A stretch of 64,000 nucleotides of DNA, from positions 1,143 to 65,142 of the forward strand of contig PLZD01000067.1 of the NCBI GenBank assembly GCA_003151975.1. Direction: 5' to 3'. A program made the position numbers and the translations under genes. How positions within the stretch are numbered: the stretch's first letter is position 1; every line of letters begins with the position of its first letter. Under the pieces are notes generated by a model. The model was not told the origin of the DNA, ran no database searches, and saw nothing but the letters and a program-made list of their open reading frames with translations. This document shows, piece after piece, positions 1-64,000 of the stretch. Origin of the DNA: Elusimicrobiota bacterium. GTDB lineage: Bacteria > Elusimicrobiota > Elusimicrobia > UBA1565 > UBA9628.

Positions 1-89
1 GCGTCGACGTCGTCAGGTCGACGATCAAGAAGGACAAAATGGGCAACATCATCACCGCCGGCAAGAAGCCGACCGCGGTCAAGAAATAA
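1..89 (+). CDS. 3' end of a CDS truncated by the window edge; position suggests ribosomal protein uL3
   Basis: The frame is open from the window edge to TAA 87-89 (...VDVVRSTIKKDKMGNIITAGKKPTAVKK*), 1 nt before the rplD ATG. The identity is inferred only from S10-operon synteny; the tail itself is not diagnostic. Confidence 0.4.
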   Translation, partial: VDVVRSTIKKDKMGNIITAGKKPTAVKK

Positions 90-90
90 C

Positions 91-714
91 ATGCAAGCAG
101 AACTCAAGAACGTCAAAGGCGAACCCGTCGGCAAGCTCGAGCTCCAGGAGAAGATTTTCGGCATCAAGCCGATCAGCTCTTTCCTGCACGAGTTCGTCAC
201 TGTGTATGAGGCCAATCAGCGCCTGGGCACGGCTCACACTAAGACCCGCGCGGAAGTCTCGGGCGGCGGCAAGAAGCCTTGGAAGCAGAAGGGCACCGGA
301 CGAGCCCGCTCGGGCTCCAACCGCTCGCCGCTCTGGCGACACGGCGGCATCACTTTCGGTCCCCGCTACAAGGGCAAGCCGCGCCGCGAGATGCCGCGCC
401 AGAAAGCGAAGATCGCCTTGGCCCAGGCCCTGGCGTCCCGCTACGCCGACGGCGCGATCGTGTTCGTCGACAAGATCACGGTCGATGAGGCTAAGACCAA
501 GAACGTCGCCGCGCTCCTGAAGACGCTGGGAGCAACCGGCCGCGTGCTGATCGTTCTCGATCAGCCCGACAAGAACCTGACTCGGGCCAGCCGCAACCTT
601 CCCAACGTCGCGATCCAGCTCGCGTCGGATCTCAACGCCTACATCGTCTTGCGCAGCCACAAACTCGTCGTGACCCAGCCCGCCCTGGAAAAGCTCGGCG
701 CCCGCTGGAATTAA
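91..714 (+). CDS. rplD: 50S ribosomal protein uL4
   Basis: 207 aa with uL4 hallmarks (KPWKQKGTGRARSGSNRSPLWRHGG) in the S10-operon position. Confidence 0.95.
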   Translation: MQAELKNVKGEPVGKLELQEKIFGIKPISSFLHEFVTVYEANQRLGTAHTKTRAEVSGGGKKPWKQKGTGRARSGSNRSPLWRHGGITFGPRYKGKPRREMPRQKAKIALAQALASRYADGAIVFVDKITVDEAKTKNVAALLKTLGATGRVLIVLDQPDKNLTRASRNLPNVAIQLASDLNAYIVLRSHKLVVTQPALEKLGARWN

Positions 715-724
715 GGGAATAATC

Positions 725-1021
725 ATGGAAAAAGAAATTTACGGGACGATCGTTCGCCCGCTCCTGACGGAGCGCAGCACGATCATGAAGGAGAAGCACA
801 ACCAGTATGTCTTCGAGACCGCCACGAGCGCCACGAAGCCCGACATCGCGCGCGCCGTCGAGGAGCTCTTCAAGGTGAAGGTCCTCAAGGTGCGCACGAT
901 GATCCTTCCCGGGAAGTTTCGCCGCTACGGCCGCGGCGGGGGTTTTCGGCCGGACTGGAAGAAGGCGATCGTGACCCTCAAAGAGGGCCAGAAGATCGAT
1001 TTCACGGAGCAGGCGAGCTAA
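725..1021 (+). CDS. rplW: 50S ribosomal protein uL23
   Basis: 98 aa, uL23-like (KPDIARAVEELFKVKVLKVRTM), lying between rplD and rplB. Confidence 0.93.
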   Translation: MEKEIYGTIVRPLLTERSTIMKEKHNQYVFETATSATKPDIARAVEELFKVKVLKVRTMILPGKFRRYGRGGGFRPDWKKAIVTLKEGQKIDFTEQAS

Positions 1022-1024
1022 TCT

Positions 1025-1864
1025 ATGTCCATCAAGGTCTACAAACCCTACACCCCGTCGCGCCGCGGCATGACCTCGGCCGATTTCTCTGAACTGACGA
1101 CCGACCGGCCCGAAAAGAGCCTGGTCAACCGCGTCCAGCGCACCGGCGGCCGCAACAACACCGGCATGCTGATGGTTCGCCATCAGGGCGGCGGCCACAA
1201 GCGCGCTTTCCGCATGATCGACTTCAAGCGCGACAAGACCGGCGTCCCTGGCAAGATCGCGACCATCGAGTACGATCCCAACCGGAGCGCGCGCATCTGC
1301 CTCGTCCACTACGCCGACGGCGAGAAGCGCTACATCCTTCATCCCATCGGCCTCAAGGTTGGAGACGTCATCGTCTCGGGGCCTGCCGCCGACATCAAGG
1401 TCGGCAACGCGTTGCCGATCAAAAACATCCCGGACGGCCATTTCGTGCACAACGTCGAGCTGACCCCGGGCAAGGGCGGTCAGATGATGCGCGCCGCGGG
1501 CACTCAGGCTCAGCTCATGGCCAAGGACGCGGGCTACGCGCAGCTCAAGATGCCCTCGGGCGAGGTCCGGATGGTCCCGGACTCCTGCATGGCGACGCTT
1601 GGCCAGGTCTCCAACACCGACCACAACACGATCACGCTCGGCAAGGCCGGACGCAGCCGGCACCGCGGCATCCGCCCGACCGTTCGCGGCGGCGCGATGA
1701 ACGCGACCGACCACCCCATGGGCGGCGGCCGCGGCAAGTCCAAGGGCGGCAACCACCCGAAATCTCCGTGGAACCAGCTCGCCAAGGGCTTCAAGACCCG
1801 CAAGAAGAAGAAGGTCTGGGGCTGGATGATCGTCTCGGACCGCCGGCGCGCCAAGCAGGCCTAA
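1025..1864 (+). CDS. rplB: 50S ribosomal protein uL2
   Basis: 279 aa with uL2 hallmarks ([30 protein letters not shown]). Confidence 0.97.
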
Positions 1865-1876
1865 TAAGAGGACACA

Positions 1877-2161
1877 ATGGGAAGATCGACAAAGAAGGGA
1901 CCCTGGATCGACGGAAAGCTGATGGAGAAGGTCAACAAGTTGAACGCGGCCGGTGAGAAGAAGCCGATCAAGACGTGGGCGCGCGCCTGCGTCATACCGC
2001 CGGAGTTCGTCGGCCACACCTTCTCGGTCCACAACGGGCGCAAGTTTCTGCCAATCTACATCTCGGAGCACATGGTCGGACACCGGCTCGGCGAGTTCGC
2101 CTTCACGCGCTTTTTCCGCGCGCACGGCGGCACTCACAAAGAGTCGAACTCCCTCACCTAA
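1877..2161 (+). CDS. rpsS: 30S ribosomal protein uS19
   Basis: 94 aa with [11 protein letters not shown] and [12 protein letters not shown]. Confidence 0.96.
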
Positions 2162-2166
2162 ATAAC

Positions 2167-2538
2167 ATGGAAGCCACAGCCCACGCCAGATTTCAAAGAT
2201 TCGGAACCCGCAAGGTCGCGCAGGTCTTGAAAGAGATCCGCGGCAAGTCGGTGCTCGAGGCCGAGCAGATTCTGCCGCTCGTGCCGCGCGCCTGCGCCGT
2301 CATGATCGAGAAGGCGCTCAAGAGCGCCGCGCACAACCTCTCGATCAAGGCCGGCCGCGCCGGCAAGACCCTGATCCCGCAGAACGTCATCGTCAAGGAG
2401 TGCTGGTCGACGATGGGCCCGATGGGCCAGATGAAGCGCGTGATGCCCGCCCCGATGGGCCGGGCCAACACCTTCAAGCGCAAGGTAAGCCATTTGACCG
2501 TCATCGTCACCGATGAGAAACAGGCAGGCAAGAGATAA
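2167..2538 (+). CDS. rplV: 50S ribosomal protein uL22
   Basis: An in-frame ATG at 2167, 6 nt after the rpsS stop, gives 123 aa (MEATAHARFQRFGTRKVAQVLKEIRGKSV...). The track start at 1975 would overlap rpsS with an Arg-rich non-homologous extension. Confidence 0.92.
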   Translation: MEATAHARFQRFGTRKVAQVLKEIRGKSVLEAEQILPLVPRACAVMIEKALKSAAHNLSIKAGRAGKTLIPQNVIVKECWSTMGPMGQMKRVMPAPMGRANTFKRKVSHLTVIVTDEKQAGKR

Positions 2539-2541
2539 ATC

Positions 2542-3309
2542 ATGGGCAATAAAATCCACCCCAATTCAGTCCGTCTGGGCTACATTCACGACTGGGAGTC
2601 CAAGTGGTTCTCCCTGCGCGACATGCCGGCCCTGATCGGCGAGGACTTCAAGATCCGCAACCTCGTCAAGCAGACTTTCAAGATGGCCGCGGTCTCTTGG
2701 GTCGGCATCGAGCGCGCCGGCTCGTACCTGCGCGTCAACATTCACACCGCGCGGCCCGGCGTGGTCATCGGCAAGAAGGGAGCCGACATCGAAGCCATCC
2801 GCGGGCAGATCGAGAACATGACGCAGCGCAAGACTTTCATCAACGTCATGGAGATCAAGGAGCCCGAGTTGGATTCGCGCCTGGTCGCCGAGGCGATCGC
2901 AGTCCAACTCGAGAAGCGCATCGCCTATCGCCGCGCCATGCGCCGCGCGATGGAGCGCACGATGCAGTCCGGCGCTTTGGGCATCAAGGTCATGGTGAGC
3001 GGCCGTCTTAACGGCGGCGAAATCGCCCGCCGCGAGTGGATGCGCGAAGGCCGCGTTCCCCTGCATACCTACGCCGCCGACGTCGACTACGGCACCGCCG
3101 AGGCGTTCACGACCGCGGGTCTTATCGGCGTCAAGGTCTGGATCTTCAAGAAGCAGCTCTTCGTGAAGAGCCCCAAAGAACTCTTGCTCATGGCCAAGAA
3201 GGATCAGCAGCAGCAGGCGCCCGCCGCGGTGATCGCCCCCAAGGGCGAAGCCGTCGCCGCCGCCGCGGCTCCCGCCGCCCCGGAGGTGACCCCCGATGCT
3301 AATGCCTAA
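2542..3309 (+). CDS. rpsC: 30S ribosomal protein uS3
   Basis: 255 aa with [13 protein letters not shown] and a KH region ([17 protein letters not shown]). It carries an A/P/Q-rich C-terminal tail. Confidence 0.96.
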
Positions 3310-3712
3310 GAGGGTCAAGTACCGCAAGCCGCACAGCCAGCCGCGCATCAAGGGCCCCGCCACTCGCGGGACCACGATGGCGTTCGGCGAGTTCGGTCTC
3401 AAGGCGCTCGAGCCCAAGTGGGTGACCGCCCGCCAGATCGAGGCCTCGCGCGTCGCGATCGGCCGCCACATGAAGAAGGGCGGCAAGCTTTGGGTCCGCG
3501 TGTTCCCCGACAAGGCCGTCACCAAGCACCCCGCCGAGACCCGCATGGGTAAAGGCAAGGGCGCGCCCGATCATTGGGTCGTCGTGGTCAAGCCGGGCCG
3601 TGTGCTCTTCGAGATCGAAGGCATCTCTTTGGCCGATGCCCAGAAGGCTTTGGGTTCAGCCGCCTACAAGCTTCCCATCAAGACCAAGTTCATCACCCGG
3701 GAGCACATCTAG
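3296..3712 (+). CDS. rplP: 50S ribosomal protein uL16
   Basis: 138 aa with [11 protein letters not shown] and [21 protein letters not shown]. It overlaps the rpsC end by 14 nt. Confidence 0.95.
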
Positions 3713-3916
3713 ATGAAGGCCAAGGAAAAGGAAGTCAAGAAGACGCTGTCCGCCGCCGAGCTCAAGGGCGAGCTCCATCAGGCGCAGGACAAGCTTTTCA
3801 AGCTGAAGTTTAAGCATCAGGTCACGCCGCTCGCCAATCCCTTGGAGCTGCGGACCCTCCGCCGTCATGTCGCGCGGCTCAAGACCTGGGTGCGCGAGAA
3901 GCAGGAGACGAAATAG
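3713..3916 (+). CDS. rpmC: 50S ribosomal protein uL29
   Basis: 67 aa with ELKGELHQAQDKLFKLKFKH. The ATG abuts the rplP stop. Confidence 0.92.
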   Translation: MKAKEKEVKKTLSAAELKGELHQAQDKLFKLKFKHQVTPLANPLELRTLRRHVARLKTWVREKQETK

Positions 3917-3918
3917 TC

Positions 3919-4224
3919 ATGGCTGAGCAAGAAGAGAACAACGGCGCCGACGAGCGCAACGGCCGCAAAGTCTTCGAGGGCGTCGTCGTGTCCGACAAGA
4001 TGAGCAAGACCCGCACCGTGGCGGTTTTCCGCCTGGTCCGGCATCATTTCTACGAGAAGGTCTCGAAGAAGCGCAGCAAGTTCAGCGTGCACGACGAGTC
4101 CAACGCCTCCCACGAGGGAGACTTGGTCGAGATCATGAGCACGCGGCCGCTCTCCAAGACCAAGCGCTGGCGCCTGGTCCGCGTGATCAAGGCCGCCCCG
4201 CGCGTCGCCGAGGTCAAATCATGA
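3919..4224 (+). CDS. rpsQ: 30S ribosomal protein uS17
   Basis: 101 aa with [18 protein letters not shown] and [15 protein letters not shown]. Confidence 0.94.
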
Positions 4225-4589
4225 TTCAGCTAAGATCCATCATCAACGTCGCCGACAACTCCGGCGCGCGCAAGCTTCAGTGCTTCCACGTCATGGGCGG
4301 CAGCTACCGCCGCTACGCCTCCATCGGCGACGTTATCGTCGCCTCGGTGCGCGACGCCCTTCCCAACGGCGCCATCAAGAAGGGCCAGGTCGTCAAGGCG
4401 GTCGTCGTGCGCGCGGTGCGCAACAAGCGCCGGCCCGACGGCTCGTACGTCAGCTTCGACGACAACGCCGCCTGCCTCATCGACGATCAGGGCGAGCCCA
4501 AGGGCACGCGCGTGTTCGGCCCGGTCGCCCGCGAGCTGCGCGACAAGGAATATTTGAAGATCATCTCGCTCGCACCCGAGGTCGTGTAA
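4221..4589 (+). CDS. rplN: 50S ribosomal protein uL14
   Basis: 122 aa beginning [18 protein letters not shown]. It has an ATGA overlap with rpsQ. Confidence 0.97.
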
Positions 4590-4590
4590 C

Positions 4591-4908
4591 ATGAGCAAGC
4601 TCAAGATTCGCAAGAAGGACAAGGTCCTCGTCATCGCCGGCCGCGACAAGGGCAAGACCGGGGAGGTCATCAAGCTCTTCCCCGACGTCAGCCGCCTGCT
4701 CGTCTCCAAGGTCAACATCGTGACCAAGCACAAGAAGGCGACCCAGTCCGAGCCCGGCGGGCTCTCGAAGATCGAGGCCCCGATTCACTATTCCAACGTT
4801 TTGCTGGTCTGCCCGAAGTGCGACAAGGGCGTGCGTCCCAAGCTCGAGACGCTTCAGACCGGCGAAACAGTGCGCGTCTGCCGCAAGTGCGGCGAGACGA
4901 TCCTCTAG
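4591..4908 (+). CDS. rplX: 50S ribosomal protein uL24 (4-Cys variant)
   Basis: 105 aa with a KOW motif ([21 protein letters not shown]). The C-terminal region carries CPKC...CRKC. Confidence 0.94.
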
Positions 4909-4920
4909 AGGTTATTGATC

Positions 4921-5643
4921 ATGGCAGAGAAGGAAAAAAACGCAGCTGAAGTAGAGCGGGCCGCTAAGAAGGCCCTGGCCGCCAAGAAGGCCGGTCTTGA
5001 AGCCAAGGCCGCCAAGGCGTCCGGTCCGGCCATCCAGACCTCCGACGGCAGAGAGGTCAAGCACGAGACTCCCCGGCTCAAGAAGAGCTACAAGGAGACC
5101 ATCGTGCCGGCGCTCATGGAGAAGTACGAACTCAAGAACCCATTTCAAGTGCCGAGTCTCGAGAAGATCGTGGTCAACATCGGCGTCTCCGACGCGCGCG
5201 ACAACATCCAGAACCTCGATGTGGCGCGCGAAGAGCTCGCGATGATCACGGGCCAGTGGCCCCAGGTCCGCAAGGCCTCTAAATCCATCTCGAACTTCAA
5301 GCTGCGCGAGGGGATGCCCATCGGCGTCCGCGTGACCCTGCGCGGCGACCGCATGTGGGAGTTCATGGACCGTCTGATCTCGACGGCGATACCCCGCATC
5401 CGGGATTTTCGCGGCCTCGAGCCCCGGGGCTTCGACGGCCACGGGAACTACAACCTCGGCTTGAAAGAACAGCTGATCTTCCCCGAGGTCAACGTCGAGA
5501 AGTCGCCCAAGCAGCGCGGCATGAACATCACCGTCGTGACCTCCGCTGTCAACGACGAGATCGGCATGGACCTGCTCCGCCACATGGGCATGCCCTTCAA
5601 GCAGGTCCAGGAAGCAGAGACCGCCGCCGCCGGGAGAAACTAG
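4921..5643 (+). CDS. rplE: 50S ribosomal protein uL5 with about 50-aa K/A/E-rich N-terminal extension
   Basis: The uL5 core ([40 protein letters not shown]) follows [33 protein letters not shown].... ATG 4921 lies 9 nt after GAGG, whereas the track start at 4915 is a TTG. No internal Met would remove the extension. Confidence 0.9.
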
Positions 5644-5644
5644 A

Positions 5645-5830
5645 ATGGCCACCACCGCTTGGACCGCAAAGATGAAGAAGCCGCAGAAATTCTCCACGCG
5701 CCACCGCAACCGCTGCCAGATTTGCGGACGCCCCCGCGCGTACTACCGCGACTTCGGACTTTGCCGCATTTGCTTTAGGAAGATGGCTCACCAGGGCCAG
5801 ATTCCCGGCGTGAAGAAATCTTCCTGGTAG
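5645..5830 (+). CDS. rpsN: 30S ribosomal protein uS14, short Zn-ribbon (type Z) form
   Basis: 61 aa with [22 protein letters not shown]. Confidence 0.95.
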
Positions 5831-5837
5831 GCATAAC

Positions 5838-6233
5838 ATGGATCCCATTGCAGACCTTTTGACCCGCATCCGCAACTCGAACACGCGCCTCAAGGACCGC
5901 GTCGACGTGCCCTACTCGAAGCTCAAGCTCGAGATCGTCCGCCTGCTCAAGGACGAGGGCTTCATCGCGAACTTTAAGTCGCTCTACAACCAGGGCGGAA
6001 AATCCGGCACGATTCGCGTGTTCCTGAAGTACTCGCCGGCCAAGGAAGCCGTCATCAAGGGCATCAAGCGCGTTTCCAAGCCCGGCCTTCGCATCTACCG
6101 CTCCTACCGCGAGATTCCGCGCGTGCGCAGCGGCTTCGCGGTCACCATTTTGTCGACTCCCAACGGCGTGCTGACGGACAAGCAGGCCAAGGAGAAGAAG
6201 GTCGGGGGCGAAGTCCTCTGCCAGGTCTGGTAA
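5838..6233 (+). CDS. rpsH: 30S ribosomal protein uS8
   Basis: 131 aa beginning [14 protein letters not shown], in the spc-operon position. Confidence 0.96.
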
Positions 6234-6238
6234 AAATC

Positions 6239-6817
6239 ATGAGCAGAATCGGAAGAATGCCGGTCGTCATCCCCGCGGGCGTGCAGGTCTCGATCGCGAA
6301 CTCGATCGTGACGGCCAAGGGCCCCAAGGGCGAACTCAAGGAGCTGCTGCATCCGGTCGTGAAGGCCGAGATCAAGGACGGCAAGATTCTTTTGACCGCG
6401 GATCTTACCGCGGCCAAGGACGCCTCCGCCATCTACGGCATGAGCCGCGCGCGGCTCAACAACCTCGTGCAGGGCGCCGCGCACGGGTTTGCAAAAGTCC
6501 TCGAGATCGTCGGCCTGGGCTTTCGCGCCGAGGTGGCCGGCCAGAAGCTGACCATGGCGCTCGGCAAGTCGCACCCCGTCATTTTCGAGGCGCCCCAGGG
6601 CATCACGCTCTCGGTCGATCCCAAGAAGACGCAGATCACCGTGGCCGGCGCCGACAAGAATCAGGTCGGCCAGACCGCGGCCAACATCCGCGAGCTGCGC
6701 AAGCCCGAGCCCTACAAGGGAACGGGAATCCGCTACCAGGGCGAGCACGTCCGCAAGAAGGCCGGCAAGACGGCGGCGGGCGCGAGCGCCGGCGCTGGCG
6801 GCGGAGCCAAGAAGTAG
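6239..6817 (+). CDS. rplF: 50S ribosomal protein uL6
   Basis: 192 aa beginning [17 protein letters not shown], with a G/A-rich C-terminal tail. Confidence 0.95.
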
Positions 6818-6828
6818 GAGCTTTATCG

Positions 6829-7194
6829 ATGAAAGACAAGTGGACTAGATACGAATATCGCAAGGGCCGCTCGCGGCGCAAGATCGCCGAGAAGGCCAAC
6901 GGCCGGCCGCGCCTGACGGTGCACCGCAGCCTCAAGTACATCTACGCGCAGATTGTCGACGACGCGCAGGGCAAGACCCTGGCGGCGGCGTCCTCGCTGT
7001 CGAAGGAGATCAAGGCGCCCAAGGCGACGTCCGCGAAGAACGTCGACGCGGCCAAGAAGGTCGGCGAGCTGCTGGCCAAGAAGGCCGTCGCCGCCGGAGT
7101 CAAGAAGGTCGCCTTCGACCGCGGCGCCCACATCTATCACGGACGCGTCAAGGCCCTGGCGGAAGCCGCACGGGCCGGCGGCTTGGACTTTTAA
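6829..7194 (+). CDS. rplR: 50S ribosomal protein uL18
   Basis: 121 aa with [20 protein letters not shown] and [19 protein letters not shown]. Confidence 0.95.
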
Positions 7195-7207
7195 GAGGAG
7201 AATGTTT

Positions 7208-7792
7208 ATGGCAGAAGAAAACTCGACCCCCGCGCCCCAGCCGACAGCCCCGACGCCGGCGCCTCAGGGCCAGGATCGGCCTCGCGGCGGACCTCGGGGC
7301 TACAAGCCCCGGCGCCAGGACAACCCGCGCGACGAGGGCGGTTTCAAAGAGACCGTCGTCGCGATCAACCGCGTCGCCAAGGTCGTCAAGGGCGGCAAGC
7401 GCTTCTCATTCTCGGCGATCGTCGTGATCGGCGACGGCGCCGGCACGGTCGGCTACGGCTTGGGCAAGGCCAAGGAAGTCCAGGCGTCCATCATGAAGGG
7501 CAACGCCCAGGCGCGCAAGAACCTCACCAAGTTTCCTCTCGTCGGCGACACCATTCCCCACGAGGTGATGGCCAAGTACCGCGCCGGCAAGGTGTGGATG
7601 AAGCCCGCGGCTCCCGGAACGGGCGTCATCGCGGGCGGCGGCGTGCGCGCGGTCTTGGAGGCCGGCGGCGTCAAGAACGTTTTGACCAAGAGCCTCGGCT
7701 CGGCCAACGACTTCAACGTCGTGGGCGCGACGCTCGAGTGCCTGCGCATGCTTCGCACCGCCGAAGACATCGCCAAGCTGCGGGGTAAATAG
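7208..7792 (+). CDS. rpsE: 30S ribosomal protein uS5 (P/Q/R-rich N-terminal extension)
   Basis: The core reads [30 protein letters not shown]...[21 protein letters not shown] 7208 lies 7 nt after GAGGAG, and ATG 7202 is also possible. The track start at 6953 lies inside rplR. Confidence 0.92.
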
Positions 7793-7794
7793 CA

Positions 7795-8244
7795 ATGAAT
7801 CTCAGCCAGTTGAAGCCCAAGTTCGGATCTCGCTTTAAGCATTTCCGGTTCGGCATCGGAGAGGGCTCGGGCGGCGGCCAGACCGCCGGCAAGGGTCAGA
7901 AGGGCCAGCGCAGCCGCTCGGGCGACGGCAAGCAGACGGGATTCGAGGGCGGCCAGACGCCGCTCCTGCGCCGCGTGCCCAAGCGGGGCTTTACCAACGG
8001 CGCCTTCAAGATCGTCTACCAGGTCGTGTCTCTGGCCGACATCGAGCGCGTGTTCAAGAACCAGAAAGAAGTCACCGTCGAGGCCCTCAAGCTTCACGGT
8101 CTCGTGAAGGGACGCCAGCCCGTGAAGATCCTCGGCGACGGCGAAATCACGCGCGCCTACAAGGTCTCGGCCCACGCTTTCTCGACTTCCGCCAAGGAAA
8201 AGATCCAGAAGGCCGGCGGTTCCGCGGAGTCCGTCAAGAAGTGA
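7795..8244 (+). CDS. rplO: 50S ribosomal protein uL15
   Basis: 149 aa with LKPKFGSR and GGGQTAGKGQKGQRSRSG. It starts 2 nt after the rpsE stop, so no L30 gene lies between them. Confidence 0.95.
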   Translation: MNLSQLKPKFGSRFKHFRFGIGEGSGGGQTAGKGQKGQRSRSGDGKQTGFEGGQTPLLRRVPKRGFTNGAFKIVYQVVSLADIERVFKNQKEVTVEALKLHGLVKGRQPVKILGDGEITRAYKVSAHAFSTSAKEKIQKAGGSAESVKK

Positions 8245-9581
8245 TCAAAGGACTCGCGGGCGTCGTCGAAGTTCCAGAACTGCGCAAGAAGGTCCTCTTC
8301 ACGCTCGGTGCCATCGCGGTCTACCGCGTGGGCGCGGCCATCCCCATTCCCGGCATCAACGGCGAGGCCCTGGCTTCCATCTTCAACGCGCAGCGCGGCG
8401 GCATTCTGGGCTTCCTGAACATCTTCTCGGGCGGAGCGCTCGCGCGCTTCTCGATCTTCTCGATGGGCGTGATGCCCTACATCAACGCGTCCATCATCAT
8501 CAGCCTCCTCCAGGGCGCGCACGTGCTGCCTTACCTCGACCGCCTATACAAGGAAGGAGAGCTCGGGCGGCGCAAGCTCAACTCCATCACGCGCTACCTG
8601 ACCTTGTTCCTCGCGATGTTCCAGTCCTTCGGCCTCACGATCGCGATCACCAAGATGCCCACGCCCGGCAACATCCCCGTCGTCTCGAACCCGACCGTCC
8701 CGTTCTATTTGATCACGGTGCTCACCTTGACCGCGGGCACGATTTTCATCATGTGGCTCGGCGAGCAGGTCACCGAGATAGGCGTCGGCAACGGCGTCTC
8801 CTTGATCATCTTCGCCGGCATCGTCGAGCGCATCCCGTCGGCCGTGCTCAACATGATCAATCTCGTGCGCGCCGAGGAAATGAGCATTCTCAAAGCCCTG
8901 GCGATAGTGGTCTTCGTGATCGGCGTCGTGGCTTCGGTGGTATGGGTCGAGACGGCCCAGCGCAAGATTCCCGTGCAATACGCCAAGCGCGTCGTCGGCC
9001 GCAAGATGTACGGCGGGGCGCAGAGCTACCTGCCGCTCAAGGTCGACCAAAGCGGCGTCATCGCGGTCATCTTCGCGGTTTCCCTTCTGGCGGTGCCGCT
9101 GACGGTCCTGCAGTTCGCGCAGGACAAGCCGTGGGCCGCCAAGCTGATGCAGTTCTGGACGCGCGGCTCGTGGTATTACCAGCTTTTCTACGCCGGCCTC
9201 ATCATTTTTTTCTGCTACTTCTACAACTCGGTCTCGATCAACCCGATGGACCTCGCCGACAACATGAAGAAGTCGGGGGGATTTATTCCCGGCTATCGTC
9301 CCGGCGAGTCCACGGCGCGCTACATCGAGTGGGTGCTCGAGCGCATCACCTTGGGGGGCGCGCTTTTCGTCGCGGCGATTTCCGTTCTACCGGACATGCT
9401 GCGCAATCAATTTAATATTCCTTTCTTTTTGGGCGGCACAGCACTCCTCATCGTCGTCGGCGTCGCGCTCGACACGATGGGCCAGCTCGAGGCCCAGCTC
9501 ATCATGCGCCACTACGAGGGCTTCCTCAAGAAGGGCCGCATCGGCGGCGGCAGCCGCTGGTTCAACGTGGGGAGCCAGTAA
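8241..9581 (+). CDS. secY: preprotein translocase subunit SecY
   Basis: 446 aa and polytopic, with FSMGVMPYINASIIISLL and GGFIPGYRPGESTARYI. The GTG start sits in a GTGA overlap with rplO. Confidence 0.96.
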   Translation: MIKGLAGVVEVPELRKKVLFTLGAIAVYRVGAAIPIPGINGEALASIFNAQRGGILGFLNIFSGGALARFSIFSMGVMPYINASIIISLLQGAHVLPYLDRLYKEGELGRRKLNSITRYLTLFLAMFQSFGLTIAITKMPTPGNIPVVSNPTVPFYLITVLTLTAGTIFIMWLGEQVTEIGVGNGVSLIIFAGIVERIPSAVLNMINLVRAEEMSILKALAIVVFVIGVVASVVWVETAQRKIPVQYAKRVVGRKMYGGAQSYLPLKVDQSGVIAVIFAVSLLAVPLTVLQFAQDKPWAAKLMQFWTRGSWYYQLFYAGLIIFFCYFYNSVSINPMDLADNMKKSGGFIPGYRPGESTARYIEWVLERITLGGALFVAAISVLPDMLRNQFNIPFFLGGTALLIVVGVALDTMGQLEAQLIMRHYEGFLKKGRIGGGSRWFNVGSQ

Positions 9582-9582
9582 G

Positions 9583-10236
9583 ATGATCGTCATCCTTTTG
9601 GGCGCGCCGGGCGCCGGCAAGGGCACCCAGTCCAAGATGCTCGCCGCCAAATACGGGTTTAAGCATCTTGCGACGGGCGACATTTTCCGCGGCGAGATCG
9701 CGGCCAAGACCCCGCTCGGCCAGAAAGCGCAGGAGTACGTCAAGTCCGGCAAGCTCGTGCCCGACAATCTCGTGACCGAAATGGTCGCGGGCAAGCTCGA
9801 ATTCAATGGAACCCAATACTTGCTCGACGGTTTCCCGCGCACGCTTGATCAGGCGCAGTCGCTCGACAAGTTCCTCGCTCCGCAGAAGGCCACGATCAAC
9901 GTGGTCATTTATCTCAATTTGCCTCACGCGGAGGCGATCAGCCGCCTCTCCTCGCGGCGCGTCTGCTCGAAGTGCGGCGAGGTCTACAACATCACGACCC
10001 GGCCGCCCGCGGCCGAGGGAAAGTGCGACGCCTGCGGCGGCGACGTCGTCCAGCGCGAGGACGATTCCGAGGCCACGGCCAAGAAGCGCATCATGGTTTT
10101 CGAGGACCTGACCCATCCGCTGGTGGCCTACTACAAGGCCGAGCAGGTTTTTCACGAAGTCAACGCCGCCCAGTCCCCCGAGAAAGTCTCGGCCGACCTG
10201 TTTGCGGTGATCGACCAAATCACGGCGGCGCGCTAG
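9583..10236 (+). CDS. adk: adenylate kinase (Zn-lid form)
   Basis: 217 aa with the P-loop GAPGAGKGTQ and a 4-Cys lid (CSKCGEVY...CDACGG). Confidence 0.96.
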   Translation: MIVILLGAPGAGKGTQSKMLAAKYGFKHLATGDIFRGEIAAKTPLGQKAQEYVKSGKLVPDNLVTEMVAGKLEFNGTQYLLDGFPRTLDQAQSLDKFLAPQKATINVVIYLNLPHAEAISRLSSRRVCSKCGEVYNITTRPPAAEGKCDACGGDVVQREDDSEATAKKRIMVFEDLTHPLVAYYKAEQVFHEVNAAQSPEKVSADLFAVIDQITAAR

Positions 10237-10237
10237 C

Positions 10238-10999
10238 ATGTTCTCCACCAAGACCATCGAACTCAAGAGCGCCAAGGAGATCGGCCTCATGCGCGAGGGT
10301 GGAGCGATCGTCGCGGCGACCCTTCGGGTCCTGTCGGAGGCGGCACGTGCCGGCGTTTCGACCGGCGAGCTCGACCGCATCTCGCGCGAGGAGCTCAAAA
10401 AGCGCGGCGCCAAGCCGGCGTTTCTCGGCTACCACGGTTTTCCCGCCGCCTTGTGCGTCTCGATCAACAACGAGGTGGTGCATGGCATCCCTTCGGAAAA
10501 GCGCAAGATCAAAGACGGCGATCTCGTGAGCCTCGATTTCGGCTGCGTCGTCGGCGCGCTTTACGCCGACGCGGCGGTCACCGTCGGCGTCGGCAAGATT
10601 TCGCCCGCGGCCCAAAAGCTCATGGATGTCACCCGCGAGTCGCTAGCCCGCGGCATCGAGCAGATCAAGGACGGCGGGCGCCTCGGCGATATCGGCCACG
10701 CGGTGCAGACTTACGTCGAGAAGAACGGTTTTTCCGTGGTGCGCGATTTCGTGGGGCACGGCATCGGCCGCGCCCTCCACGAGGATCCGCCGGTCGCCAA
10801 CTTCGGCAAGGCCGGCACGGGCATGCGGCTCTCGCCGGGCATCGTACTCGCCATCGAGCCCATGGTCAACGCCGGCGGCTGCGATGTCGAGACGCTCGAG
10901 GACGGCTGGACCGCGGTGACCAAGGACGGCAGCCTCTCCGCGCATTTCGAGCACACGATCGCGCTGACCGAAAAAGGCGCCGAGATTCTGACGATTTAA
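10238..10999 (+). CDS. map: type I methionine aminopeptidase
   Basis: 253 aa with DGDLVSLDFG, GHGIGRALHEDP, AIEPMV and FEHT. Confidence 0.95.
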   Translation: MFSTKTIELKSAKEIGLMREGGAIVAATLRVLSEAARAGVSTGELDRISREELKKRGAKPAFLGYHGFPAALCVSINNEVVHGIPSEKRKIKDGDLVSLDFGCVVGALYADAAVTVGVGKISPAAQKLMDVTRESLARGIEQIKDGGRLGDIGHAVQTYVEKNGFSVVRDFVGHGIGRALHEDPPVANFGKAGTGMRLSPGIVLAIEPMVNAGGCDVETLEDGWTAVTKDGSLSAHFEHTIALTEKGAEILTI

Positions 11000-11215
11000 A
11001 TGGCCAAAGAAGATAAGATCGAAGTAGAAGGAAGCATCGTCGAGGCGCTGCCCAACGCGATGTTTCGTGTGGAGATCTCGCCCGGCAAGACCGTGCTCGC
11101 GCACATCTCGGGCAAGATGCGGATGCATTACATCAAGATCCTGCCGGGGGACAAGGTGAAGCTCGAACTTTCGCCTTACGACCTCACGCGCGGACGGATC
11201 GTATTCAGGGAGTAG
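11000..11215 (+). CDS. infA: translation initiation factor IF-1
   Basis: 71 aa with [20 protein letters not shown] and [16 protein letters not shown]. Confidence 0.96.
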
Positions 11216-11217
11216 CG

Positions 11218-11331
11218 ATGAAAGTCAGAGCCAGCGTCAAGCCGATTTGCCAGAAGTGCAAGGTCATCAAACGCAGCGGGGTCGTGCGCGTTCTTTGCTC
11301 GAACCCCAAGCATAAGCAGAGACAAGGTTAA
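11218..11331 (+). CDS. rpmJ: 50S ribosomal protein bL36 (Zn form)
   Basis: This gene is missing from the ORF track because it is shorter than 60 aa. I translated it by hand from ATG 11218 to TAA 11329-11331, giving [37 protein letters not shown]. Confidence 0.93.
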
Positions 11332-11341
11332 GGAGAGTCAC

Positions 11342-11740
11342 ATGGCACGCGTAGCGGGTATTGATTTGCCGAAGAACAAGAGGATCGACGTCGCGTTGCA
11401 GTATCTCTATGGAATCGGAAAGGCCGTCTCCACCGAGCTCCTTGAGAAGCTCAACGGCTCCATCAAGCCGGACACTCGGGTCAAAGACCTCACCGAGAGC
11501 CAGGTCAGCCTCATCAACAATCTGATCACCAAGGAGTACAGGGTGGAAGGCGAGCTGCGCCGCGAGATCGCCGGGAACATACAGCGTCTCGCGGAGATCG
11601 GCGCGTACCGCGGCGCCCGCCACCGCCGCAACCTGCCCGTCCGCGGGCAGCGCACCAAGACCAACGCGCGCACGCGCCGCGGCCGCCGCAAAACGGTCGG
11701 CGCGGGCAAGGCCGAGAAGTCGCCCACGGGCAAGGCGTAA
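11342..11740 (+). CDS. rpsM: 30S ribosomal protein uS13
   Basis: 132 aa beginning [26 protein letters not shown], with an AAGGAG ribosome-binding site upstream. Confidence 0.96.
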
Positions 11741-11761
11741 TCAAAGAGGTAATGAGGTAAC

Positions 11762-12181
11762 ATGGCAGACGAAAAAGCAGCGGCTCCGGCCGCCAAGCCG
11801 CAGAGCGCTGCGGCAAAGAAAAGGAACTGGAAATCCCTGACCTTCGCGAAGGTCTACATCCAGTGCTCGTTCAACAACACGATCGTGTCCTTGGCCGACG
11901 ACAAAGGCGACGTGCTCGCCTGGGCGTCCGCCGGAGGCTCGGGCTTTCGCGGCACGAAGAAGGGCACGCCGTTTGCCGCCGGCGTCACGGCCGGCAAGGT
12001 CGCCAAGCGCGCCATCGAGCTCGGCGTCAAGCAAATCGCCGTTTTCATCAAGGGCCCCGGCCCGGGCCGCGAGACGGCCGTGCGGTCGCTGGGAAATTCC
12101 GGCCTCATCGTCGTCGCCTTGAAGGACGTCACGCCGCTTCCGCACAACGGCTGCCGCCCGCCCAAGGCCAGGAGAGTATAA
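11762..12181 (+). CDS. rpsK: 30S ribosomal protein uS11
   Basis: 139 aa with KVYIQCSFNNTIVSLADDKGDVLAWASAG. Confidence 0.96.
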   Translation: MADEKAAAPAAKPQSAAAKKRNWKSLTFAKVYIQCSFNNTIVSLADDKGDVLAWASAGGSGFRGTKKGTPFAAGVTAGKVAKRAIELGVKQIAVFIKGPGPGRETAVRSLGNSGLIVVALKDVTPLPHNGCRPPKARRV

Positions 12182-12184
12182 GTC

Positions 12185-12811
12185 ATGTCCCGCTACATCG
12201 AATCCGTCTGCAAACTCTGCCGCCGCGAGCAGACCAAGCTTTTCCTTAAGGGCGACAAGTGCTACACGAAGTGCGTCCTCGAGAAGCGCCCGACCACGCC
12301 CGGAATGGCCAAGCCCCAGCGGGGCAAGCCCTCGGCCTACGCCATCCGCCTGCGCGAGAAGCAGAAGCTGCGCCGCTTCATCTCCATGAACGAGCGCCCC
12401 TTCGAACGCTTGGTGGCCAATGCCTCGCGCGCCAAGGAGGCCTCGGGCGACCATCTTCTGCGCTCGCTCGAGCTTCGGCTCGACAACATCGTGCGCCGCG
12501 CGGGTGTGGCGACGAGCTTGAAGACAGCGCGCCAGCTCGTTCTGCACAACCACATCAAGGTCGGCGGGAAAACCGTCAACATCCCGTCGTTCGCGGTGAA
12601 GCCCGGCGACGTCGTCACGTTGTCGCCCAAGCTCAAGGAGAACGTCGGCGTGAAGCTCTCCTTGGAGACCTCCAAGCGGCTCAATAACCGGCCGAGCTTC
12701 CTCGAGTTCAACGAGGCGGACTTCTCGGCGAAAGTCACGCGCCTTCCGGAAAGGGCCGAAGTGTCCTTCCCCGTGAACGACCAGCTGATCATCGAGTACT
12801 ACTCGAAGTAA
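12185..12811 (+). CDS. rpsD: 30S ribosomal protein uS4
   Basis: 208 aa with an N-terminal Cys cluster (CKLCRREQTKLFLKGDKCYTKC) and an S4 RNA-binding region (LDNIVRRAGVATSLKTARQLVLHNHIKV). Confidence 0.95.
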   Translation: MSRYIESVCKLCRREQTKLFLKGDKCYTKCVLEKRPTTPGMAKPQRGKPSAYAIRLREKQKLRRFISMNERPFERLVANASRAKEASGDHLLRSLELRLDNIVRRAGVATSLKTARQLVLHNHIKVGGKTVNIPSFAVKPGDVVTLSPKLKENVGVKLSLETSKRLNNRPSFLEFNEADFSAKVTRLPERAEVSFPVNDQLIIEYYSK

Positions 12812-12842
12812 GTAACGACCCGGACATTAGAGAGGAAAACAC

Positions 12843-13850
12843 ATGGCTTACAAAGAACTGATCCTGCCGCAGAAGCTGAGCGTCGACGAGAAGACGATGT
12901 CGGACACCTACGCCAAGTTCGTCGCCGAGCCGTACGAGCGCGGCTACGGACACACCGTCGGCAACGCCCTGCGCCGCGTGCTCCTGTCCTCGCTCGAGGG
13001 CGCCGCCGTCACGGCCGTGCGCATCGACAAGGCCTCGCACGAGTACATGACGATCACGGGGGTCAAGGAGGACGTCATGAACATCCTCCTGAACCTCAAG
13101 AAGCTGCGCGTCAAGCTCTTCTCCAACGGCCCCGAGACCGTCTACCTCCAGGCCAGCAAGGAAGGCGAGGTTAAGGCTTCCCAGATCCAGGGCAACTCCA
13201 ACGTCGAGGTCGTCAACGGCGACATGGTGATCGCCAATCTCGAGTCGGGCGGCAAGCTCGACATGGAGATCGAAATCTCCAAGGGCCGCGGCTACGTCCC
13301 GGCCGAGGAACTGCGCGCGCAGGCTCATTGGCCCGCGGGTTTCTTGCCCGTCGACGCCCTGTTCTCGCCCGTCGTCAAGGTTCACTACGACGTCGAGAAC
13401 GCGCGCGTCGGTCAGGTGACCGACTACGACCGTCTGATCCTCGAGATCTGGACCGACGGCTCGCTCAACCCGGCCGAGGCGCTCATCCAGTCCTCGAAGC
13501 TGCTGCGCGAGTCCCTGAACATCTTCATCCCCGAGGAAGAGCAGGCCGCGGCGGCGGAAGCGGGCTTTGCCGAGGGCGAGGCCGGAGCCGGAATCGCGTC
13601 GGGTCCCGTCGACGCCAAGCTCAAGGAGATCCTCAATCAGCCCATCGAGATGATCGAGCTGTCCTCCCGCGCTTCCAACTGCCTCAAGGTCGCCCGCATC
13701 AAGACGATCGGCGAGCTCGTGAGCAAGCGCGACGAGGAGCTTTTGGCCGTCAAGAACTTCGGCAAGAAGTCTCTCGACGAGATCAAGGATCGATTGAAGG
13801 ACATGGGATTGAGCCTTGGCATGCAGATCGGCCAGGCGGCCGGCGCTTAA
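12843..13850 (+). CDS. rpoA: DNA-directed RNA polymerase alpha subunit
   Basis: 335 aa with an N-terminal domain (GHTVGNALRRVLLSSLEGAAV) and a C-terminal domain (IEMIELSSRASNCLKVARIKTIGELV). Confidence 0.96.
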   Translation: MAYKELILPQKLSVDEKTMSDTYAKFVAEPYERGYGHTVGNALRRVLLSSLEGAAVTAVRIDKASHEYMTITGVKEDVMNILLNLKKLRVKLFSNGPETVYLQASKEGEVKASQIQGNSNVEVVNGDMVIANLESGGKLDMEIEISKGRGYVPAEELRAQAHWPAGFLPVDALFSPVVKVHYDVENARVGQVTDYDRLILEIWTDGSLNPAEALIQSSKLLRESLNIFIPEEEQAAAAEAGFAEGEAGAGIASGPVDAKLKEILNQPIEMIELSSRASNCLKVARIKTIGELVSKRDEELLAVKNFGKKSLDEIKDRLKDMGLSLGMQIGQAAGA

Positions 13851-13889
13851 CCCGCAAAAAGTTTGTAAGGAACACAACGGAGCAGAGAT

Positions 13890-14234
13890 ATGGTAAAACA
13901 GATGGGCGGACGCAAGCTGGGAGTGACCAGCTCCCACCGCAGGTCGCTTCTGCGGAACATGGCGACGAGCCTCTTCCTTCACGAGAAGATCGAGACGACG
14001 ATCGCCAAGGCCAAGGAGCTGCGCCCTTACGCCGAGAGACTGATCACCGAGGCGAAAAAGGGAAAGCACTTCATGGTCCGTCGCCAGATTCAAGACAAGA
14101 CCGTGTACAAGAAACTCTTCGAGATCCTCGCTCCTCGCTACGCGCAGCGTCCCGGCGGCTACACGCGCATACTGCGCTTGGCGCCTCGTCAGGGCGATAA
14201 CGCGACGAGAGGCTTGATCTCGCTGGTCTCATAA
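13890..14234 (+). CDS. rplQ: 50S ribosomal protein bL17
   Basis: 114 aa with [22 protein letters not shown]. Confidence 0.94.
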
Positions 14235-14238
14235 AATA

Positions 14239-15291
14239 ATGTTCGACTTCCTCTTCAGCCTCTTCTCGAACGACATGGGCATCGATCTCGGCACGGCCAA
14301 TACCCTCGTCTACGTGAAGAACCAAGGGATCGTCCTGCGCGAACCCTCGGTGGTGGCCATCGACCGCGAGACCCGTCGGGTGCTCGCGATCGGAGCCGAA
14401 GCCAAGAGGATGCTGGGACGCACGCCTTCTTCGATCGTCGCCGTGCGGCCTCTGAAGAACGGGGTCATCGCCGACTTCGAAGTGACGCAGGAAATGATCA
14501 AGTACTTCATCCGCAAGGTCCACAACCGCCGCTCGCTGCTGCATCCGAGGATCGTCATCGGCATCCCCTCGGGGATCACCGAAGTCGAGCGGCGCGCGGT
14601 CCAAGAGTCGGCTGAGCAAGCCGGCGCGCGCGAGGTCTACCTCATCGAAGAGCCAATGGCAGCCGCCATCGGCGCGGATCTTCCGATCTCCGAGCCTCAC
14701 GGCAATTTCATCGTGGACATCGGAGGCGGCACGACGGAAGCCGCCGTCATCTCTTTGGGAGGCCTCGTGGTCTCCAAATCCATCGACATCGCAGGCGACG
14801 AGATGGACGAAGCCGTCATGATGCACTTTCGCAGAAAGTACAACCTTCTCATCGGCGAGACGACTTCTGAAGACGTCAAGATTCAGATCGGCTCGGTCTT
14901 CCCGCTCAAGGAAGAGAAGACGATGGAGGTCAAGGGCCGGGATCAGGCCACCGGCTTGCCGAAGACCGTGCTGATCACTTCCGAGGAGGTGCGCCAGGCT
15001 CTCATGGAGCCCGTGCAGCTCATTCTGGATGTGATCAAGAACACGCTGGAGGAGACTCCGGCGGAATTGGCTGCAGATTTGGTGGACCGCGGCATCATGC
15101 TCGCGGGAGGCGGTTCGCTGCTGAGGGGTCTACCCGACCTCATCCGGCAAGAGACCGAGCTCCCGGTGCATCGCGCCGCGGACCCCTTGAGCTGTGTCGC
15201 GATGGGGACGGGGAAGTTTCTCGAGGAGCTCGATCACATCATGGATCGGCGCCCGGACTTCGTCACATCGTACAGGTATCGCGGTTCTTAA
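14239..15291 (+). CDS. mreB: rod shape-determining protein MreB
   Basis: 350 aa with actin-fold motifs [13 protein letters not shown] and [17 protein letters not shown]. Confidence 0.96.
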
Positions 15292-15306
15292 AGAGCCGCC
15301 TTTTTT
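15281..15306 (+). terminator. candidate intrinsic terminator/attenuator overlapping the mreB stop codon
   Basis: A 7-bp stem forms between GCGGTTC (15281-15287) and GAGCCGC (15293-15299) with one G-U pair. The 5-nt loop TTAAA contains the mreB TAA. The stem is followed by C and TTTTTT (15301-15306). Confidence 0.5.
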
Positions 15307-15368
15307 CGACACCGCTGACTAGCTGCCGCCACCCCGCCGGCATTGGGCTTTAAAGCCCGGAACTGATC

Positions 15369-16286
15369 GTGCACCGCGAAGCGCGCATAGCGAACTACGC
15401 ACTGGCAGTCCTTTCGGTCATCGCATTGACCATGCTGTCTTTGCCACTCTCATCTCCCGTGCAGGCCTTCAAGGCCTGCGCGGCCTACGTGCTCAATCCC
15501 GCCGCCTACGTCGGCGCCAAAGCGACCGAGCGTTTGGCGAACGTCCCCGCCAACATCAAGGACCTCATTGCCGCCAACTCCGAAAACCGCCTGATGCGCG
15601 ACAAGATGAAGCAGGTCGAATGGACCGAGACCGAGTCCCAGGCCCTGCGCGCCGAAAACCAGCGCCTGCGCGGAGCACTCGGCCTCAAAGGCTTGCCGGA
15701 ACGCTCGCCCGTTTGGGCTCGCGTGATCGTGCGCGAACCGGAGCATTGGTATCGCAGCGTCACGGTCGACGCGGGCGGCAATCAGGGCCTGGCGGTCAAC
15801 TCCCCGGTGCTGGGCTCGCAGGGGGGCCGGTTGATCGTCATCGGGCGCGTCGTCTCGGTGCGCCCCGACACCTCGATCGTTCTTTTGCTGACCGATGAGC
15901 AGTCCTCGGTGGCGGCCTACGCGACGAGCCCGAGCACCGAGACCGTGCGCAGCTTCGACGGCCTGCTGCAAGGACAGGGCGGGCCCCGTCTGCGTTTGGA
16001 CTACCTCGTGCCCGACGCGACAGTGGAGAAAGGCGACCTCGTCTATACTTCTCCGACGTCGGCCACTTTCCCTCCCGATGTTCTTATCGGAACCGTGGTG
16101 CAGATTTTCCCGCCCAACCAGGAACTTGAGTGGAGGTCGATGGCCGTGGAACCCGCCGTCGACGCCTCGCGCCTGACCGAAGTGCTCATCCTCAAGACCC
16201 AGAGCGCCGCCGCTGAAGCGCCGAAACTGTCTTCGGCCGACGCGAACGATACTTCGGCCGATACGACGCAGGAGACCTCGGAATGA
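15369..16286 (+). CDS. mreC: rod shape-determining protein MreC
   Basis: 305 aa with a GTG start. It has an N-terminal TM, a coiled-coil segment (ENQRLRGALGLK) and a beta-rich C-terminal region, and it lies between mreB and mreD. Confidence 0.85.
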   Translation: MHREARIANYALAVLSVIALTMLSLPLSSPVQAFKACAAYVLNPAAYVGAKATERLANVPANIKDLIAANSENRLMRDKMKQVEWTETESQALRAENQRLRGALGLKGLPERSPVWARVIVREPEHWYRSVTVDAGGNQGLAVNSPVLGSQGGRLIVIGRVVSVRPDTSIVLLLTDEQSSVAAYATSPSTETVRSFDGLLQGQGGPRLRLDYLVPDATVEKGDLVYTSPTSATFPPDVLIGTVVQIFPPNQELEWRSMAVEPAVDASRLTEVLILKTQSAAAEAPKLSSADANDTSADTTQETSE

Positions 16287-16759
16287 ACCCGGTGAGGCTC
16301 CTCGTCATTTTCTTCGCGGCGATGGTCGCTCAATGGTGGTGGATGACGCATTTCTCTATTTTCGGCCTGGCGCCCCAGCTTCTCTTGGTGCTGACGGTCG
16401 CCTTGGCGGCGCGCTACGGCGCCTTGTGGGGGATGAGCGCCGGTTTCCTGTGGGGCCTGTTCCTCGACCTCATGAGCCCCCGCCTTTTCGGGGCCAACGC
16501 CTTGGCCTTCACTTGGATCGCTTGGGGCACCGGCTCGGTGCGCCGCCAGATCGACGTCGCCGGCCTGGGGCCGCAGGCCGTGGTCGTCGTCGCGATGACC
16601 TGGGCCTACTTCCTTCTGCTCGGCGTGCTGGGTCTGATCTTTTCGAAGAGCTTTTTTTGGGTGGGCTTGCCGGCGTTCTGCCTCGATCCGTTCTACAATG
16701 CCGTGGTGACGACGGTCTTATTCGCGCTCTGGACGCCGCGCTGGGAGCATCGAAGGTGA
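16283..16759 (+). CDS. mreD: rod shape-determining protein MreD
   Basis: 158 aa with about 5 hydrophobic segments. It has an ATGA overlap with mreC and the expected synteny. Confidence 0.8.
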   Translation: MNPVRLLVIFFAAMVAQWWWMTHFSIFGLAPQLLLVLTVALAARYGALWGMSAGFLWGLFLDLMSPRLFGANALAFTWIAWGTGSVRRQIDVAGLGPQAVVVVAMTWAYFLLLGVLGLIFSKSFFWVGLPAFCLDPFYNAVVTTVLFALWTPRWEHRR

Positions 16760-16802
16760 CCGAAGGAAATGGTTTGACTCCGAAGGATATGGGTAGAAAA
16801 CC

Positions 16803-18668
16803 ATGATCCAAGGCCACCAGCCGCTGCACGACCGGCTCTCCATCATGTGGAACTTGGTGCTTTGGTCGGGCGTGGCTTTGCTGATCCGCCTTTTTCAACT
16901 CCAGCTCTATCAGAACGTCGAGTACAACGAGCTCGCCCTGCACAACAGCACGCAGATGATCTATCAAACTGCCCCGCGGGGCCGCATATACGACCGCAAC
17001 GGCCTGGCCCTGGCCACGAGTCAACCCGCCTTCTCTTTGATTTACCTGCCGCCGAAGGTCAAGGAGAAGGCCGACCTCAAGCCTTTGGCCGCCGCGCTCT
17101 CCAAGCAGCTCGGGCAGGACCCCGAGGCCCTGCTCGAGACCCTGCAAGAGGCCGTGCGCGAGCAGACGGCCCTGCGGCTTGCGGAAAACCTCCCGCGCCA
17201 GACCTATTTCCGCCTCAAGGAGATCGAGACGATCTACCCGGGCATCGATCTCATCGAGGAAGCGCGCCGGTATTATCCGCTGGGGCGCTTCGCCTCTCAT
17301 CTGATCGGCTATATGGGGAAGATCGATATTCAAAGCTATAAGCAGCTGAAGAACCAAGGCTACCGCGTCGATGCCCGGATCGGCAAGCTCGGCATCGAGA
17401 AGATTTTCGAGAAGGTTCTCCGTGGTCGCGACGGCGGCATCCGCATGGTCGTCGACGCTCAGGGGCGCCTCAAGCGGCGCTTAGGATCCTTCAAGTGGGA
17501 GACCGGCAGCAACATCCACCTGACGATCGATGCCGCCATGCAGTCCGCCGCCGACGAGGGCCTGCGCAAGTCGCTGACCGGGCGCGGGGCCGTCGTGGCT
17601 ATCGATCCGCGCAATGGCGCCATACTCGCGCTCTCCTCGACGCCGGATTTTGAGCCCAATCAGCTGCTTTCCTCCGATCCGGAAGTCGTCAAGTCCGCCA
17701 AGGCCGGCCTCGACTGGAACAACCGCGCCATCTCCGGCGTTTACCCGCCGGGCTCGGCCTTCAAGCTGATCGTCTCGGCGGCGGGCCTCAACGAGGGTCG
17801 CCTGAACACGCAGGACACGATCTTCTGCCCGGGCTATTTCGAATTGGGAAAAAATATTTTCCTGTGTTGGAACCACAAGGGCCACAAGCGCGTCGATTGG
17901 TGGCAGGGGCTCGCGCAGTCCTGCGACGTCTTCTTCTACCATCTTGGTCTCAAGGTCGGCGGGGATTTGATCGAGCGATACGAGACCGCCTTCGGCTTGG
18001 GACGCAAGACGAGCATACCGGGATTTGAACACTGGGAGAAGTCGGGGCATCTTTTCGGTCCGCAGACGCGCAAGACGGCCGGCCGCGGCTGGTGGGAGGG
18101 CGACAGCGTCAACCTCGCCATCGGCCAGGGCGAGCTGCTCGTGACTCCGATCCAGTTGGCCGTCATGATGTCGGCGATCGCCAACAAGGGCACGCTCTAT
18201 CGTCCCAATTACATCGATCGCATCGAATACGCCGACGGGCGCCCCGCGTACGAGCAAAAGCCGGAAAAGCTGGGCACTGTCGCTTTGAAGGATTCGACTT
18301 GGGCGACGCTGCAAGCGGGCATGGCGCTGGTCGTCTCGTCGGGGACAGGCATCTCGGCGAGGATCTCCGGCCTCGACGTGCGCGGCAAGACCGGCACGGC
18401 GCAGAATTCCGGCGGCGATGACCATGCGTGGTTCGTCGCCTACGGCGCGCGCCCGGGTGAGCCGTCGGCGGTCGCCGTCGCCGTGCTCGTCGAAAACGGC
18501 GGCCACGGGGCCTCGGTGGCCGCGCCCATCGCGCGCAACATCATCCTCGCGGCCTACCACCTCGAGGATAAAGGCGGAAGGATTATCCCCTCGACCGGAA
18601 CTCTATCCATACCCATTCCCGCCACGCCGATGCGCGCGGGCCCCGGGCCGGCGGTGAGGACCCTCTAA
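16803..18668 (+). CDS. mrdA: penicillin-binding protein 2 (elongasome transpeptidase)
   Basis: 621 aa with an N-terminal TM, the SxxK motif (PPGSAFK) and KTGTA. It lies upstream of rodA. Confidence 0.93.
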   Translation: MIQGHQPLHDRLSIMWNLVLWSGVALLIRLFQLQLYQNVEYNELALHNSTQMIYQTAPRGRIYDRNGLALATSQPAFSLIYLPPKVKEKADLKPLAAALSKQLGQDPEALLETLQEAVREQTALRLAENLPRQTYFRLKEIETIYPGIDLIEEARRYYPLGRFASHLIGYMGKIDIQSYKQLKNQGYRVDARIGKLGIEKIFEKVLRGRDGGIRMVVDAQGRLKRRLGSFKWETGSNIHLTIDAAMQSAADEGLRKSLTGRGAVVAIDPRNGAILALSSTPDFEPNQLLSSDPEVVKSAKAGLDWNNRAISGVYPPGSAFKLIVSAAGLNEGRLNTQDTIFCPGYFELGKNIFLCWNHKGHKRVDWWQGLAQSCDVFFYHLGLKVGGDLIERYETAFGLGRKTSIPGFEHWEKSGHLFGPQTRKTAGRGWWEGDSVNLAIGQGELLVTPIQLAVMMSAIANKGTLYRPNYIDRIEYADGRPAYEQKPEKLGTVALKDSTWATLQAGMALVVSSGTGISARISGLDVRGKTGTAQNSGGDDHAWFVAYGARPGEPSAVAVAVLVENGGHGASVAAPIARNIILAAYHLEDKGGRIIPSTGTLSIPIPATPMRAGPGPAVRTL

Positions 18669-20008
18669 TGCCGATCAAGGTCGAGTCGGGAGTCAAAGGC
18701 CGGTTGGATCCGCCCTTTCTATTCGCGGCCGGCGGCCTGCTCGTCATGGGCAGCATCGCCATGCTTTCGGCGGCCAATCCCCTGCCCTACTACGCCCAGA
18801 TCGTGACGCGGCATTCCTTCGCCGTCATTGCGGGCATCGCGGCGCTCGTGCTGGGCTTGAGCTTCAACTACCAAGTCTTCCAGGACCAGGCCAAGGTCGT
18901 CTACGGGCTCATCTTCGCGCTGCTTTCGGCCGTGCTGGTGGCGGGCTCGACGCATAAGGGCCACCGCTCGTGGTTCGACCTGCCCTTCTTCAGCTTTCAG
19001 CCCGCCGAGCTTGCGCGCATCGCGCTCATCCTCGTCACGGCCGCGTTTCTCGACGCGCGCGCGCGCCGCATCCGCGAATTCTCGACGGTCCTGCTGGCCT
19101 TTGGTCTCGCGGCCCCGTGGATGATCCTCATCGTCAAGCAGCCCGATTTCTCCACGATGCTGACCTTCATCCCGATCCTGATCGGCATGCTGTTCTGCGC
19201 GGGCGCCGACATCATCCATTTGCTGGCGCTGATGGGCTATGGGCTTGTGACCGGCATGATGCCGCTCTTATTCACCTACTGTCAGGTCAATTATCCTCAG
19301 CCGACGCCGGGGACTTTGCCTTACCTCATCCTGCAGACCTCCCGCATGGGGACGGCCACGGTCGTCGTCCTTGTCGGCGCGTCCTTGCTCTGCTTGGGTG
19401 CTTGGCGGCTCTCCATCTGGCTGCGCATGCAGGCGCGCTCGGTGTTCTTCATCGCCGTACCAATCATTTTGGCGGCCGGAATGTTGTCTGGCATCGTGAT
19501 CAACAGCCGGCTTAAGAGCTATCAGCGCAACCGCTTCGTGGCTTATGTCGCGCCGCAGGCTGACATCCAGGGCGCGGCCTATCACGTGCATCAAAGCCAG
19601 ATCGCCATTGGCTCGGGCGGACTTCTGGGCAAGGGACTTTTCTCGGGCACGCAGAGCCAGTTGGGCTTTCTGCCCGAGCGTCACACGGACTTCATTTACG
19701 CCGTCGTCGGAGAGGAGATGGGATTTGCGGGGACGACCGTCATCCTCGGGCTGTACCTGCTGCTGATCTGGAGGATCGTGACCATCGCGCGCACCGCGCG
19801 GGACCGCTACGGCTATCTCGTCTGCTGCGGGCTGGCGGTCATGTTCGGCTTCGAATTCGTGCTCAATGTCGGGATGTGCGTCGGCCTGCTGCCCGTGGCC
19901 GGCATTCCGCTGCCGTTGATTTCATACGGAGGATCGAGCCTCGTGATCACCCTGTGGTCGCTTGGCATCGTGGCGAACATCTACTCGCGTCGCTACGCAC
20001 TTTTATAG
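18668..20008 (+). CDS. rodA: SEDS peptidoglycan polymerase RodA
   Basis: 446 aa and polytopic, with PERHTDFIYAVVGEEMGF and GIPLPLISYGGSS. It has a TAATG overlap with mrdA. Confidence 0.93.
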   Translation: MPIKVESGVKGRLDPPFLFAAGGLLVMGSIAMLSAANPLPYYAQIVTRHSFAVIAGIAALVLGLSFNYQVFQDQAKVVYGLIFALLSAVLVAGSTHKGHRSWFDLPFFSFQPAELARIALILVTAAFLDARARRIREFSTVLLAFGLAAPWMILIVKQPDFSTMLTFIPILIGMLFCAGADIIHLLALMGYGLVTGMMPLLFTYCQVNYPQPTPGTLPYLILQTSRMGTATVVVLVGASLLCLGAWRLSIWLRMQARSVFFIAVPIILAAGMLSGIVINSRLKSYQRNRFVAYVAPQADIQGAAYHVHQSQIAIGSGGLLGKGLFSGTQSQLGFLPERHTDFIYAVVGEEMGFAGTTVILGLYLLLIWRIVTIARTARDRYGYLVCCGLAVMFGFEFVLNVGMCVGLLPVAGIPLPLISYGGSSLVITLWSLGIVANIYSRRYALL

Positions 20009-20023
20009 TCACTGGAGAACATC

Positions 20024-22237
20024 ATGTCCAACGAAGAAACTGATTTGAAGCAGCAAGAGCACGCGGCCAAAGAGCACGCGGCCCAAGAGCCGGCGGCGCC
20101 CGCGGCTCAGACTCCGGCGGCTCCCGCCGAGACCGCTCGCGCCGAGGCTCACGCGCCTTCCGAGCCCGAAGTCCGCGAAGCGCCGGCGCCCTCCCGCGAG
20201 GACGAATTTCCGTCGGGGCCCGTCGCGCCCACGGAGGACGTTCCGCAGCCCGCCGATGAGCCGGAGGACGACGAAGAATCCGACGACGACGAGCCGGAAG
20301 CCGAAAACTCGGAGGCCTCCGCCGAGCCCGCCGCTTCGGCTCCCGCATCGCCGGTCCAAGACGGTCCGCCGCAGCAGCCCGGGACTCAGCCTCCGGCGCA
20401 ATCCGGTCAGAATCCAGGCCGTCAAGGACAGCAACCGGGCGGTCAGGGCGAGAAGGGCCGCGACGGCGGAAGGCGCCGACGCCGCGGTCGCGGCGGTCGC
20501 GGCGGCGAGGGCCGCCAGCAGCAAGGAGGACAGGGTGGTCAAAGCCAGCAGGGACAACCGAAAGGTCCCGACCGGAACAGCGGTCGGGGCGAGGGCGGCC
20601 AGCAAGGCGGCGAGCGCCGGGAAGGCGGCCGCTCAGGAGAGCATAAAGGCGAGCGCCGCGATGGGCGCGATGGACAGCATCGCGACCGCACCGGCCAAGG
20701 CCAGCACAAGACCGAGCGTTCGGCGCACCACGACCGCGGCGGCCGCGGCGAGCGCGGAAGCCACGAGCACGTGCACCGCGGCCCGGAGCGCAACCCGAAG
20801 AAGCCCGTCAAGCGCGAGATCCTCGCCAACACGGGCTTTGACGAGAGCCGGATTGCGATCATCGAGGACGGGCGTCTGGCCGAGCTTCTTTGGGAACGGC
20901 ACAGCGAAGCCTCGATCGTCGGCAACATCTACAAGGGCGTCGTCGAAAACGTTTTGCCCGGCATCTCGTCGGCCTTCGTCAACATCGGCTACGAGAAGAA
21001 CGCCTACCTTTACATCTCCGACGTACTCGGCGAGCGCGGAGCGCCCATCGACTCGACGCTCAAAAAGGGCCAGCACATCATGGTGCAGGTCGCCAAAGAG
21101 GCCATCAGCACGAAGGGCATGAAGGTCACGATGGACGTGTCCTTGCCCGGCCGCTACCTGGTCTTTACTCCGTTCCAAAACTACGTCGGGGTCTCCAAGC
21201 ACATCGAAGACGCCGGCGAACGCCAGCGGTTGTCGGGCATCGTCGACAAGCTCGTGGCCGACATCCTGGGCGGCAAGGGCGTGGTCGTGCGCACCGAGGC
21301 CGAGGGCGCCAGCGCCGAGGAGCTCGAGCGCGAGGTCAAGTATCTCCAGCAGACCTGGCAGAACATCCAGAAAAAATTCGAGAGCACGCCGCCGCCGACT
21401 CTGCTGCATAAAGATCTCGACCTCACCTTGCAGGTGGCGCGCGACATCCTCTCGGACCAGACCTATGTCTATCTCATCGACAACAAGGAAGCCTTCAAGA
21501 ACGTGGTCGAATTCATCAAGGGGATCTCTCCCGAGCTCGAGGACAAGGTCCGGTTTTACGAGGCGAAGACGCCGATCTTCAAAGCGTTTGATCTCGACGG
21601 AGTGCTCGAGGACATCCGCAAGACCAAGGTCCCGCTGCCCAACGGCGGCTCGATCATCATCCAAGAAGCCGAGTCGCTCTGCGCCATCGACGTCAACACG
21701 GGGCGCTTCACGGGCTCCAAATCGCAGGAGGAGACCGTCACGCAGACCAACATCGAGGCGGCCACCGAAGTCGCCCAGCAGCTGCGCCTGCGCAACATCG
21801 GCGGCATCATCGTCGTCGACTTTATCGACATGCGCAAGGCCTCCAATCGAAACAAGGTCATGGAAGCCTTCGCCCAGGCCTGCCGCAACGACCGCGCCAA
21901 GATCCGGATCCTGCCCATCACGCGTTTAGGTCTTATCGAGATGACGCGCGAGCGCAAGCGTCAGTCGACGATCAGCCTTTTGACCGACGAGTGCCCCGAG
22001 TGCCGGGGCGCCGGCCGCGTCTTGTCGGCCGAGACGATCCGCATCCGCATCCAGCGCGAGATTTTCGAACTCACGGGCGGCCGCCCGGGCGGCCAAGTGC
22101 GCCTGCTGCTGCACCCGCATTTGGCGGACGTCTTTAGGTCCCAGCAAGCTGTTATTGAAAAGAACGTACAGCGCTCGGTCAAGATCGCCTCGGACCCGCA
22201 AATCCCTTGGGAGGATTACCGCATCATACTCGAATGA
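20024..22237 (+). CDS. rng: ribonuclease E/G family protein with about 260-aa disordered N-terminal extension
   Basis: 737 aa. It has an S1 domain (IVGNIYKGVVENVLPGISSAFVNIGYEKNAYLYISDV), a catalytic region (AIDVNTGRFTG, GGIIVVDFIDM) and a Zn-link (CPECRGAGRV). The first roughly 260 aa are E/P/A/G/Q/R-rich. Confidence 0.92.
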   Translation: MSNEETDLKQQEHAAKEHAAQEPAAPAAQTPAAPAETARAEAHAPSEPEVREAPAPSREDEFPSGPVAPTEDVPQPADEPEDDEESDDDEPEAENSEASAEPAASAPASPVQDGPPQQPGTQPPAQSGQNPGRQGQQPGGQGEKGRDGGRRRRRGRGGRGGEGRQQQGGQGGQSQQGQPKGPDRNSGRGEGGQQGGERREGGRSGEHKGERRDGRDGQHRDRTGQGQHKTERSAHHDRGGRGERGSHEHVHRGPERNPKKPVKREILANTGFDESRIAIIEDGRLAELLWERHSEASIVGNIYKGVVENVLPGISSAFVNIGYEKNAYLYISDVLGERGAPIDSTLKKGQHIMVQVAKEAISTKGMKVTMDVSLPGRYLVFTPFQNYVGVSKHIEDAGERQRLSGIVDKLVADILGGKGVVVRTEAEGASAEELEREVKYLQQTWQNIQKKFESTPPPTLLHKDLDLTLQVARDILSDQTYVYLIDNKEAFKNVVEFIKGISPELEDKVRFYEAKTPIFKAFDLDGVLEDIRKTKVPLPNGGSIIIQEAESLCAIDVNTGRFTGSKSQEETVTQTNIEAATEVAQQLRLRNIGGIIVVDFIDMRKASNRNKVMEAFAQACRNDRAKIRILPITRLGLIEMTRERKRQSTISLLTDECPECRGAGRVLSAETIRIRIQREIFELTGGRPGGQVRLLLHPHLADVFRSQQAVIEKNVQRSVKIASDPQIPWEDYRIILE

Positions 22238-23811
22238 GGATGAGCGCTCTCTTGCTGTCATTGGCGCTGTCGGCTCCGCTCGCCGCGGAGGAGATCGGCG
22301 TCTCCGTCGGGGGGAAAGCCCGCGACGCCGTCGAATCCTACAAGGTGGGCTCGACTTATTACTTGAGCGCCCAACAGGCCGCCGCCATCTACGGCTGCCA
22401 AGTCTACTGGTATCCCGTCTCGGGGCGCCTGCAGATGAGCGCGCGCGGCAAGTCCCTGCAGTTCCTGGTCGGCTCCGACGAGGTTTCGGGTTTAACTGAG
22501 CCCGTGAAGCTCGACGCCGCGGTCATGCTGCGCACGTCGCACGCCTTCATCCCGATGACCTTCTTCCTCTCGGAGGAGTTCTCGGCGTTTGCCGGGGTGG
22601 AGAGCGTCTTCAATGCGCGCACGAAATTCCTGAGCGTCGAGCGCAGAAGCACGGTGGGCTCGGTGCGCTGGTTCTCCTACAACGACGCCACGCGCCTGAC
22701 CGTCGAGCTCGACAAGAGCCTCTCCTACAAAAGCACTTCGCGCGGCGTGGGCGGCGTCGAATTCGTCTTTCCGTTCGGCAGCATCGCGTCCAACGAGAAC
22801 GCCCAGATCGAAGACGGGATCTTGGGCTACTACGCCTTAAACCAGCGCTCCAACGCCGTAGCACTCGCGGTGAAGCTCGAGGATTCCAAGGTCCATTGGC
22901 GCGTCAAGGAGGTCGCCGAGCCGCGGCGTCTCGTGATCGATTTCTATCGCGGCGAGCTTCCATCCTTGCCGGCCGTCGAGACTCATCCCGTCGCCGCGCC
23001 CACCGTCGTAGCACCCGCGCCCAAAAAAGAAGAGGAGGAGGCGCAGTCCGCTCCTGAGACTGCGGCCCCGACTTCCCCGTCCCAGGGTCCGGTGATCGTG
23101 GGGGGAAAGGACGACAAGGTCAGGCGCCGCATCGTCGTCGACGCCGGGCACGGCGGGAAGGACCCGGGCGCGTCGGGCTACCACGGCACCGCGGAGAAGG
23201 ATTTTAACCTGCTCGCGGCCCAGGAACTCGCGAAGCTCCTCGCCCAGGAGAAAACCTTCGAGGTCATGCTGACCCGCAACGACGACACTTTCGTGCCGCT
23301 GGCCGACCGCTCGCGGCTGGCCAACGAGTTCGGCGCCGACCTGTTCATCTCCCTGCACTGCAACGCGTCCAGAAAACGCCAGGATGAGGGTTTCGAAGTG
23401 TACTTTCAGAGCGAGACGTCCTCCGACCCCGAGGCGCAGAAGGTCGCCGACCTCGAGAACTCCTCCATCGAACTCGAGGGCAAGACGACCCAAGACGCGC
23501 AGGCGGAGATGATCCTCGGAGAGCTCTCCAAAACGGAGTTCATCAACGCCTCCTCCGAATGGGCGGCCTTGCTCGCGCGCGACATCGGCAAGCGCGTCGA
23601 CGTGGAAAACCACGGCGTCAAGCAGGCGGGCTTCTACGTGCTGCGCGGCACGCACGCGCCCGCGGTGCTCTTCGAGATGGCCTACATCACGAACAAGTCC
23701 GACGAGGCCAAACTTGAGTCCAAGAAAATCCGGCGCAAGATCGTCGACGGCGTCTACGCGGGGATACTCGATTACGCCAAGCGCGAGGGTTGGATGGCGA
23801 GGCCAGACTAA
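22234..23811 (+). CDS. N-acetylmuramoyl-L-alanine amidase (AMIN + Amidase_3 type)
   Basis: The start MRMSALLLSLALSAPLAAEE (signal peptide) sits in an ATGA overlap with the rng stop. An AMIN-like N-terminal domain is followed by the amidase core (RIVVDAGHGGKDPGASG, ISLHCNAS, VLFEMAYITN). Confidence 0.9.
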   Translation: MRMSALLLSLALSAPLAAEEIGVSVGGKARDAVESYKVGSTYYLSAQQAAAIYGCQVYWYPVSGRLQMSARGKSLQFLVGSDEVSGLTEPVKLDAAVMLRTSHAFIPMTFFLSEEFSAFAGVESVFNARTKFLSVERRSTVGSVRWFSYNDATRLTVELDKSLSYKSTSRGVGGVEFVFPFGSIASNENAQIEDGILGYYALNQRSNAVALAVKLEDSKVHWRVKEVAEPRRLVIDFYRGELPSLPAVETHPVAAPTVVAPAPKKEEEEAQSAPETAAPTSPSQGPVIVGGKDDKVRRRIVVDAGHGGKDPGASGYHGTAEKDFNLLAAQELAKLLAQEKTFEVMLTRNDDTFVPLADRSRLANEFGADLFISLHCNASRKRQDEGFEVYFQSETSSDPEAQKVADLENSSIELEGKTTQDAQAEMILGELSKTEFINASSEWAALLARDIGKRVDVENHGVKQAGFYVLRGTHAPAVLFEMAYITNKSDEAKLESKKIRRKIVDGVYAGILDYAKREGWMARPD

Positions 23812-23812
23812 A

Positions 23813-24616
23813 ATGAAGAAAAGCCAACGCCCTATCGGCGTTTTCGACTCCGGCATCGGGGGCTTGACCGTACTCTCGGCGCTGGCGCGCCGCATGCCCA
23901 ACGAGCACCTGATTTATTTCGGAGACACGGCGCACGTTCCTTACGGTTCAAAATCCAAGGAGGCCGTGACGCGATTCTCGCTGGCCATCGCGCGCTTCTT
24001 GGAATCCAAGGGCATCAAGCTGCTCGTCGTGGCCTGCAACACCTCATCGGCCCTGGCCTTGCGCGAATTGAAGAGCGCGTTGAAAATCCCGGTTTTGGGC
24101 GTCATCGAGCCCGGCGCGCGCGCGGCGGCCGCCGCGACGCGCAACGGGAGAGTCGCGGTCATCGGCACCGAGGCGACCGTCCGCTCCGGCGCTTATGTCG
24201 CCGCGCTCAAGAAGAAGCGCCCCGGCATCCACGCGAAGGCACTGGCCTGCCCGCTCTTCGTGCCGCTTGTGGAGGAGGGTTGGTGGGGCCATCGCGTGAC
24301 CTCGGAGGTCGCCAAGGATTACCTCAAGCCCTTGCGCGGTTCGGGGATCGACGCGCTGATCCTTGGCTGCACGCATTACCCGCTTTTGAAGAAGACGATC
24401 TCCAGGGTCGTGGGCCCTAAAGTTCGGCTCATTGATTCGGCCGAGCAGACGGCCGTCGAGACCGAGGAACTGCTCGACGAGATGGGGCTCAAGCGCCGCG
24501 GCGGTCCCGGGAGACGCGAGTTCTACGCCTCGGACGCTCCGAAGCGCTTCTTGAGGATCGCCCGTCTGTTGGGCGTGAAGGCAAAATCGGTCAAGCTGCA
24601 CCCATTTGACGCATGA
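23813..24616 (+). CDS. murI: glutamate racemase
   Basis: ATG 23813 lies 1 nt after the amidase stop and gives MKKSQRPIGVFDSGIGGLTV. The catalytic Cys contexts VVACNTSSA and LGCTHYPLL are present. The track start at 23714 lies inside the amidase gene. Confidence 0.94.
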   Translation: MKKSQRPIGVFDSGIGGLTVLSALARRMPNEHLIYFGDTAHVPYGSKSKEAVTRFSLAIARFLESKGIKLLVVACNTSSALALRELKSALKIPVLGVIEPGARAAAAATRNGRVAVIGTEATVRSGAYVAALKKKRPGIHAKALACPLFVPLVEEGWWGHRVTSEVAKDYLKPLRGSGIDALILGCTHYPLLKKTISRVVGPKVRLIDSAEQTAVETEELLDEMGLKRRGGPGRREFYASDAPKRFLRIARLLGVKAKSVKLHPFDA

Positions 24617-25197
24617 AAGAATACGCGAAGCTCGTAGGTCTTGCGAAATCCGCCGTCGACAACGGCTTCTCGCGCGTGGGCAAGTCGCTCGACAAGGGCA
24701 GCCCCGTCGACGAGGCGCTGATGCTGCTGTCGGCGCGCGCCGTCGCGGTCGGCAACGCGATCGTCGTGCTGGCGCAAGAGTCGCTGTCCAACGAAGCCTT
24801 GCCGCTCTTGCGCTCGCTCTTTGAACTTGCGGCCGCTATGCGCTGGCTCGTCGCGGAGGACCGCGAGAAGCGCGCGCGGGAAGTGCTCGCCGAGGCGCGC
24901 GCCTCCGATTGGGAGATGCTGTGGAAGACTTCCCGACTCAAAGAGCGGCTGCCGCTGCTTGAGTTGGCCGACGGCGACGCGCGGCGCGCGCTTGGGTTAT
25001 GCGTGGATTTCATGTGCGCCAACACGCAAGGCCTGCCGTGGGGGCACGTTTTTGAAGGGAACAAGGAGACCGGAGTAACGTCGGCCGAGCTCTTGAGGCT
25101 CGCGGCGATCGCCTCCGGTCATGTGGTCAAAGCTTTGGACGCGCGGTGGCCAGGGAAGTTCGAGGGCGCCGAACAACTGTGGGAGAAGGCAAAATGA
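24613..25197 (+). CDS. hypothetical protein (helical, no recognisable motif)
   Basis: 194 aa with ATGA overlaps at both ends (to murI and to rho). Its codon usage matches its neighbours. No signal peptide or TM was seen. Confidence 0.6.
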   Translation: MKEYAKLVGLAKSAVDNGFSRVGKSLDKGSPVDEALMLLSARAVAVGNAIVVLAQESLSNEALPLLRSLFELAAAMRWLVAEDREKRAREVLAEARASDWEMLWKTSRLKERLPLLELADGDARRALGLCVDFMCANTQGLPWGHVFEGNKETGVTSAELLRLAAIASGHVVKALDARWPGKFEGAEQLWEKAK

Positions 25198-26342
25198 TGA
25201 GCGACGACAGAAGGGGCGGGCAAGGCGGTCAGGGCGGCGGAGGCGGCGGCCAGGGCGGGCAAGGCGGCGGATCCGGTGGATCCGGCGGGTCCGGCGGGTC
25301 CGGCCAGCATCACAACCGCGGCGGGCGCAACCGTCACCGGCACCACCGCGGCGGCCAAGGCGGCGGCCAGCAAGGCGGCGGCCAGCAGGGCGGCGGCCAG
25401 CACTTCAATCGCCCTCCCCAGCACAACCAGGGCAACCGCAGCAATCCCTCGCCCGCGCGCGCCTCGTCCAACGTCGTCAGCGACATCGAACGCGCCTACA
25501 ACGCCAAGACCCCGATCGATCCCAAGGAGTGGATCCAGCTGGAAAAAGGCAGCACGGAAATCTCGATGCGCGCCATGGACCTGCTCTGCCCGATCGGCCG
25601 CGGCACGCGCGGCCTCATCGTCGCGCCCCCAAAGGCCGGCAAAACGACCTTCCTCAAGCAGATCTCGAACGCCGTCCACGGCTTCGACCCGAAGATCAAG
25701 CAGTACTGCCTGCTCATCGACGAGCGCCCCGAGGAGGTCACGGATTTTAAGCGTTCGGTGCCCGCCGAGGTCTTCGCCTCCTCCTCCGACCAGAGCTACG
25801 AGAAGCACATCACGGTCGCCAACGAGCTCATCAAGCTCGCCGTCGAGCAGGCCAGCACCGGGCAGGACGTGTTCATACTGCTGGATTCCCTGACGCGGTT
25901 GGCCCGCGTGCACAACCAGTTCGCCACGGGCAATCGCACGATGACCGGCGGCTTGGATTCGCGCGCGATGGAAGTTCCGCGCCGATTTTTTGGCGCCGCG
26001 CGCAAGCTCGAGGAGGGAGGGTCTCTCACCATCTTGGCGACCATACTCGTCGACACCGGCTCGCGCATGGACGAGGTCATCTTCCAGGAGTTCAAGGGCA
26101 CTGGCAACATGGAACTCGTGCTCTCGCGTCAGGCCGCCGACATGCGCATCTTTCCGGCGATGAAGGTGCGCGAGTCGGGCACGCGCAAGGAAGAAAAGCT
26201 CCTGCCGCCCGCGATCATCGAGGGCGTCTGGAAGCTGCGCCGGGCTCTGGCCGACAAGGGCGACATCGACGCGTTGAAGTCCCTCGTCGAGGCCCTGCGC
26301 GTGCACAAGACCAACCACGCCTTCCTCGCGGCTCTCAAGTAA
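25194..26342 (+). CDS. rho: transcription termination factor Rho, atypical: G/Q/S/R/H-rich N-terminus instead of canonical N-terminal RNA-binding domain
   Basis: 382 aa from the ATG in the ATGA overlap. The ATPase core is clear ([64 protein letters not shown]). The first roughly 95 aa are low complexity ([30 protein letters not shown]...). Confidence 0.9.
   Translation: [382 protein letters not shown]
25269..25304 (+). repeat. 9-nt tandem repeat x4 (GGATCCGGT-like; encodes GSG units) inside the rho low-complexity region
   Basis: The four consecutive units ggatccggt ggatccggc gggtccggc gggtccggc were read directly from the sequence. Confidence 0.85.
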
Positions 26343-26719
26343 TGAAGAAGGCGATCGCGACTCAGAACGCGCCGCAGGCGATCGGGCCTTACTCGCAGGC
26401 CATCGAGTCCGGCGGCTTTGTGTTCGCGTCTGGGCAGATTCCGCTCGATGCTTCAGGAAAGATGGTGGAAGGCGGGGTGCGCGAGCAGACCGAGCGGGTC
26501 CTGTGCAACCTCGCCGCGATCCTGGCGCAAGCGGGATTGGGCCTGGAGCACGTCGTCAAGACGACCGTCTTCATGACAAACCTAGGTGAGTTCGCCGCGA
26601 TGAACGAGGTCTACGCGAAGCATTTTGCGGCGCCGCATCCAGCGCGAGCGACCGTGCAGGTGGCGGCGCTTCCCAAAGGCGCCGCCGTCGAGATCGAGGC
26701 GGTCGCCTCCAGAGCGTGA
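26342..26719 (+). CDS. ridA: RidA/YjgF family reactive-intermediate deaminase
   Basis: 125 aa with APQAIGPYSQAIESGGFVFASGQIPLD and ARATVQVAALPKGAAVEIEA. It has a TAATG overlap with rho. Confidence 0.92.
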   Translation: MKKAIATQNAPQAIGPYSQAIESGGFVFASGQIPLDASGKMVEGGVREQTERVLCNLAAILAQAGLGLEHVVKTTVFMTNLGEFAAMNEVYAKHFAAPHPARATVQVAALPKGAAVEIEAVASRA

Positions 26720-27813
26720 TCCCAATGAAAAGAATCGCTTGTCTGCTCGTCTTGCTGGGCGCGGTCGGACCACTGCGCGCCGAAGAGCCGAAGAAGGCCT
26801 TTATTTTCGTGGTTTCCGCGGGCGCCGGATCGCAGATTTTTCCGCCGAGCGAACTGGAACGCCGGCGTGACGCGGAAAAGAATTACTACGAGGCGCAAGG
26901 CTACAAGGTCGAGGTCGCGCCCGCCACGCAGGACGCTGTGTTCGACGCGATCGCCTCCGGTGCTTCCGCGATTTCGTATCTCGGCCCCGCGGCAGAAGGC
27001 GCCCTCGAGCCGACGTTGTTGGGCCTCAACGCCCGCGTTTGGAAGGGTGCGGCCGCAGTTTATTATTCGATGAAGCACGCCGACGTGCCTAAGAACCTCG
27101 GCCTGCAAGTCCTGCGTAATTTCTCGTGTCGCAGTCTCTGGGACAACAACCTCGCGGAGCTTTTCGTGCGGCCCGGCGGCCATTACTTCGGGGCCAAGAG
27201 CGACCTCGCCCACGATCCTTCCTACGAGAAGCTGGCGGGTGTCGTCGAAGGCTGCACGCAAGGCGGCGACTGCCGCTGCGCGACCGTGGGTCTATACTCG
27301 GCCGGCGATCTCAGGGATTACGAACTGCCTCGCCGCAAAGCGGAAACCGCGGCCGTTGCTTCCGCGGCGCCGTCTGTCCCCGTGATGCCGGCCGCGCTCG
27401 CGCCCGCAGCACTGCCGGCGGTGGCAGTACCGCAGGCGGCGGTGCCGCAGGCGGCGGTGCCGCAGGCGGCATCGCCGGCGCTGCCGCCGGGCCCGCTGTC
27501 GGGGACTTGGTACATTTCGCCCACCGGCACCATCGTGATCGACCAGCGCGGCGAGCAGGTCAGCTGGGTGCTGACGGTTCCCGACCGCAGCGTGCGCCAC
27601 GAGGGCCACGGCACTTTTTCCAACTCGATGCTCAACGGCGCCTTTGAGGACGCCGAGGACCCCACCGGCCTGCGCGCCGGCGAGTTCAAGGGTTTCCAGC
27701 TGACCTCCGAGGGCAAGCTTTGCGGCCAGGTGCGCTGGTGGAACAAGATTGATGCGGCGCGCGGCTCAGGGATGGGTTTCGACTGTTACTCGCGGCAGCC
27801 GCTTAAGAAGTAA
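26716..27813 (+). CDS. secreted hypothetical protein, two domains joined by an A/P-rich repeat linker
   Basis: 365 aa with a GTG start in a GTGA overlap with ridA (alternative ATG at 26725, MKRIACLLVLLGAVGPLRAEE, which is a signal peptide). The C-terminal domain is Cys-containing. No family was recognised. Confidence 0.65.
   Translation: MIPMKRIACLLVLLGAVGPLRAEEPKKAFIFVVSAGAGSQIFPPSELERRRDAEKNYYEAQGYKVEVAPATQDAVFDAIASGASAISYLGPAAEGALEPTLLGLNARVWKGAAAVYYSMKHADVPKNLGLQVLRNFSCRSLWDNNLAELFVRPGGHYFGAKSDLAHDPSYEKLAGVVEGCTQGGDCRCATVGLYSAGDLRDYELPRRKAETAAVASAAPSVPVMPAALAPAALPAVAVPQAAVPQAAVPQAASPALPPGPLSGTWYISPTGTIVIDQRGEQVSWVLTVPDRSVRHEGHGTFSNSMLNGAFEDAEDPTGLRAGEFKGFQLTSEGKLCGQVRWWNKIDAARGSGMGFDCYSRQPLKK
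27424..27480 (+). repeat. 15-nt tandem repeat, about 3.5 copies (encodes AVPQA units)
   Basis: The units gcagtaccgcaggcg gcggtgccgcaggcg gcggtgccgcaggcg gcatcgccggcg were read directly from the sequence. Confidence 0.85.
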
Positions 27814-28852
27814 GCTCGGGGAGTTCGAAAAAGAAGGCTGTTCCTTTTCCCGTCGTAAATCCTATGCGCCCGCCGTGTCGCTCGACGATGGCCTTCGAAA
27901 TCGCCAAGCCCAGGCCGGAGCCGCCCTTCTTGTGGCCTTCGGCCTGCGCGAACCGTCCGAAAATCTTATCGCGAAAGGTCTCCGGTATGCCGGGACCGTC
28001 GTCGCGGATGCTCACGCGAAGTGACGCGGCGTCGCGCTCGATGCTCGCGCGTACCACGCCGCCCTCGGGTGAGAACTTGACGGCATTCGAGAGCAGATTG
28101 GTCAACACCTGGCGCAGGCGGTCGGGGTCGCCCATGACCTTGGCGCCGGGAAGTCCGGCCCTCATTTCGAGGGTGACGCCGGTCTTGGCGCCCAGCCCGC
28201 GCGCCGATTCGAGAATGGACTCCGTCAACGCCGAGAGCTCGAGCGGCTCGAGCTTGAGCGGCGCGGCCCCCGAGGTCAGCTTTTCGATGCTGAGATAATC
28301 GTTTATGAGATCCAGCATGAACTGGCTGTTGCGCATGGCCATGCCCAGCATCTTCTCCGCCGTGTCGGGGTGGCGGCGGGCCAGCTCAAGCGAGCCGATG
28401 ATCGCGGTCAGCGGCGAGCGGAGCTCGTGGGTGGCGAGTGCTATGAGCTCGTCCTTCATGGCCTCGACCTTGCGCCGCTCGGTCACGTCGCGGAAGACCG
28501 CGCGTACGTACTCGGCTTTGCCCGCGTCGTCGAAGCGGTAGTTGATGAAGCCCTCGACCTGGAACTCTGTCCCATTCTTGGAAACGAAGATGCGCTGAAT
28601 CTCGCGCAAGGTCTCTCCCGCGGCCAGCTTCGCCTCGTTTTCCGCGACCAGCACCCGCTGGTCGGGGTGCAGGACGTCGTGGGCGTTCATGCTGTTGATC
28701 TCGTCCTGTGAGTAGCCCAGCTTCTCGCGCCAGGCGCGGTTGACGTAAAGGATGCGGCCCCCGGGCGTGGCGAGGATGACGAGGTCGTCGATGTTCTCGA
28801 GCAAGTCCTCGAGGCGCTGGGTCTCCGCGGCGGGAAGTTGGGCGAGCGTCAT
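27803..28852 (-). CDS. cytoplasmic PAS-domain sensor histidine kinase
   Basis: 349 aa with no TM. It has a PAS region (ILATPGGRILYVNRAWREKLGYSQDEI), an H-box (ATHELRSPLTAIIGSLELA), an N-box (LTNLLSNAVKFSP) and G-boxes (DDGPGIP, GGSGLGLAI). Confidence 0.92.
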   Translation of the reverse strand: MTLAQLPAAETQRLEDLLENIDDLVILATPGGRILYVNRAWREKLGYSQDEINSMNAHDVLHPDQRVLVAENEAKLAAGETLREIQRIFVSKNGTEFQVEGFINYRFDDAGKAEYVRAVFRDVTERRKVEAMKDELIALATHELRSPLTAIIGSLELARRHPDTAEKMLGMAMRNSQFMLDLINDYLSIEKLTSGAAPLKLEPLELSALTESILESARGLGAKTGVTLEMRAGLPGAKVMGDPDRLRQVLTNLLSNAVKFSPEGGVVRASIERDAASLRVSIRDDGPGIPETFRDKIFGRFAQAEGHKKGGSGLGLAISKAIVERHGGRIGFTTGKGTAFFFELPELTS

Positions 28853-29008
28853 AGCTTATCTCATTGAAGCTCTACGGGCGGGAATTGTCAATAAGGCGCG
28901 CCCCTTCCTTTAATATGGCGCCAAAGCAACGCTGCGTCCTTTGACCCAAGCGAAGTTAGGCCCATTAACCGCTTCGTTTGGCCCAAAGGGCCCGAGCCCC
29001 GGGTCCAT

Positions 29009-32000
29009 TTGCAGTGCAATAATGGGTCTATGTTGCGGCGCTTCATTGCTACCGTTGTCTGCGCGGCCCTTATCGTGGCCTGCCCCGGCATCGAGTCATA
29101 CCACGCGATAGCCGGCGAGCTCGGCGAGATCAATGTTGGCGCGCGGCGCGCGCCCGCCCTTCCCGCTCTGCCGACCGCGATCCTGCCCGGCATCGCCAAC
29201 ATCACCCAGCTCTCGCAGACGCCGGGAAATCTAGCCACGGTCACCGAGGTCGCAACAGTTCATTCCGCGATCGCGACGCCTGGCGCGGCCGCTGCAAACA
29301 CTTCTTCGATCTCGAACGCCTCGGCGGTTGCTCAGCCTGAGACGGCGGAGGTTGAAAATGCGGGAAAACTGATCACACCGGAGGTCTTGGCGGGACTCAA
29401 CGCCACGACTAAGGGCGTCTCGGAAGCCGTCGAGGCCCTCGCCAAGCCCGATCTGAGCGCCGAGGGCGCGCACGCCGTCGGCGTCCGCCTCGAAGGCGCG
29501 GTTTCGCCTGCGGTCTCCGCCGAAGAGATTTCTCCCGCGGCCTCGGGCTTCTCAAATTTCTCGGGTAATGTTCATGCCAAGCAGAAGCGCGGCCTCGTCC
29601 AGTCCGTCGGCTTCTTTGCGAAAGCCAAGGGCTTCGTCCGCACAATTTCGGTCGCCGCGGTTCTGACGATCGCAACACTCGGCGGCCCCGTGCTGGCCCA
29701 GACCGTTCCGCAGGGCCCGGCGCCGGCCGGCCAGCAGCAGCAGGTTCCAGCTCCCGCCCAGCCCGGCGCGCCCGTGCTCGGCGCGCCTCAAGACACGGTC
29801 CAGGCCGAGGAGCCCGCGCCCAAGCAAATCGGACCCATCTCGGCGACCATCGCGATCCAAGGCCAGAACATGACGGTCGGCGATCGCTTCCACATCGCGC
29901 TCACGCTGACCAACAGCTCGGATAAGCCGGTCACGATCGCCAATCTGCGGAACTCGCTCAACGACGCCCTGCCCACGGACGTCGAGCTGCAGATGAACTC
30001 AGGGTCGGACGCCGTCACGCTAAAGCCCGGCGAGACGCAGACGGTCGTCTTCGAGACCATCGCGTTTGCCTCGGGCGACATCGCGATGGGCGGCCCGCTG
30101 ATTTTCAACGCGCAGCTCAATGGCCAGGCCGCCGAGATGCAGGCCATACTCGCCGACGGCGCGATCACGGTCAAGTCGGTCCTCACGCCCGATTGGAAGA
30201 AGATCGGCTTCAAGGATATCTACAGCGTCCTGCGCCAGGACGTGCCGCTCTGGGCGTGGCTGGCGGCGATCCCGCTGCTGCTGTCGCTGCTCGTCGCCGG
30301 CGAGCGCGTGCTCGCGGCCCAGCGCCGCGGCGCCAAGGTCCTCTCGGTGGGCCAGCCGCTGCTGGTCTCGACGCGCGCGCGCATGAAAGCGCTCGAAGGC
30401 GCCTTGGAGCAAAACGACGCGGCGTTCTACGCCGAGTACTACTCCATACTCTCGACTTTCCTGATCGACTCGCACGGCTTGTCCGTCAAGGAGCGCGACG
30501 CCAAGACCTTGATCTCGGACCTCAAGAAGGCTAAGAAGCTTTCCTCGGGCCAGCTTAAGGTCGCCTCAGATTTAGCGTTCTCAGCGGAAGCCGCGCGGTT
30601 CGGCGGCCGCGCTACGACGGCCGAGCAGCGCTCCGCCGACCTCGCGGCTCTGTCGTCTCTCGTGGACAACATCGCGGGTGCTTCGAAGACGCAGAAAACC
30701 GAAGGCCTACACAGCCTCGGCGGGCCGATGACGGGCCTGCAGTTCGGCAACCCCTACGCGCTGCTGCTCTTTTTGCCGCTGGCTGGGTATCTGGCTTGGA
30801 AGTTCATAGGCCGCAAGCAGGCCAGCGCCCAAGCCGCTTACCCGCTCTCGACGCTTTCCTCGGTCTCGCCGCGCAAGAGTTTCCGCCAGCGCTTCGGTTG
30901 GCTGACGAAGGGCCTTCGCGCCGCCGCCGTTTCCTTAATTCTGCTCGGCATCGCCGATCCCCAACTCGGCGTGCGCCGCCAGGAGACCATCACGCCGTCG
31001 ACCGACACTGAGCTCATCATCGACGTGTCGGGTTCGATGGACGAAGCCTTCAACGGTTCCGGCAGCCCCAGCAAGCTGGTGGCCGCCGAGGAGGCGATGA
31101 AGGCCTACATCAACGAGCAGCGGCGCGGCACGCAGAACCGCGTGGGCTTGGTCACTTTCTCGGACGAGTCTTACGTCGACATCCACCTCACTCAGGACTA
31201 CGACGCGCTGATCGCGCACTTGAAGGAGCTGCATACGATTTCTTCGACGGCGATCGGCAAGGGCATACTGACCGCGACGGGCCAGTTCCTCGAGGCCAAC
31301 GCCTACGAGCTGACCTCGCAGGACGACCCGCGCATCATCGAGGTTCAGCGCCTCATCCGCACCGAAGGCCTCGGCGCCGCTCTCGAGTATGCCAAGCCCT
31401 ACCCGGACCTCATGGACAAGATCGTCCGGCCCGACCGCAAGAAGGTCATCGTCCTTTTCACGGACGGCGAGTCCAACACTGGCCTTGAGCCCATCCCGGC
31501 CTCCGAGATCGCGGCGAAACTTGGCGTGCGCATCTACACGGTCGGCATCGCTCCCAAGGGCGGCACGGGCGTGGGCTACGATGAGAACACGCTGGTCACG
31601 GTGGCCAAGAACACCGGCGCGCAGTTCTTCCGGGCCGATGACGCCGACCGCATGCGCGAGATCCTGCTCGAAATCAATCGCCTCGAGAAGAGCCCGACCA
31701 AGATCGTGTCGGCCGTATCGGTCCAGAGCTACCAGCAATGGTTCATCATGCTGGCGCTGCTGGCGCTGGGCTTGGAGCTTGGCCTGGCCAACACGAGATT
31801 GCGCGTGCTGTCGGGCTTCTTGATGTTCACTTTGCCGTTCGGCAGCGTCGTCAATTTCAACCCGGCGCAGCAGCCTGCCGCGATCGTGCAGACCGTCGAC
31901 GCCCAGGCCCCGGCCGCGGAATCCGCTTTGCCGACCACCGGCGTGCCCGCCGAGGTCGCCGCGGCCAATCTGCTCTTCAACTCGGGCCGGTATGACGAAG

Positions 32001-35000
32001 CGCTCAAGGCCTACGCCAAGGCGCTCGAGAAGTATCCCGACATGGCCGAGCTCTACTACAACATGGGCAACGCCTACTTGAAGCTGGGCGACGTCGACCG
32101 CGCCAAGATCAGCTACGGCAAGTTTTTGAGCCTCAAACCCGACGCGAAGCTGGCTTCGAAGGCGATCTACAACATGGGCAACGCCGCGCTTTCCGCCAAG
32201 GACGTCGAAGGCGCTGTCGACAATTATAAGGAAGCCCTGCGCCGCGATCCGAACAACGACCGCGCCAAGTGGAACCTTGAGGTCATTAAGGCGCTCCAGA
32301 AAGAGCAGCAGCAGCAGCAATCCCAGCAGCAGCAGAAACAGCAGCAGAAGGAAGGCAAGCAGAAGCAGAACGGCAAGCAAAAGCAGAAAGGCGACCAGAA
32401 GGGCGATCAAAAGGGCGACCAGAAGGGCGATCAGAAAGGCGACCAGAAGGGAGACCAAAAGGGCGATCAGCAGGGCAAGCCCGGCGACCAGAAAGGCGAC
32501 GCCCAAGCCAAGCCCGGCGACAAAGAGAAGAGCGGCGCCGACCAGTTGACCGACAAACTCGGCGACCAGGAAAAGAAGGAAGGCGAGGCCGCGCGCAAGG
32601 CCATCCCGCGTAAGGGCGACAAGGTTTGGGGCCTCCTCGGACTGCCGCTGGCGGCCGGCGGCTCAACCGCCTTGGCTTTCGGCTCAGCCTGGATGCTCTG
32701 GGCGCTGGCTTTCGGCCTGCCCGTCGTCGCCGGCCTCATCGCCTACGGCATCCACAAGAAGATTCAAGCCGCCAAGCAGCTGACTCCGGGCACGGCGCCC
32801 GCGGGTTTTGCTTCCTGGTGGGGACGCAACGCTTTCCTGCGCAAGTCGGCGCTGATGATCACGGCGGCAGCCCTCCTTGGCCTGTCAGCGGCCAACCCGA
32901 AGAGCGGCTACAAGGACGAGCGCCTCAACTTCGGCGGCAAGGACATCGAGGTGGTGCTCGATAACTCGCTCTCCATGCTCTACGCCGAGGACGGCCGCGC
33001 CGACCGCACCCGCAAGGAGCTCACCGATTTCATCACGCACATGCAGGGCACCGACCGCATCGGCCTGGTGGTCTTCGCGGGCTCAGCAAGGACCGCGGCG
33101 CCCATCTCAATGGACTACGGCAATTTCGAGTACAAGCTGCAGAGGTTGGAAGTCGAGTCGCGCGGACTTAAATCCGGCTCGGACCTAGCCGCGGCGGTGC
33201 AGTTTGCCGCCAAGTCCTTCGAGGACGTCAAGCAGCTCGAGGGCCGCCAAAGGATCGTCATCATCATCTCCGACGGCGACATTTTCAACGAGGAACTCGA
33301 GGGCGCCGTAAAATCAGCGCAAGAGCACCACATCACGGTCTACACGATCGGCGTGGGCACGCCGGCCGGCTCCAAGATCAAGGTCCCGACCGAGGACGGC
33401 AAGGGCACCGAGTACGTCATCGACGAGAAGACCGGCCAGCCGGCCGTCACGACACTCGTCGAGGAGCCCCTGCGCCAGATCGCCTCGCGCACCGGCGGCG
33501 CCTACTTCCGCGCAGGCTCAGATTCCTCGATGAACCGCATTCTCGAGCAGATTTCGACGCTGCAGAAAGGCGAGAAGGGCGACACGATCAAGTCCCCGCG
33601 CGGCGTGGCGTCATGGTTCTTGTGGCCGACCATGCTCTTGCTGCTGCTCGAGATGCTGCTGCCGAGCAAGTCGGTGCTCAAGGACGACCGCAAAGAGAAA
33701 GCGCGCGGCGTAGCGGTTCTCGGCTTGGCCTCCTTGCCTTTGTCGGGTTATGCTCTGATGCTGCCTTTCGCCGTGCTCACGACCGTCGCCGTGGGCTTGC
33801 TTGCCGCCGACTATTGGAGCGGCGGAGCGATCCGGCGCAAGATCGCCTGGGAGCTCGAGCGCCGCCGCAAGCTCGTGGAAAACGGCGTCTTGACCGACGC
33901 CGCGGGCTTGTTCGATCTGCGCGAGACCGACGCCCCGAAGCTGTCGGCCTTCCTCAAGTCTTGGAGCGAGGCCGATGAGGCTGGAAAGAAAATCTTGTCC
34001 AACGAGGCGGTCTTAGACGAACAGCTGTGGCGCCAGAAGCTCGCCGCGGCCTTCGTCTACGGCAGCGCGCCGGAGACGCAGGAAGCGCTGCTCACGATGA
34101 TGGCGCGCACCGCGCAGAAGCGCCTCGAGCCGATGGCTCCGGTCGCCGAGCAGTTGCTCGCGCGGCGCGGCCGCCTGCCCTGGCTCGACCATGTCGACGC
34201 GGCGCGGCGCCTCGCGCGCCTCGCGCAGGCCTTCCTCGATAATTCGAAGCCTGAGAATCACGCCGCTTTGGTTTCGCTGCTCTCTCACCCCGACGCCGAG
34301 GTCCAGCAGGCCGCGCGCCAGGCGTTAGGCAGCGAAGTCCCGGCGCCGGCCCTCAAACGCGGGTTTTTCTTCAACTGGCGCAAATGGCTCTCGGTCGCCC
34401 TCTCGACTCTGATGCTCGCGTCCTCCATGACTTGGGCGGGCTTCTCCGGCTACAAGACGACGCAATTCTTCGAGGAGTCGGCCAAGGCGCGGGACTTCTC
34501 GATGCGGACCTTCTACCGCGAGGACATGTTCGTCTTCTCGGACCACTACGCCGACGACCGCATCACGACCGACGTCCTGCCGGCTCTCAAGGCGTGGCAA
34601 GAGAACCCGCAGTCCGCGGGCGCGGGCCTCGAGCGCGCACTGACGGTTCTCTCGCAGTCCCCCGATCCCAAGGCCGACAACGTGCTCGAAGTTATCCTTA
34701 AGCACGGCGACATCCTGCCGCTCACGCCGAAGGCGGAGTATATGCTGCTCCACACCCTCGTCATCCGCGACAACGACGACGTCTGGCGCTTCATGGAGGA
34801 CCACCTCCAGAAGAGCGCGCGCAACCCGCGCGCCGTCATCCTGATGGAGAAGATGATCGCCATAGGTGCTGCCGAGGGCAACGAGAAGGTTTTCCAGAAC
34901 ATCTTCCATTTCCTGAAGAGCCCCAGCGAGCAGATTCAGCAGGTGGCCACGGCCGCGATCGCGGCGTCGCTGTCGGCGCCCGACAAGGTGGCCAAGATCT

Positions 35001-38000
35001 TCGACCGCCTGACCGACGTGCAGTCGCGCTACGCTCAGGACCCCGAAATGAATTTGTGGGTGGAAAACTTCGTGCTCCAGCGTCTGGCGACGGCCGAGGC
35101 CAAGGACATCGACTCGGCCAAGGCGCGGGGCCTCATCGACAAGATTTTGGACGCGGGGTCGCCGTGGGCGGCGATGCGCGCTCAGGCGCTGGCCGCCCAA
35201 GCCGCGCAGCAAGCCCAGCAGCAGCCTCAAGCCGGCGCCGCCCCGGGCGCCGCTCCCCAGGCCCAGCAGCAAGCTCAGATTCCGCCGCCTTTCATCTTGA
35301 TCGTGTTCGGCCAGATGAACGACGCCGAGCAAGCTTTCGTTTCGAACGGCCAGGCCGTCCCCGGGCCGCTGGCCGACATGGTCAAGTACGCGGTCAACCG
35401 CACGATGACGCAGCTCATTAAGGAGGGCGAGGCGAAGTTCGGCGATTTGCACAAGCGTCTCATCGAAGCCGGCGTCGTCCTGCCCGATACTGAGAACTCC
35501 TACGGCGGCGGCTACGACGACGACTACGAGGGGCGCGGTTGGGGCGGCTACCGCGGCGGTCGCGGCGGCAGTTATTCCAGCACGTCGCAGAACTACCGCG
35601 AGCTCTACAAGCTCCAGCACATCCGCGATTTCGCCAAGCAGCTTTCCGAGGCCGCCCAGACGAGCGCCGCGGCCGACAGCGCATCGGTGAAGCCCGAGAC
35701 CCTCGAGTATCTCGACCGCGCCGCCCAGGCTTTGAAAATCATGGAGCCTCTGGGGCAAGCGTCGGGCATGCTCGATGGCGGCAGCGTGGGGGAGAAAGCG
35801 GCCGACGAGGTCAACAAAGTCCTCGACGCCACGGCCTCCAAGCTCACCGGCAGCGGTTTCCTCAACGCCCTGCGCGCCAAAAACGTCGCGCCCAGCAACG
35901 GGGTGGATTCCGGAGCCGCGCGCTTCCTCGAGACCTACACTTTCGAGAACATCGAGGCGATCAAGGCCGTGATCCGGGAGATCGCGGCATCCGGCAAGGG
36001 CTGGGACTACCAGGGCAACCAGCGGACTTTGCTGCTCAGCGAGAAGCAGGCGCTGGCCGCGGCCCTCGACGAGCTCACCGCCGCCGAAGCCAAGGTCTAT
36101 CCGGACAAGGCTAAGCCCGCGGCAGCGAGCGATTTCTGGAAGACGCTGGAGACGCCCGGCGAAGAGAGCCTGGCGTTGGCGCGCTTGAGCGTGGGCGCCG
36201 CCGCGCACGCGGCCGATGCCGAGTTCCAGCTGCGCGCGCTCAACTACCTGACGGCGCACGCCGACAAGAATTCCAATCCCGACGAGCTTTCCGAGATCAT
36301 CGCCCAACTGGCCAAGGCCGTCGAGAAAACCGACAAGGCCCCCGAGGTCCTCTCGATTCTCGCGCGCGTCGTCGACGGCAGGGCAGATAGCGATCCGCTG
36401 ACCGCCGCCATCCGAAAAGAGTATCAGCGCCAGGCGTCCGTCACGATCGCGGACGCGGTCTCAGGCTTCGGAAACCTGAGCCAGAAGCTGATCGATCTCA
36501 AGGTCCGGCCTTCCTCTTATTCCGATAAGCCGTACAAACTGATCGATCTCAAGGTTTTCCTTAAGGCGGTCGAGGACGAGGCGGCCGCCGTGGCCGGGCC
36601 GAATATGAGCGAGGACGCAAAGAAAGCGGCCGCTCGGGCACGGCTGATGGTGCCCAAGATCATCGAGCTGGGGACCAAGGTCGGCATCACGCCGGGAGAC
36701 TCCCCGGCCGATCTCGTCGCCGGTCCGGTCAACGATATCCTGCACCAGGGCTGGCAGCTCTTCGACGGCTCGACCTTCCTCGAGGCCATGCGCCGGCAGG
36801 GACTCGAGCCCGCGGGCAGCTCGACCGACATCTACACGGGCTACTACCAGGCTTACTCCAAGGACAGCCTCGAGAAGATCCTGAAATGGCTCAAGAACGT
36901 GAAGGCTTTGGGCGACGGCTGGAAATCGCAAGACATGTCCACCAAGCCCCTGAGCGACAAGGAGAAGGAATACCTCGACAAGGCCATCAAGGGCATCCAG
37001 GACCAGATCGACAACTATCCGAAAGCCGGGCCCGCCGCGACCGAAAAGAAAGTGTTCCACGGCATGGCGCTCGTCGGCTTGGGAACGCTCGGCACGGCGA
37101 TTTCCTGGATCGGAACCGGCCTGCTGATCGCGGCCGCGGCGGTGGTGATCTACTACGTGGTCCGCGCGGCGCTTAAGAAGACGAAGGCCGCGAGTCTGAC
37201 CCCCGTTTTCAACGCGGCGGCCGAAAGAACCGCGCCGGGACTCGACGGCAGATTTAAGAAAATCGAGATCACGGCCAAGCGCGTGGCCAACTCGGTGGCC
37301 GGCGGCAACTTTCGATCCGTTTTCATCGGCGCGGGCGGCACGGATTTCGCGGAAAGCAAGCCCTACGCCGGCGAGGACCTGCGCGACGTCGACTGGAAGA
37401 CCACCGCGCGCCAGGGCGAGCTCTACGCCAAGAAGTACGAGCTCGAAAAAGACATGCCGCTCATGCTGCTCATCGATCTCTCGCGCTCGGCCCAGTTCGG
37501 CACGCGCGGCGAATCCAAACGTGGCGTTATTGAAGACGCTTCCTCGGTTCTCGCGCTGGCGGCCGCCAACACCAACCTGCGCGTCGGCGCCATCATCTTC
37601 TCCGACAAGGTCGAGGCCTACATCCCGCCGCAATCCGGCGTCAACCACGCCCGCGAGATCGTGCGCCGCGTGCTCGCGTTTGATCCTAAGGGCCAAGCCA
37701 CGGACCTCAAGCCTGCGCTCGGTCTAGCGCTTAAGGAACTGCGTTCCCGGTCCATGATCGCGGTCGTCTCGGATTTCATCGCTCCTGATTTCAAGAATTC
37801 GCTGATGGCGCTCTCAGCGCGCCACGACCTGCGCCTGATCCGCGTCTCCGATCCCGCCGAGACCGCGCCCCTGCCAAAGGTGGGCCTGGTGCTCGTGCGC
37901 GACGCCGAGACCGGCGAGGTGCGCTACGTCGACACTTCCGATACGCGCTTCCGCACCGAGCACGCCGCCTTGCTGGCCAAGCAGGAAGCCGCCCGCCAGG

Positions 38001-38098
38001 CCGCTTTTACCGCCGCGCGCACCGTGCCGCTCACGCTTTCGACGGAAGGGGACCCTCTCGAGGCCCTGGCCGTGTCGCTTAGCCCCAAGAAAAAATGA
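29009..38098 (+). CDS. giant (3,029 aa) multi-pass membrane protein: fused BatD/DUF4381-like + BatA-like vWA + TPR + BatB-like vWA + about 1,100-aa unknown module + DUF58-like domain
   Basis: The frame is uninterrupted for 9,090 nt. An alternative start at 29030 gives MLRRFIATVVCAALIVAC, which is signal/lipobox-like. There are three DxSxS MIDAS-type motifs: DVSGS at 31022-31036, DNSLS at 32960-32974 and DLSRS at 37475-37489. It also has a BatA-type N-terminus (FGNPYALLLFLPLAGYLAW), TPR repeats, and a DUF58 signature (YAGEDLRDVDWKTTAR). The stop overlaps the moxR start. Confidence 0.85.
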   Translation: MQCNNGSMLRRFIATVVCAALIVACPGIESYHAIAGELGEINVGARRAPALPALPTAILPGIANITQLSQTPGNLATVTEVATVHSAIATPGAAAANTSSISNASAVAQPETAEVENAGKLITPEVLAGLNATTKGVSEAVEALAKPDLSAEGAHAVGVRLEGAVSPAVSAEEISPAASGFSNFSGNVHAKQKRGLVQSVGFFAKAKGFVRTISVAAVLTIATLGGPVLAQTVPQGPAPAGQQQQVPAPAQPGAPVLGAPQDTVQAEEPAPKQIGPISATIAIQGQNMTVGDRFHIALTLTNSSDKPVTIANLRNSLNDALPTDVELQMNSGSDAVTLKPGETQTVVFETIAFASGDIAMGGPLIFNAQLNGQAAEMQAILADGAITVKSVLTPDWKKIGFKDIYSVLRQDVPLWAWLAAIPLLLSLLVAGERVLAAQRRGAKVLSVGQPLLVSTRARMKALEGALEQNDAAFYAEYYSILSTFLIDSHGLSVKERDAKTLISDLKKAKKLSSGQLKVASDLAFSAEAARFGGRATTAEQRSADLAALSSLVDNIAGASKTQKTEGLHSLGGPMTGLQFGNPYALLLFLPLAGYLAWKFIGRKQASAQAAYPLSTLSSVSPRKSFRQRFGWLTKGLRAAAVSLILLGIADPQLGVRRQETITPSTDTELIIDVSGSMDEAFNGSGSPSKLVAAEEAMKAYINEQRRGTQNRVGLVTFSDESYVDIHLTQDYDALIAHLKELHTISSTAIGKGILTATGQFLEANAYELTSQDDPRIIEVQRLIRTEGLGAALEYAKPYPDLMDKIVRPDRKKVIVLFTDGESNTGLEPIPASEIAAKLGVRIYTVGIAPKGGTGVGYDENTLVTVAKNTGAQFFRADDADRMREILLEINRLEKSPTKIVSAVSVQSYQQWFIMLALLALGLELGLANTRLRVLSGFLMFTLPFGSVVNFNPAQQPAAIVQTVDAQAPAAESALPTTGVPAEVAAANLLFNSGRYDEALKAYAKALEKYPDMAELYYNMGNAYLKLGDVDRAKISYGKFLSLKPDAKLASKAIYNMGNAALSAKDVEGAVDNYKEALRRDPNNDRAKWNLEVIKALQKEQQQQQSQQQQKQQQKEGKQKQNGKQKQKGDQKGDQKGDQKGDQKGDQKGDQKGDQQGKPGDQKGDAQAKPGDKEKSGADQLTDKLGDQEKKEGEAARKAIPRKGDKVWGLLGLPLAAGGSTALAFGSAWMLWALAFGLPVVAGLIAYGIHKKIQAAKQLTPGTAPAGFASWWGRNAFLRKSALMITAAALLGLSAANPKSGYKDERLNFGGKDIEVVLDNSLSMLYAEDGRADRTRKELTDFITHMQGTDRIGLVVFAGSARTAAPISMDYGNFEYKLQRLEVESRGLKSGSDLAAAVQFAAKSFEDVKQLEGRQRIVIIISDGDIFNEELEGAVKSAQEHHITVYTIGVGTPAGSKIKVPTEDGKGTEYVIDEKTGQPAVTTLVEEPLRQIASRTGGAYFRAGSDSSMNRILEQISTLQKGEKGDTIKSPRGVASWFLWPTMLLLLLEMLLPSKSVLKDDRKEKARGVAVLGLASLPLSGYALMLPFAVLTTVAVGLLAADYWSGGAIRRKIAWELERRRKLVENGVLTDAAGLFDLRETDAPKLSAFLKSWSEADEAGKKILSNEAVLDEQLWRQKLAAAFVYGSAPETQEALLTMMARTAQKRLEPMAPVAEQLLARRGRLPWLDHVDAARRLARLAQAFLDNSKPENHAALVSLLSHPDAEVQQAARQALGSEVPAPALKRGFFFNWRKWLSVALSTLMLASSMTWAGFSGYKTTQFFEESAKARDFSMRTFYREDMFVFSDHYADDRITTDVLPALKAWQENPQSAGAGLERALTVLSQSPDPKADNVLEVILKHGDILPLTPKAEYMLLHTLVIRDNDDVWRFMEDHLQKSARNPRAVILMEKMIAIGAAEGNEKVFQNIFHFLKSPSEQIQQVATAAIAASLSAPDKVAKIFDRLTDVQSRYAQDPEMNLWVENFVLQRLATAEAKDIDSAKARGLIDKILDAGSPWAAMRAQALAAQAAQQAQQQPQAGAAPGAAPQAQQQAQIPPPFILIVFGQMNDAEQAFVSNGQAVPGPLADMVKYAVNRTMTQLIKEGEAKFGDLHKRLIEAGVVLPDTENSYGGGYDDDYEGRGWGGYRGGRGGSYSSTSQNYRELYKLQHIRDFAKQLSEAAQTSAAADSASVKPETLEYLDRAAQALKIMEPLGQASGMLDGGSVGEKAADEVNKVLDATASKLTGSGFLNALRAKNVAPSNGVDSGAARFLETYTFENIEAIKAVIREIAASGKGWDYQGNQRTLLLSEKQALAAALDELTAAEAKVYPDKAKPAAASDFWKTLETPGEESLALARLSVGAAAHAADAEFQLRALNYLTAHADKNSNPDELSEIIAQLAKAVEKTDKAPEVLSILARVVDGRADSDPLTAAIRKEYQRQASVTIADAVSGFGNLSQKLIDLKVRPSSYSDKPYKLIDLKVFLKAVEDEAAAVAGPNMSEDAKKAAARARLMVPKIIELGTKVGITPGDSPADLVAGPVNDILHQGWQLFDGSTFLEAMRRQGLEPAGSSTDIYTGYYQAYSKDSLEKILKWLKNVKALGDGWKSQDMSTKPLSDKEKEYLDKAIKGIQDQIDNYPKAGPAATEKKVFHGMALVGLGTLGTAISWIGTGLLIAAAAVVIYYVVRAALKKTKAASLTPVFNAAAERTAPGLDGRFKKIEITAKRVANSVAGGNFRSVFIGAGGTDFAESKPYAGEDLRDVDWKTTARQGELYAKKYELEKDMPLMLLIDLSRSAQFGTRGESKRGVIEDASSVLALAAANTNLRVGAIIFSDKVEAYIPPQSGVNHAREIVRRVLAFDPKGQATDLKPALGLALKELRSRSMIAVVSDFIAPDFKNSLMALSARHDLRLIRVSDPAETAPLPKVGLVLVRDAETGEVRYVDTSDTRFRTEHAALLAKQEAARQAAFTAARTVPLTLSTEGDPLEALAVSLSPKKK
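29790..30700 (+). other. BatD/DUF4381-like module of the giant ORF
   Basis: A beta-rich segment (ISATIAIQGQNMTVGDRFHIALTLTNSSDKPVTI...) is followed by a TM (VPLWAWLAAIPLLLSLLVAG, 30241-30300). A helical segment with FYAEYYSILSTFLIDSHGLSVKERDAKTL...AARFGG comes after it. The assignment relies on my memory of the family pattern and is not HMM-verified. Confidence 0.5.
30730..31815 (+). other. BatA-like vWA module (TM-TM-vWA-TM)
   Basis: The module has FGNPYALLLFLPLAGYLAWKF, then LRAAAVSLILLGIADPQLG, then the MIDAS motif DVSGSMDE, then VIVLFTDGESN, and ends in the TM QQWFIMLALLALGLELGLA. Confidence 0.8.
31955..32290 (+). other. TPR repeats (BatC-like)
   Basis: Three to four 34-residue repeats are present (AANLLFNSGRYDEALKAYAKALEKYPDMAELYYNMGNAYLKLGDVDRAKISYGKFLSLKPD...AVDNYKEALRRDPNN). 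They are followed by a Q/K-rich tail. Confidence 0.85.
32387..32470 (+). repeat. 12-nt in-frame tandem repeat x7 encoding (KGDQ)7
   Basis: The unit aaaggcgaccag and synonymous variants repeat seven times, then degenerate copies (QGKPGDQKGDAQAKPGDKEK) run to about 32530. The repeat is embedded in a Q/K-rich tract spanning 32290-32600. Confidence 0.9.
32620..33680 (+). other. BatB-like vWA module
   Basis: Two hydrophobic segments lead into ...SAANPKSGYKDERLNFGGKDIEVVLDNSLSMLYAEDGRADRTRKEL, then VIIISDGD, then a terminal TM (WFLWPTMLLLLLEMLL). Confidence 0.8.
35370..36125 (+). repeat. copy 1 of a diverged internal protein-level duplication in the giant ORF
   Basis: This copy aligns by eye with copy 2. 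The matching pairs are FGDLHKRLIEAGV / FGNLSQKLIDLKV, YKLQHIRDFAKQL / YKLIDLKVFLKAV and GSGFLNALRAKNVAPS / GSTFLEAMRRQGLEPA. Two more pairs are GKGWDYQGNQRTLLLSEKQALAAALDEL / GDGWKSQDMSTKPLSDKEKEYLDKAIKGI and YPDKAKPAA / YPKAGPAA. Confidence 0.65.
36395..37040 (+). repeat. copy 2 of the internal duplication
   Basis: See copy 1. This copy also contains a short direct repeat, KLIDLKV, twice (36484-36504 and 36538-36558). Confidence 0.65.
37250..38095 (+). other. DUF58-like (vWA-fold) C-terminal module
   Basis: The module reads FRSVFIGAGGTDFAESKPYAGEDLRDVDWKTTARQGELYAKKYELEKDMPLMLLIDLSRSAQFG...AVVSDF. It is preceded by a TM at 37056-37175. Confidence 0.8.
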
Positions 38099-39615
38099 AC
38101 CGAGGTAACGCCATGAAGACGACGCTCTCGCAAATGATGAAGACTGCGGCCTTGCTGGGCCTGTTCGCCCTGCTCTGTCCCCGCGCGGCGCACGCTGTTG
38201 ATTTCGCCGAGCGCTCCGCGGTGACGCCCGGCGTCCAGCTCAAGCTTGTGACGCTCGACCCGAAGATCGGCGCGCTCGGCAAGCCCGGCGACGGCATCAG
38301 CATCGACCCCCTCGCGGCCCAGCTTCACAATGTCCTGACCGCGGCCGGCCTCTTGACCGAGGCCCCCGGCCAGATCGCGATCCTCACGATCCCTCAGCCC
38401 TTGGCGACGATTTCCAACGGCCCTAAAGCCGCCAACGACGTCGGGACTCCGGCGGAGGCCTCGCAGGCGCGTCTTGCCGAGATCACTAAGACGGTTGTGG
38501 ATATGCCCGACATCTCGAAGGCCGAAGGCACGGATGCCTCCGGCGCTGGACGCACGCTCTCCGACGCCGTCACCGGAGAGAAGACGGTCCACGCCGGCGC
38601 CGTCGAGGCCGAGGCGACGCCGACGGCTCCCGCTAAGCCGCTCAAGCAGCAAATCACCGAGGGCAAAGCCGTCGTCGACGGCATCCGCTCCGAAGTCAGC
38701 AAGGTCATCGTCGGCCAGAATGAAATGATCAACTCGATCATCATGACGATGATCGCGCGCCAGCACGTTCTGCTCGAAGGTCTGCCCGGCGTCGGCAAAA
38801 CCGAAACCGCCAAGGCCTTCGCCGACGCGATCGACGGCTCGTTCCAGCGCGTGCAGGGCACTTCCGACAAGCTGCCCTCCGACATCCTCGGCACCGAGGT
38901 CCTTCAAGAGGACCCGGCCACCGGCAAGAAGTTCTGGGAGCTCTCTAAGGGCCCCATCTTCACGAACATCCTGCTCGCCGACGAAATCAACCGCATGCCG
39001 CCCAAGGCCCAGGCGTCCTTGCTCGAAGCCATGGCCGAAGGCCGCGTGACCATCGGCCGCCAGACGGTCGACCTGCAGCGCTTCACGGTGCTCGCCACGC
39101 AAAACCCCGTCGAGCAGGACGGCACCTACCGCCTGCCCGAGGCGCAGCTCGACCGCTTCATGTTCAAGGTGCTCGTGCCTCAGCCGAGCGCGTCGGATTT
39201 GAAGGTCATCATGGAGCGCAACCGGTCGAAGGAGAACCGCCCGAAAGCGTCCAAGGTCACGAACTTGGCGCAGTTGGACGACATCCGGCGCACCGCCGAG
39301 CAGATCCCGATGGACGCTCAGATCGAGGACTACATCATCAAGATCGTCATGGCCGCCAAGGAGCACGCCGATCTCAAGGATAGTGTGGAATACAGCGTCT
39401 ACACGCGCGCGGCGATCTTCATGGCGCAGGCCGCCCGCATCCACGCCTTGATGGAAGGGCGCGATTGGGTGAGCCCCGCGGATGTGCGCGCGGTAGCACC
39501 CCTCGTCATGCGGCACCGCATCGTGCTCAACTACCAGGCCGCCGGCACGACGTCCGACCAGGTCATCACGAAGATTCTCGACTTGGTCGCTCCGCCGAAG
39601 GTCGCGGCCAAGTAA
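38095..39615 (+). CDS. MoxR-family AAA+ ATPase with about 190-aa N-terminal extension
   Basis: 506 aa. The core starts at about 38668 with Walker A (GLPGVGKT, 38779-38802), Walker B (LLADEINR), [24 protein letters not shown], and a C-terminal lid. The N-terminus has the hydrophobic segment [21 protein letters not shown] followed by an A/P/T/E-rich stretch. It has an ATGA overlap with the giant ORF. Confidence 0.9.
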
Positions 39616-39638
39616 GTTTCAGGCTGTCGCAATAAAAC

Positions 39639-39666
39639 GAGGCCCCCGAAAGGGGGCCTTTGTTTT
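39639..39666 (+). terminator. Rho-independent terminator downstream of moxR
   Basis: The stem GGCCCCC (39641-39647) pairs with GGGGGCC (39652-39658) around a GAAA tetraloop, and TTTGTTTT follows. Confidence 0.85.
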
Positions 39667-39722
39667 GCCGGCAGAGTTTTCTCATATACAACAGACCGGC
39701 TTGTTCGTATGATCTGTGCTGC

Positions 39723-41471
39723 ATGCGGGTTCTTTGCTCAGGCCTTCGTTTCCTTTGCGTCGGCGTCGTTCTCGCGTCTGCGTGCGGTTCCGGCGATCAA
39801 CTGCGCGCGGCGTCGCCCGCAGCCTGCGAACAGTCGTTGATCTCGTCGTGGCAGCAGTCTCTCCCCTCGGTGGGATTTGCGAGCGCCGCGTCGGCGGCCG
39901 CGTATGACGCCGAGATCGCGGCCCTTCTTGATCGTCCCTGGATGGGGCATCCGCTGTCCACGTATCCGGGAGGACGCTGGCCCGCCGTCTCGGTGGCGGT
40001 CGTCCAGCAAGGCAGGCTCGTCTTCGCCAAGAGCTATGGCTTTGCGAATATCTCGCAGCCTCAGCTGGCCCACCCCGATGACCTCTTCCGTCTGGCAAGC
40101 GACAGCAAGCAGATCACCGGCGCCGTGATCTTGAAGCTGATCGCCGACGGTCAATCGGTCGACGGCGATCCGGCGCATCGGCTGACTCTGCAGAGCAAGG
40201 TCTTCCAGATCCTGGCCAGTCCGCCCGGTGCCCTCGCGCCGCTCGCGGGGCCCGGGACGCTTCATGCGGACCTCGACGACATCACGGTCGAGGATCTCCT
40301 GCACCACGCAGGCGGATGGAACGGCGGCGTCGGCGATCCGGTAGACTACGCCGGCAAGCCGGGGGCCGTCCTTCCGCCGACCGACAAGGATGTGGTCCGG
40401 TACATGATGAACCAGCCGGTCCAGCACAGGCCGCATGGCAGCACTTACTGCTACTCGAATTTTGGCTACAACGTGCTGGCGACTTTGGTCGAGAAGATAA
40501 CAGGCCGATCCTATGAGAGCGTCGCAAAAGACCTCGTGCTGCGGCCCTTGGGCATCACGCGCATGAAAATCGGTGATTCGCTCAAATCCGGTGCCGGCGA
40601 GGTCACGTACTACGCGGCCGAGGGCGGTGGAAACTTGAGGTCGCTGTTTCCAGAGATGACCGGGCCCACGGTCTCCGGAGAGGACGCGCCCTACGGCAGT
40701 TGGTCTCTCTACGCGGGCCGGGGCGCGGGCGGCTGGATTGGTTCTGCGATGGACATGGTGCGTTTTCAGATCGGCGTGGATGGGACGGGCCCGGTCCAGC
40801 TTTTCTCCTCGCCGCAAGCGATGGTCTCGAGCGCCAATATCTCGCCTAACGCCTGCTACCCAAATTACAATCCGGCGACGCAGTGGTACAACGCCGGCTG
40901 GATCGTCGTCAAAAACGGCGTGTGGGGACATGACGGCGGCGCCACGGGCGCGGGAAGCAACACGACGAAGCTTCCCAACGGCGACGGCTACGCGGCCGTC
41001 ATCAATATGTCCGCAGCGCCCCCGAAGGGAGAAGTCTTCGATTGGGACGGGGCTCTCTCGAGAGCTTACCATCGCACGCTCGCCAACGGCGGCTCGTTTT
41101 TAAAAACCGACCTTTTCGATCAATTTGGAGAGTGGACCGCGTGGCGCGGCAAGGCCGGCATTTCATCGAACGCCGCTCATGATCTTGGCGCCGGCTGCGC
41201 GTACAAGGGGAAAAACTATTCCGCGTGCTATCCTTCGCGAATCGAGGGACGGCAGACCCGGGCGGGGGCAAGCTACCGGGCCGAGTTCGTGCCGCTGCAT
41301 GCCGGAGGCGAGGTTAAATACTCTTTGGGAGCCGCCTGCAATGACTTCGCGGCGATGGATAAGAAATATTTGAGCGGCGGTTATCACCGAGTCAACCTTC
41401 AATGGTTCGAGGACCCGGCGGGGCGCATGCGCTTTCAAAGCGTGTGGGTCAAGGCGGCCGACCGGCGTTGA
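39723..41471 (+). CDS. beta-lactamase-fold serine hydrolase (class C/PBP4*-like) with C-terminal extra domain
   Basis: ATG 39723 gives the signal-like N-terminus MRVLCSGLRFLCVGVVLASAC. The track start at 39660 lies inside the terminator. The SxxK nucleophile motif sits in FRLASDSKQITG, and YSNFGYNVL is present. About 180 extra C-terminal aa end in GGYHRVNLQWFEDPAGRMRFQSVWVKA. Confidence 0.8.
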   Translation: MRVLCSGLRFLCVGVVLASACGSGDQLRAASPAACEQSLISSWQQSLPSVGFASAASAAAYDAEIAALLDRPWMGHPLSTYPGGRWPAVSVAVVQQGRLVFAKSYGFANISQPQLAHPDDLFRLASDSKQITGAVILKLIADGQSVDGDPAHRLTLQSKVFQILASPPGALAPLAGPGTLHADLDDITVEDLLHHAGGWNGGVGDPVDYAGKPGAVLPPTDKDVVRYMMNQPVQHRPHGSTYCYSNFGYNVLATLVEKITGRSYESVAKDLVLRPLGITRMKIGDSLKSGAGEVTYYAAEGGGNLRSLFPEMTGPTVSGEDAPYGSWSLYAGRGAGGWIGSAMDMVRFQIGVDGTGPVQLFSSPQAMVSSANISPNACYPNYNPATQWYNAGWIVVKNGVWGHDGGATGAGSNTTKLPNGDGYAAVINMSAAPPKGEVFDWDGALSRAYHRTLANGGSFLKTDLFDQFGEWTAWRGKAGISSNAAHDLGAGCAYKGKNYSACYPSRIEGRQTRAGASYRAEFVPLHAGGEVKYSLGAACNDFAAMDKKYLSGGYHRVNLQWFEDPAGRMRFQSVWVKAADRR

Positions 41472-41486
41472 TGGGGTGAAGTTTGA

Positions 41487-42077
41487 TCAGGGCTTGGGCG
41501 CGCGGCCGCCCATCCACTTCAGCGCCGCGCCCGACGGTTTATGGCGGGAGAAAAGATCCAGCAGCTCCGACGGATCATTTGCTTCGTAGAAAAGCGAGCG
41601 ATGCTCGGCGCGGATCAGGCCCTGATCCACGGAATGATCGACGAACTTTAAGAAGTGATCGAAGTAGCCGTCGATGTTGAGCAGGCCGCAGGGTTTTTGA
41701 TGAATGCCGAGTTGCGCCCAGGTCACGATCTCGCAGAACTCGTCCATGGTCCCGAAGCCGCCGGGCAGAGCGATGAAGCCGTCGGAGAGCTTGGCCATCA
41801 TGGCTTTGCGCGCGTGCATCGAGCCCACGACCTTTAAATCGGAAAGATTCGCGTGAGCGACTTCGAGCTTAACCAATTGTTTCGTTATGACGCCGACGAC
41901 TTCGCCGCCCTCCGCGAGCACGGAATCTGCGATGGCGCCCATCAAGCCCACGCTCGCACCCCCGTAAACGAGGCCTAAACCGCGCCTAGCCATCAATTTA
42001 CCGAGGGTGACGGCCGCCGACCTAAACGAATCGCTTTTACCGGAATTTGAGCCGCAAAAGACGCAGATTCTTTTCAT
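41487..42077 (-). CDS. LOG family protein (nucleotide 5'-monophosphate nucleosidase / cytokinin riboside phosphoribohydrolase-like)
   Basis: 196 aa with MKRICVFCGSNSG, LVYGGASVGLMG and the LOG signature PGGFGTMDEF. Confidence 0.9.
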   Translation of the reverse strand: MKRICVFCGSNSGKSDSFRSAAVTLGKLMARRGLGLVYGGASVGLMGAIADSVLAEGGEVVGVITKQLVKLEVAHANLSDLKVVGSMHARKAMMAKLSDGFIALPGGFGTMDEFCEIVTWAQLGIHQKPCGLLNIDGYFDHFLKFVDHSVDQGLIRAEHRSLFYEANDPSELLDLFSRHKPSGAALKWMGGRAPKP

Positions 42078-43429
42078 CGCAAAGTGAGGTTCAGAGCCCA
42101 GACCATGAACAATACCAGCGGCACATGCACGACGAACTGCAGCGCCGTGTAGCCGACGATGTCGCGCGCCTTAAGGCCGAGAATCCCCAACAGCGGCAGC
42201 ATGAAGAAGGGATGGATCAAATTCGGCAAGGCTTCGGCCGCGTTGTAGATCTGCACGACCCAGCCCAGGTGCACCTGTAAAGTTTTAGCGGCCTCGAGCA
42301 GGTAGGGCGCCTCGATGAGCCACTTGCCGCCGCCCGACGGAATGAAAAGACCCAGCACCGCCGAATAAACGCCGACGAGCAGAGGATAGCTCTCGCGCGT
42401 GGACGCCGAGACGAACAAGTGCGCCAAGGACGAGGCCAGGCCTGACTCGGTCAGCATCTTGAGTATGCCCGCGTAGAGCGGATATTGGATCAAGATTCCC
42501 GCGGTTGCCGGGACCGAAGCACTGACCGCCTGCATATAAGATCTTGGGCGCCAATGCAGAAGCAATCCAATGATCCAGAAAACGAAGATGTAGTTGTTGA
42601 GCTCGAGCAGTTCGCTCAAGCCCTTGTCGCGCACGGTCGCGTATAGATATCCCGCGCCGCACAGTGAAAGAAAAACGCTCAATAGGGGCGAATGCTCGAG
42701 CCACTCGCCGGGCTTCGTGGGTTTCCCGGACTTGAAATGAACGGGCTCATACGCCAGGCCCATGTCCGACATCGACTTGGCGGCGCTGGCTGGCGGCGCG
42801 GAGGCCGCCGCGATCGTGACCGTGACCGTAATCAGCAATCCCGCGAGCAGCGCGCTCTGCCAAAGCCCCAAAGTCTGCGAGAGGGGGATGACGCCGCTGA
42901 CTTGCATCAAGCCGGGCGGTATCGAGCCGGGAGCCGCCATGATCAAGGCGGCCGATGACGACAAGCCCAGCGCCCAGGTCGAGCCCAATCCCATGTACGC
43001 GGCGGCCCCAAGAGCGCGGTAATCCGAACCTTTGACGCGATGCGCGACTTCCCGGGCCAAGAATCCCGAAAAGATCAGGCTGAAGCTCCACGAAAGCAAA
43101 GAAGTCAGCATCGAGAACAGCGCGACAAAGGCCACGGCCGAGCGCCCGTTCTTCGGAATGCCGGCCAACTTCTGAATCAAGGAATAAACGGCAGGCGAAG
43201 TCGCCACCGCGTAGCCGCAGACCAGCACCATCGCCATTTGCAGCGTGAACTTCATGAGATCCCAGAAGCCCGCGCCAAACCACTGCGCCGTCTGCAAAGG
43301 CGTCGCGCCCGCGCCGAGACAGGCGAAGAAAACCGCGAGCACGGCGCACAGCGCCAGCACGAACGAGTCGGGAAACCAGCGCTCGAACCAGTCGGACAGC
43401 TTGATGCCGGCGCGCGCCAGTCGATTCAT
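42074..43429 (-). CDS. atoE: AtoE-like short-chain fatty acid transporter
   Basis: 451 aa and polytopic. It is collinear with E. coli AtoE as I recall it (FERWFPDSFVLAL, GFWDLMKFTLQMAMVLVCGYA, LAREVAHRVKGSDY, IPSGGGKW). It has an ATGA overlap with the LOG gene. Confidence 0.85.
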   Translation of the reverse strand: MNRLARAGIKLSDWFERWFPDSFVLALCAVLAVFFACLGAGATPLQTAQWFGAGFWDLMKFTLQMAMVLVCGYAVATSPAVYSLIQKLAGIPKNGRSAVAFVALFSMLTSLLSWSFSLIFSGFLAREVAHRVKGSDYRALGAAAYMGLGSTWALGLSSSAALIMAAPGSIPPGLMQVSGVIPLSQTLGLWQSALLAGLLITVTVTIAAASAPPASAAKSMSDMGLAYEPVHFKSGKPTKPGEWLEHSPLLSVFLSLCGAGYLYATVRDKGLSELLELNNYIFVFWIIGLLLHWRPRSYMQAVSASVPATAGILIQYPLYAGILKMLTESGLASSLAHLFVSASTRESYPLLVGVYSAVLGLFIPSGGGKWLIEAPYLLEAAKTLQVHLGWVVQIYNAAEALPNLIHPFFMLPLLGILGLKARDIVGYTALQFVVHVPLVLFMVWALNLTLR

Positions 43430-43545
43430 GCGGGCTCATACTATCAAAAGGAGCGCTTAGGCCAATAGGGCCGATCTTGCCGGGACCAAAGATGAGCCGT
43501 CGTTGGGTCCATTGGCCCAAGCTGGCATGGCGTGAAACCCCTACA

Positions 43546-46527
43546 ATGGGGTTGATGAGGAGAATGTTGTCGCTCGCGCTTTTGGCCATGTTCGCAATGC
43601 CGTTATTTGCGGGCGAGTCCGTCGAGGTCAGAATCACGGGCTTTGACGCGGCCCCCAAGGCGCTTGGCACGGGCACTTCGCCTCTGCGCCTCGTCCCGAC
43701 CGGCGTCAACAACATTCCCCAGCTTCCCGCGGGCATCACCGATTTGAAGACGTACGACGGCCCCATGGGCGCGTTCCAGATGCCCGCGGCTTCATACTTG
43801 CCTCAATACGAGGTTTCAAAAGGCGCGGTCGTAGCCCCGGGACTGCGGCTCGCGACCCCCGAGGAGGGGGCGACTCCCGAAGCCATTGGGCCCAAGAGCG
43901 AACTCTCCGAGACCGGTCCGGCCAACCACGATTCCGAGAAGCCATCCGCGAAGGCCGAGCTCAACGCCGCGGGCGTCGAGGGTGCTTCCAATCCGCAGGC
44001 GCCCGCCGAGGACCTGGCCGCGGGCGAAAAGAAAGTTTTCGACGGCGAAAGCGCGACGACTCTGACTTACGCCGAAGTGGCCCCGAGCCGCATAGGACGG
44101 TTACTCAACGCGGCGGGGTCCCTGCTCAGCCGCGGCGTCAAGCGCGTGCTGCCGGCAAAGAAGGTCGACGCTCCTCCGACGACCGACGCCTACGGCGGCC
44201 CGCAGCGGCTCGAGCTGGGCTTCAAGGGCAAGATTTCCTACGGCCTCAAGTGGGGCCTCAACATGATCGGCCTAGGCGCGCTGGTCAACGTCGCGGCCAA
44301 GTTCTTCGCGATGATCCTGCCGTGGCAGCTGCTCGTTCCCGATTCCATGCTGCAGTCCGCCGGCCGTGCCGAGCTCTTGGCGCGCATGGGTCCCAAGGCG
44401 GTCGACGCGGCCTTGGTCCACTCGCCGTGGCACTTTCTCTTCGTGCAGCTGCCCAGCGCCACGTTCTGGGAGGAAGCCGGCACCCTTCCCATGATGCTGA
44501 CCGCCGTCGGCTTCCGCGGGCTTGAGCTCGGCGTGCTGTGGTTCATACTCAAGGGCGCGCGCAACGCCGCAAACGCGCTGTCGCAGAAAATCGGCCAGCC
44601 GGTTTTGAAGACGATCCTCGCCGCTTTGGGCGCGATTTCAAACAAGAAAGTTTTCTACGCCGCGCTGGCGCTCACCGTCGTGAGCTTCGTCGCTCCGCCC
44701 CTGCATATCGCGCTCGCGCCGCTGACTTACTCCGCGCTCGGTTCGCGCTTGTTCGGCTTCGGCGTGCTGTGGAGCGCGCTGGCCGCGGTCCGCCCCGTCG
44801 CTGACCAGCTGGCCAAGTGGCTCGAGGCGGTTCCCGATCTCATGGGCGTGCGCAGCGGCGCGCAATCCGCGCTCGGCCACATCGGCGGCATTTCAAAGAA
44901 GGCCTTCCCGATGGCCGCTTTCGTCTCGGCTTTGGCATTCGCCGCTAATCACTTCGCGGCCTGGGGCGTGAGCCCGTCGCTGATCGTTTTGCAGACGACG
45001 ATGGGCGCGACCTTGGCCTACATTAGCTACAAGACGCGCAGTCTCTTCGTGCCCTTCGTGGCGCACTACGCTTTCAACTTGCTGACTTTGGGCGGCGCGC
45101 TGCTCGCGGCCCACTTCCTCATGCCGATGGTAGCGCAGATCTACACGCTGGGCCTCGGCGTGACGGGAGTCGCTTTCCTTTATTACAACTGGCGCGCCAA
45201 CCACAAGACGAAGGCTCAGGCCAAGGCTCAGCACAAAGCGGATTTGATGGCGCGCGCCGGCAAAGTCGTCTTGCCTGTTCTCTTGATGGCGATGACGGCC
45301 GGCTCCTTGATCGGGCCCGGTCATCTGACCAAGTCCTTTAATGAGGCCGCCAACAACAAAGCCGCTCAGACTTGGACCGTGCAGGACGTGGACAAAGCCG
45401 ACAAGAAGGCTGAGTCCACGCCCGCGGCCGCCAAGCCCGCCGCCGATACCGCCAAGGCCCAGCCGGTGCGCGTCAGCCTCTCGCAGGCCATCGACATCAT
45501 GACGATCCAGGCCACCGCCAAGGCCAAGCCCGCCGTGGTCAAGATTTTTTCGGGCAACGCTTTGGGCTCGGGCTACATCATCTCGGCCGACGGCATCGTG
45601 ATCTCCAACGCCCACGTGACCGGGGCGGCGGAGGTCGGCGACATTCTGAACATGGAGTTCTCCGACGGCACCACCGGCAAGGTCAAGGTTCTGGCTTTCA
45701 ACCACAACAAGGACATCGCGATCTTGCAGCTGCCGGCAAAAGAGGGCGGCTGGCCGTTCATCCCGCTAGGCGATAGTAAGAAGCTCTCCGAGGGCCAGGG
45801 CGTGCTCGCGATGGGTTATCCGCTCGGCCTGCCCTTCACCGTGACGCGCGGCATCATCAGCGGCATCGGCGGCGGCCGCGGCAGCATCTACGTCCAGCAG
45901 ATCCAGACCGACGCGGCCATCAATCACGGCAACTCCGGCGGCGCGCTCATCAACATGGACGGCGAGGTCATCGCGATGAACACCGCGATCGCCGCCCCCA
46001 CGCCCGAGAGCGGCTCGATCGGCATCGGCTTTTCGATAACGTCGGAGGATATCAAGGCGGCGCTGAGTCAATACGCGGCCATGGGCAACATCAACACTTC
46101 TTGGATCGGCATCATCGTCAATCAGGCCAACCCGACGGCCCCTGATCAAGGAGTGCTCATCGAGGTCGTCCGGCCGGGCTCGCCCGCCGATAAGGCGGGG
46201 CTGCGCGGCGGCGACCTGCTGCTCGGCGCCGAGAAGCACCGCTTCGACAAGGGACCGCGCGGCCTGGAGGCGCTGGCCCGCACCATCGCTCAGCACAAGC
46301 CCGGCGAGAAGATCGAGGTGCTCGTGGCGCGTCAGGGCGACGTGGCGCCGGTCGCCGTCACTTTGGCCAACGAGCCCGGCTCGCCGACGGCAGTCGCCGC
46401 TCCCGCCGCGACGACTCCCGCCGCACCCGCACCCGCGCCCGCACCGAAGCCTTCGCTGTGGGGGCGCTTCACCGGCGCCTTGTCCGAGATCCTGCGGGCG
46501 ATCTTCTCCGGCCTCTCTCCTAAATAA
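43546..46527 (+). CDS. fusion protein: secreted N-region + polytopic CPBP-like membrane domain + HtrA/DegP-type serine protease + PDZ
   Basis: The start is MGLMRRMLSLALLAMFAMPLFA (alternative starts 43477 and 43555). The membrane region at about 44230-45300 has FWEEAG...GFRG, AANHFAAWG and VAHYAFNLL. The protease triad contexts are ISNAHVTG, NKDIAILQL and HGNSGGALIN. The PDZ region reads VLIEVVRPGSPADKAGLRGGDLLL. Confidence 0.85.
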   Translation: MGLMRRMLSLALLAMFAMPLFAGESVEVRITGFDAAPKALGTGTSPLRLVPTGVNNIPQLPAGITDLKTYDGPMGAFQMPAASYLPQYEVSKGAVVAPGLRLATPEEGATPEAIGPKSELSETGPANHDSEKPSAKAELNAAGVEGASNPQAPAEDLAAGEKKVFDGESATTLTYAEVAPSRIGRLLNAAGSLLSRGVKRVLPAKKVDAPPTTDAYGGPQRLELGFKGKISYGLKWGLNMIGLGALVNVAAKFFAMILPWQLLVPDSMLQSAGRAELLARMGPKAVDAALVHSPWHFLFVQLPSATFWEEAGTLPMMLTAVGFRGLELGVLWFILKGARNAANALSQKIGQPVLKTILAALGAISNKKVFYAALALTVVSFVAPPLHIALAPLTYSALGSRLFGFGVLWSALAAVRPVADQLAKWLEAVPDLMGVRSGAQSALGHIGGISKKAFPMAAFVSALAFAANHFAAWGVSPSLIVLQTTMGATLAYISYKTRSLFVPFVAHYAFNLLTLGGALLAAHFLMPMVAQIYTLGLGVTGVAFLYYNWRANHKTKAQAKAQHKADLMARAGKVVLPVLLMAMTAGSLIGPGHLTKSFNEAANNKAAQTWTVQDVDKADKKAESTPAAAKPAADTAKAQPVRVSLSQAIDIMTIQATAKAKPAVVKIFSGNALGSGYIISADGIVISNAHVTGAAEVGDILNMEFSDGTTGKVKVLAFNHNKDIAILQLPAKEGGWPFIPLGDSKKLSEGQGVLAMGYPLGLPFTVTRGIISGIGGGRGSIYVQQIQTDAAINHGNSGGALINMDGEVIAMNTAIAAPTPESGSIGIGFSITSEDIKAALSQYAAMGNINTSWIGIIVNQANPTAPDQGVLIEVVRPGSPADKAGLRGGDLLLGAEKHRFDKGPRGLEALARTIAQHKPGEKIEVLVARQGDVAPVAVTLANEPGSPTAVAAPAATTPAAPAPAPAPKPSLWGRFTGALSEILRAIFSGLSPK

Positions 46528-47401
46528 GGCCGAAGGCTTTTAGTTCGCGGCGGAGAACGGCGAGATTCTTGGGCGTCATCGTCGTCAGCGGCAAGCGCGG
46601 ATTGGGTCTGCAGAGCTTCATGAGCCCCAAAGCCGCCTTGACCGGGATAGGGTTGGTCTCGACGAACAGCGACTTGATCAGCGGGAACATCTTGAGATGA
46701 AGCTTGGCCGCCGCGTCCGTTTTGCCTTTTAGAAACAGCGCGCAGAGTTCCGCCGTCGCTTTGGGCGCGATGTTGGAGACCACCGAGATCACGCCCTTGG
46801 CGCCGGCCGCCATCATCGGCAAGGTCAGGCTGTCGTCACCCGAGAGCACGGTGAAAGAGGGCGGCACTAATGTGAGGATCTCGCTGACCTGATCCAAGGA
46901 GCCCGCGGCTTCCTTGACCGCGACGATGTTTGAGCAGGCCTTTGCCAATCGCGCGAGGGTCTTGGGCGCCAAGTTGACGGCGGTGCGGCCGGGGATGTTG
47001 TAGGCGATGATCGGCAGGCGCGTGCCGCGCGCGACGGCTTGAAAATGAGCGAAGAGGCCTTCCTGAGTGGGCTTGTTGTAGTACGGTGTCAGCACGAGCA
47101 AGGCGTCGGCGCCGAGAGATTCCGCCTCGCGCGCAAGCTCTAAAGCCTTCCAGGTGGCATTGGTTCCCACGCCCGCGATGACCGGCGTCTCGCCGCGCGA
47201 GACCTCCAGCGTGATCTCGATGACTCGCCGGTACTCGCCGTGGGTCAGCGTGGCCGCTTCGCCCGTCGAGCCGCAGGGCACAAGACCGGCGGTGCCGCCC
47301 TTGAGCTGGAGGGCCACCAAGCGCCGCAGAGTCTCCTCGTCGAGGCGCTCGGCCTTGTCGAAGGGAGTGACCAGCGCGGTGTATGAGCCTTGAAATTTCA
47401 T
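46520..47401 (-). CDS. dapA: 4-hydroxy-tetrahydrodipicolinate synthase
   Basis: 293 aa from the ATG at 47401 (MKFQGSYTALVTPF...GLVPCGSTGEAATL...YNKPTQEG), with a GGGGAGA ribosome-binding site. It has an ATGA overlap with dapF. The longer track ORF (to 47782) is an Arg-rich read-through inside dapF. Confidence 0.93.
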   Translation of the reverse strand: MKFQGSYTALVTPFDKAERLDEETLRRLVALQLKGGTAGLVPCGSTGEAATLTHGEYRRVIEITLEVSRGETPVIAGVGTNATWKALELAREAESLGADALLVLTPYYNKPTQEGLFAHFQAVARGTRLPIIAYNIPGRTAVNLAPKTLARLAKACSNIVAVKEAAGSLDQVSEILTLVPPSFTVLSGDDSLTLPMMAAGAKGVISVVSNIAPKATAELCALFLKGKTDAAAKLHLKMFPLIKSLFVETNPIPVKAALGLMKLCRPNPRLPLTTMTPKNLAVLRRELKAFGLI

Positions 47402-48189
47402 TTTATCTCCCCCGAGAACACGAGTTGCGCGGGGCCTTCGAGCCAGAGGTCGTGGAATTTGTCGCCGCGCCGGCTGAAATAGACTTTCAACGTCTGTCCC
47501 GATTTGACCGTCACGCGGACGGGGGACTCGGCCTTGCCCAGCGCGCAGGCCGCGATCGCCGACGCCGTTACGCCCGTGCCGCAGGCCAAGGTCTCGTCCT
47601 CGACGCCGCGCTCGTAAGTCCGAACGCGCAGGGCCGATTTTCCGAACTCGACGAAATCGGCGTTGGCGCCGGCCTTGCCGAAGGCTTTGTGGAAACGGAT
47701 CGCGCGGCCGATTTCGACGACGGGAAAGCGATCGAGGTTCGAGACTTCGATGACCGCGTGCGGCACGCCGGTGTCGAGCCACTGGGCGGTGAAGCCACGC
47801 CCCAAAGTCCTAATCTTCATGTTCATCTGAAGGACTTTGGGACGTGGCATACGAATTGCAAGTCGGCTGGGGCCACGGACCTCGGCTTGGAGTTCTCCTT
47901 CGATCGTGGAAAACGAGAACGAGCGCCGTCCTTTGGTCCAGCCGCGCTGGAACATCCACCAGGCCGCGCAGCGCGAGCCGTTTCCGCAGAAAGCCGCCGA
48001 GCCGTCGGCATTGTAATATGAAAGAGAGAGCCGCGGCCGTCTCGACACGACGAGAAGCCCGTCGGCGCCCACGCCCGCGCGGCGGTCGCAGAGGCGCCGG
48101 GCCAGCGCCGCGTATGACGGCGCGCCTTTTCTCTCCAGGAGCACGAAGTCGTTGCCGGCGCCCGAGAGTTTGTCGAAAGACACCTTCAT
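47398..48189 (-). CDS. dapF: diaminopimelate epimerase
   Basis: 263 aa with KLSGAGNDFVLLE and the catalytic Cys contexts FCGNGSRCAAWW and ETLACGTGVTASA. Confidence 0.93.
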   Translation of the reverse strand: MKVSFDKLSGAGNDFVLLERKGAPSYAALARRLCDRRAGVGADGLLVVSRRPRLSLSYYNADGSAAFCGNGSRCAAWWMFQRGWTKGRRSFSFSTIEGELQAEVRGPSRLAIRMPRPKVLQMNMKIRTLGRGFTAQWLDTGVPHAVIEVSNLDRFPVVEIGRAIRFHKAFGKAGANADFVEFGKSALRVRTYERGVEDETLACGTGVTASAIAACALGKAESPVRVTVKSGQTLKVYFSRRGDKFHDLWLEGPAQLVFSGEIK

Positions 48190-49139
48190 AGGCCGCCGGA
48201 CGTGCCTTGAAGCTCGACGAGAAGGGCTGCCGCGGCCTTCGCGATGAACGGCGCGCGGCGCGCGGCGCCGGCCGCGCCGCGCAGGCTGCGCACCGCGTCG
48301 GCCATGCGACCTTCGCTTAAGCTTTCACGCGCGGAGATCCAGAGCGCCAGCGGGTCGGACGGATCGGCCTTGAGGCGAGCGGCCGCCAGATCACGGGCCT
48401 GATGGGGGCGGCCGGCCTCGAGCAGCCAGAGTCCCATCGTCAGCGCGATGTCGTCGCGTCCCGGTTGGGCCTTGCGCGCCAGCTCTAGCGTATCGATGGC
48501 GTCGTCAAGACGGCCTTGGGCCCGCTCGATGAAGGCAAGATCAATGGTCGCCTCGTTGTCAGCGGAGAGCGAGAGAGATTTTTGGATGGCGAGTTCCGCG
48601 GTTTTTGTGTCGCGCATCGCAAGCAGCACCTCGGCGTAGTCGCGCCAGACCGGAGCCTGTTCGGCGTTGATCTCGAGCGTGCGTTCGTAGTGGTCGGAGC
48701 TTTCGTCGAGCAAGCCCAGTTGGCGCTCGATCTCGGCAAGACCGAGGTGCGCGCGCTCGTTGTTGGGGTGGATGGACAACACTTTCTCGAAGATTGGCTG
48801 GGCCTGCTCGTTGAGCCCGACCTGATGCAGTATGCCCCCGAGCTCGCTGAGCAAGTTGATGTTCTTTGGAAACAGCTTGGTGGCGATTTGATACGTGGAG
48901 AGCGCCTCCGTTAGCCTTCCCATGCGCTCGTAGCTGAGACCGAGATAGAAATAGGCCTGCTGCAGTCTGTCGCGGTTGAGCTTCTGCAGGGACTCGGGAG
49001 AGAGAGCGGCGACCACCTCGTTGTACTTGCCGGCCGCGTAAAGGCTCTTGGTCTTTGGTGTGGGATCGGCGCCTTCCCAAAACCAGCCCCGGGCGGGAAG
49101 TGATGCCAGCAGCAGGGCCGTCGCCAGCAGCGGCCTCAC
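48186..49139 (-). CDS. secreted TPR-repeat protein
   Basis: 317 aa with a signal-like N-terminus (MRPLLATALLLASLPARG) and multiple TPR units (YFYLGLSYERMGRLTEALSTYQIATKLFPKN...). It has 4-nt overlaps on both sides. Confidence 0.8.
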   Translation of the reverse strand: MRPLLATALLLASLPARGWFWEGADPTPKTKSLYAAGKYNEVVAALSPESLQKLNRDRLQQAYFYLGLSYERMGRLTEALSTYQIATKLFPKNINLLSELGGILHQVGLNEQAQPIFEKVLSIHPNNERAHLGLAEIERQLGLLDESSDHYERTLEINAEQAPVWRDYAEVLLAMRDTKTAELAIQKSLSLSADNEATIDLAFIERAQGRLDDAIDTLELARKAQPGRDDIALTMGLWLLEAGRPHQARDLAAARLKADPSDPLALWISARESLSEGRMADAVRSLRGAAGAARRAPFIAKAAAALLVELQGTSGGL

Positions 49140-50101
49140 GGATTTTTGCTCCCGCGCGGCAAATAGTCCTTCAGCAGGCTGCCCATCGAGAAGATGATCA
49201 AGCTTTCCTCGGCCTTGGAGATGAGCTTGTTGGCGGCCATCGCGCCCTTCGTGATTGCTTCCGCGGTCCGGTCGGTCTCGTACATGCCGATGTAGCCGAC
49301 CGGCGGCTCGATGAGGAAATCGGCCTGCTGCCTTTGCTCGCGAGAGAGCAGCGAGCCGCGGATGTCGACGACCTGCTCGAGGCTTTGGAAGACGTTCTTG
49401 GGTTTACTGCGCGTGTAGTCGGATTCCGTCACGCTGGCCAAGACCCAGTCGGCGCCCAAAAGCCGCGCCGCGTCGATCGGAATGTAGTCGACGACGCCCC
49501 CATCGACGAGATAGCGGTGGCGGTATTCGACGGGCTCGAAGATGCCGGGGAGGTTCATGCTGGCGCGCACGGCCAAGGCGAGGTCGCCCTCGCGGAATAT
49601 GAGCGCCTCGCCGGAGTAGAGGTCGGCGGCGACGCAGGCGAAGGGCTTCTTTAGGTCCTCGAAGCGCATGCCGCCCAGGTGCGCGTGAATGAAGCCCTCG
49701 GTGGCGGCCGACGAGAGCAGTTTGTCGGCCAGGACGTAGCGGATCAGGGTGAACGCGTTGAGGTTGCTGCCGGAGCTGATGCGCAGGTGCAGGGCGATGT
49801 CGCGCAGCTTCTTGATGGGCGTGCCGCCCGCGTAGAGGGCGCCCATGATGGCGCCCATCGAGGTGCCCGCGACGACGTCGACTGGAAATCCCGCGTTCTC
49901 GAGCACGGAGGCGACTCCGACGTGCGCGGTCGCGCGCAGAGAGCCCGCCGAGAAGACCAAGCCCACCTTGGGGCGCTGAGTCGCGGGTTTGGCTGTGAGT
50001 TCACGCCAGAGATGATCGCGCAGGACGGCGTCCTCGGAGAGGTCGGCGGCGGCGGCGGGGATGGCCACCGCCAGCGCGAGCAGGGCGGCGAGAATCTTCA
50101 T
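49136..50101 (-). CDS. secreted patatin-like phospholipase
   Basis: 321 aa with a signal peptide (MKILAALLALAVAIPAAAAD), an oxyanion region (VFSAGSLRATAHVG), the nucleophile GTSMG and the Asp motif VDGGVVDYIP. Confidence 0.88.
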   Translation of the reverse strand: MKILAALLALAVAIPAAAADLSEDAVLRDHLWRELTAKPATQRPKVGLVFSAGSLRATAHVGVASVLENAGFPVDVVAGTSMGAIMGALYAGGTPIKKLRDIALHLRISSGSNLNAFTLIRYVLADKLLSSAATEGFIHAHLGGMRFEDLKKPFACVAADLYSGEALIFREGDLALAVRASMNLPGIFEPVEYRHRYLVDGGVVDYIPIDAARLLGADWVLASVTESDYTRSKPKNVFQSLEQVVDIRGSLLSREQRQQADFLIEPPVGYIGMYETDRTAEAITKGAMAANKLISKAEESLIIFSMGSLLKDYLPRGSKNP

Positions 50102-50107
50102 AGGCTG

Positions 50108-51403
50108 CTAGGGGGCGATGTCGCGGCCCACTGCGCGCTCGAGGCGCGCGCGGGCGATGATGTGCTCGGTGACCGCGGTCAGATAGGAAAGCTGGAGGTC
50201 GAGCAGGCCTTCCATGGCGCGCATGCGCGAAAGGGCGGCTGCGGTCTGCCTTGCGGCCGCGTCGTACATGTCGCGGACGCGGCGGTAATGGGTTTCACGG
50301 ATGGGCCATTCCTTTTGCCAGTAGCGCAGGTTCTCGTTGGCTTGGCGCACCTCGAGGCGCACGCGGTCCTGCAGCTCGGCGCGCTTGAGCTGGCCTTGGC
50401 GCTGCTCAGCCTTCTTCTCGCGCAGCTGGCTCCAAAAGTCGTAGGCGAAGGGGATCTTGACGCCGATGGAGGCGTCCCAGTTGTTCTCGCGGACGGGAAA
50501 GCGCTGGCCTGTGAGCTCGTAATCGCTGGCGACGAAGACCCGAGGGCTGCGGCGAGAGGTGGCCAGGTTGACGGTGATCGCGTCCATCTCGGCTTTGTAG
50601 GTCTCGCTTTGCAGCTCGGGACGCAGCTCGACGGCCCAGAGCACCGCTTTCTCGATGTCGATGTCGACGGGACGGGTCTCCAGGTCGCCGGAGACTTGGA
50701 AGGGCGTATCGAGTTCCAGATTGATGTTCTTGAGAAAGTTGAGGCGCGCCAGATCGAGGTTGTGCGCTGACTCGGAGTCCTTGGCCCGCGCGGCGCCCAG
50801 AAGGGCCTCGGCTTCGATGCGCTCCCACGCGTCAAGCCTCCCACCGTCGACCACGCGCTCGACGGCTTTGAGAAATTCCGCCGTTGCGGCCACGCGCTCT
50901 TGGGCCAAGATCAGGCGGAAGAAGACCTCCTTGACGGAAAGCTGCAGGTCCATGTGCACCGATTCGTGGTTGGACAGCGCCTGCTTCTGCGCGGCCTCGG
51001 CCAGGCGCAGGGTGTTGAGCGTCTTGCCGCCCTCGTAGAGGGACATGTTCATATAGCCGCGGCCCGAGTAGAAGGCATCCGTGTTGCCCAGCCCGTCGGA
51101 GAACGGGCCCTGGTTGGGAAACAGCAGGATGTTGCCGAGATCAGACGAGGTGCTCATAGGATAGCGCGCCTCGTACTTGGTCGCGGACGCCTGCAGGCCG
51201 AACTCGGGCAGGAACAGAAAGCGCGCCTCGTTGACCCGCTCTTGGGCGATGATGACGTCCTGCTCGGCCGAGAGCAGGCGCGCGTCGTTGAGCAGGGCCA
51301 GGCGCGTGGCGTCCTCGAGCGTGAAGGTCTTTAGAATCGGGGAGGGAGCGGCATGCGCTGAAGCCGCCAGGCCTGCCGCGAGCAGAACGAGCGCCTTGAT
51401 CAT
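50108..51403 (-). CDS. TolC-family outer membrane efflux protein
   Basis: 431 aa with a signal peptide (MIKALVLLAAGLAASAHA). It has the two-repeat helical/beta architecture with the typical opening TLEDATRLALLNDARLLSAEQDVIIAQERVNEAR. Confidence 0.82.
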   Translation of the reverse strand: MIKALVLLAAGLAASAHAAPSPILKTFTLEDATRLALLNDARLLSAEQDVIIAQERVNEARFLFLPEFGLQASATKYEARYPMSTSSDLGNILLFPNQGPFSDGLGNTDAFYSGRGYMNMSLYEGGKTLNTLRLAEAAQKQALSNHESVHMDLQLSVKEVFFRLILAQERVAATAEFLKAVERVVDGGRLDAWERIEAEALLGAARAKDSESAHNLDLARLNFLKNINLELDTPFQVSGDLETRPVDIDIEKAVLWAVELRPELQSETYKAEMDAITVNLATSRRSPRVFVASDYELTGQRFPVRENNWDASIGVKIPFAYDFWSQLREKKAEQRQGQLKRAELQDRVRLEVRQANENLRYWQKEWPIRETHYRRVRDMYDAAARQTAAALSRMRAMEGLLDLQLSYLTAVTEHIIARARLERAVGRDIAP

Positions 51404-51960
51404 ACCTTGAACGATTGGGTCAGGTGGTCGAGCTCCATCTTGAGGGAGCGCAGCTCCTCGAGCAAGGCGGGCGAGGAGTCGGGGACGCGCTTGATCGCGG
51501 CCGTTAGACGCTCGGCCAGGTGCGCGGCCAAGTTGCGGTCTTTCTGGACGAGTCCTTGGAGGCTTGCGACCATGCCGTTGAACTCTTCTTGGAGCTCGAG
51601 GAGCTCATCGCCGGTGCGCAGCGAGACCCTATGCGTGAGGTCGCCCGAGGACACGATCTGCGCGGATTTTTCGAAGCGATAGATGGGGCCCGCGAACCGG
51701 TGCGAGACGTAGAGCGAGATCATCAGCATGAGGCCGAGGTAGAGCACGAGCTTGACCATGATGATCCAGTTGAACTGGGCCACCGAGCTCGTCAGCGAAG
51801 GGTTCTCGGTCAGGACCATCTTCGCCATCGTGTAGTAGATGTCTCCGCCCACGATCAGCGAGGCCAGAAGCACGCTCACGAAAACCATCCCGATGTACTT
51901 GAGCTGAAGAGCCCGTTTGATCAGGACGGTCCGGCGCTGGAACTTCTGGGTGTCTGCCAT
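51400..51960 (-). CDS. small membrane protein with two TMs and a HAMP-like domain
   Basis: 186 aa. Two hydrophobic segments are followed by HRFAGPIYRFEKSAQIVSSGDLTHRVSLRTGDELLELQEEFNGMVASL and a coiled coil. It has an ATGA overlap with the TolC-like gene. Confidence 0.7.
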   Translation of the reverse strand: MADTQKFQRRTVLIKRALQLKYIGMVFVSVLLASLIVGGDIYYTMAKMVLTENPSLTSSVAQFNWIIMVKLVLYLGLMLMISLYVSHRFAGPIYRFEKSAQIVSSGDLTHRVSLRTGDELLELQEEFNGMVASLQGLVQKDRNLAAHLAERLTAAIKRVPDSSPALLEELRSLKMELDHLTQSFKV

Positions 51961-51966
51961 CGTCTC

Positions 51967-53025
51967 CTAGACTTTCGCCGTCGCCTTCGCCTTGACCGCC
52001 GTGGAGGTTAGAGTGTCCGCCAGCGCGAGCCAGTCCTTGGTCACGGTCTTGAGTTTGGCCGTGGCCTCCTCGAGGCTGACGCCGAGAACTTCCGTGCCGC
52101 GCTGGGCGACCATCTGGCCGAATTTGCCTTGGTCGACGAGCTCGGCGGCTTTGACGCCGACCCTGGTTCCTAGAATTCTATCGAACAAGGTTGGGGCCCC
52201 GCCGCGCTGCATGTGGCCGATGACGGCCGAGCGCGTCTCGAGGCCGGTCTGCTTCTCGATGAGCTCCTGGAGCTTTTCCGCCACGCCCCGCTTTTTTAGG
52301 ATCATGTGCCCGAATTCGTCTAACTCTTCCTTGCCGGAATCGCCCAGATCAATCGCCTCGGAAGCTACGACGAGCGCGACTTTCTTGCGCGCGTGGGCGG
52401 CCTTGAGCTTCTCAACCATGTCCTTGACGTCGACGGGACGCTCGGGCAGGCAAATGTAGTCGGCCCCGGCGCCGATGCCGGTAAACAACGACACCCAGCC
52501 CGCGTGGCGGCCCATGACTTCGAGAACCATGATCCGGCGATGGCTGCGGCCCGTATCGAGAAGACGATGGGCCGCATCGACCGCGAGAGTGACGGACGTG
52601 TCGAAGCCGAAGGTGTAGTCGGTCGCCGAGAGGTCGTTGTCCATCGTCTTCGGAACGCCGACGATGGGGCACTTGTGCTCCTTGAAGAGCTTGCTGGCCA
52701 CGCCGAGAGTGTCCTCGCCGCCCATCGCGATCAAGGCGTCAAGCTTGAGCTTCTTGAAGGTCTCGAGCGTCTTGGGCACGCCGCCCTCTTTCTTGTAGGG
52801 ATTGGTGCGCGAGGTGCCGAGCATGGTGCCGCCCGTGCCGATGATTTCTTCCACCATATCGCGTGTTAGAGACACCGCGTCGGCGTTGATCATGCCCTTC
52901 CAGCCTTCCTGGATGCCCAAGCACTCGTAGCCGAGTTCATGAGCCTTGATCACGGCGCCCCGGATCGCGGGGTTGAGTCCCGGGCAATCGCCGCCGCCCG
53001 TCAGAATTCCGATGCGCTTAGCCAT
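51967..53025 (-). CDS. 6-phosphofructokinase, PPi-dependent type by active-site signature
   Basis: 352 aa with IGILTGGGDCPGLN. MGGEDT and PKTMDND occupy the positions of E. coli PfkA GGDGS (G104) and PGTIDND (G124). Confidence 0.9.
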   Translation of the reverse strand: MAKRIGILTGGGDCPGLNPAIRGAVIKAHELGYECLGIQEGWKGMINADAVSLTRDMVEEIIGTGGTMLGTSRTNPYKKEGGVPKTLETFKKLKLDALIAMGGEDTLGVASKLFKEHKCPIVGVPKTMDNDLSATDYTFGFDTSVTLAVDAAHRLLDTGRSHRRIMVLEVMGRHAGWVSLFTGIGAGADYICLPERPVDVKDMVEKLKAAHARKKVALVVASEAIDLGDSGKEELDEFGHMILKKRGVAEKLQELIEKQTGLETRSAVIGHMQRGGAPTLFDRILGTRVGVKAAELVDQGKFGQMVAQRGTEVLGVSLEEATAKLKTVTKDWLALADTLTSTAVKAKATAKV

Positions 53026-53029
53026 GGTC

Positions 53030-54115
53030 TTAATAGTCGCCTTTCACCGCTCCGGAAGTCCCCGCCTTCTCGCCTTTGCCGAGGTACCAGTCCTCCTTGA
53101 TCGGAGCGAGCATGTCGGCGGGCGTGATGCCGTAGCGCGCGTTCCACGGCTGCGCTGCGGCGTCGATGATCTTGTTGAGCGTCTTCATGCGGTCGACGCC
53201 CGTCGTCGCGAGGAACTTGGCGCGCGCTGCGGCATCATTCTGCTCGAAGTATTCGTTGAAGATCGCGCGGCCGGCCATGTAGCCGGAGCAGCCCGCCTTC
53301 ATCGCCATCTCGACTTGCTTGGTGAAGAGGTCGAACTTCTCGCCCGCGGAGAGCAGGACCCAAGGGCGGATGGCCGCCTCGTTGAGCTTGCCGAGATTGT
53401 CGGCGATCTGCGCGTCCGAGTCGTCCTTCATGTTGGCGGGGAACTCGAGCTTCAGGATGTCGGTGAGCGGCCCGATGAGCTTGGTCGACTCCATGATGTT
53501 CTTGACCTTGCGGGATTTGTATGAGGGAGAATTCTTGTCCTCGCCCTTGCGCGGGAAGGAGAGCTCCTCGGTCATGAGCAGGATGTCGTTCTTGGAGCAG
53601 TCCTTGGAGACCAGCTCCACGAACTTCATCTGCTTCGTGGTGTACTCCTTGTCCTCGGTGTCCATGTAGACCAGCAGCTTGACGGCCGCAGCGCCCATGA
53701 GCTTGATCTTGTCGACGTTCCAGCCGGCTTCGTACTCGCCGGGGATGCCCGCGTCGCGCGAGGCCTCGGAGCGGACGATGAGTCCGACCGTCTTGGGGTT
53801 GGAGAAGGTGGCTCCGGCCTGCCGCGCGCCGTAGATGACGTCGAGCAGCAGCGCCGAGGAGTGGGGCGAGAGGGCCTTGACCATCTCGAGCTTGACGCCC
53901 AAGATCTCGTCGAAGGTCGGCTCGGCCGGCTTGCCCGCCTTTTCGTGCATGGCGCGCAGGGCCTTCTTGAAGGAATTGCTTTGGTCCATGGCGAGGACCC
54001 GGAAGCGGTTGTTGTCGTCGGTGATCTGGCGCAAGCCCTGGAGCTTGCCCGAGGTCAGATGGGTGAAATGATCCTTGAGTCCTGCGTTCGGCTTGGCGGC
54101 GGTGGCGTTGGCCAT
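53030..54115 (-). CDS. class I aldolase of the LacD (tagatose-1,6-bisphosphate aldolase) family
   Basis: 361 aa. It is collinear with LacD as I recall it (VLAMDQSNSFKK, LLLDVIYG, GAAAVKLLVYMD, TDILKLEFP, LLSAGE, GYMAGRAIF). Confidence 0.8.
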   Translation of the reverse strand: MANATAAKPNAGLKDHFTHLTSGKLQGLRQITDDNNRFRVLAMDQSNSFKKALRAMHEKAGKPAEPTFDEILGVKLEMVKALSPHSSALLLDVIYGARQAGATFSNPKTVGLIVRSEASRDAGIPGEYEAGWNVDKIKLMGAAAVKLLVYMDTEDKEYTTKQMKFVELVSKDCSKNDILLMTEELSFPRKGEDKNSPSYKSRKVKNIMESTKLIGPLTDILKLEFPANMKDDSDAQIADNLGKLNEAAIRPWVLLSAGEKFDLFTKQVEMAMKAGCSGYMAGRAIFNEYFEQNDAAARAKFLATTGVDRMKTLNKIIDAAAQPWNARYGITPADMLAPIKEDWYLGKGEKAGTSGAVKGDY

Positions 54116-54145
54116 ATGAGTTCTCCTATGAGTGCGTCTACGACC

Positions 54146-54979
54146 TTAGAAATTGGCGCTGTATCTGAGCTGAATGATCCTTTCCGGGCCGCGCGAGTCG
54201 CCGTTGGCGTAGTAGCCGCCCTGGCCGATGGCCCGGATGTCGAAGTCAGCCGCGAAATGCGAGGTGATGAAGACCCGGAAACCCGCGTTGATGCGGCTGT
54301 CGAAAAAGTTCTGGATGTTGTCCCACTCCATCATCAGGAGCACCTTGTCCTTGATGTTGTAGCTGAACGGGATCGAGGCGAAGATCGCGTTGCTGTCGAA
54401 GTCCGAGATGTTCAAGCTCGGATGCGCCTGGAGGCCGGGGACCCCAAGCTCCTGGGTCGCGCCGACGAAGAAGCCGCGCTGTCGGTTGTTGTAGCGCCGG
54501 GCGACGCTGTCGTAGTCGTTGCCCTGGCCGTCGTAGCCCACGGCAAGCGACGGCAGCCAATGGTCGCCGTCGTAGAAGCGCCACTTGACCTGGGCATTGG
54601 GGGCGCGCACCCGCACGCCGTGATCGCTGCCGATGAGGCTGTCGACGGCCATCGAGCCGCCGATGTTGACGCCTTGATAGACGCCAAAGGAGACGTATTG
54701 GAGGAGGCCGCCGCGCGAGTAGAAGCGCGTGCGCGACGAGTAGCCGCCGTAGTCCAGGACCGCCGAGGTGGGCGCGTCGATGAGATCGGCGTCGGGCGCC
54801 AGCAGGCCGCCGCCCTCGATAGGGCCGTCGGACGACGACTTCTTGGGCTTGATCTTGACCATGGAGCCGCCGCCGGATGAGGGCGGATCGGCGGCGAAGG
54901 CGGGCAGGCTGAGGAAAGCGGCGAGGAGCAGGAGCAGGGCCCGGCGATAGGTCATGGACATGATTTTATGGTTTCTCAC
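54146..54979 (-). CDS. outer-membrane beta-barrel protein (unknown family)
   Basis: The signal peptide is MTYRRALLLLLAAFLSLPAFA. Alternating beta-strand-like segments follow, and the C-terminus ends ...IIQLRYSANF with an aromatic final residue. The GTG at 54979 is in a GTGA overlap with the receiver gene, and alternative ATG starts lie at 54961 and 54955. Confidence 0.7.
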   Translation of the reverse strand: MRNHKIMSMTYRRALLLLLAAFLSLPAFAADPPSSGGGSMVKIKPKKSSSDGPIEGGGLLAPDADLIDAPTSAVLDYGGYSSRTRFYSRGGLLQYVSFGVYQGVNIGGSMAVDSLIGSDHGVRVRAPNAQVKWRFYDGDHWLPSLAVGYDGQGNDYDSVARRYNNRQRGFFVGATQELGVPGLQAHPSLNISDFDSNAIFASIPFSYNIKDKVLLMMEWDNIQNFFDSRINAGFRVFITSHFAADFDIRAIGQGGYYANGDSRGPERIIQLRYSANF

Positions 54980-55356
54980 TTTGTCTTGGCAAGGATCTCC
55001 GCGAGCTTGGCGTGGAGTGCTGCCATCTCGAAGGGCTTTTGCACGACTTCTTCGGCGCCGCTCATGAGCGCCACGCCCTTCTCGCGCGTGGTGTCGCGGC
55101 TGGTCATGATGACGATCCGAGGCGCCTTGGCGCCGAGCTTGTTGGTTAGTTCGTAGGCCACGTGGTAGCCGTCGATGTAGGGCATCATGACGTCGAGCAG
55201 GACGAGGTCGAGCTTTTCGGCGAGGCCAATCTGCAGCGCGTCCTTGCCGTTGGCCGCCCCGAAGACCTCGTAGCCTTGGTAGGACAGGTCCATCTTGAGC
55301 AGATCCAAGAGGTCTGGGTCGTCATCGGCCACTAGGATGCGCTTTCGATCCGCCAT
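54976..55356 (-). CDS. stand-alone CheY-like receiver domain protein
   Basis: 126 aa from the ATG at 55356 (MADRKRILVADDDPDLLDLL...DLVLLDVMMP...IVIMTSR), with a GGGGAGA ribosome-binding site. The start lies 25 nt inside the dnaE 3' end. The track ORF extension to 55476 is Arg-rich and non-homologous. Confidence 0.88.
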   Translation of the reverse strand: MADRKRILVADDDPDLLDLLKMDLSYQGYEVFGAANGKDALQIGLAEKLDLVLLDVMMPYIDGYHVAYELTNKLGAKAPRIVIMTSRDTTREKGVALMSGAEEVVQKPFEMAALHAKLAEILAKTK

Positions 55357-58300
55357 GATTTCTCCCCTAAAATTGTCTCGATGGATTCTAGCAGATTTTG
55401 ATCTAAACGGACCTTCTGGTCCGTGTCGAGGACGGCGTCGCCCTCGGGCGTGGCCAGCTCGATGCTGACCGGGCAATTGCCCGGATGCGAGGCGAACGCC
55501 ATGCGCAGGCGCTCGAGGGCGGCATCCTCCAAGCCGCCGGGCGCTTTGAGCCTGAGCTTGCGGCCGTAGCGCAGGACCGCCATGTCGACGGGCATGATCT
55601 CCTCGACGATCATCTCGGCGGGGCTCTCGGGACCTTCTCCGCGGAACGAGAGTCTGCCGCTGACACAGACGATCGAGCCGACTTTGAGCTGTTTGTCCAA
55701 GCCCGAGGCATATGCCTTAGGGAAAATGAGCAGGTCGATCTCGCCCGAGAGGTCTTCGAGGCGCGCCTTGGCCATTTGCTCGCCCTTGCTCTTGGTGACC
55801 ATGCGCTTGACCTGCACCATGAGGCCCGCTAAACGCACCTTCTGGTTCGTGTCGAGCTTGGCGGGGGATAATGCGGCGATCTCGCTGGTGGCGGCGGCCT
55901 TGAGCTTTTCCTTGACGCCAAGGAGGGGATGCCCCGAGAAATAAAAACCGAGGACCTCTTTTTCGAAATTAAGGACATCGTGCTCGGAAAGCGGGGCGAC
56001 CCCGTCGTCGGAAGACGAGGAGGACTGCGACGGGGCGGCAGATGGCGTCTCGAACAAGAGCTCCTGCCCGTGTTGTTTGTCTTCGCGAATGGCCGCTTGG
56101 CGGTCAACGGCGTCCTCCATGCGGGCCAGGAGTTTCGCGCGGATGTGCGCCGGAGTCAGCCCGGAGGCGAGGCTGTCCATGGCGCCCGCCTTGACCAGCG
56201 ATTCGAGGACTTTCTTGTTGGCCGCGTGCAAATCGATGCGCGCGCAGAAATCCTCGAGATCCTTGAAGGGTCCGTCCGCGCGGGCCTTGATCAAAAAATC
56301 GATCGCGCCCGCGCCGACGTTCTTGATCGCCACGAGGCCAAAGCGAATCGAGTTGGGGTCTTCTATTGTAAAACGAGCTCCAGAAGTCTGCACGTCGGGC
56401 GGGAGAATCGTGATGCCCATTGCCTTGGCTTCCTCGAGATAGGTGACGAGCTTGTTCTCTTTGTCCTCGTTGCCGATGGAGGAGTGCCCGATCTCGGAGG
56501 TGGCGACAGCCGCCATGAACTCGAGCGGGTAGTTGGCCTTGAGCCAGGCGGTCTGGTATGCGACGAGGCCGTAAGCGGCTGAATGGGATTTATTAAAACC
56601 GTAGCCGCCGAACTGCACGAGCTGGTCGTAGACTTTATTTGCAAGTTTCCCCGAAATCTTGTGCTTGGCCGCGCCGCTCACGAAGGTGTCGCGCATCTTC
56701 TCGAGTTCTTCGGGGATCTTTTTTCCCATCGCCTTGCGCAAGCCGTCGGCTTGTCCGGGCGTGAAATCCGCGAGCTTCTTGCTGATCTCCATGACCTGCT
56801 CTTGGAACACGATGCAGCCGTAGGTATCCTTGAGTATGGGCTCTAAGAGCTCATGGTCGTAGGCGATCTTCTTCTTGCCGTGCTTGCGCTCGACGAACAT
56901 GTCGAGCATGCCCGACTGCATCGGGCCCGGCCGATAAAGCGCGATGAGCGAGACGATGTCGTCGAAGTGCGAGGGCTTCAGGCGGAAGAGCAGGTCGCGC
57001 ATGCCGGAGGAATCCAGCTGGAAGACGGCCAGGGCCTTGCCGGAGCGCAGCAGCTCGAAAGTTTTTATATCGTCGAGCGGAAGCGCGTCGATGTCGAACT
57101 TCGGGTCGCGGCGCGCGTGAATGAATTTCACGGCATCGTCGATAATCGAGAGCGTGCGCAGGCCGAGGAAGTCGACCTTGAGCAGGCCGAGCTTCGGGCA
57201 AACGTCGCCGTCGTACTGCGTCGTCACGACGTCGGATTTGCTGCCCTTGGCCAGCGGGCTGTACTTGACGACCGGCTCCTTGGTGATCAAGGTGCCGGCG
57301 GCGTGCACGCCCGTGTGGCGCTTGAGGCCCTCGAGCTTGAGCGAGAGCTCCAAGAGGCGCTTGATCTGCGGGTCCTTGGCCGCTTCCATCATCTCGGGGC
57401 CCTTCATGGCCTCGTGCAAGGTCACGTTGGGTCCGCCCGGGATCATCTTGGCGATGCGGTCGGTCTCCGAGAGCGGCACGTTCATCACGCGGCCGACGTC
57501 GCGGACCACGAGCTTGGCGCCCAAAGAGCCGAAGGTGATGATCTGGGCCACGTTGGAAGCGCCGTACTTGTTGCGCACGTACTCGATGACGCGGTCGCGG
57601 CCGGTGTCGGCGAAGTCGATGTCCAAGTCCGGCATCGATTTGCGGTCGGGATTGAGGAAGCGCTCGAACAGCAGCCGATTGACGATGGGATCGATGTTGG
57701 TGATGCGCAGGGAATAAGCGACCAGGGCCCCTGCACCGGAACCTCTTCCAGGACCTACAGGGACGCCGATGCTGCGCGCGTGCTTGATGAAATCCCAGAC
57801 GATGAGAAAGTAGCCGGAGAAGCCCATTTTCCTGATAACGCCGAGTTCGTAGTTGAGCCGCTCGCGGTACGCGGGCGCAATTTCGCCCATGCGTTCCTTC
57901 AAGCCTTTGAGGCAGAGTTCCTCGAGATAGGTATCCTGGTTGAAGCCCTCGGGCACGGTGAATTCGGGCAGCAGCATCTGATCCATTGGGATTTGCAGGT
58001 GGCACATCTCCTGGATCTTGAGCGTGTTCGTCAGGGACTCGGGGCAGAACGAAAAAATCTTGTGCATCTCGTCGGCGCTTTTGACGTAGTAGTCTTTTCC
58101 CTCGAATTTGAGGCGCGTGTTGGCCGGGTCGTCGATCTTGCGGCCCGTCGCGATGCAGACGCGCGCGTCCTGGGCGTCGACGTCGTCGGGCTTGGCGTAG
58201 TGGCAATCGTTGGTGGCCACCAGCGGAATCTTGGTGCGCTCGTGCAGCTCGAGCAGGGCTTTGAGGACCTGCTTCTGCTTGTCGAGGCCGTGGTCCATGA

Positions 58301-58856
58301 TCTCGAGGAAAAAGGCGCCGGGCTCGAGCTGGTCGCGGTACCAGCAGGCCAGCTTCTCGGCCTCGACGAGATTTCCCGCGAGTATGAGCTGCGAGAGCTC
58401 CGACTTGAGACAGCCCGAGAGCACCACGAGACCCTTGCCGTGCTTGGCCAGCAAGTCCTTGTCGGCGCGCGGATCGTAGTAATAGCCCTCGAGAAAGGCG
58501 GTCGTGGCCATCTGCATCAGATTCTGATAGCCCTCGAAATTGCGGGCCAGCACGGTCAGGTGGCAGTTTTCCTTTTGGGAGTGGCCGCGGTCGGTCAGTT
58601 TGCCCTTCGAGAAATACATCTCGCAGCCGATGATCGGGTTGATGCCGACTTTCTTGCAGTTCGTGTAGAACTCGATGGCCCCATACATGTTGCCGTGGTC
58701 GGTCAGGGCCATGCCCTTGGTCCCTTCGGCGGCGAGCCGCTTCAGGAGTTCTGAAGGCCCGCCGGAATGATCCGAGATGCGGATGATGCCGTCCATCAGC
58801 GAGTACTCGGAGTGGTTGTGGAGGTGGACGAATTCGGCTTTACCGCTGGCGGACAT
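55332..58856 (-). CDS. dnaE: DNA polymerase III alpha subunit
   Basis: 1,174 aa with a PHP domain (EFVHLHNHSEYSLMDG), a polymerase core (PDLDIDF, GLLKVDFLGL, RPGPMQ) and a C-terminal OB region. Confidence 0.97.
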   Translation of the reverse strand: MSASGKAEFVHLHNHSEYSLMDGIIRISDHSGGPSELLKRLAAEGTKGMALTDHGNMYGAIEFYTNCKKVGINPIIGCEMYFSKGKLTDRGHSQKENCHLTVLARNFEGYQNLMQMATTAFLEGYYYDPRADKDLLAKHGKGLVVLSGCLKSELSQLILAGNLVEAEKLACWYRDQLEPGAFFLEIMDHGLDKQKQVLKALLELHERTKIPLVATNDCHYAKPDDVDAQDARVCIATGRKIDDPANTRLKFEGKDYYVKSADEMHKIFSFCPESLTNTLKIQEMCHLQIPMDQMLLPEFTVPEGFNQDTYLEELCLKGLKERMGEIAPAYRERLNYELGVIRKMGFSGYFLIVWDFIKHARSIGVPVGPGRGSGAGALVAYSLRITNIDPIVNRLLFERFLNPDRKSMPDLDIDFADTGRDRVIEYVRNKYGASNVAQIITFGSLGAKLVVRDVGRVMNVPLSETDRIAKMIPGGPNVTLHEAMKGPEMMEAAKDPQIKRLLELSLKLEGLKRHTGVHAAGTLITKEPVVKYSPLAKGSKSDVVTTQYDGDVCPKLGLLKVDFLGLRTLSIIDDAVKFIHARRDPKFDIDALPLDDIKTFELLRSGKALAVFQLDSSGMRDLLFRLKPSHFDDIVSLIALYRPGPMQSGMLDMFVERKHGKKKIAYDHELLEPILKDTYGCIVFQEQVMEISKKLADFTPGQADGLRKAMGKKIPEELEKMRDTFVSGAAKHKISGKLANKVYDQLVQFGGYGFNKSHSAAYGLVAYQTAWLKANYPLEFMAAVATSEIGHSSIGNEDKENKLVTYLEEAKAMGITILPPDVQTSGARFTIEDPNSIRFGLVAIKNVGAGAIDFLIKARADGPFKDLEDFCARIDLHAANKKVLESLVKAGAMDSLASGLTPAHIRAKLLARMEDAVDRQAAIREDKQHGQELLFETPSAAPSQSSSSSDDGVAPLSEHDVLNFEKEVLGFYFSGHPLLGVKEKLKAAATSEIAALSPAKLDTNQKVRLAGLMVQVKRMVTKSKGEQMAKARLEDLSGEIDLLIFPKAYASGLDKQLKVGSIVCVSGRLSFRGEGPESPAEMIVEEIMPVDMAVLRYGRKLRLKAPGGLEDAALERLRMAFASHPGNCPVSIELATPEGDAVLDTDQKVRLDQNLLESIETILGEKSWRIESAS

Positions 58857-58883
58857 GTCGCTTAGCTGTTATAATTCGTTTGC

Positions 58884-59456
58884 TTGGAAAAGAAATCCGA
58901 TAAGCACCTGATCGAAAAACTCGTGCGAAAAAACCCGGTCTACCGGGGCAATTCCGTCGATTTCTGCGTCGACGAGATCCTTCTTCCCAACGGCCGCAAG
59001 GCGGTCCGCGAGTACCTCGACCACCCCGGCGCCGTCGGCGTCGTGCCCTTCCTGGACGAAAAAACCGTGGTCCTGGTGCGTCAATACCGCTACCCGGTCG
59101 GCGAGGTGACCTTGGAGCTGCCCGCCGGAAAGCTCGACGACGGCGAGAACATCCTGGCCTGCGTCAAACGCGAGCTTCACGAGGAGACCGGCTATACCGC
59201 CAAGCGCATACGGCCGCTGCTGCAGTATTGGCCGACTCCCGCCTTCGCCAACGAGGTCCTGCACCTGTTCGTCGCCGACGGGCTCACGCCCGGGGCGCTG
59301 CATCCCGACGAGGATGAATTCATCGAGGCCGTCAAAATGCCCTTTCAGAAGGCGCTCGACCTCGTGCTGAAGGGAAAAATCAAAGACTCAAAGACCGTCA
59401 TCGGGCTGCTCGCCTGCGCGGTCGGGCCGCGCGCGTCTCGACGGAGAGCGCGATAA
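58884..59456 (+). CDS. nudF: ADP-ribose pyrophosphatase (NUDIX hydrolase)
   Basis: 190 aa with a TTG start. The Nudix box is GKLDDGENILACVKRELHEETGY. It is collinear with B. subtilis NudF as I recall it. Confidence 0.88.
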   Translation: MEKKSDKHLIEKLVRKNPVYRGNSVDFCVDEILLPNGRKAVREYLDHPGAVGVVPFLDEKTVVLVRQYRYPVGEVTLELPAGKLDDGENILACVKRELHEETGYTAKRIRPLLQYWPTPAFANEVLHLFVADGLTPGALHPDEDEFIEAVKMPFQKALDLVLKGKIKDSKTVIGLLACAVGPRASRRRAR

Positions 59457-59476
59457 GGGATTCTACCAAATAATTA

Positions 59477-61540
59477 ATGACCCCGGAAGAAATCCCGGCT
59501 TGGGAGCCTTTCCTTAAAAGGATACAGCTGTTCGCCGGCCTCTCCGGCCCGGACTTAGCTCGGATCGCCGCGCGCCTGCAGACCCTCTCCTTGCCGAAGA
59601 ACTCGCTTTTGTTCTCGCAGGGCGACGAGAGCGACTCGCTCTACATCGTCGTCTCGGGCCAAGTTCGCATCATCAACACGAGCAAAGGGGAGGAAACCGT
59701 GGCCGCGATACTGGGCCGCGGCGAGATGCTCGGAGAAGGCGGCGTGCTCACCGGCGAGCCGCGCACGACCACCGTGCGGCTGGCGACCACTTGCGAGTTT
59801 CTGAAGCTCCCGCGCAAGGATTTCGAGGAAGTGCTGCGCGAAAATCCCGCGATCCTGCTGCACCTCTCGCGCCTGGTCACGATGCGCCTCATCGAGTCCA
59901 ATCGTCCTCAGAAAAAGCCGCAGACCGCCAACGAGCTGGTCGCATTGAACGCCGCCTTGAATCGCCCCGACCGCCTGCTGCTGGCGGTGCATATGGGTCT
60001 CGAGCTCATGGAGCAGACCCGGCGCCGCGTTTTGCTCGTCGACATGAACCCCGACGCGGGCGCCATCGCTAGAGCCCTGGGCCTCAAGCCAGTGCTCGCC
60101 ACCGAGACCTCGATCCGCGAGATCAACCTGCGCGACCCCGGCCAGATTCGGACCTTGGCGCAGCAGCATCCGTCGGGCCTCGAGATTTTGTCATTGCCGG
60201 CGGCGACTCTAGGGGGCCGGCTCTATTCGGGCATCTATCTCTTCCTGAATTTTCTGCGCGAGGTGCACGATATCGTGCTCGTCTCTCTCTCGGGAGAGTT
60301 AGGAGATGTCGAGAAAAGCATATTATCCGAGGCGGACCAGGTTCTGCTGGCCGGCGCCGAGGGCACGCGGCCCCAATACCGCCAGCTGGAAGCCGAACTC
60401 GGCTCGCTGGTAGACCCCAAAAGGCTGCAGAGGCTTTGGCTTGGCGACGCGGAGCACGAGGACGTGGCCGCCGCCCTCTTGAGCGCGCCACCCGTCATCC
60501 TGCCGTGGTCGGAGGGCCTGGCCTCCGAGTTCGAGCGCTCGGGCTCGCCGTATAAGCCCATGGAGGCGCATCCCAAATCGCGCCTGGCTTTGGAGCGCCT
60601 GGCGCGCCGCATCGGCGGCGTCAAGGTGGGCTTGGCGCTGGGCACCGGAGCGGCGCTCGGCCATTCGCTGATCGGCATCTTGAAGGTCTTCAAGCGCGAG
60701 GGCATACCGATCGACATCATCGCGGGCACGTCGATTGGCTCCTTGATCGGGGGATTTGTCGCGCTGGGCATGGAGCCCGAAGAGATCGAGGACATGGCCA
60801 TCAAGATCGACAAGAGCTGGGTCTACGAGAACCTGTTCTGGGACTTGACCATCCCGCGCTCGGGCCTCTTCGCGGGCCACACGCTGCTGCGCTTCATTCG
60901 CTCCTATTTCGGCAGCAAGGAGTTCCATGAGCTCGAGCTGCCCTACGCGTGCGTGGCCTGCGACATCGAGACGGGCGAGGAGGTCGTGCTGCGCGAGGGA
61001 CGTGTCGCGGAATCCATCCGCGCTTCCTGCGGGCTGCCGCTCATATTCGCGCCGGAGCGCATCGGCGGGCGCTACCTCGTCGACGGCGGCCTCGTCAATC
61101 CCGTGCCGACCTCGGTCGTCTCCGACATGGGCGCCGACATCACGATCGCCGTCAACCTCACGATGCCGGCCTCCGACCGCCCGCGGCAGGCCCCGCGGGG
61201 CCGGCCCCACGGCCTGCTCAACACGCCCGTCGATCTGCAGCACTTGAAGGACCTGACCATGCCCGACATGCTCAAGGCCCCCAATCTCATGGATGTTTTC
61301 TTTCAGATGATCTACACGATGGAGTACGAAGTCGCGCAGAATCGGCTCGCGCTCGCGCACGTCGTGATCCATCCGGACCTCAAGGGCTTCTCGTGGACCG
61401 AGATGCACCGCGCGCGAGAGCTTATACGCGCCGGCGAGCGCGTGGCCGAGCAGTACGTCCCGCAGATCAAGGCCCTGATCCCGTTTTTCGCGGATTCCTG
61501 CAAAGTCCCGATCCGGCTGTCGAGTCCCTGGTCGCCCTGA
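59477..61540 (+). CDS. cyclic-nucleotide-binding domain + central P-loop-less MinD/ParA-like region + patatin-like phospholipase
   Basis: 687 aa. The cNMP-binding domain reads GEMLGEGGVLTGEPRTTTVRLAT. The central region has RRRVLLVDMNPDAGAIARALGL...DIVLVSLSG...ADQVLLAG with no GKT. The patatin domain has GTGAALG, GTSIG and VDGGLVNPVP. Confidence 0.85.
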   Translation: MTPEEIPAWEPFLKRIQLFAGLSGPDLARIAARLQTLSLPKNSLLFSQGDESDSLYIVVSGQVRIINTSKGEETVAAILGRGEMLGEGGVLTGEPRTTTVRLATTCEFLKLPRKDFEEVLRENPAILLHLSRLVTMRLIESNRPQKKPQTANELVALNAALNRPDRLLLAVHMGLELMEQTRRRVLLVDMNPDAGAIARALGLKPVLATETSIREINLRDPGQIRTLAQQHPSGLEILSLPAATLGGRLYSGIYLFLNFLREVHDIVLVSLSGELGDVEKSILSEADQVLLAGAEGTRPQYRQLEAELGSLVDPKRLQRLWLGDAEHEDVAAALLSAPPVILPWSEGLASEFERSGSPYKPMEAHPKSRLALERLARRIGGVKVGLALGTGAALGHSLIGILKVFKREGIPIDIIAGTSIGSLIGGFVALGMEPEEIEDMAIKIDKSWVYENLFWDLTIPRSGLFAGHTLLRFIRSYFGSKEFHELELPYACVACDIETGEEVVLREGRVAESIRASCGLPLIFAPERIGGRYLVDGGLVNPVPTSVVSDMGADITIAVNLTMPASDRPRQAPRGRPHGLLNTPVDLQHLKDLTMPDMLKAPNLMDVFFQMIYTMEYEVAQNRLALAHVVIHPDLKGFSWTEMHRARELIRAGERVAEQYVPQIKALIPFFADSCKVPIRLSSPWSP

Positions 61541-61550
61541 GCGCGGCCCG

Positions 61551-63701
61551 CTAGCCCTGCGCGCCTTTGGCCTGCAGCCACTTGAGCACGTCGATGAACT
61601 TGTCCTCGGAATTATCGCGCGGCGGCTCGTCGGCCTTGAGTACCCGGTAGACCGCCAGCCAACGATCGCCCGCGTCGCGCTCGCCGTACTCGATGACGAC
61701 GCCGCGGCGCCAGAAATCGGAAAGGGCCTTCATGCCCGCCTCGGACAACCGCGGAATCTTGTGGGTCCGGGCCTTCTCGGCGAAGTTGATCAGGATGTAG
61801 TCGACGCCCGCGGCGCGCAGGCGAGCCGCCAACGCCGCGCCGTCGGCGCTCTGGTTGGCCCAAACTTCAAGGACCTCGGTCTGGTCGGAGGAAGCCGCCA
61901 GCGCTTGCCGCTCGAGATAGAACGCGCGCGGATCGCCGTAGACGAGCACTTTGGCTGACGGCGGCGTCGCGGCGTTGATATAGCCGATCCCCGCGTAGGC
62001 CGGCGTCGGGTACGAGATCTCGTGGTGCTCGAGGTACTGCGCGTAGCCGATGTCTCCGCGGTAGACGGCGAGCTTGCCGCGGTTGCCGTCGAAAACCGAC
62101 CACCAAAATCCGGTGGCGGAAAAAAGGCACACGCCCAACAGCAGGACGGCGTTGCGCAGCGCGCGCGGCTCGGCGCGACTGACGCCGCAGGCGACAGCCA
62201 AGGTGATCAGCGCCAGGTGCGGGATGAAGTACCGCGTGAGTTCGGAGACCAGGCTCAAGGGCACCCAGCAGCACAGCGCGGTCCAGGCCAGCAGGCGCTC
62301 CTGCTCGGTGGTCCCGCGGGCCAAGACCAGCGGCAGCAGGCAAAGCGCGAACGGGCCGATCGAGAGCGAGAGGTCTTCGGTCGACACGAGAAAGCGCCAC
62401 GGATGCCATGCGTAGTGCTGCAGGCCTTGAAGGCTCAGCAGCGACACGGAGGCTCCCGCGCCCGCGCTGCTCATCTGCCGCCAATCGGGCAGAAATGCCG
62501 AATTCGGCGAGAAGAATTCCTGAAAGAACGGGTAGATGGGATTGCCGTAGAGCCAGATGTTCTTTATGATCCACGGCGCGAGCATGACGCCGGCCGCCGC
62601 CAGGACCGTGGCGATTTCGCGCGCTTTCGCGCGGGGGGAAACGAGGAGGGCCGGCAGAAGCGCCAGCGGCAGCAGCCAAGCCTGGTATTTCGCGGCCATC
62701 GTAAGGCCGAGAAGACAGCCGGCGAGCGCCAGCCAGCGGCGGCGCTCGGGATCGTCGCCGGTCTTGGAGAGCGCCGCCAGCCACGCCGAGAAAAAGCAAA
62801 GCTCGAGCAAAGTCCACTCAAGGCCCACCGAGGTCCGGTAGCACTCGGCCGTGACGACCGGCGCGAAAAAAAATGCGGCCGCGGCCAGCGCTCCCGCTCC
62901 CGGCCGGCCGAGCCTTCCGGCGAGCCCGATGAAGGCGAGCGCGATCCACCAAATCATGCTCGCGTGCAGCAGCGAGGCTGACACCCCCCAACGATCGAAG
63001 GCGAGCGTCAGGCCATAGAGCATCTGCGGCAGGGCCGGTATGCCGGCATAGGAGTTCTCGGGCACGGCGAGTATGCGCCCGTGCTGGAGGTAAAGGCTCG
63101 GCAGCCACAAGTGATATTGAAGAGCGTCGTAGAAAGTTTCTGGGATCAGCGAATAGCGCGCCACGTAGCACCAGCCCGCGAGCAGAAGGCCCAGCGACCA
63201 GCGCTCCCAACTTGTGGGGCTCCCCACGCTTGCGGCCGCAGGCTCCGCGGCCGAGCGTCGCCAGTCGAAGACGGCCCAGGCAAGGCCGAGAGCTCCGAGG
63301 GCCTCGAGAAAAGGCTTGCGCCAGAGCCCAGCCAGACCGAGCAGGAGAAGGCCTGTCGCCCAGGCGCCGTAGCCGAGAGTGAAGCTCAAAGCCAGCTCCT
63401 CGCAATAGTTGTGGGCGCGCAGGCCGAGAACGCGAAGCAGGCGCCTTCCCGTGGCCGCTAAGACGAAGCTCAAAGCCGCCGTGAAGACGACGCGCTTGAG
63501 CTGAGCGAGCACAGCGGGCCATTGCGGCAAGCCGACGAGCGGTTCGGCAAGCCAGCGCGCTAGAGGGCCGGCCCAGGGCACGCCCGCCACGCGCGGGATG
63601 TAGGCGACGTTGACGGCCGTCCAGACGAGGAGCGCGGCCAGCCACCAAGGCCAGGAGCTCGTCGCGGGCGCGTCGGGGAGAGCGGGTTTCTTTCGGCTCA
63701 C
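61551..63701 (-). CDS. large polytopic membrane protein, possibly a GT-C-fold (ArnT/PMT-like) glycosyltransferase, with soluble C-terminal domain
   Basis: 716 aa with a GTG start. About 12 or more hydrophobic segments fill the first roughly 520 aa, and a soluble tail of about 190 aa follows. The family assignment is tentative and rests on architecture only. Confidence 0.45.
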   Translation of the reverse strand: MSRKKPALPDAPATSSWPWWLAALLVWTAVNVAYIPRVAGVPWAGPLARWLAEPLVGLPQWPAVLAQLKRVVFTAALSFVLAATGRRLLRVLGLRAHNYCEELALSFTLGYGAWATGLLLLGLAGLWRKPFLEALGALGLAWAVFDWRRSAAEPAAASVGSPTSWERWSLGLLLAGWCYVARYSLIPETFYDALQYHLWLPSLYLQHGRILAVPENSYAGIPALPQMLYGLTLAFDRWGVSASLLHASMIWWIALAFIGLAGRLGRPGAGALAAAAFFFAPVVTAECYRTSVGLEWTLLELCFFSAWLAALSKTGDDPERRRWLALAGCLLGLTMAAKYQAWLLPLALLPALLVSPRAKAREIATVLAAAGVMLAPWIIKNIWLYGNPIYPFFQEFFSPNSAFLPDWRQMSSAGAGASVSLLSLQGLQHYAWHPWRFLVSTEDLSLSIGPFALCLLPLVLARGTTEQERLLAWTALCCWVPLSLVSELTRYFIPHLALITLAVACGVSRAEPRALRNAVLLLGVCLFSATGFWWSVFDGNRGKLAVYRGDIGYAQYLEHHEISYPTPAYAGIGYINAATPPSAKVLVYGDPRAFYLERQALAASSDQTEVLEVWANQSADGAALAARLRAAGVDYILINFAEKARTHKIPRLSEAGMKALSDFWRRGVVIEYGERDAGDRWLAVYRVLKADEPPRDNSEDKFIDVLKWLQAKGAQG

Positions 63702-63710
63702 GCGGTGACC

Positions 63711-64000
63711 CTAGCGCGCGGTCGTCGATCTGCCCGGTTCGTAGGATCCCAGAATGGTGTGAGCCGCGTCGAGATCGCCGGTGGCGATCTTGACGAACAC
63801 GTCCTTGAGCAGGGCGCGCTGGCGGTCGTCGGCGAGCAGAGCGCGGCTGTAAGCCAGGCTCGGGGCCAAGCGCTTGGCATAATCGTCGACGATGACCCGC
63901 CAGCGGGGCTTGACCGTGTTGAGCGCGGCCAGGCGATAGGGCGTGTTGACGAAGTCTTGAATATTTCGGCCGAGGTCCTTGCGCAGATTGCCGTTGGTCT
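63711..64000 (-). CDS. 3' end of a CDS truncated by the window edge (unknown function)
   Basis: I translated the minus strand by hand. It reads ...TNGNLRKDLGRNIQDFVNTPYRLAALNTVKPRWRVIVDDYAKRLAPSLAYSRALLADDRQRALLKDVFVKIATGDLDAAHTILGSYEPGRSTTAR* with a TAG stop at 63711-63713. This differs from the 60-aa track ORF at 63698-63880, which is in another frame. Confidence 0.6.
   Translation of the reverse strand, partial: TNGNLRKDLGRNIQDFVNTPYRLAALNTVKPRWRVIVDDYAKRLAPSLAYSRALLADDRQRALLKDVFVKIATGDLDAAHTILGSYEPGRSTTAR

What the first reader, a model, noticed from the sequence alone, without database searches (positions are those of the whole stretch)
35370..37040. Diverged internal duplication (about 200-250 aa, two copies) inside the unknown module
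Seen in the sequence: two collinear segments align by eye over many anchor blocks. The pairs are listed here as copy 1 / copy 2.
- LADMVKYAVNRTMTQLIKEGEAKFGDLHKRLIEAGV / LTAAIRKEYQRQASVTIADAVSGFGNLSQKLIDLKV
- YKLQHIRDFAKQLSEAA / YKLIDLKVFLKAVEDEA
- GSGFLNALRAKNVAPS / GSTFLEAMRRQGLEPA
- FENIEAIKAVIREIAASGKGWDYQGNQRTLLLSEKQALAAALDEL / KDSLEKILKWLKNVKALGDGWKSQDMSTKPLSDKEKEYLDKAIKGI
- YPDKAKPAA / YPKAGPAA
Copy 1 carries the G/Y/R-rich insertion where copy 2 has SSYSDKPY. The nucleotide sequences have diverged, so this is an old domain duplication and not an assembly repeat.
Inference: the two copies define a new repeatable domain of about 200 aa.
Basis: seen in the sequence. Interest (0 to 1): 0.55.

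Follow-up and report, generated by a model that had tools for sequence, protein, structure and literature searches.

The report
Duplicated new helical domain in giant Bat protein
A 3029-residue membrane protein that fuses a whole MoxR/Bat operon into one chain really does contain two old, diverged copies of a roughly 215-residue helical domain that matches no described family, but what that domain does is still unknown.

Summary
In the 3029-aa ORF 29009-38098 (+), residues 2111-2373 and 2454-2679 are homologous. Smith-Waterman scores 148 against 36.8±6.1 for shuffles (z=18). BLASTP gives E=2e-10 and profile-profile comparison gives E=1.5e-22.

There is no DNA-level repeat. Both copies are kept in two Elusimicrobia MAG orthologues and evolve under purifying selection (dN/dS 0.23-0.29).

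A profile of the two copies found only 36 real clusters among 1.84 billion representatives. Where complete, these are the same kind of giant protein: BatA-VWA, TPR, BatB-VWA, unknown module, DUF58, with MoxR next door in the window. They carry 2 or 3 copies. Two stand-alone proteins hold the module alone.

N-terminal and C-terminal copies mostly fall on opposite sides of a neighbour-joining tree, so the duplication predates the family's spread.

Function is inferred only: probably a tandem interaction or scaffold arm of a single-chain Bat/MoxR-VWA machine. Its compartment is unresolved, with periplasm slightly favoured.

The parts
29009..38098 (+). Giant ORF of 3029 aa. The likely true start is the ATG at 29030. 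It is a single-chain Bat-type protein that contains the duplication.
   Evidence: ORF list, translation, Pfam and NCBIfam domains, full-length orthologues in L001 and L002.
30737..31798 (+). BatA-like segment (aa 577-930): BatA_N membrane helices plus the first VWA domain.
   Evidence: PF07584 is weak (E 0.0064). VWA and VWA_2 are strong. NF047508 BatA matches at 3.5e-52, below its curated cut-off.
31946..32338 (+). BatC-like TPR repeats (aa 980-1110), followed by a Q/K-rich low-complexity stretch.
   Evidence: TPR_1, TPR_2 and TPR_11 hits, and NF047507 BatC at 1e-18.
32840..33652 (+). BatB-like second VWA domain with flanking membrane helices (aa 1278-1548).
   Evidence: NF047506 BatB at 1.2e-23 and VWA hits. 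Internal VWA-to-VWA similarity.
33707..33820 (+). Start of the unknown module: a hydrophobic stretch of 38 aa (aa 1567-1604) with K/R-rich flanks on both sides. It is probably a helical hairpin.
   Evidence: Hydropathy and flank charges across 13 family members. This is inference.
34388..34444 (+). Conserved single membrane helix inside the module (aa 1794-1812).
   Evidence: A hydrophobic segment is present at the equivalent place in all 13 family members examined. Its N-flank is more K/R-rich, about 4.0 against 2.3 by hand adjustment of the table.
34466..35188 (+). ARM/HEAT-like helical region (aa 1820-2060) upstream of the copies.
   Evidence: Weak Arm (9e-5) and HEAT hits. Conserved in orthologues. 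dN/dS 0.19.
35339..36127 (+). Domain copy 1, N-type (aa 2111-2373).
   Evidence: The AF2 secondary-structure order is the same as in copy 2. dN/dS 0.29.
35486..35602 (+). G/Y/D/R-rich disordered loop inside copy 1 (about aa 2160-2198).
   Evidence: Low AF2 confidence. A loop of 22-53 aa is present in most N-type copies, against mostly 9-15 aa in C- and middle-type copies.
36128..36367 (+). Inter-copy linker (aa 2374-2453), built of five short helices.
   Evidence: AF2 model with pLDDT 86-95 in this stretch. Conserved in orthologues. No family hit.
36368..37045 (+). Domain copy 2, C-type (aa 2454-2679).
   Evidence: AF2 pLDDT 92.5 and pTM 0.84. dN/dS 0.23.
36485..36555 (+). Two copies of a 20-nt direct repeat (36485-36504 and 36536-36555, 95% identical) that encode KLIDLKV twice inside copy 2.
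   Evidence: At the second position L001 keeps a form of the family motif YKLxHLR (YKIMHLR).
37061..37177 (+). Hydrophobic stretch before DUF58 (aa 2685-2723). It has a weakly hydrophobic first half and a strong membrane helix.
   Evidence: Hydropathy. AF2 models only aa 2700-2723 as a helix.
37367..37990 (+). DUF58 domain (aa 2787-2994).
   Evidence: PF01882, E=4.7e-58.
38095..39615 (+). MoxR-type AAA+ ATPase gene whose start overlaps the giant ORF's stop codon. It carries a 195-aa N-terminal extension.
   Evidence: AAA_3 at 1.1e-52 and AAA_lid_2. Translation. The extension is conserved in L001 and L002.

Best explanation
What it is (shown). The two segments are paralogous copies of one all-alpha domain of about 215 residues. 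The domain has a core of long helices, a small beta-hairpin carrying an SGxGW motif, and conserved Gly/Pro-rich loops (AGxxxGxxPxExAAxxxNxxL and FxGxxFLxxLRxAGLAP). The copies arose by an ancient tandem duplication within the gene.

The domain was detected only in a small protein family. The members that sources name are Elusimicrobiota. In the complete fused members examined it always sits in the same place: after a membrane-anchored ARM/HEAT-like region and before the membrane segment that precedes DUF58. The host is a giant polypeptide that joins the parts of a Bat/MoxR(MRP)-VWA operon into one chain. Family members have two or three copies. The N-type copy is marked by a long acidic/aromatic/Gly/His-rich disordered loop.

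How it most likely works (inferred). The copies act as tandem, rigid helical-bundle interaction modules. Together they form an arm of the membrane complex. Their conserved loop surfaces would bind a partner or client. The N-copy loop may bind cations or an envelope component. The MoxR ATPase, acting through the DUF58/VWA parts, would remodel that partner.

Parity of membrane segments and charge bias place the arm in the periplasm slightly more often than in the cytoplasm, roughly 60:40.

Likelihoods: real ancient duplication of an undescribed domain, about 0.95. Interaction or scaffold role within the Bat/MoxR machine, about 0.4.
For: Homology of the copies:
- z=18 against shuffles.
- BLASTP E=2e-10.
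- hhalign E=1.5e-22.
- The same order of helices and hairpin in both copies in the AF2 model.

Age and selection:
- No DNA repeat.
- Orthologues at 74% and 46% identity keep both copies.
- N and C copies lie mostly on opposite sides of the tree.
- dN/dS is 0.29 and 0.23.

Restriction and repeatability:
- 37 hits among 1.84 billion representatives, 36 of them real.
- 2-3 copies per protein.
- The same Bat architecture in P0004 and P0026.
- Named members are Elusimicrobia.
- Stand-alone module proteins P0019 and P0018.

Fold: pLDDT 92.5 and pTM 0.84.

No known relatives.

System context: VWA, TPR and DUF58 domains, with the MoxR gene overlapping the stop codon.

Topology hints:
- K/R-rich flanks on both sides of the aa 1567-1604 stretch.
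- A more K/R-rich N-flank of the aa 1794-1812 helix.
- A single modelled helix before DUF58.
- A BatA-type VWA domain was shown to face the periplasm in Borrelia BB0173 (PMC5700661).
- A Met/His-rich loop in P0009.
- P0018 lies next to an OmpA-domain protein.
Against: - No functional evidence of any kind exists for this domain. The interaction or scaffold role rests on fold type and position only.
- The topology is not settled. The 36-46-residue hydrophobic stretch before DUF58 could be a hairpin. A similar weak-plus-strong stretch before BatA must span the membrane for that junction to be consistent. If so, the copies would lie in the cytoplasm with DUF58.
- The leader-like N-termini of the giant protein, of MoxR and of the stand-alone proteins do not fit either topology cleanly.
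- The large-database search used a two-sequence profile, so more distant relatives in other architectures cannot be excluded.
- The AlphaFold database could not be searched.
Confidence: 0.55

Rival explanations
1. The resemblance is compositional. Both segments are Ala/Leu/Glu-rich helical sequence, so this would not be true homology.
For: Both segments are helical and alanine-rich. Identity is only 25%.
Against: - Shuffles that keep composition give 36.8±6.1 against 148 observed.
- BLASTP with compositional correction gives E=2e-10.
- Profile-profile comparison gives E=1.5e-22.
- The most conserved positions are shared Gly/Pro/Trp loop residues, not helix filler.
- Both copies have the same order of secondary-structure elements.
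Confidence: 0.01
2. It is a recent repeat or a mis-assembly of a metagenome contig.
For: The window's relatives are MAGs. Giant repetitive genes are prone to assembly errors.
Against: - No DNA repeat longer than 30 nt links the copies.
- The same two-copy layout is seen in independent assemblies.
- Copies group mostly by position, not by genome.
- Both copies are under purifying selection.
Confidence: 0.01
3. The copies are degenerate members of a known helical repeat class (HEAT/ARM, TPR, Sel1 or spectrin-like), continuing the ARM/HEAT-like region upstream.
For: - Weak Arm/HEAT hits lie just upstream.
Against: - No Pfam repeat family hits any of 43 domain copies at E<=0.01.
- The unit is about 215 residues with a beta-hairpin and long conserved loops, unlike 30-45-residue repeats.
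- Foldseek gives no hit at E<=0.001 and TM-scores of 0.29 or less.
Confidence: 0.07
4. Same domain, different place and role. The copies sit in the cytoplasm next to DUF58 and MoxR, and serve as the adaptor that presents cytoplasmic clients to the ATPase.
For: - The hydrophobic stretch before DUF58 is 36-46 aa long, with Pro/Gly in the middle, and forms two separate segments in P0022 and P0026. This is compatible with a hairpin.
- A similar weak-plus-strong stretch before BatA must span the membrane to keep that junction consistent.
- If the leader of the stand-alone P0019 is a true signal peptide, its copies end up in the cytoplasm.
Against: - Charge bias around aa 1567-1604 and aa 1794-1812 favours the opposite side.
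- AF2 models one helix only before DUF58.
- The gene neighbours of the stand-alone P0018 are envelope proteins.
Confidence: 0.3

Closest known systems
Bacteroides aerotolerance (Bat) / MoxR(MRP)-DUF58-VWA-TPR operons (B. fragilis, Leptospira, Borrelia, Francisella, Riemerella)
   Same: The host protein holds BatA_N plus VWA, BatC-like TPR, a second BatB-like VWA and DUF58, and it is followed by a MoxR AAA_3 gene. Fusions of neighbouring bat genes are known: batB-batC in L. biflexa, and fusions in Borrelia, Spirochaeta thermophila and Francisella (PMC3557215; bb0170 in PMC5700661).
   Different: Here all the non-ATPase parts are in one chain of about 3000 aa. An extra module of about 1100 aa carries the duplicated domain. 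I found no counterpart of that module in the curated libraries or in the Bat papers read. MoxR lies at the end of the locus, not the start, and carries a leader-like N-terminal extension.
MoxR-VWA chaperone pairs (RavA-ViaA, NorQ-NorD, CoxD-CoxE); from general knowledge and citations in PMC11834572
   Same: An AAA+ MoxR works with VWA-type partners that bring it to a client. This is the working analogy for what the arm might do.
   Different: Those partners are separate soluble or peripheral proteins. None is reported to contain this domain. No client is known here.
Tandem helical-bundle rods such as talin rod domains and spectrin/plakin repeats
   Different: The similarity is to the generic bundle only: at most 123 of 226 residues and at most 15% identity. 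There is no sequence relation. The beta-hairpin and conserved loops are absent from those families. This is an analogy, not membership.
Pfam 'domain of unknown function' entries defined from lineage-restricted repeats
   Same: It is a conserved, independently folding, lineage-restricted domain with no known function.
   Different: It is not yet in Pfam-A (2025 copy) or NCBIfam 20.0.

Membership tests
Bat / MoxR(MRP)-VWA-DUF58 system (host protein and neighbour) | A MoxR-type AAA+ (AAA_3) gene in the same operon | tested here: met
   Window 38095-39615 matches AAA_3 at 1.1e-52 and AAA_lid_2 at 1.2e-18. Its start overlaps the giant ORF's stop codon.
Bat / MoxR(MRP)-VWA-DUF58 system (host protein and neighbour) | A DUF58 protein or domain | tested here: met
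   PF01882 at 4.7e-58, aa 2787-2994.
Bat / MoxR(MRP)-VWA-DUF58 system (host protein and neighbour) | Two membrane-anchored VWA proteins (BatA, BatB) and a TPR protein (BatC) | tested here: met
   VWA and VWA_2 with three stretches. BatA_N is weak here (0.0064) but scores 2.3e-7 in relative P0004. TPR families are well above threshold. NCBIfam BatA, BatB and BatC models match, though below their curated cut-offs.
Bat / MoxR(MRP)-VWA-DUF58 system (host protein and neighbour) | BatD and BatE components | tested here: inconclusive
   Only a faint Ig-like hit at aa 286-356 (Transglut_C, 0.004), followed by a membrane helix. No BatD, BatE or SH3 family hit.
Bat / MoxR(MRP)-VWA-DUF58 system (host protein and neighbour) | A role in aerotolerance or stress resistance | not testable with these tools
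   This needs genetics in an uncultured lineage.
Known helical repeat families (HEAT/ARM, TPR, Sel1, spectrin) for the duplicated domain | A significant match to the family profile | tested here: not met
   Pfam gives 0 families for either copy at E<=10, apart from one chance hit at 0.1. Across 43 copies, three unrelated families each hit one copy at 0.002-0.008.
Any curated protein family (Pfam-A 2025, NCBIfam 20.0, PADLOC 2.0) for the duplicated domain | A profile match above noise | tested here: not met
Any solved structure family for the duplicated domain | A sequence or fold match covering most of the domain | tested here: not met
   - PDB sequence profile search: best E=0.0088, to a designed protein.
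- Foldseek PDB: best E=0.05, TM 0.29 or less.
- BFVD: best E=0.23.
- AFDB was not available.

The most novel reading that the evidence does not exclude
The duplicated domain would be the working arm of a new kind of single-chain, membrane-spanning MoxR-driven machine. In this reading, a rod of ARM/HEAT repeats plus two or three of these bundles reaches into the periplasm. It binds an envelope component or metal through the conserved loops and the acidic/His/Met-rich N-copy loop. The ATPase moves or remodels it. The ATPase itself carries a conserved leader-like N-terminus, which hints at unusual membrane tethering or localisation. The stand-alone versions next to TPR and OmpA-domain genes would be the ancestral envelope protein that the Bat system captured.
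Probability: 0.12. Interest if true: 0.7.

Novelty: new variant of a known kind. Interest (0 to 1): 0.4.

Why it matters
The function of Bat/MoxR-VWA-DUF58 operons is still unresolved after 25 years (PMC3557215 concludes that 'Bat function remains elusive').

- A lineage in which all the non-ATPase parts are one polypeptide fixes their stoichiometry and order. It also shows which extra part that lineage needs.
- The duplicated domain is that extra part. It has a confident predicted fold, so it is a concrete handle for pull-downs, structure work and topology mapping.
- On its own it amounts to a new domain-of-unknown-function entry, restricted to a rare group of uncultured bacteria.

Tried and rejected
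- Word-indexed search of 5.8 billion proteins with the module and with a six-copy alignment found nothing. The same search with the whole protein returned only one TPR protein, because low-complexity and TPR words filled the candidate list. That search was wasted.
- Two scans of JGI metagenome contigs found no relative. An alignment of 43 copies was too diverse to derive search patterns.
It was rerun without them.
- AFDB Foldseek was not installed.
- Whole-protein BLAST against itself hides internal repeats. It was replaced by masked 200-aa chunks.
- I looked for a third copy or a longer repeat unit (linker plus domain). None turned up in the window protein.
- I tested whether the leader-like N-terminal regions of the giant protein and of MoxR are homologous. 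They are not significantly similar (E=0.33).
- Anti-phage defence was considered. PADLOC gave nothing for the giant protein or the copies, and only generic AAA+ hits for MoxR. A viral origin found no support in BFVD.
- I tried to settle the membrane topology by hydropathy and the positive-inside rule. The result leans periplasmic but is internally inconsistent at the N-terminal leaders, so it is left open.
Full report
THE OBSERVATION

The finding lies inside one very long ORF, window 29009-38098 on the + strand, 3029 aa.

- A local alignment of the two stretches scores 148 (BLOSUM62, gap costs 11/1). Five hundred shuffles that keep composition give a mean of 36.8, sd 6.1 and maximum 63, so z=18.
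- BLASTP with compositional adjustment gives 25% identity over 269 columns and E=2e-10.
- When each stretch is replaced by a profile of three orthologues, hhalign gives probability 99.5% and E=1.5e-22 over 224 columns. It sets the boundaries at aa 2111-2373 and 2454-2679.
- A masked self-comparison of the whole protein shows only one other internal similarity, between the two VWA domains. There is no third copy of this domain.
- At DNA level the two copies share nothing longer than chance 14-30-mers.

THE HOST PROTEIN

Pfam and NCBIfam place these elements along the chain:
- A BatA-type N-terminal membrane region and a VWA domain (aa 577-930).
- BatC-like TPR repeats (aa 980-1110).
- A second, BatB-like VWA domain (aa 1278-1548).
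- A C-terminal DUF58 domain (aa 2787-2994, E=4.7e-58).

The next gene, 38095-39615, overlaps the stop codon and encodes a MoxR-type AAA+ ATPase (AAA_3, 1.1e-52). The protein is therefore a single-chain version of the Bat/MoxR(MRP)-DUF58-VWA-TPR operon.

Smaller fusions of bat genes are already known in spirochaetes and Francisella (PMC3557215; PMC5700661).

Between BatB and DUF58 lies about 1100 aa with no strong family match. In order, it contains:
- A hydrophobic stretch (aa 1567-1604).
- About 190 helical residues.
- A conserved membrane helix (aa 1794-1812).
- An ARM/HEAT-like region (weak Arm hit).
- A Q/A/P-rich spacer.
- Copy 1, an 80-residue linker, and copy 2.
- A hydrophobic stretch, and then DUF58.

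RELATIVES

A scan of one genome per species found two loci, both in Elusimicrobia MAGs. Each holds a full-length orthologue, of 3016 aa and 2928 aa, followed by MoxR. The first aligns at 74% identity over aa 1165-3029. The second aligns at 46% over the full length.

Identity in the two copies is 76% and 70% for the closer orthologue, and 48% and 32% for the farther one. Nei-Gojobori dN/dS between the window and L001 is 0.29 for copy 1 and 0.23 for copy 2, against 0.15 for the VWA and DUF58 parts. Both copies are therefore maintained by selection, somewhat less tightly than the catalytic-type domains.

A profile built from the two window copies alone was run with HMMER against 1.84 billion cluster representatives. 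It returned 37 proteins at E<=0.001, of which 33 were at E<=1e-10. One, P0037, is a low-complexity artefact that a cleaner profile does not hit. The other 36 are long proteins of 2690-3461 aa or contig-truncated pieces of such proteins.

- The two long members tested, P0004 and P0026, have the same VWA-TPR-VWA-module-DUF58 order.
- The three clusters that carry a source name are annotated only as 'VWA domain-containing protein' or 'TPR repeat protein'. The two with NCBI accessions are from Elusimicrobiota.
- The domain is thus real, recurrent and very rare: 36 clusters at 50% identity in 1.84 billion.

COPY NUMBER AND HISTORY

An HMM iterated on these sequences finds two copies in the window protein, in both orthologues and in eight further proteins. 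It finds three copies in P0003, P0004, P0009, P0019, P0022 and P0031. A group of four proteins has one complete copy followed by partial, rearranged ones.

On a neighbour-joining tree of 54 complete copies, most copies nearest the ARM/HEAT region lie on one side and those nearest DUF58 lie on the other. Mean identity is 31.5% between N-type copies of different proteins, against 25.9% between the N and C copies of one protein. The first duplication therefore predates the spread of the family. Third copies arose later. In P0004 the third copy derives from the C-type copy.

The copies are not interchangeable. Most N-type copies carry a loop of 22-53 residues rich in G, Y, D, E and H. In P0009 this loop reads HGHGHGMMGMMGHMGMFGGYMGGYG. 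C-type and middle copies mostly have 9-15 residues at that point.

Two complete stand-alone genes encode only leader, membrane stretch, ARM/HEAT-like region and copies, with no VWA, DUF58 or MoxR nearby:
- P0019 has three copies.
- P0018 has two copies and is followed by a 1063-aa TPR protein and a 1022-aa Big/OmpA-domain protein.
Neither has any Pfam hit. The module is therefore an evolutionary unit of its own that the Bat fusion captured, or released.

STRUCTURE

AlphaFold2 on copy 2, with a 43-row alignment of copies, gives mean pLDDT 92.5 and pTM 0.84. The model has seven helices, a two-stranded hairpin at model residues 183-194, and a final long helix.

A second model of aa 2100-3029 (20 rows, pLDDT 81.6, pTM 0.58) shows the following:
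- The same order of elements in copy 1 and copy 2.
- A disordered G/Y-rich loop.
- A five-helix linker at pLDDT 86-95.
- One membrane helix (aa 2700-2723).
- An alpha/beta DUF58 part.

The most conserved positions across 54 copies are not helix cores but loops. G2559 and G2563 are conserved in 94-96% of copies, within AGxxxGxxPxExAAxxxNxxL. The others are FxGxxFLxxLRxAGLAP, a Tyr before the sixth long helix, and SGxGW in the hairpin. Such a pattern is what one expects of a conserved binding surface or a tight structural turn. This is an inference.

COMPARISON WITH WHAT IS KNOWN

- Neither copy, nor any of 43 copies, matches a Pfam family convincingly.
- NCBIfam and PADLOC give nothing.
- A 43-copy profile against all PDB sequences gives nothing better than E=0.009, to a designed helical protein.
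- Foldseek against the PDB gives no hit at E<=0.001 and TM-scores of 0.29 or less.
- The viral structure set also gives nothing.
- The AlphaFold database could not be searched.

The domain is thus an up-and-down helical bundle with additions, and it has no identifiable named relative.

HOW IT PROBABLY WORKS

Shown:
- The domain is always tethered to the membrane through the same ARM/HEAT-like region.
- It is repeated two or three times.
- The copies have diverged in a consistent way.
- In most family members it is covalently joined to the VWA/TPR/DUF58 set. In the window and both orthologues that set is paired with a MoxR ATPase.

Inferred: the copies form a rigid, rod-like arm whose conserved loops bind a partner. 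MoxR, acting through its VWA-type partners as in other MoxR systems, remodels that partner or its complex. I put this at about 0.4.

On which side of the membrane the arm lies matters, and it is not settled. Taking BatA/BatB VWA domains as periplasmic (experimental for Borrelia BB0173, PMC5700661; also the positive-inside rule here), the evidence divides as follows.

For a periplasmic arm, with a single membrane pass back to a cytoplasmic DUF58:
- The stretch aa 1567-1604 has K/R-rich flanks on both sides. The downstream flank averages 4.2 K/R across 13 proteins.
- The helix aa 1794-1812 has a more positive N-flank, about 4.0 against 2.3 after hand adjustment.
- AF2 models one helix before DUF58.
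- The Met/His-rich loop of P0009 and the OmpA neighbour of P0018 point the same way.

Against it:
- The stretch before DUF58 is 36-46 residues long, with a Pro/Gly-rich middle, and forms two separate segments in P0022 and P0026.
- A similar weak-plus-strong stretch before BatA has to cross the membrane twice for that junction to be consistent.
- The leader-like N-termini of the stand-alone proteins would place their copies in the cytoplasm if they are true signal peptides.

I estimate periplasm 60%, cytoplasm 40%.

VERDICT

This is an ancient internal duplication of an undescribed domain of about 215 residues. The domain is repeatable, with 2-3 copies, and separable. It is confined, as far as a two-sequence profile can see, to a rare family of giant Bat-type proteins whose named members are Elusimicrobiota.

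It is a new module in a known kind of system, not a new kind of system. A new lineage-restricted domain of unknown function is not in itself surprising. The interest comes from its host, a complete Bat/MoxR partner set in one chain, whose function has been an open question since the operon was described.

Noticed in passing
window 38095-39615 (+); also L001 12806-14326 and L002 12414-14075: The MoxR AAA+ ATPase has a roughly 195-aa N-terminal extension. It starts with a signal-peptide-like segment ([36 protein letters not shown]), followed by an Ala/Pro-rich linker. The hydrophobic start (AAALLGL) is conserved in both orthologous loci. An exported or N-terminally anchored MoxR would be unusual.
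   Followed up: partly
window 29030-29650 (+), aa 8-210 of the giant ORF: The giant protein also begins with a leader-like hydrophobic segment. In many relatives this is followed by a conserved (S/A)PG-x3-Y(Q/H/E)A motif and about 180 aa of Ala/Pro/Ser-rich sequence, before a second signal-like segment (aa 206-234) and an Ig-like region. The two stand-alone module proteins have a leader and an Ala/Pro-rich region too. The similarity to the MoxR extension is not significant (E=0.33).
   Followed up: partly
window 36485-36504 and 36536-36555: A 20-nt direct repeat (AAGCTGATCGATCTCAAGGT, 95% identical) lies 51 nt apart inside copy 2 and encodes KLIDLKV twice. The closest orthologue has KLVDLKV and then KIMHLRT. 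In the window the second occurrence therefore seems to have overwritten the family motif YKLxHLR, which looks like a small templated change.
   Followed up: partly
window 29009-38098 as a whole: The order of modules is BatD-like Ig plus membrane helix, a helical segment, BatA, TPR (BatC-like), BatB, the unknown module and DUF58, and then MoxR as a separate gene. From memory, this is a circular permutation of the usual operon order, which begins with moxR and DUF58. At three junctions a weakly hydrophobic Gly/Ala/Leu/Pro-rich stretch of 12-16 residues precedes the strong membrane helix, as if extra passes were added to keep the topology after fusion.
   Followed up: partly
window 32340-32640 (about aa 1110-1210): A long Gln/Lys-rich low-complexity run with GDQK repeats (KGDQKGDQKGDQ...) follows the TPR repeats. 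Relatives have Gln/Gly/Pro/Lys-rich runs at the same place.
   Followed up: no
window 27803-28852 (-): A PAS-HisKA-HATPase_c histidine kinase is transcribed divergently from the giant gene. It could be its regulator.
   Followed up: no
window 39660-41471 (+) and 43477-46527 (+): Downstream genes encode a 603-aa beta-lactamase-family (PBP-like) protein and a 1016-aa Rce1-like CAAX protease fused to a trypsin-like/PDZ (HtrA-type) protease. Both are envelope-related, which fits an envelope role for the locus.
   Followed up: no
L005 1183-11326 (stand-alone relative P0018): The stand-alone two-copy module gene is followed on the same strand by a 1063-aa TPR protein and a 1022-aa protein with Big and OmpA domains. 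This could be a non-Bat context for the domain.
   Followed up: partly

What the first reader, a model, noticed from the sequence alone, without database searches (positions are those of the whole stretch)
38095..38667. MoxR ATPase carries a 190-aa N-terminal extension that starts with a signal-peptide-like segment
Seen in the sequence: the recognisable AAA+ core begins near 38668, with Walker A at 38779-38802. Upstream of the core the ORF encodes [34 protein letters not shown], followed by about 150 aa of A/P/T/E/G-rich sequence.
Established knowledge: MoxR ATPases are normally cytoplasmic proteins of about 300-350 aa that need ATP.
Inference: there are three possibilities. The hydrophobic segment may be an uncleaved membrane anchor that tethers MoxR to the giant membrane protein. 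Translation may start at an internal codon. Or the ATPase may be mis-targeted, which is unlikely. A tethered MoxR would fit the all-in-one fusion logic of this locus.
Basis: partly seen in the sequence, partly recalled or inferred. Interest (0 to 1): 0.5.

Follow-up and report, generated by a model that had tools for sequence, protein, structure and literature searches.

The report
MoxR ATPase with secretion-signal extension
A normally cytoplasmic, ATP-driven MoxR chaperone here carries a real N-terminal add-on, conserved across an Elusimicrobiota clade, that starts like an export signal; it always sits next to a giant fused "Bat" membrane protein, so either the ATPase is tethered to the membrane in an unusual way or it is exported to a compartment thought to lack ATP.

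Summary
ORF 38095-39615 encodes a complete MoxR AAA+ core (Walker A at 38779-38802) preceded by about 180 extra residues. The likely start is ATG 38113, which has a GAGG 7 nt upstream, rather than 38095.

The extension is translated and conserved:
- All 34 aligned relatives (44-72% identity; those named are Elusimicrobiota MAGs) begin with a positively charged n-region and a short hydrophobic core.
- An Ala/Pro-rich spacer follows, then a conserved helix-loop-helix motif, then the ATPase.
- In all 11 loci examined the gene directly follows a roughly 3,000-aa fused Bat protein ending in DUF58.
- That giant's own N-terminus looks like the same module.

An internal start is rejected. The window has no in-frame start codon between 38503 and 38725. 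All 11 loci have a Shine-Dalgarno motif before the signal-encoding start, and none has a conserved internal one.

The hydrophobic segment resembles a Sec signal (cytoplasmic N-terminus, short core) more than a long membrane anchor. This clashes with an intact ATPase and a DUF58 partner that is probably cytoplasmic.

My best guess is a membrane-targeting and docking module that holds MoxR at the giant (0.4). True export is a serious rival (about 0.3). This is a new variant of a known kind, of moderate interest.

The parts
38095..38112 (+). Six in-frame codons (MNRGNA) upstream of the probable start. The ATG at 38095 overlaps the TGA of the giant ORF (ATGA).
   Evidence: Orthologues start at the equivalent of 38113.
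38102..38105 (+). Shine-Dalgarno-like GAGG, 7 nt before ATG 38113.
   Evidence: All 11 loci have GGAG/GAGG/AGGA/AAGG 5-11 nt before the signal-encoding start.
38113..38196 (+). Signal-peptide-like segment [28 protein letters not shown]: n-region charge +2, hydrophobic core about 12 aa, then Pro, then AHA before VD.
   Evidence: The same three-part layout is present in 34 of 34 relatives.
38197..38454 (+). Flexible spacer rich in Ala, Pro, Gly, Leu and Thr (aa 29-114).
   Evidence: AlphaFold2 pLDDT is mostly below 50. In relatives the median length is 71 aa with about 14% Pro and a median of 4 charged residues. There is no consistent second transmembrane segment.
38455..38583 (+). Conserved helix-loop-helix motif (aa 115-157): ...[39 protein letters not shown].
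   Evidence: Near-invariant P, G, A, T, G columns. AlphaFold2 helices 115-129 and 139-154 with block-mean pLDDT about 77-82. A profile search of 1.84 billion representative proteins finds it convincingly only in this MoxR clade.
38584..38640 (+). Short low-confidence spacer between the motif and the ATPase.
38641..39615 (+). MoxR AAA+ core plus lid. Walker A 38779-38802, Walker B 38968-38985, sensor 1 39094-39108, Arg-finger region 39136-39159, sensor 2 region 39400-39417.
   Evidence: Pfam AAA_3 and AAA_lid_2. PDB 2r44 matches at E=1.2e-63 by sequence and TM-score 0.89, rmsd 2.5 A by Foldseek. The catalytic residues are invariant in 34 sequences. Coordinates.
29030..38098 (+). Partner gene: giant fused Bat protein of about 3,022 aa. 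It contains a BatA N-terminal domain, VWA domains, TPR repeats, a long helical region and a C-terminal DUF58.
   Evidence: Pfam and NCBIfam. Directly upstream of the extended MoxR in all 11 loci.
29030..29524 (+). The giant's own N-terminal look-alike module: a signal-like segment (29030-29113), an Ala/Pro-rich stretch, and the motif VSEAVEALAKPDLSAEGAHAVGVRLEG (29417-29524).
   Evidence: hhalign against the MoxR motif gives P=0.012 in the expected register. Cognate pairs are more similar than non-cognate pairs, permutation p=0.03. Suggestive, not proven.
29594..29707 (+). Lys/Arg-rich stretch plus a second signal-like hydrophobic segment in the giant, directly after its N-terminal module.
   Evidence: Mean K+R count is 3.4 before the segment and 0.4 after it, over 8 orthologues.
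37055..37990 (+). The giant's last hydrophobic segment (37055-37174), followed by Lys/Arg residues and the DUF58 domain (37367-37990). This is the usual MoxR partner domain.
   Evidence: Canonical DUF58 proteins next to canonical MoxR genes are soluble proteins of about 290 aa.

Best explanation
The extension is a translated, clade-conserved targeting-and-docking module added to an otherwise ordinary, catalytically competent MoxR AAA+ ATPase. It consists of a Sec-type hydrophobic N-terminus, a flexible Ala/Pro-rich spacer of about 70-90 aa, and a helix-loop-helix motif of about 40 aa.

Its role is to keep the ATPase physically coupled to its dedicated partner. That partner is the roughly 3,000-aa fused Bat membrane protein encoded immediately upstream, which ends in the DUF58 (VWA-like) domain that MoxR normally works with.

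Shown:
- The module is real and is translated from the first start.
- It is conserved and is strictly linked to the giant.
- The giant begins with a similar module.

Inferred:
- The hydrophobic N-terminus engages the inner membrane.
- The helix-loop-helix docks on the partner, possibly on the giant's matching module.
- The spacer lets the hexameric ring reach the DUF58 end of the giant at the cytoplasmic face, where ATP is available.

This reading requires the signal-like helix to be used in an unorthodox way, either embedded in one leaflet or held by the partner without being translocated. I hold it only slightly above true export.
For: Real coding sequence and true start:
- GC3 is 0.84 in the extension.
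- A Shine-Dalgarno motif precedes the signal-encoding start in 11 of 11 loci, and there is no conserved internal start.
- The 'short' annotated homologue P0020 is a mis-called start: the ORF L009:9716-11182 carries the signal.

Conservation:
- All 34 aligned relatives share the layout signal, spacer, motif, core.
- Canonical MoxRs of many phyla match only core residues from about 171 onward and have 30-45 aa before the VIVGQ motif.

Link to the giant:
- All 11 loci have it directly upstream, with gaps of 16 nt or less or overlaps.
- Downstream genes vary.

The ATPase is competent:
- Walker A and B, sensor 1, the Arg finger and sensor 2 are invariant.
- The fold matches 2r44.

The partner domain is probably cytoplasmic:
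- Lys/Arg residues directly follow the giant's last hydrophobic segment in all 10 orthologues read.
- Canonical DUF58 partners are soluble.

Other support:
- The giant has a look-alike N-terminal module.
- In both the giant and the variant P0127, the module is followed by a Lys/Arg-rich stretch and then hydrophobic segments. By the positive-inside rule this places the end of the module in the cytoplasm.
Against: - The N-terminus has the determinants of a cytoplasmic-N, outside-C orientation: n-region charge +1 to +4 in 34 of 34 and neutral or acidic residues after the core. A membrane-spanning version would put the spacer in the periplasm.
- Its hydrophobic core is short (about 9-14 aa) and resembles the cleaved signals of exported proteins in the same window, such as the OEP protein ending ...ASAHA.
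- No second transmembrane segment exists between the signal and the core.
- The spacer composition matches that of other exported proteins in these loci.
- Counting the giant's transmembrane segments back from its BatA-type VWA domain puts the giant's own module in the periplasm. That VWA domain is periplasmic in the Borrelia homologue BB0173 (PMC5700661).
- No docking contact has been shown.
Confidence: 0.4

Rival explanations
1. True Sec export. The N-terminus is a working signal peptide, either cleaved or retained as a cytoplasmic-N anchor, and the whole MoxR including the AAA+ ring ends up in the periplasm. There it acts on the giant's periplasmic VWA and TPR parts. This requires a periplasmic nucleotide supply or an unknown energy coupling.
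For: - The three-part signal layout is conserved in 34 of 34: positive n-region, short hydrophobic core, a Pro or Gly after the core in 28 of 34, and no Lys/Arg in positions +1 to +4 in 31 of 34.
- It resembles bona fide exported proteins of the same window.
- The Ala/Pro-rich spacer is typical of exported proteins in these loci.
- The mature protein has no cysteine in 34 of 34, whereas 62 of 73 canonical relatives have cysteine.
- BatA-type VWA domains are periplasmic by experiment in Borrelia (PMC5700661). In the giant the same follows from three Lys/Arg-rich short loops.
- Segment counting puts the giant's matching module in the periplasm.
- In 4 loci the next gene also encodes a signal plus spacer in front of a phosphoesterase.
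Against: - All ATPase motifs are invariant, so the enzyme needs NTP. As far as I know, the bacterial periplasm is regarded as ATP-free and no exported bacterial AAA+ is known. Three full-text searches found none.
- The DUF58 partner domain looks cytoplasmic.
- Cysteine depletion covers the whole giant, including the parts that would be cytoplasmic under the topology inferred here. It therefore does not mark a compartment, and a Cys-rich lipoprotein is encoded next door.
- Small-x-small cleavage sites occur by composition alone in 62% of comparable windows.
Confidence: 0.3
2. The extension is a regulatory or pro-region rather than a localisation device. Examples would be an auto-inhibitory or substrate-mimicking tail engaged by the ring's pore, or a region removed by a protease such as the neighbouring CPBP-trypsin-PDZ protein.
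For: - The region is long and disordered, with one short structured motif.
- A CPBP (Rce1-like) + trypsin + PDZ protease gene recurs near the pair in 6 of 11 loci, including window 43477-46527.
Against: - It does not explain why the first 25 residues keep signal-sequence features in every orthologue.
- The protease neighbourhood could simply be shared synteny, because DHDPS, DapF, TPR, patatin and OEP genes travel with it.
- No processing site has been identified.
Confidence: 0.12
3. Translation starts internally, or an internal start gives a second isoform, producing an ordinary cytoplasmic MoxR. The upstream 180 codons would be unused or only occasionally used.
For: - An in-frame ATG exists at 38503 (Met137).
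- Some database entries are annotated with short starts: P0020, P0029, P0037.
Against: - No in-frame start codon lies between 38503 and 38725, and there is no Shine-Dalgarno motif before Met137.
- Met137 is M, L or V in orthologues and sits inside the conserved motif.
- GC3 and amino-acid conservation show the region is translated.
- The upstream frame of P0020 carries the full signal.
- In 4 of 11 loci no in-frame start lies within 60 codons of the core.
Confidence: 0.04
4. Artefact: a separate small secreted-protein gene fused in silico to moxR by a sequencing or assembly error.
For: None found.
Against: The same uninterrupted frame occurs in independent assemblies from NCBI, JGI, ENA and Logan.
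Confidence: 0.01

Closest known systems
Canonical MoxR (MRP-type) AAA+ ATPases, e.g. CHU_0153 of Cytophaga hutchinsonii (PDB 2r44)
   Same: The AAA_3 core and AAA_lid_2, all catalytic motifs, 37% identity, TM-score 0.89, and a gene adjacent to a DUF58/VWA partner.
   Different: Canonical members are about 310-345 aa with only 30-45 aa before the VIVGQ motif and no targeting signal. This clade adds about 180 aa (signal, spacer, helix-loop-helix) and has no cysteine.
Bat (Bacteroides aerotolerance) loci: MoxR, DUF58, BatA-E of Bacteroides, Leptospira and Borrelia (BB0170-BB0176)
   Same: The same domain set: MoxR, DUF58, BatA N-terminal domain, VWA, TPR (PMC3557215, PMC5700661). BatA-type VWA domains face the periplasm.
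   Different: Here the BatA-, BatB- and BatC-like parts and DUF58, along with other regions, are fused into one protein of about 3,000 aa. moxR follows it rather than leading the operon. Both proteins carry a signal-plus-spacer-plus-motif N-terminal module.
TonB/TolA-type envelope proteins: N-terminal cytoplasmic-N anchor plus Pro/Ala-rich spacer plus C-terminal domain
   Same: The architecture: a positively charged N-terminus, one hydrophobic helix and a long Pro/Ala-rich spacer (my own knowledge of these families, compared).
   Different: The C-terminal domain of TonB and TolA is an energy-free periplasmic binding domain energised from the membrane. Here it is an ATPase. No homology was tested.
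ZipA-type anchors (N-terminus outside, C-terminus in the cytoplasm) with a Pro/Gln-rich linker
   Same: They would give the topology the tether model needs: anchor, flexible linker, cytoplasmic globular domain (my own knowledge).
   Different: ZipA-type anchors have an uncharged N-terminal flank and a strongly positive C-terminal flank. Here the charges are the other way round.
Torsins: ER-lumenal AAA+ ATPases with a signal peptide
   Same: The only well-known AAA+ proteins made with a signal sequence (my own knowledge). They are an analogy for the export reading.
   Different: They are eukaryotic, the ER lumen imports ATP, and they belong to a different AAA+ clade. No relationship is implied.

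Membership tests
MoxR AAA+ ATPase (Pfam AAA_3 / MRP type) | AAA_3 domain above the gathering score, plus AAA_lid_2 | tested here: met
   AAA_3 scores 177.8 bits against a cut-off of 27. AAA_lid_2 scores 67 bits against 22.7.
MoxR AAA+ ATPase (Pfam AAA_3 / MRP type) | Intact Walker A, Walker B, sensor 1, Arg finger and sensor 2 | tested here: met
   K229, T230, D290, E291, N331, R348 and R432 (500-aa numbering) are invariant in 34 sequences.
MoxR AAA+ ATPase (Pfam AAA_3 / MRP type) | Fold like solved MoxR structures | tested here: met
   AlphaFold2 core pLDDT is above 90. Foldseek top hit is 2r44: TM-score 0.89, rmsd 2.5 A. phmmer E=1.2e-63.
MoxR AAA+ ATPase (Pfam AAA_3 / MRP type) | Gene next to a VWA/DUF58 partner | tested here: met
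   DUF58 forms the C-terminus of the ORF directly upstream in 11 of 11 loci.
MoxR AAA+ ATPase (Pfam AAA_3 / MRP type) | Soluble cytoplasmic protein of about 300-350 aa without a targeting signal (the usual form, not a formal criterion) | tested here: not met
   The protein is 500 aa with a signal-like N-terminus. Canonical relatives lack this.
Sec (SPase I) signal peptide | Positively charged n-region | tested here: met
   +2 in the window protein and +1 to +4 in 34 of 34 relatives.
Sec (SPase I) signal peptide | Short hydrophobic h-region (about 7-15 aa) ending in a helix breaker | tested here: met
   The core is about 9-14 aa. A Pro or Gly lies at -4 to -8 in 28 of 34. The uncharged run is 13 aa here, the same as the exported OEP protein of this window, against 20-22 for the membrane anchors MreC, RodA and the PBP.
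Sec (SPase I) signal peptide | Small residues at -3 and -1 (AxA) and an export-compatible early mature region | tested here: inconclusive
   A site is present in 34 of 34 (strict form in 28 of 34), for example AHA before VD. Composition alone gives a strict site in 62% of comparable windows. Lys/Arg is absent from +1 to +4 in 31 of 34.
Sec (SPase I) signal peptide | Call by a trained predictor (SignalP, DeepTMHMM), and actual cleavage or export | not testable with these tools
   No such predictor or experiment was available. Only hand-made rules were used.
Uncleaved N-terminal membrane anchor holding a cytoplasmic domain | Hydrophobic stretch long enough to span the bilayer (about 18 aa or more) | tested here: inconclusive
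   The best 19-residue Kyte-Doolittle mean is 1.2-2.0 (1.52 in the window protein). The uncharged run has a median of 16 aa including the polar c-region.
Uncleaved N-terminal membrane anchor holding a cytoplasmic domain | Flanking charges that leave the C-terminal side in the cytoplasm (neutral N-flank, positive C-flank) | tested here: not met
   The N-flank is +1 to +4 and the C-flank has a median of +1 (range -2 to +2).
Lipoprotein (SPase II) signal | Conserved lipobox cysteine | tested here: not met
   The Cys in LLC-P of the window protein is absent from most orthologues.
Tat signal | Twin-arginine motif in the n-region | tested here: not met
   None of the 34 N-termini has an RR motif.
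Bat (aerotolerance) system | Co-occurrence of MoxR, DUF58, BatA-type N-terminal domain plus VWA, and TPR | tested here: met
   All are present but fused into one ORF plus moxR.
Bat (aerotolerance) system | A role in aerotolerance or oxidative stress | not testable with these tools
   The function is unresolved even in model organisms (PMC3557215).

The most novel reading that the evidence does not exclude
This Elusimicrobiota clade exports a fully competent MoxR AAA+ ATPase to the periplasm through a Sec signal, cleaved or retained as an anchor. There it works on the periplasmic VWA and TPR parts of the giant Bat fusion. That would be the first bacterial extracytoplasmic AAA+ machine, and it would imply a periplasmic nucleotide supply or a new way of energising it.
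Probability: 0.3. Interest if true: 0.85.

Novelty: new variant of a known kind. Interest (0 to 1): 0.55.

Why it matters
MoxR ATPases and Bat loci are widespread, yet their mechanism is poorly understood. One standing puzzle is that the ATPase and DUF58 are cytoplasmic while the BatA/B VWA domains face the periplasm.

This clade welds the Bat parts tested here (BatA-, BatB- and BatC-like regions and DUF58) into one giant protein. It also gives both that protein and its ATPase the same kind of N-terminal signal-plus-spacer-plus-motif module, which offers a natural handle on how the two compartments are coupled.

If the ATPase is merely tethered, this is a neat example of enforcing stoichiometry and proximity by targeting rather than by fusion. 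If it is really exported, it overturns the rule that the bacterial periplasm has no ATP-driven chaperones.

Either outcome can be tested with simple reporter fusions.

Tried and rejected
- Internal start or isoform: rejected.
- Mis-annotated short homologues: P0020 was checked and has the signal in its true ORF. P0029 and P0037 were not checked.
- Lipoprotein or Tat signal: no conserved Cys and no RR motif.
- A hidden second transmembrane segment in the spacer, which would give a classical type I topology with a cytoplasmic ATPase. Some orthologues have Pro-rich hydrophobic stretches (19-residue Kyte-Doolittle mean up to 2.0), but each has 2-4 prolines. The window protein reaches only 1.28, so this is rejected as a general solution.
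- AxA conservation as proof of cleavage: composition alone gives 62%.
- Cysteine depletion as a marker of compartment. It is striking (0 of 34 against 62 of 73; the giant has 0-3 Cys beyond its signal segment in about 3,000 aa, against a 0.69% background). However, it covers the whole giant, and a neighbouring lipoprotein is Cys-rich, so it is not decisive.
- Known domains in the extension: none in Pfam at E<=1.
- The motif elsewhere: a profile search of 1.84 billion representatives returned only this clade plus low-complexity noise.
- Homology between the MoxR and giant modules: only weak support, hhalign P=0.012 and permutation p=0.03.
- Species-level genome scan: the first scan found nothing.
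- Topology of the giant by the positive-inside rule: it is internally inconsistent at the second signal-like segment and ambiguous at the last hydrophobic segment.
- Literature: no report of a signal-bearing MoxR or of this giant fusion.

Full report
**Observation.** The ORF 38095-39615 (+) is real. It encodes a complete MoxR-type AAA+ ATPase: AAA_3 at aa 224-357 of the 506-aa reading, AAA_lid_2 at aa 429-494, and Walker A at exactly 38779-38802. The core matches the solved MoxR-type protein 2r44 by sequence (E=1.2e-63) and by predicted fold (TM-score 0.89, rmsd 2.5 A). Upstream of the core lie about 180 residues that match no Pfam family, even at E<=1. The quoted N-terminal peptide is correct. 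The extension has the codon signature of a translated gene: GC3 is 0.84, against 0.86 for the upstream gene.

**Which start is used.** The ATG at 38095 overlaps the stop codon of the upstream giant ORF. The ATG at 38113 has GAGG 7 nt upstream, and the closest homologue begins at the equivalent residues (MKKTLSQ...). Either start keeps the signal-like segment.
There is no in-frame ATG, GTG or TTG between codon 137 (38503) and codon 211 (38725), and codon 211 already lies inside the AAA+ domain.
- Met137 sits inside a conserved motif, where orthologues have M, L or V.
- Across 11 loci the signal-encoding start always has a Shine-Dalgarno motif 5-11 nt upstream. Internal starts are neither conserved in position nor, as a rule, preceded by one.
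- A database homologue annotated as 393 aa (P0020) has the full signal-bearing frame upstream (L009:9716-11182).

**Conservation and context.** A search of 5.8 billion protein clusters gives about 40 proteins of 460-540 aa with the extension. Those that carry a name are from Elusimicrobiota metagenome-assembled genomes. Below them come only ordinary MoxRs of 310-345 aa.
- Thirty-four full-length relatives (44-72% identity) align with the same layout.
- Eighty canonical MoxR loci from many phyla match only query residues from about 171 onward, and the eight whose upstream frames I read have 30-45 aa before the VIVGQ motif.
- In all 11 loci read (the window and L001-L010) the gene follows, within 16 nt or overlapping, a giant ORF of 2,860-3,300 aa. 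In one long-read genome that ORF is split into fragments. It fuses a BatA N-terminal domain, VWA domains, TPR repeats and a long helical region, and it ends in DUF58.
- Genes further downstream differ, so the conserved unit is the pair.

**Anatomy of the extension (500-aa numbering).**
- aa 1-28: the signal-like segment.
- aa 29-114: a spacer rich in Ala, Pro, Gly, Leu and Thr, with AlphaFold2 pLDDT mostly below 50.
- aa 115-157: a helix-loop-helix motif. AlphaFold2 gives helices 115-129 and 139-154 with block-mean pLDDT about 77-82, and the alignment has near-invariant P, G, A, T and G columns.
- aa 158-176: a short spacer.
- From aa 177: the first AAA+ helix.
- In relatives the spacer has a median length of 71 aa, about 14% Pro, a median of 4 charged residues and uncharged runs of about 50 aa.
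- A profile of the motif searched against 1.84 billion representative proteins found it convincingly only in this MoxR clade.
- One variant (P0127, 656 aa, also preceded by a DUF58 end) has an extra hydrophobic insert of about 40 aa between the motif and the ATPase.

**Signal peptide or anchor.**
- All 34 N-termini have a net positive n-region (+1 to +4), a hydrophobic core of about 9-14 residues and usually a Pro or Gly after it. Lys/Arg is absent from the four residues after the putative cleavage site in 31 of 34.
- A simple rule applied to 47 genes of the window flags only envelope or membrane proteins, the giant and this MoxR. It flags none of the evident cytoplasmic proteins.
- The uncharged run here (13 aa) equals that of the exported OEP protein and is shorter than the true anchors MreC, RodA and the PBP (20-22 aa).
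- These features argue for a cytoplasmic N-terminus with the C-terminal side outside, that is a signal rather than an anchor that would leave the C-terminus in the cytoplasm.
- One caveat applies. Small-x-small sites are present in all 34, but composition alone yields a strict site in 62% of comparable windows. Cleavage therefore cannot be inferred from them.
- No trained predictor was available.

**The partner and the topology problem.**
- Conserved hydrophobic segments in eight giants, together with the Lys/Arg content of three short loops, place the BatA- and BatB-type VWA domains in the periplasm.
- This agrees with experimental mapping of Borrelia BB0173: N-terminus outside, VWFA domain translocated, C-terminus cytosolic (PMC5700661).
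- The last hydrophobic segment before DUF58 is followed by Lys/Arg in all 10 orthologues read. Canonical DUF58 partners of canonical MoxRs are soluble proteins of about 290 aa. The DUF58 end is therefore probably cytoplasmic, although the count of preceding segments is ambiguous.
- The giant also begins with a signal-like segment, an Ala/Pro-rich stretch and a motif resembling the MoxR one (PDLSAEG...G..LEG against PDISKAEG...G..LSDAVTG). Support for a relationship is weak but in the right register: hhalign P=0.012, and cognate pairs beat non-cognate pairs at p=0.03.
- In the giant this module is followed by a Lys/Arg-rich stretch and a second signal-like segment. By flanking charge this argues that the end of the module is cytoplasmic. 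Counting segments back from the periplasmic VWA domain argues that the module is periplasmic. The data do not resolve this conflict.

**Cysteine.**
- Beyond the signal, all 34 MoxR relatives lack cysteine, whereas 62 of 73 canonical relatives have it.
- The giants have 0-3 Cys beyond the signal segment in about 3,000 aa, against 0.69% in the other genes of the window.
- This fits an oxidising location or a design that tolerates oxidants. It covers the entire giant, and a Cys-rich lipoprotein is encoded next door, so I do not use it to assign a compartment.

**Mechanism.** Two readings survive.
- Reading (a), held at 0.4: the module is a targeting-and-docking device that keeps a cytoplasmic AAA+ ring at the membrane next to the DUF58 end of the giant. 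It fits the intact ATPase, the probable location of DUF58 and the fusion logic of the locus. It requires the signal-like helix to be used unconventionally.
- Reading (b), held at 0.3: the protein is really exported. This fits every feature of the N-terminus and spacer and the periplasmic VWA domains. It requires nucleotide in the periplasm and separates MoxR from DUF58.
- Lesser options: a regulatory or pro-region (0.12), internal initiation (0.04) and an artefact (0.01).

**Comparison with known systems.** The protein is a member of the MoxR family by every sequence and structure criterion tested. It departs only from the usual soluble form of 300-350 aa. The locus is a fused form of a Bat locus. 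The extension works like a Sec signal plus a TonB/TolA-like spacer, but membership in any such family was not tested beyond general features. I found no paper describing a signal-bearing MoxR or this giant fusion. I rate it a new variant of a known kind.

**Limits.** There was no signal or topology predictor, no structure of a complex and no expression or proteomic data. The taxonomic spread rests on the names that sources give to a handful of the homologues.

Noticed in passing
window 29030-29707 (giant ORF aa 8-233); also L001:935-, L003:1213-, L004:312-, L006:1143-, L007:82-, L008:1176-: The giant Bat fusion begins with two signal-like segments in tandem. The first is followed by an Ala/Pro-rich stretch and a motif resembling the MoxR extension. 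After a Lys/Arg-rich stretch comes a second segment with its own n/h/c layout. Both cannot have the same orientation unless an unseen membrane crossing lies between them.
   Followed up: partly
window 43477-46527 (+); L001:15090-17639, L004:13557-16073, L005:10107-12683, L008:11596-14223, L009:15845-18373: A protein of 840-1,016 aa combining an Rce1-like/CPBP intramembrane protease, a trypsin-like domain and (in most copies) a PDZ domain recurs near the giant-MoxR pair in 6 of 11 loci. In two of them it is directly downstream. This could be a functional link, such as processing of the N-terminal modules, or simply shared synteny.
   Followed up: partly
L004:11499-12833, L006:11538-12971, L009:11196-12440, L002:11497-12282: In four loci the gene right after moxR encodes a signal peptide, an Ala/Pro/Ser-rich spacer and a region with an 'HGSRQTG...SDLDLGV' motif (absent from L009). 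In three of them a Metallophos phosphoesterase domain follows; the L002 ORF is a truncated 261-aa copy with no Pfam hit. By eye the motif looks like a nucleotidyltransferase signature; Pfam gives only a weak MdcG hit (E=0.013). None of these proteins has a cysteine. They would be a second nucleotide-related enzyme with an export-type N-terminus in the same operon.
   Followed up: partly
window 29030-38095 and 38197-39612; orthologues L001-L008: Cysteine is almost completely absent from the whole system. The giants have 0-3 Cys beyond the signal segment in about 3,000 aa, and the mature MoxR has none in 34 of 34. The background in the other genes of the window is 0.69%, and canonical MoxR cores average 1.25 Cys.
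   Followed up: yes
L010:1214-3184 (P0127, 656 aa): A variant of the extended MoxR has an additional hydrophobic insert of about 40 aa (a 22-aa W...W stretch plus 18 aa) between the helix-loop-helix motif and the ATPase, preceded by an Arg-rich stretch. Depending on whether this forms one or two membrane spans, it could be the 'missing' transmembrane segment.
   Followed up: partly
window 32300-32520 (giant aa ~1100-1170): A Lys/Gln/Gly/Asp-rich tandem repeat (KGDQKGDQ...) lies between the TPR block and the BatB-like part of the giant. The orthologue in L009 has a PGDGK repeat at the same place.
   Followed up: no
L002:774-9990 (complete genome CP096137): In this long-read genome the giant gene is broken into several ORFs (138, 1,286, 512 and 216 aa, with a gap). 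This suggests frameshift errors or a decaying copy, while the extended moxR stays intact.
   Followed up: no
window 27803-28852 (-) and L001:1-666 (-): A PAS-HisKA-HATPase histidine kinase is encoded divergently just upstream of the giant, both in the window and in its closest relative. It may be a regulator of the pair.
   Followed up: no
window 39660-41471 (+): The gene after moxR in the window is a beta-lactamase-fold (serine hydrolase) protein with a lipoprotein-like N-terminus and many cysteines. It is not conserved at this position in other loci.
   Followed up: partly

Follow-up and report, generated by a model that had tools for sequence, protein, structure and literature searches.

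What might a single chain do that joins a protease domain buried in the membrane to a second protease outside it? The question is raised by a gene on a 64,000-nucleotide stretch of Elusimicrobiota DNA (the window), for which an earlier note had claimed that one chain holds a CPBP-like membrane domain and a full HtrA unit with PDZ. Pfam matches and an uninterrupted open reading frame (ORF) confirmed that the gene encodes a CPBP/Rce1-like intramembrane protease and a periplasmic HtrA serine protease in a single chain. Computational evidence established this architecture and how well it is conserved, the retention of the catalytic residues, the occurrence of split operons and a charge-based topology, all described below.

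Architecture of the gene and its product

The ORF (43477..46527, plus strand) is free of stops and frameshifts, and translation from the ATG at 43546 gives 993 amino acids with an N-terminus that agrees with homologues. From the N-terminus, a signal peptide and a disordered region of about 200 aa are followed by the CPBP/Rce1-like domain, a Lys-rich loop and a transmembrane (TM) helix; a disordered linker, the HtrA protease, a single PDZ domain and a tail make up the C-terminal half. The features, with their basis in parentheses, are:

43546..46527, plus strand: complete gene for the 993-aa CPBP-HtrA-PDZ fusion (unbroken ORF, domain matches, full-length homologues)
43546..43614, plus strand: signal peptide-like N-terminus, aa 1-23, MGLMRRMLSLALLAMFAMPLFAG (hydropathy; homologues)
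43615..44160, plus strand: A/E/P-rich, predicted disordered periplasmic region, aa 24-205 (AF2, conservation)
44161..45186, plus strand: conserved pre-TM segment (DxYGGP, aa 214-219) and CPBP/Rce1-like polytopic domain, aa 206-547 (Pfam PF02517, AF2)
44470..44475, plus strand: CPBP motif 1 Glu-Glu, E309/E310 (family alignment)
44476..44733, plus strand: lineage-specific two-helix hairpin inside motif 1, aa 311-396 (absent from short forms)
44746..44748, plus strand: orthologous motif-1 Arg, R401 in GSRLFGFGVLW (aligns with R of the short-form EExxxR)
44938..44952, plus strand: CPBP motif 2 FxxxH, F465-A-A-N-H469 (within the Pfam match)
45064..45078, plus strand: CPBP motif 3 HxxxN, H507-Y-A-F-N511 (within the Pfam match)
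45187..45255, plus strand: Lys-rich cytoplasmic loop L7, aa 548-570 (charge density)
45256..45321, plus strand: last TM helix, aa 571-592 (hydropathy 1.78)
45322..45477, plus strand: disordered periplasmic linker, aa 593-644 (AF2 pLDDT <50 at aa 586-640)
45478..46083, plus strand: HtrA (S1C) protease domain, aa 645-846 (Pfam)
45613-45615, 45712-45714 and 45934-45936, plus strand: triad H690, D723 and S797 (His-Asp-Ser order, GNSGG)
46093..46371, plus strand: single PDZ domain, aa 850-942 (Pfam, AF2 pLDDT >90)
46372..46524, plus strand: A/P-rich tail and amphipathic C-terminal helix (aa 971-988, SLWGRFTGALSEILRAIFSGLS)
46525-46527, plus strand: stop codon

A chimeric assembly, or a frameshift merging two adjacent genes, could mimic such a fusion, and related genomes do hold two separate adjacent genes. 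Nevertheless this explanation is extremely improbable. Neither a frameshift nor a stop, the possible flaws at the junction named in the earlier note, lies between the CPBP and HtrA parts, and base composition is even along the gene. Moreover, the same continuous architecture recurs in 34 members, taken from metagenomes and MAGs of independent origin (NCBI, JGI, ENA, Logan), and the four closest homologues are collinear with the window across the junction, including loop, TM helix and linker.

In nearly all family members the N-terminus consists of a basic n-region followed by a short hydrophobic core and then small residues, and the signal peptide of the fusion is probably cleaved. The region that follows (aa 24-205) is poorly conserved except for small islands such as FDG (165-167), with AF2 pLDDT <50 at aa 20-182. 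Despite the upstream signal peptide a K/R-rich stretch precedes the first TM helix, so that the periplasmic placement of the N-terminal region is tentative. The AF2 values given here stem from a 60-row full-length alignment, which yielded a usable monomer model; a 5-row membrane alignment reached a pLDDT of only 40 and was unusable.

The CPBP/Rce1-like membrane domain and its divided motif 1

The membrane region scores above the gathering score of PF02517 (Rce1-like; aa 451-513, 32.5 bits versus 22.4), which bears out its assignment to CPBP in the earlier note. In the window the match covers motifs 2 and 3 only (profile positions 37-93 of 93). Four relatives (P0009, P0012, P0017, P0022) are matched from position 3, 4 or 6 to position 92 or 93 of 93, and 49 of 60 family members carry the profile (best E=1.4e-19). 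A profile of the short-form membrane domain, searched against PDB sequences, matched no CPBP structure and returned only Utp17, a chance match (E=1.9). AF2 predicts helices at 294-311, 400-426, 435-467, 477-497 and 501-522 with pLDDT mostly above 80-95, and by hydropathy and AF2 the CPBP motifs sit on successive helices of a polytopic alpha-helical core. The polytopic nature proposed earlier was thus retained, while the count of about 8 hydrophobic segments was raised to about 10, namely nine in the CPBP part (two of them inserted) and one anchor.

All motifs quoted in the earlier note were located (E309/E310, F465xxxH469, H507xxxN511, H690/D723/S797). F465, H469 and H507 are each at least 90% conserved in the 60-sequence alignment, and position 511 is mostly N, sometimes D. 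Motif 1 is covered by 45 members, all of which have the first Glu; EE is found in 40, and EE and R are both kept in 40. In five of the 45 the motif is degenerate (ET...H/L/Q/I), and two of these five retain a complete serine triad. Some lineages can thus do without full CPBP catalysis.

In the window, motif 1 had been read as EE...GFRG with an insertion. The EE and the insertion stand, but according to the alignment the Arg is R401 (GSR) and not R322. Three sequences, the window protein, P0001 and P0002, constitute the long forms; in every relative outside them EExxxR is contiguous, and the insertion is absent from P0003, P0004 and all other family members. E309/E310 and R401 are about 90 aa apart in the window, and the paralogous R322 follows 12 residues after EE. 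Within the insertion the motif-1 helix is repeated, and this second copy includes R322 of GFRG: the local score of the duplication is 52 versus 23.6 ± 4.6 for shuffled sequences, and none of 2000 shuffles reaches 52. The inserted helices (314-348 and 366-394) have AF2 pLDDT values of about 62-80. Lying between EE and Arg, the duplicated hairpin is topologically neutral, and it represents a natural experiment on the tolerance of the active-site helix of CPBP proteins.

A contiguous EExxxR on one helix has been used as the criterion for catalytic competence of CPBP motif 1 (PMC12260438). The interruption of this motif by 90 aa in the window, together with the five members with a degenerate motif 1, two of them with a complete Ser triad, would fit a scaffold or regulator, in which the CPBP domain docks, anchors, positions or gates HtrA and catalysis is secondary or absent. 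There is also a precedent, as CPBP-like proteins bind single-pass anchored extracytoplasmic hydrolases through TM helix and ectodomain (PMC12260438; bioRxiv 10.1101/2020.05.21.109470), and the fusion holds just such an anchor helix and hydrolase in cis. Nevertheless we consider a scaffold somewhat unlikely. The known scaffold CPBPs SpdC, SpbR and LnsB have degenerate motifs (PMC12260438), whereas the window and most of the CPBP-HtrA family retain the motif residues, and conservation of the CPBP motifs across sequences that are about 30-40% identical indicates selection on catalysis.

The HtrA half, its junction and the split operons

The chymotrypsin-fold protease domain matches HtrA family profiles and Trypsin_2 (Pfam, aa 674-811, E=2.8e-28), and its His/Asp/Ser triad is kept in all fused members covering those columns. 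Both PDZ_2 (aa 854-940, 31.7 bits) and PDZ_6 (28.3 bits) exceed the GA of 27. The full S1C protease with His, Asp and Ser followed by a PDZ domain, as described before, is borne out by the Trypsin_2 match, the intact triad and the PDZ_2 match. Within the PDZ domain WIGI looks like a carboxylate-binding loop. Scores of NCBIfam equivalogs are far under their cutoffs (DegS 139.6 versus 422.95, DegP 144.1 versus 720, DegQ 143.7 versus 756), which identifies the protein as a generic HtrA and not as an orthologue of DegS, DegP or DegQ. The tail with the C-terminal helix (AF2 pLDDT about 55-65 at 971-988) is confined to the long forms: it occurs in the window, P0001 and P0002 and is absent from P0003 and P0004.

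What had been called a K/A-rich linker between the two halves is instead composed of the Lys-rich cytoplasmic loop (548-570), the TM helix (571-592) and the disordered linker (593-644). Among the 32 full-length members loop L7 has a K+R density of 0.24 and a net charge of +3.6; the linker has a low K+R density of 0.07. All fused members have a hydrophobic segment between the two domains, and the last TM helix corresponds to the signal anchor or signal peptide with which HtrA starts in split operons. Since the K/R-rich loop stands before and not after this helix, and since the split-operon HtrA has a signal peptide, the HtrA part is probably extracytoplasmic. This agrees with the predicted topology, in which both active sites face the periplasm. 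About 50 disordered residues in the linker leave the geometry between the two sites unconstrained.

An exhaustive HMM search returned 59 relatives at the level of 50%-identity clusters. Trypsin_2 was found in 34 of the 60 family members scanned, 32 of which additionally have PDZ, and the same architecture is present in >30 independent metagenome assemblies. All named members belong to the Elusimicrobia/Elusimicrobiota, and the family appears confined to uncultured Elusimicrobiota. A GTDB genome scan with two peptide patterns detected only one species; these patterns are specific to a close subclade, and the scan therefore understates the distribution.

Among uncultured Elusimicrobiota the pairing of CPBP and HtrA is conserved, either fused or as two genes of one operon. 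Three related clusters have separate CPBP and HtrA genes, in this order and with a 4-bp overlap, the CPBP gene ending exactly at the Lys-rich loop. The split-form HtrA genes begin with MRKLATLVMLAALPASS and MRRLLLAGLLALGATRAAA, and by eye their signal peptides look cleavable (between TRAAA and Q in L012, between ASS and FE in L009), so that the partnership does not depend on the tether. The 4-bp overlaps of the split operons support functional coupling of the two modules as well as the predicted topology. A neighbour-joining tree built on the CPBP core was compatible both with split operons as the ancestral state and with their origin by secondary fission.

The classical cleavable signal peptide of the split-operon HtrA would also fit a polyprotein, in which signal peptidase I or one of the protein's own protease domains cuts behind the last TM helix. 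A soluble periplasmic HtrA would be freed, a separate CPBP protein would stay in the membrane, and the fusion would serve co-expression only. An HtrA-like protease is indeed freed from an N-terminal membrane anchor by substrate-induced autoprocessing (PMC5359297). In the fusion the anchor is short (about 17 hydrophobic residues) and followed by small residues, with a possible site read by eye between TAGS and LIG, and the disordered linker comes after the anchor helix. Nevertheless, signal-like helices internal to polytopic proteins usually stay uncleaved, and the fusion is maintained in >30 lineages, which suggests that the tether itself is useful; we regard the polyprotein as unlikely.

No partner gene is universal across distant contexts in the conserved-neighbour analysis. 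In L005 and L006, which represent one lineage only, genes for an ECF sigma and a zf-HC2 anti-sigma factor are found about 2 kb downstream of the fusion gene; other neighbourhoods contain dapA/dapF, glycosyltransferase, thiolase or MoxR/Bat-like genes. The sigma/anti-sigma pair would be in line with a signalling role as a single-chain RIP cascade for an anti-sigma factor, replacing DegS and a site-2 protease, and both DegS and PrsW are anti-sigma site-1 proteases (bioRxiv 10.1101/2021.02.04.429786). Alternatively, the protein might act in sorting like a myxosortase with HtrA as accessory: CPBP enzymes have been assigned, mainly computationally, to Cys-containing C-terminal sorting signals (bioRxiv 10.1101/2023.06.07.544157), and weak matches to NCBIfam MrtJ were found. 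Such roles in signalling or sorting are distinctly unlikely, however, as the sigma/anti-sigma neighbourhood is confined to one lineage while other contexts differ, the MrtJ score of 17 bits is far under the cutoff of 75, and no clients with sorting signals were identified.

Two further ideas about the locus were dropped. A single-gene inversion specific to the window was discarded, as the distant relative L008 has the identical orientation; a search for inverted repeats flanking the window gene found none of note. Bacteriocin immunity or processing as the primary role was rejected, because no bacteriocin genes lie nearby and the syntenic context is of a housekeeping type.

Proposed mode of action and relation to known systems

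We tentatively propose, with confidence a little short of even, that the protein is a bifunctional inner-membrane envelope protease whose CPBP and HtrA parts most likely carry out cooperative sequential proteolysis. A CPBP core of the glutamic type, with all catalytic residues retained, would be covalently joined to a periplasmic single-PDZ HtrA by the Lys-rich cytoplasmic loop and a signal-anchor helix. The chain would represent the fused state of a CPBP-HtrA pair kept elsewhere in Elusimicrobiota as a translationally coupled operon. The CPBP active site (EE turn, H469, H507/N511) is predicted to face the same side as HtrA-PDZ, within the outer, periplasmic half of the membrane. HtrA-PDZ may capture and degrade the periplasmic part of membrane-anchored envelope proteins, and the remaining stub, membrane-proximal or intramembrane, would then be cut by the CPBP core. 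The two might also act in reverse, with a PrsW-like first cut by CPBP and subsequent trimming by HtrA. We infer catalytic activity of both halves, trimerisation of HtrA, shared substrates and the order of cuts; cooperation in the style of site-1 and site-2 proteases is plausible. In its strictest form, a single-chain two-step machine in which a PDZ-gated HtrA makes a site-1-type cut and CPBP a site-2-type cut in the same client, the proposal is improbable.

With CPBP/Rce1-like proteins of PF02517 (MmRce1, S. aureus MroQ, MrtX/MrtJ) the membrane domain shares the profile match, E-E, R, FxxxH, HxxxN and the polytopic core. Unlike known CPBPs, CPBP-HtrA is fused or operon-coupled to HtrA-PDZ and has a signal peptide and a disordered N-terminus of about 200 aa, and the window lineage has its motif 1 divided by the duplicated two-helix hairpin. 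Myxosortases likewise combine a conserved core with a lineage-specific N-terminal region, and their N-terminal domains are very different from each other (bioRxiv 10.1101/2023.06.07.544157).

On the HtrA side, the anchor helix of the fusion continues upstream into a 9-helix CPBP domain, in contrast to other single-PDZ HtrAs, and the long forms add the A/P-rich tail with the amphipathic helix. Single-PDZ members of the HtrA family include E. coli DegS, M. tuberculosis PepD/Rv0983, plant Deg1 and cyanobacterial HhoA. Among polytopic membrane S1 proteases, MarP (Rv3671c) is without PDZ, unlike CPBP-HtrA, and its membrane domain is not known to be a CPBP protease. The premise that HtrA proteases are soluble or single-TM and CPBP proteins stand-alone was too strong, since NCBIfam models MarP-type polytopic S1 proteases and ABC-permease/CPBP fusions, and since myxosortases differ so widely in their N-terminal domains. 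Nevertheless the literature searched, including domain-architecture surveys, yields no description of a CPBP-HtrA protein, in agreement with the earlier note. Relatives are auto-annotated in IMG as 'S1-C subfamily serine protease/membrane protease YdiL (CAAX protease family)'.

The cascades DegS to RseP (sigma-E) and PrsW via trimming proteases to RasP (sigma-W) likewise employ a tethered HtrA-type and a multipass protease on the same membrane side, and for each half of the fusion a site-1 protease precedent exists (bioRxiv 10.1101/2021.02.04.429786). In contrast to these cascades, both proteases are here part of one chain or operon, their cooperation is putative, and no S2P metalloprotease, anti-sigma substrate or regulon was identified for CPBP-HtrA. 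In S. aureus, SpdC-SagB and SpbR-SpsB also pair a CPBP-fold protein with a single-pass anchored extracytoplasmic hydrolase, the glucosaminidase SagB in the case of SpdC and the signal peptidase SpsB, a serine protease, in the case of SpbR (PMC12260438). While SpdC and SpbR are degenerate and bind their partners non-covalently, the CPBP-HtrA family keeps the motifs and is usually covalently fused.

Among the very many CPBP/Abi proteins of bacteria, only a few have been assigned a substrate or partner. The fusion and the coupled split operons provide a link of the Rosetta-stone type, which names HtrA-PDZ as a CPBP partner with active sites on the periplasmic face, and so offer a lead on the working partners of bacterial CPBP proteases. 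The pairing of CPBP proteins with hydrolases (SpdC-SagB, SpbR-SpsB) and two-step envelope proteolysis (DegS to RseP, PrsW to RasP) would both be extended to an active CPBP enzyme. If the strict form, the single-chain two-step machine, is true, Elusimicrobiota would perform RIP or the clearing of membrane stubs by means of a CPBP enzyme and with no S2P metalloprotease, and by Rosetta-stone logic HtrA-type partners would be predicted for stand-alone CPBPs of other bacteria.

Gene structure, domain content and family

A single open reading frame without interruption spans positions 43477 to 46527 of the forward strand, and translation from the ATG at 43546 gives a product of 993 amino acids whose N-terminus agrees with the aligned homologues. 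Base composition is uniform along the gene. The earlier note had described a CPBP-like membrane domain fused to an HtrA protease-PDZ unit and had considered a stop or frameshift at the junction; neither is present in the continuous reading frame, and an artefact is hardly credible as an explanation. All motifs quoted in that note were found in the protein, and the profile match on which it had made the CPBP identity depend was obtained (Rce1-like).

Pfam matches in the fusion protein
aa 451-513: Rce1-like (PF02517), 32.5 bits, gathering score 22.4
aa 674-811: Trypsin_2, E=2.8e-28
aa 854-940: PDZ_2 and PDZ_6, each above its gathering score

In the window protein the PF02517 match is limited to profile positions 37-93, i.e. 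motifs 2 and 3 (F465xxxH469 and H507xxxN511). Short-form relatives cover the profile nearly completely (positions 3-93 of 93), and therefore motif 1 belongs to the homology as well. The CPBP models of NCBIfam match the window protein weakly. Its C-terminal half is assigned to the Do/HtrA subfamily (TIGR02037, 218.8 bits), lies far under the equivalog cutoffs of DegS, DegP and DegQ, and a PDB sequence search matched DegP (E=6e-38).

Residues 1-645, used as the first homologue query, retrieved four relatives, all of which carry HtrA-PDZ and one of which has an Elusimicrobia MAG as annotated source. An exhaustive HMM search with the membrane-domain alignment against 1.84 billion cluster representatives yielded 59 proteins at E≤1e-3 (33 at E≤1e-30), mostly 700-950 amino acids long. 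All family members with a named source are from Elusimicrobia or Elusimicrobiota. When 60 members including the window protein were scanned with Pfam, Rce1-like was matched in 49 (best E=1.4e-19), Trypsin_2 in 34 and PDZ domains in 32. The weakest match in the family, P0061 (1154 aa), contains a MoxR-type AAA_3/AAA_lid_2 module; its CPBP-like stretch (aa 719-796) keeps FxxxH and HxxxN and lacks EE. It may represent a further CPBP fusion with an ATPase as partner.

Membrane topology and the split motif 1

The full-length AF2 model, built on a 60-row alignment, has a mean pLDDT of 72.7. Residues 20-182 and 586-640 are disordered. Values are mostly above 90 in the membrane domain (about aa 210-580) and likewise in HtrA-PDZ (aa 645-950). 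Loop charge, calculated as K+R per loop and averaged over 32 full-length members, alternates without exception from loop L3 on.

K+R density of the loops and inferred side
L3: 0.13, in
L4: 0, out
L5 (YKTRS): 0.26, in
L6: 0, out
L7 (Lys-rich): 0.24, in
L8 (ahead of HtrA): 0.07, out

According to this alternation, the membrane's outer half holds the EE turn together with H469 and H507/N511, which thereby share a side with HtrA-PDZ. What had been read as a K/A-rich linker is, according to loop charge and AF2, a cytoplasmic loop followed by a transmembrane helix (aa 571-592) and, on the periplasmic side, a disordered linker. If the signal peptide is cleaved and the N-terminal region exported, the number of transmembrane helices must be even, and the 8 helices of the short forms as well as the 10 of the window protein comply.

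Ahead of the first transmembrane helix, residues 206-230 (window 44161-44235) show a K/R density of 0.19 and a net charge of +4.3 (32 members, alignment A3), which is odd for a segment that follows the signal peptide and is expected to be periplasmic. The conserved DxYGGP motif lies within this segment, for which the model has a pLDDT >90.

A contiguous canonical EExxxR motif (e.g. WEE-FGS-R) is present in two shorter close homologues and in all remaining family members. Only the window protein and the two other long forms, P0001 and P0002, carry an insertion of 90-98 amino acids that separates E310 from the orthologous Arg (in the window protein R401, within GSRLFGFGVLW). AF2 models the insertion as two helices (aa 314-348 and 366-394, pLDDT about 62-80), so that the hairpin is neutral for topology. 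The first inserted helix duplicates the motif-1 helix: PMMLTAVGFRGLELGVLW pairs with PLTYSALGSRLFGFGVLW at a local score of 52, compared to 23.6 ± 4.6 for shuffles, none of 2000 scoring as high. Of the motif 1 originally proposed (EE...GFRG) the EE thus stands, and homologue alignment and duplication score assign the Arg of GFRG to the paralogous copy. The same three proteins are the only ones with an A/P-rich tail and an amphipathic C-terminal helix (window 46372-46524, aa 943-993). A functional connection may exist between these two lineage-specific elements.

A separate insertion or duplication of a helix was seen in P0028 (906 aa) ahead of motif 1, just upstream of EE, where SPGSFLGLPLL... 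recurs as SPGAFLGMSLPLMVGMEE. This repeat suggests that the surroundings of motif 1 are a hot spot of helix duplication in the family.

Column analysis showed that E-E, R, F, H, H and N/D together with His/Asp/Ser of the serine protease are kept in nearly all full-length members. The mean column identity of the alignment is 16%, and F465, H469 and H507 each reach 90% conservation or more. In five members (P0029, P0033, P0038, P0041, P0051) motif 1 is degenerate in concert, with Thr in place of the second Glu and His, Leu, Gln or Ile in place of the Arg. None of the five has lost the first Glu or either of the two His residues, and P0029 and P0038 also retain the complete serine-protease triad. 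Active CPBPs retain EExxxR, FxxxH and HxxxD/N, and the degenerate, scaffold-type CPBPs SpdC, SpbR and LnsB bind single-pass hydrolases via a transmembrane helix and the ectodomain (PMC12260438). A role of the CPBP domain as scaffold or regulator finds support in the five degenerate members and in the split motif 1 of the window protein; we consider it rather unlikely.

Split operons and gene neighbourhood

In three family clusters the N-domain and CPBP are encoded separately from HtrA, the two genes overlapping by 4 bp (ATGA).

Split gene pairs
P0042: in L009
P0043: in L012 and L013 (found on five contigs, two of them read)
P0036: in L016

The CPBP gene in L009 terminates within the Lys/Arg-rich loop (...RRSALAAKAAREVKS, stop), and its HtrA gene is preceded by the Shine-Dalgarno sequence GGGAGGTGA and encodes a protein beginning with MRKLATLVMLAALPASS. 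The HtrA protein of L012 begins with MRRLLLAGLLALGATRAAA followed by Q, a classical signal peptide. These boundaries and starts identify the last transmembrane helix of the fusion as the counterpart of the HtrA signal peptide or anchor, and the loop ahead of it as cytoplasmic. That the fusion is a polyprotein cut after this helix appears improbable. The HtrA of a split form is 37% identical to the HtrA part of the window protein. The two proteases stay paired, whether fused or separate. A rough neighbour-joining tree gave no resolution as to whether split forms are ancestral or secondary. P0050 in L010 is a stand-alone form, and a distant relative that also stands alone has S8 and trypsin-like protease genes downstream of it.

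In the window and in closer relatives the fusion gene is flanked by two conserved, convergent blocks.

Flanking blocks
Block 1: PFK-HAMP-OEP-patatin-TPR-dapF-dapA
Block 2: giant Bat-like protein and MoxR ATPase

Both orientations of the fusion gene occur between them: it has the direction of dapA in L002, L003 and L004, and that of MoxR both in L008, where the distance from MoxR is 48 nt, and in the window itself. No inverted repeats flanking the gene were found (window 43430-46527). Its stop codon (46525-46527) and the convergent dapA ORF on the minus strand, ending at 46520, produce an 8-bp overlap of the 3′ ends, which leaves no space for a terminator.

The giant ORF and the MoxR gene of the window lie at 29009-39615. 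The giant ORF (3029 aa) has TPR repeats and three vWA domains and ends in a DUF58; the gene after it, which it overlaps by 4 bp, encodes a 506-aa MoxR-type AAA+ ATPase (AAA_3, bpMoxR). This looks like a Bat/MoxR-vWA system merged into one giant protein, and L002, L003 and L008 have the pair close to the fusion gene as well. A PF00144 protein (beta-lactamase fold) is encoded nearby in the window (39660-41471, 603 aa) and immediately upstream of the fusion gene in L004 (6607-7704, 365 aa).

More distant members have a GT4 glycosyltransferase, a thiolase or a SpoIID-TPR protein as neighbours. In L005 (12514-13445) and L006 (8678-9609) the fusion gene is followed on the same strand, at a distance of about 2 kb, by genes for an ECF sigma factor (Sigma70_r2/r4_2) and for an anti-sigma factor with zf-HC2, a neighbourhood seen only in the P0014 lineage. 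Cleavage of sorting signals at the outward-facing side of the membrane has been assigned to CPBP enzymes (bioRxiv 10.1101/2023.06.07.544157). A dedicated anti-sigma or sorting device is very unlikely in our view. No universal partner gene was found among the contexts compared, and the fusion gene behaves as a self-contained unit.

Proposed function and implications

Computational analysis showed how the protein is built, that both catalytic sets are conserved and share one side of the membrane, and that CPBP and HtrA are coupled in operons. DegS, a membrane-anchored HtrA with a single PDZ, cuts at site 1 in the periplasm and thereby licenses cleavage within the membrane, and the multipass membrane protease PrsW is likewise a site-1 enzyme (bioRxiv 10.1101/2021.02.04.429786). 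Our preferred, still tentative reading is that the HtrA and CPBP sites would cooperate in sequential proteolysis of envelope clients anchored in the membrane.

The combination of CPBP with HtrA-PDZ was not found in two domain-architecture surveys or in the literature searched. Both halves are already recognised by automatic annotation: 'S1-C subfamily serine protease/membrane protease YdiL (CAAX protease family)' is the IMG name of two relatives, and for one split form PGAP gives 'CPBP family intramembrane glutamic endopeptidase'. As a general principle the arrangement has precedents, both in polytopic S1 proteases (MarP) and in CPBPs fused to other modules. Limited to one uncultured phylum and known here from sequence alone, the family nevertheless provides a clean, conserved link between CPBP and HtrA, which could aid the assignment of partners for bacterial CPBPs.
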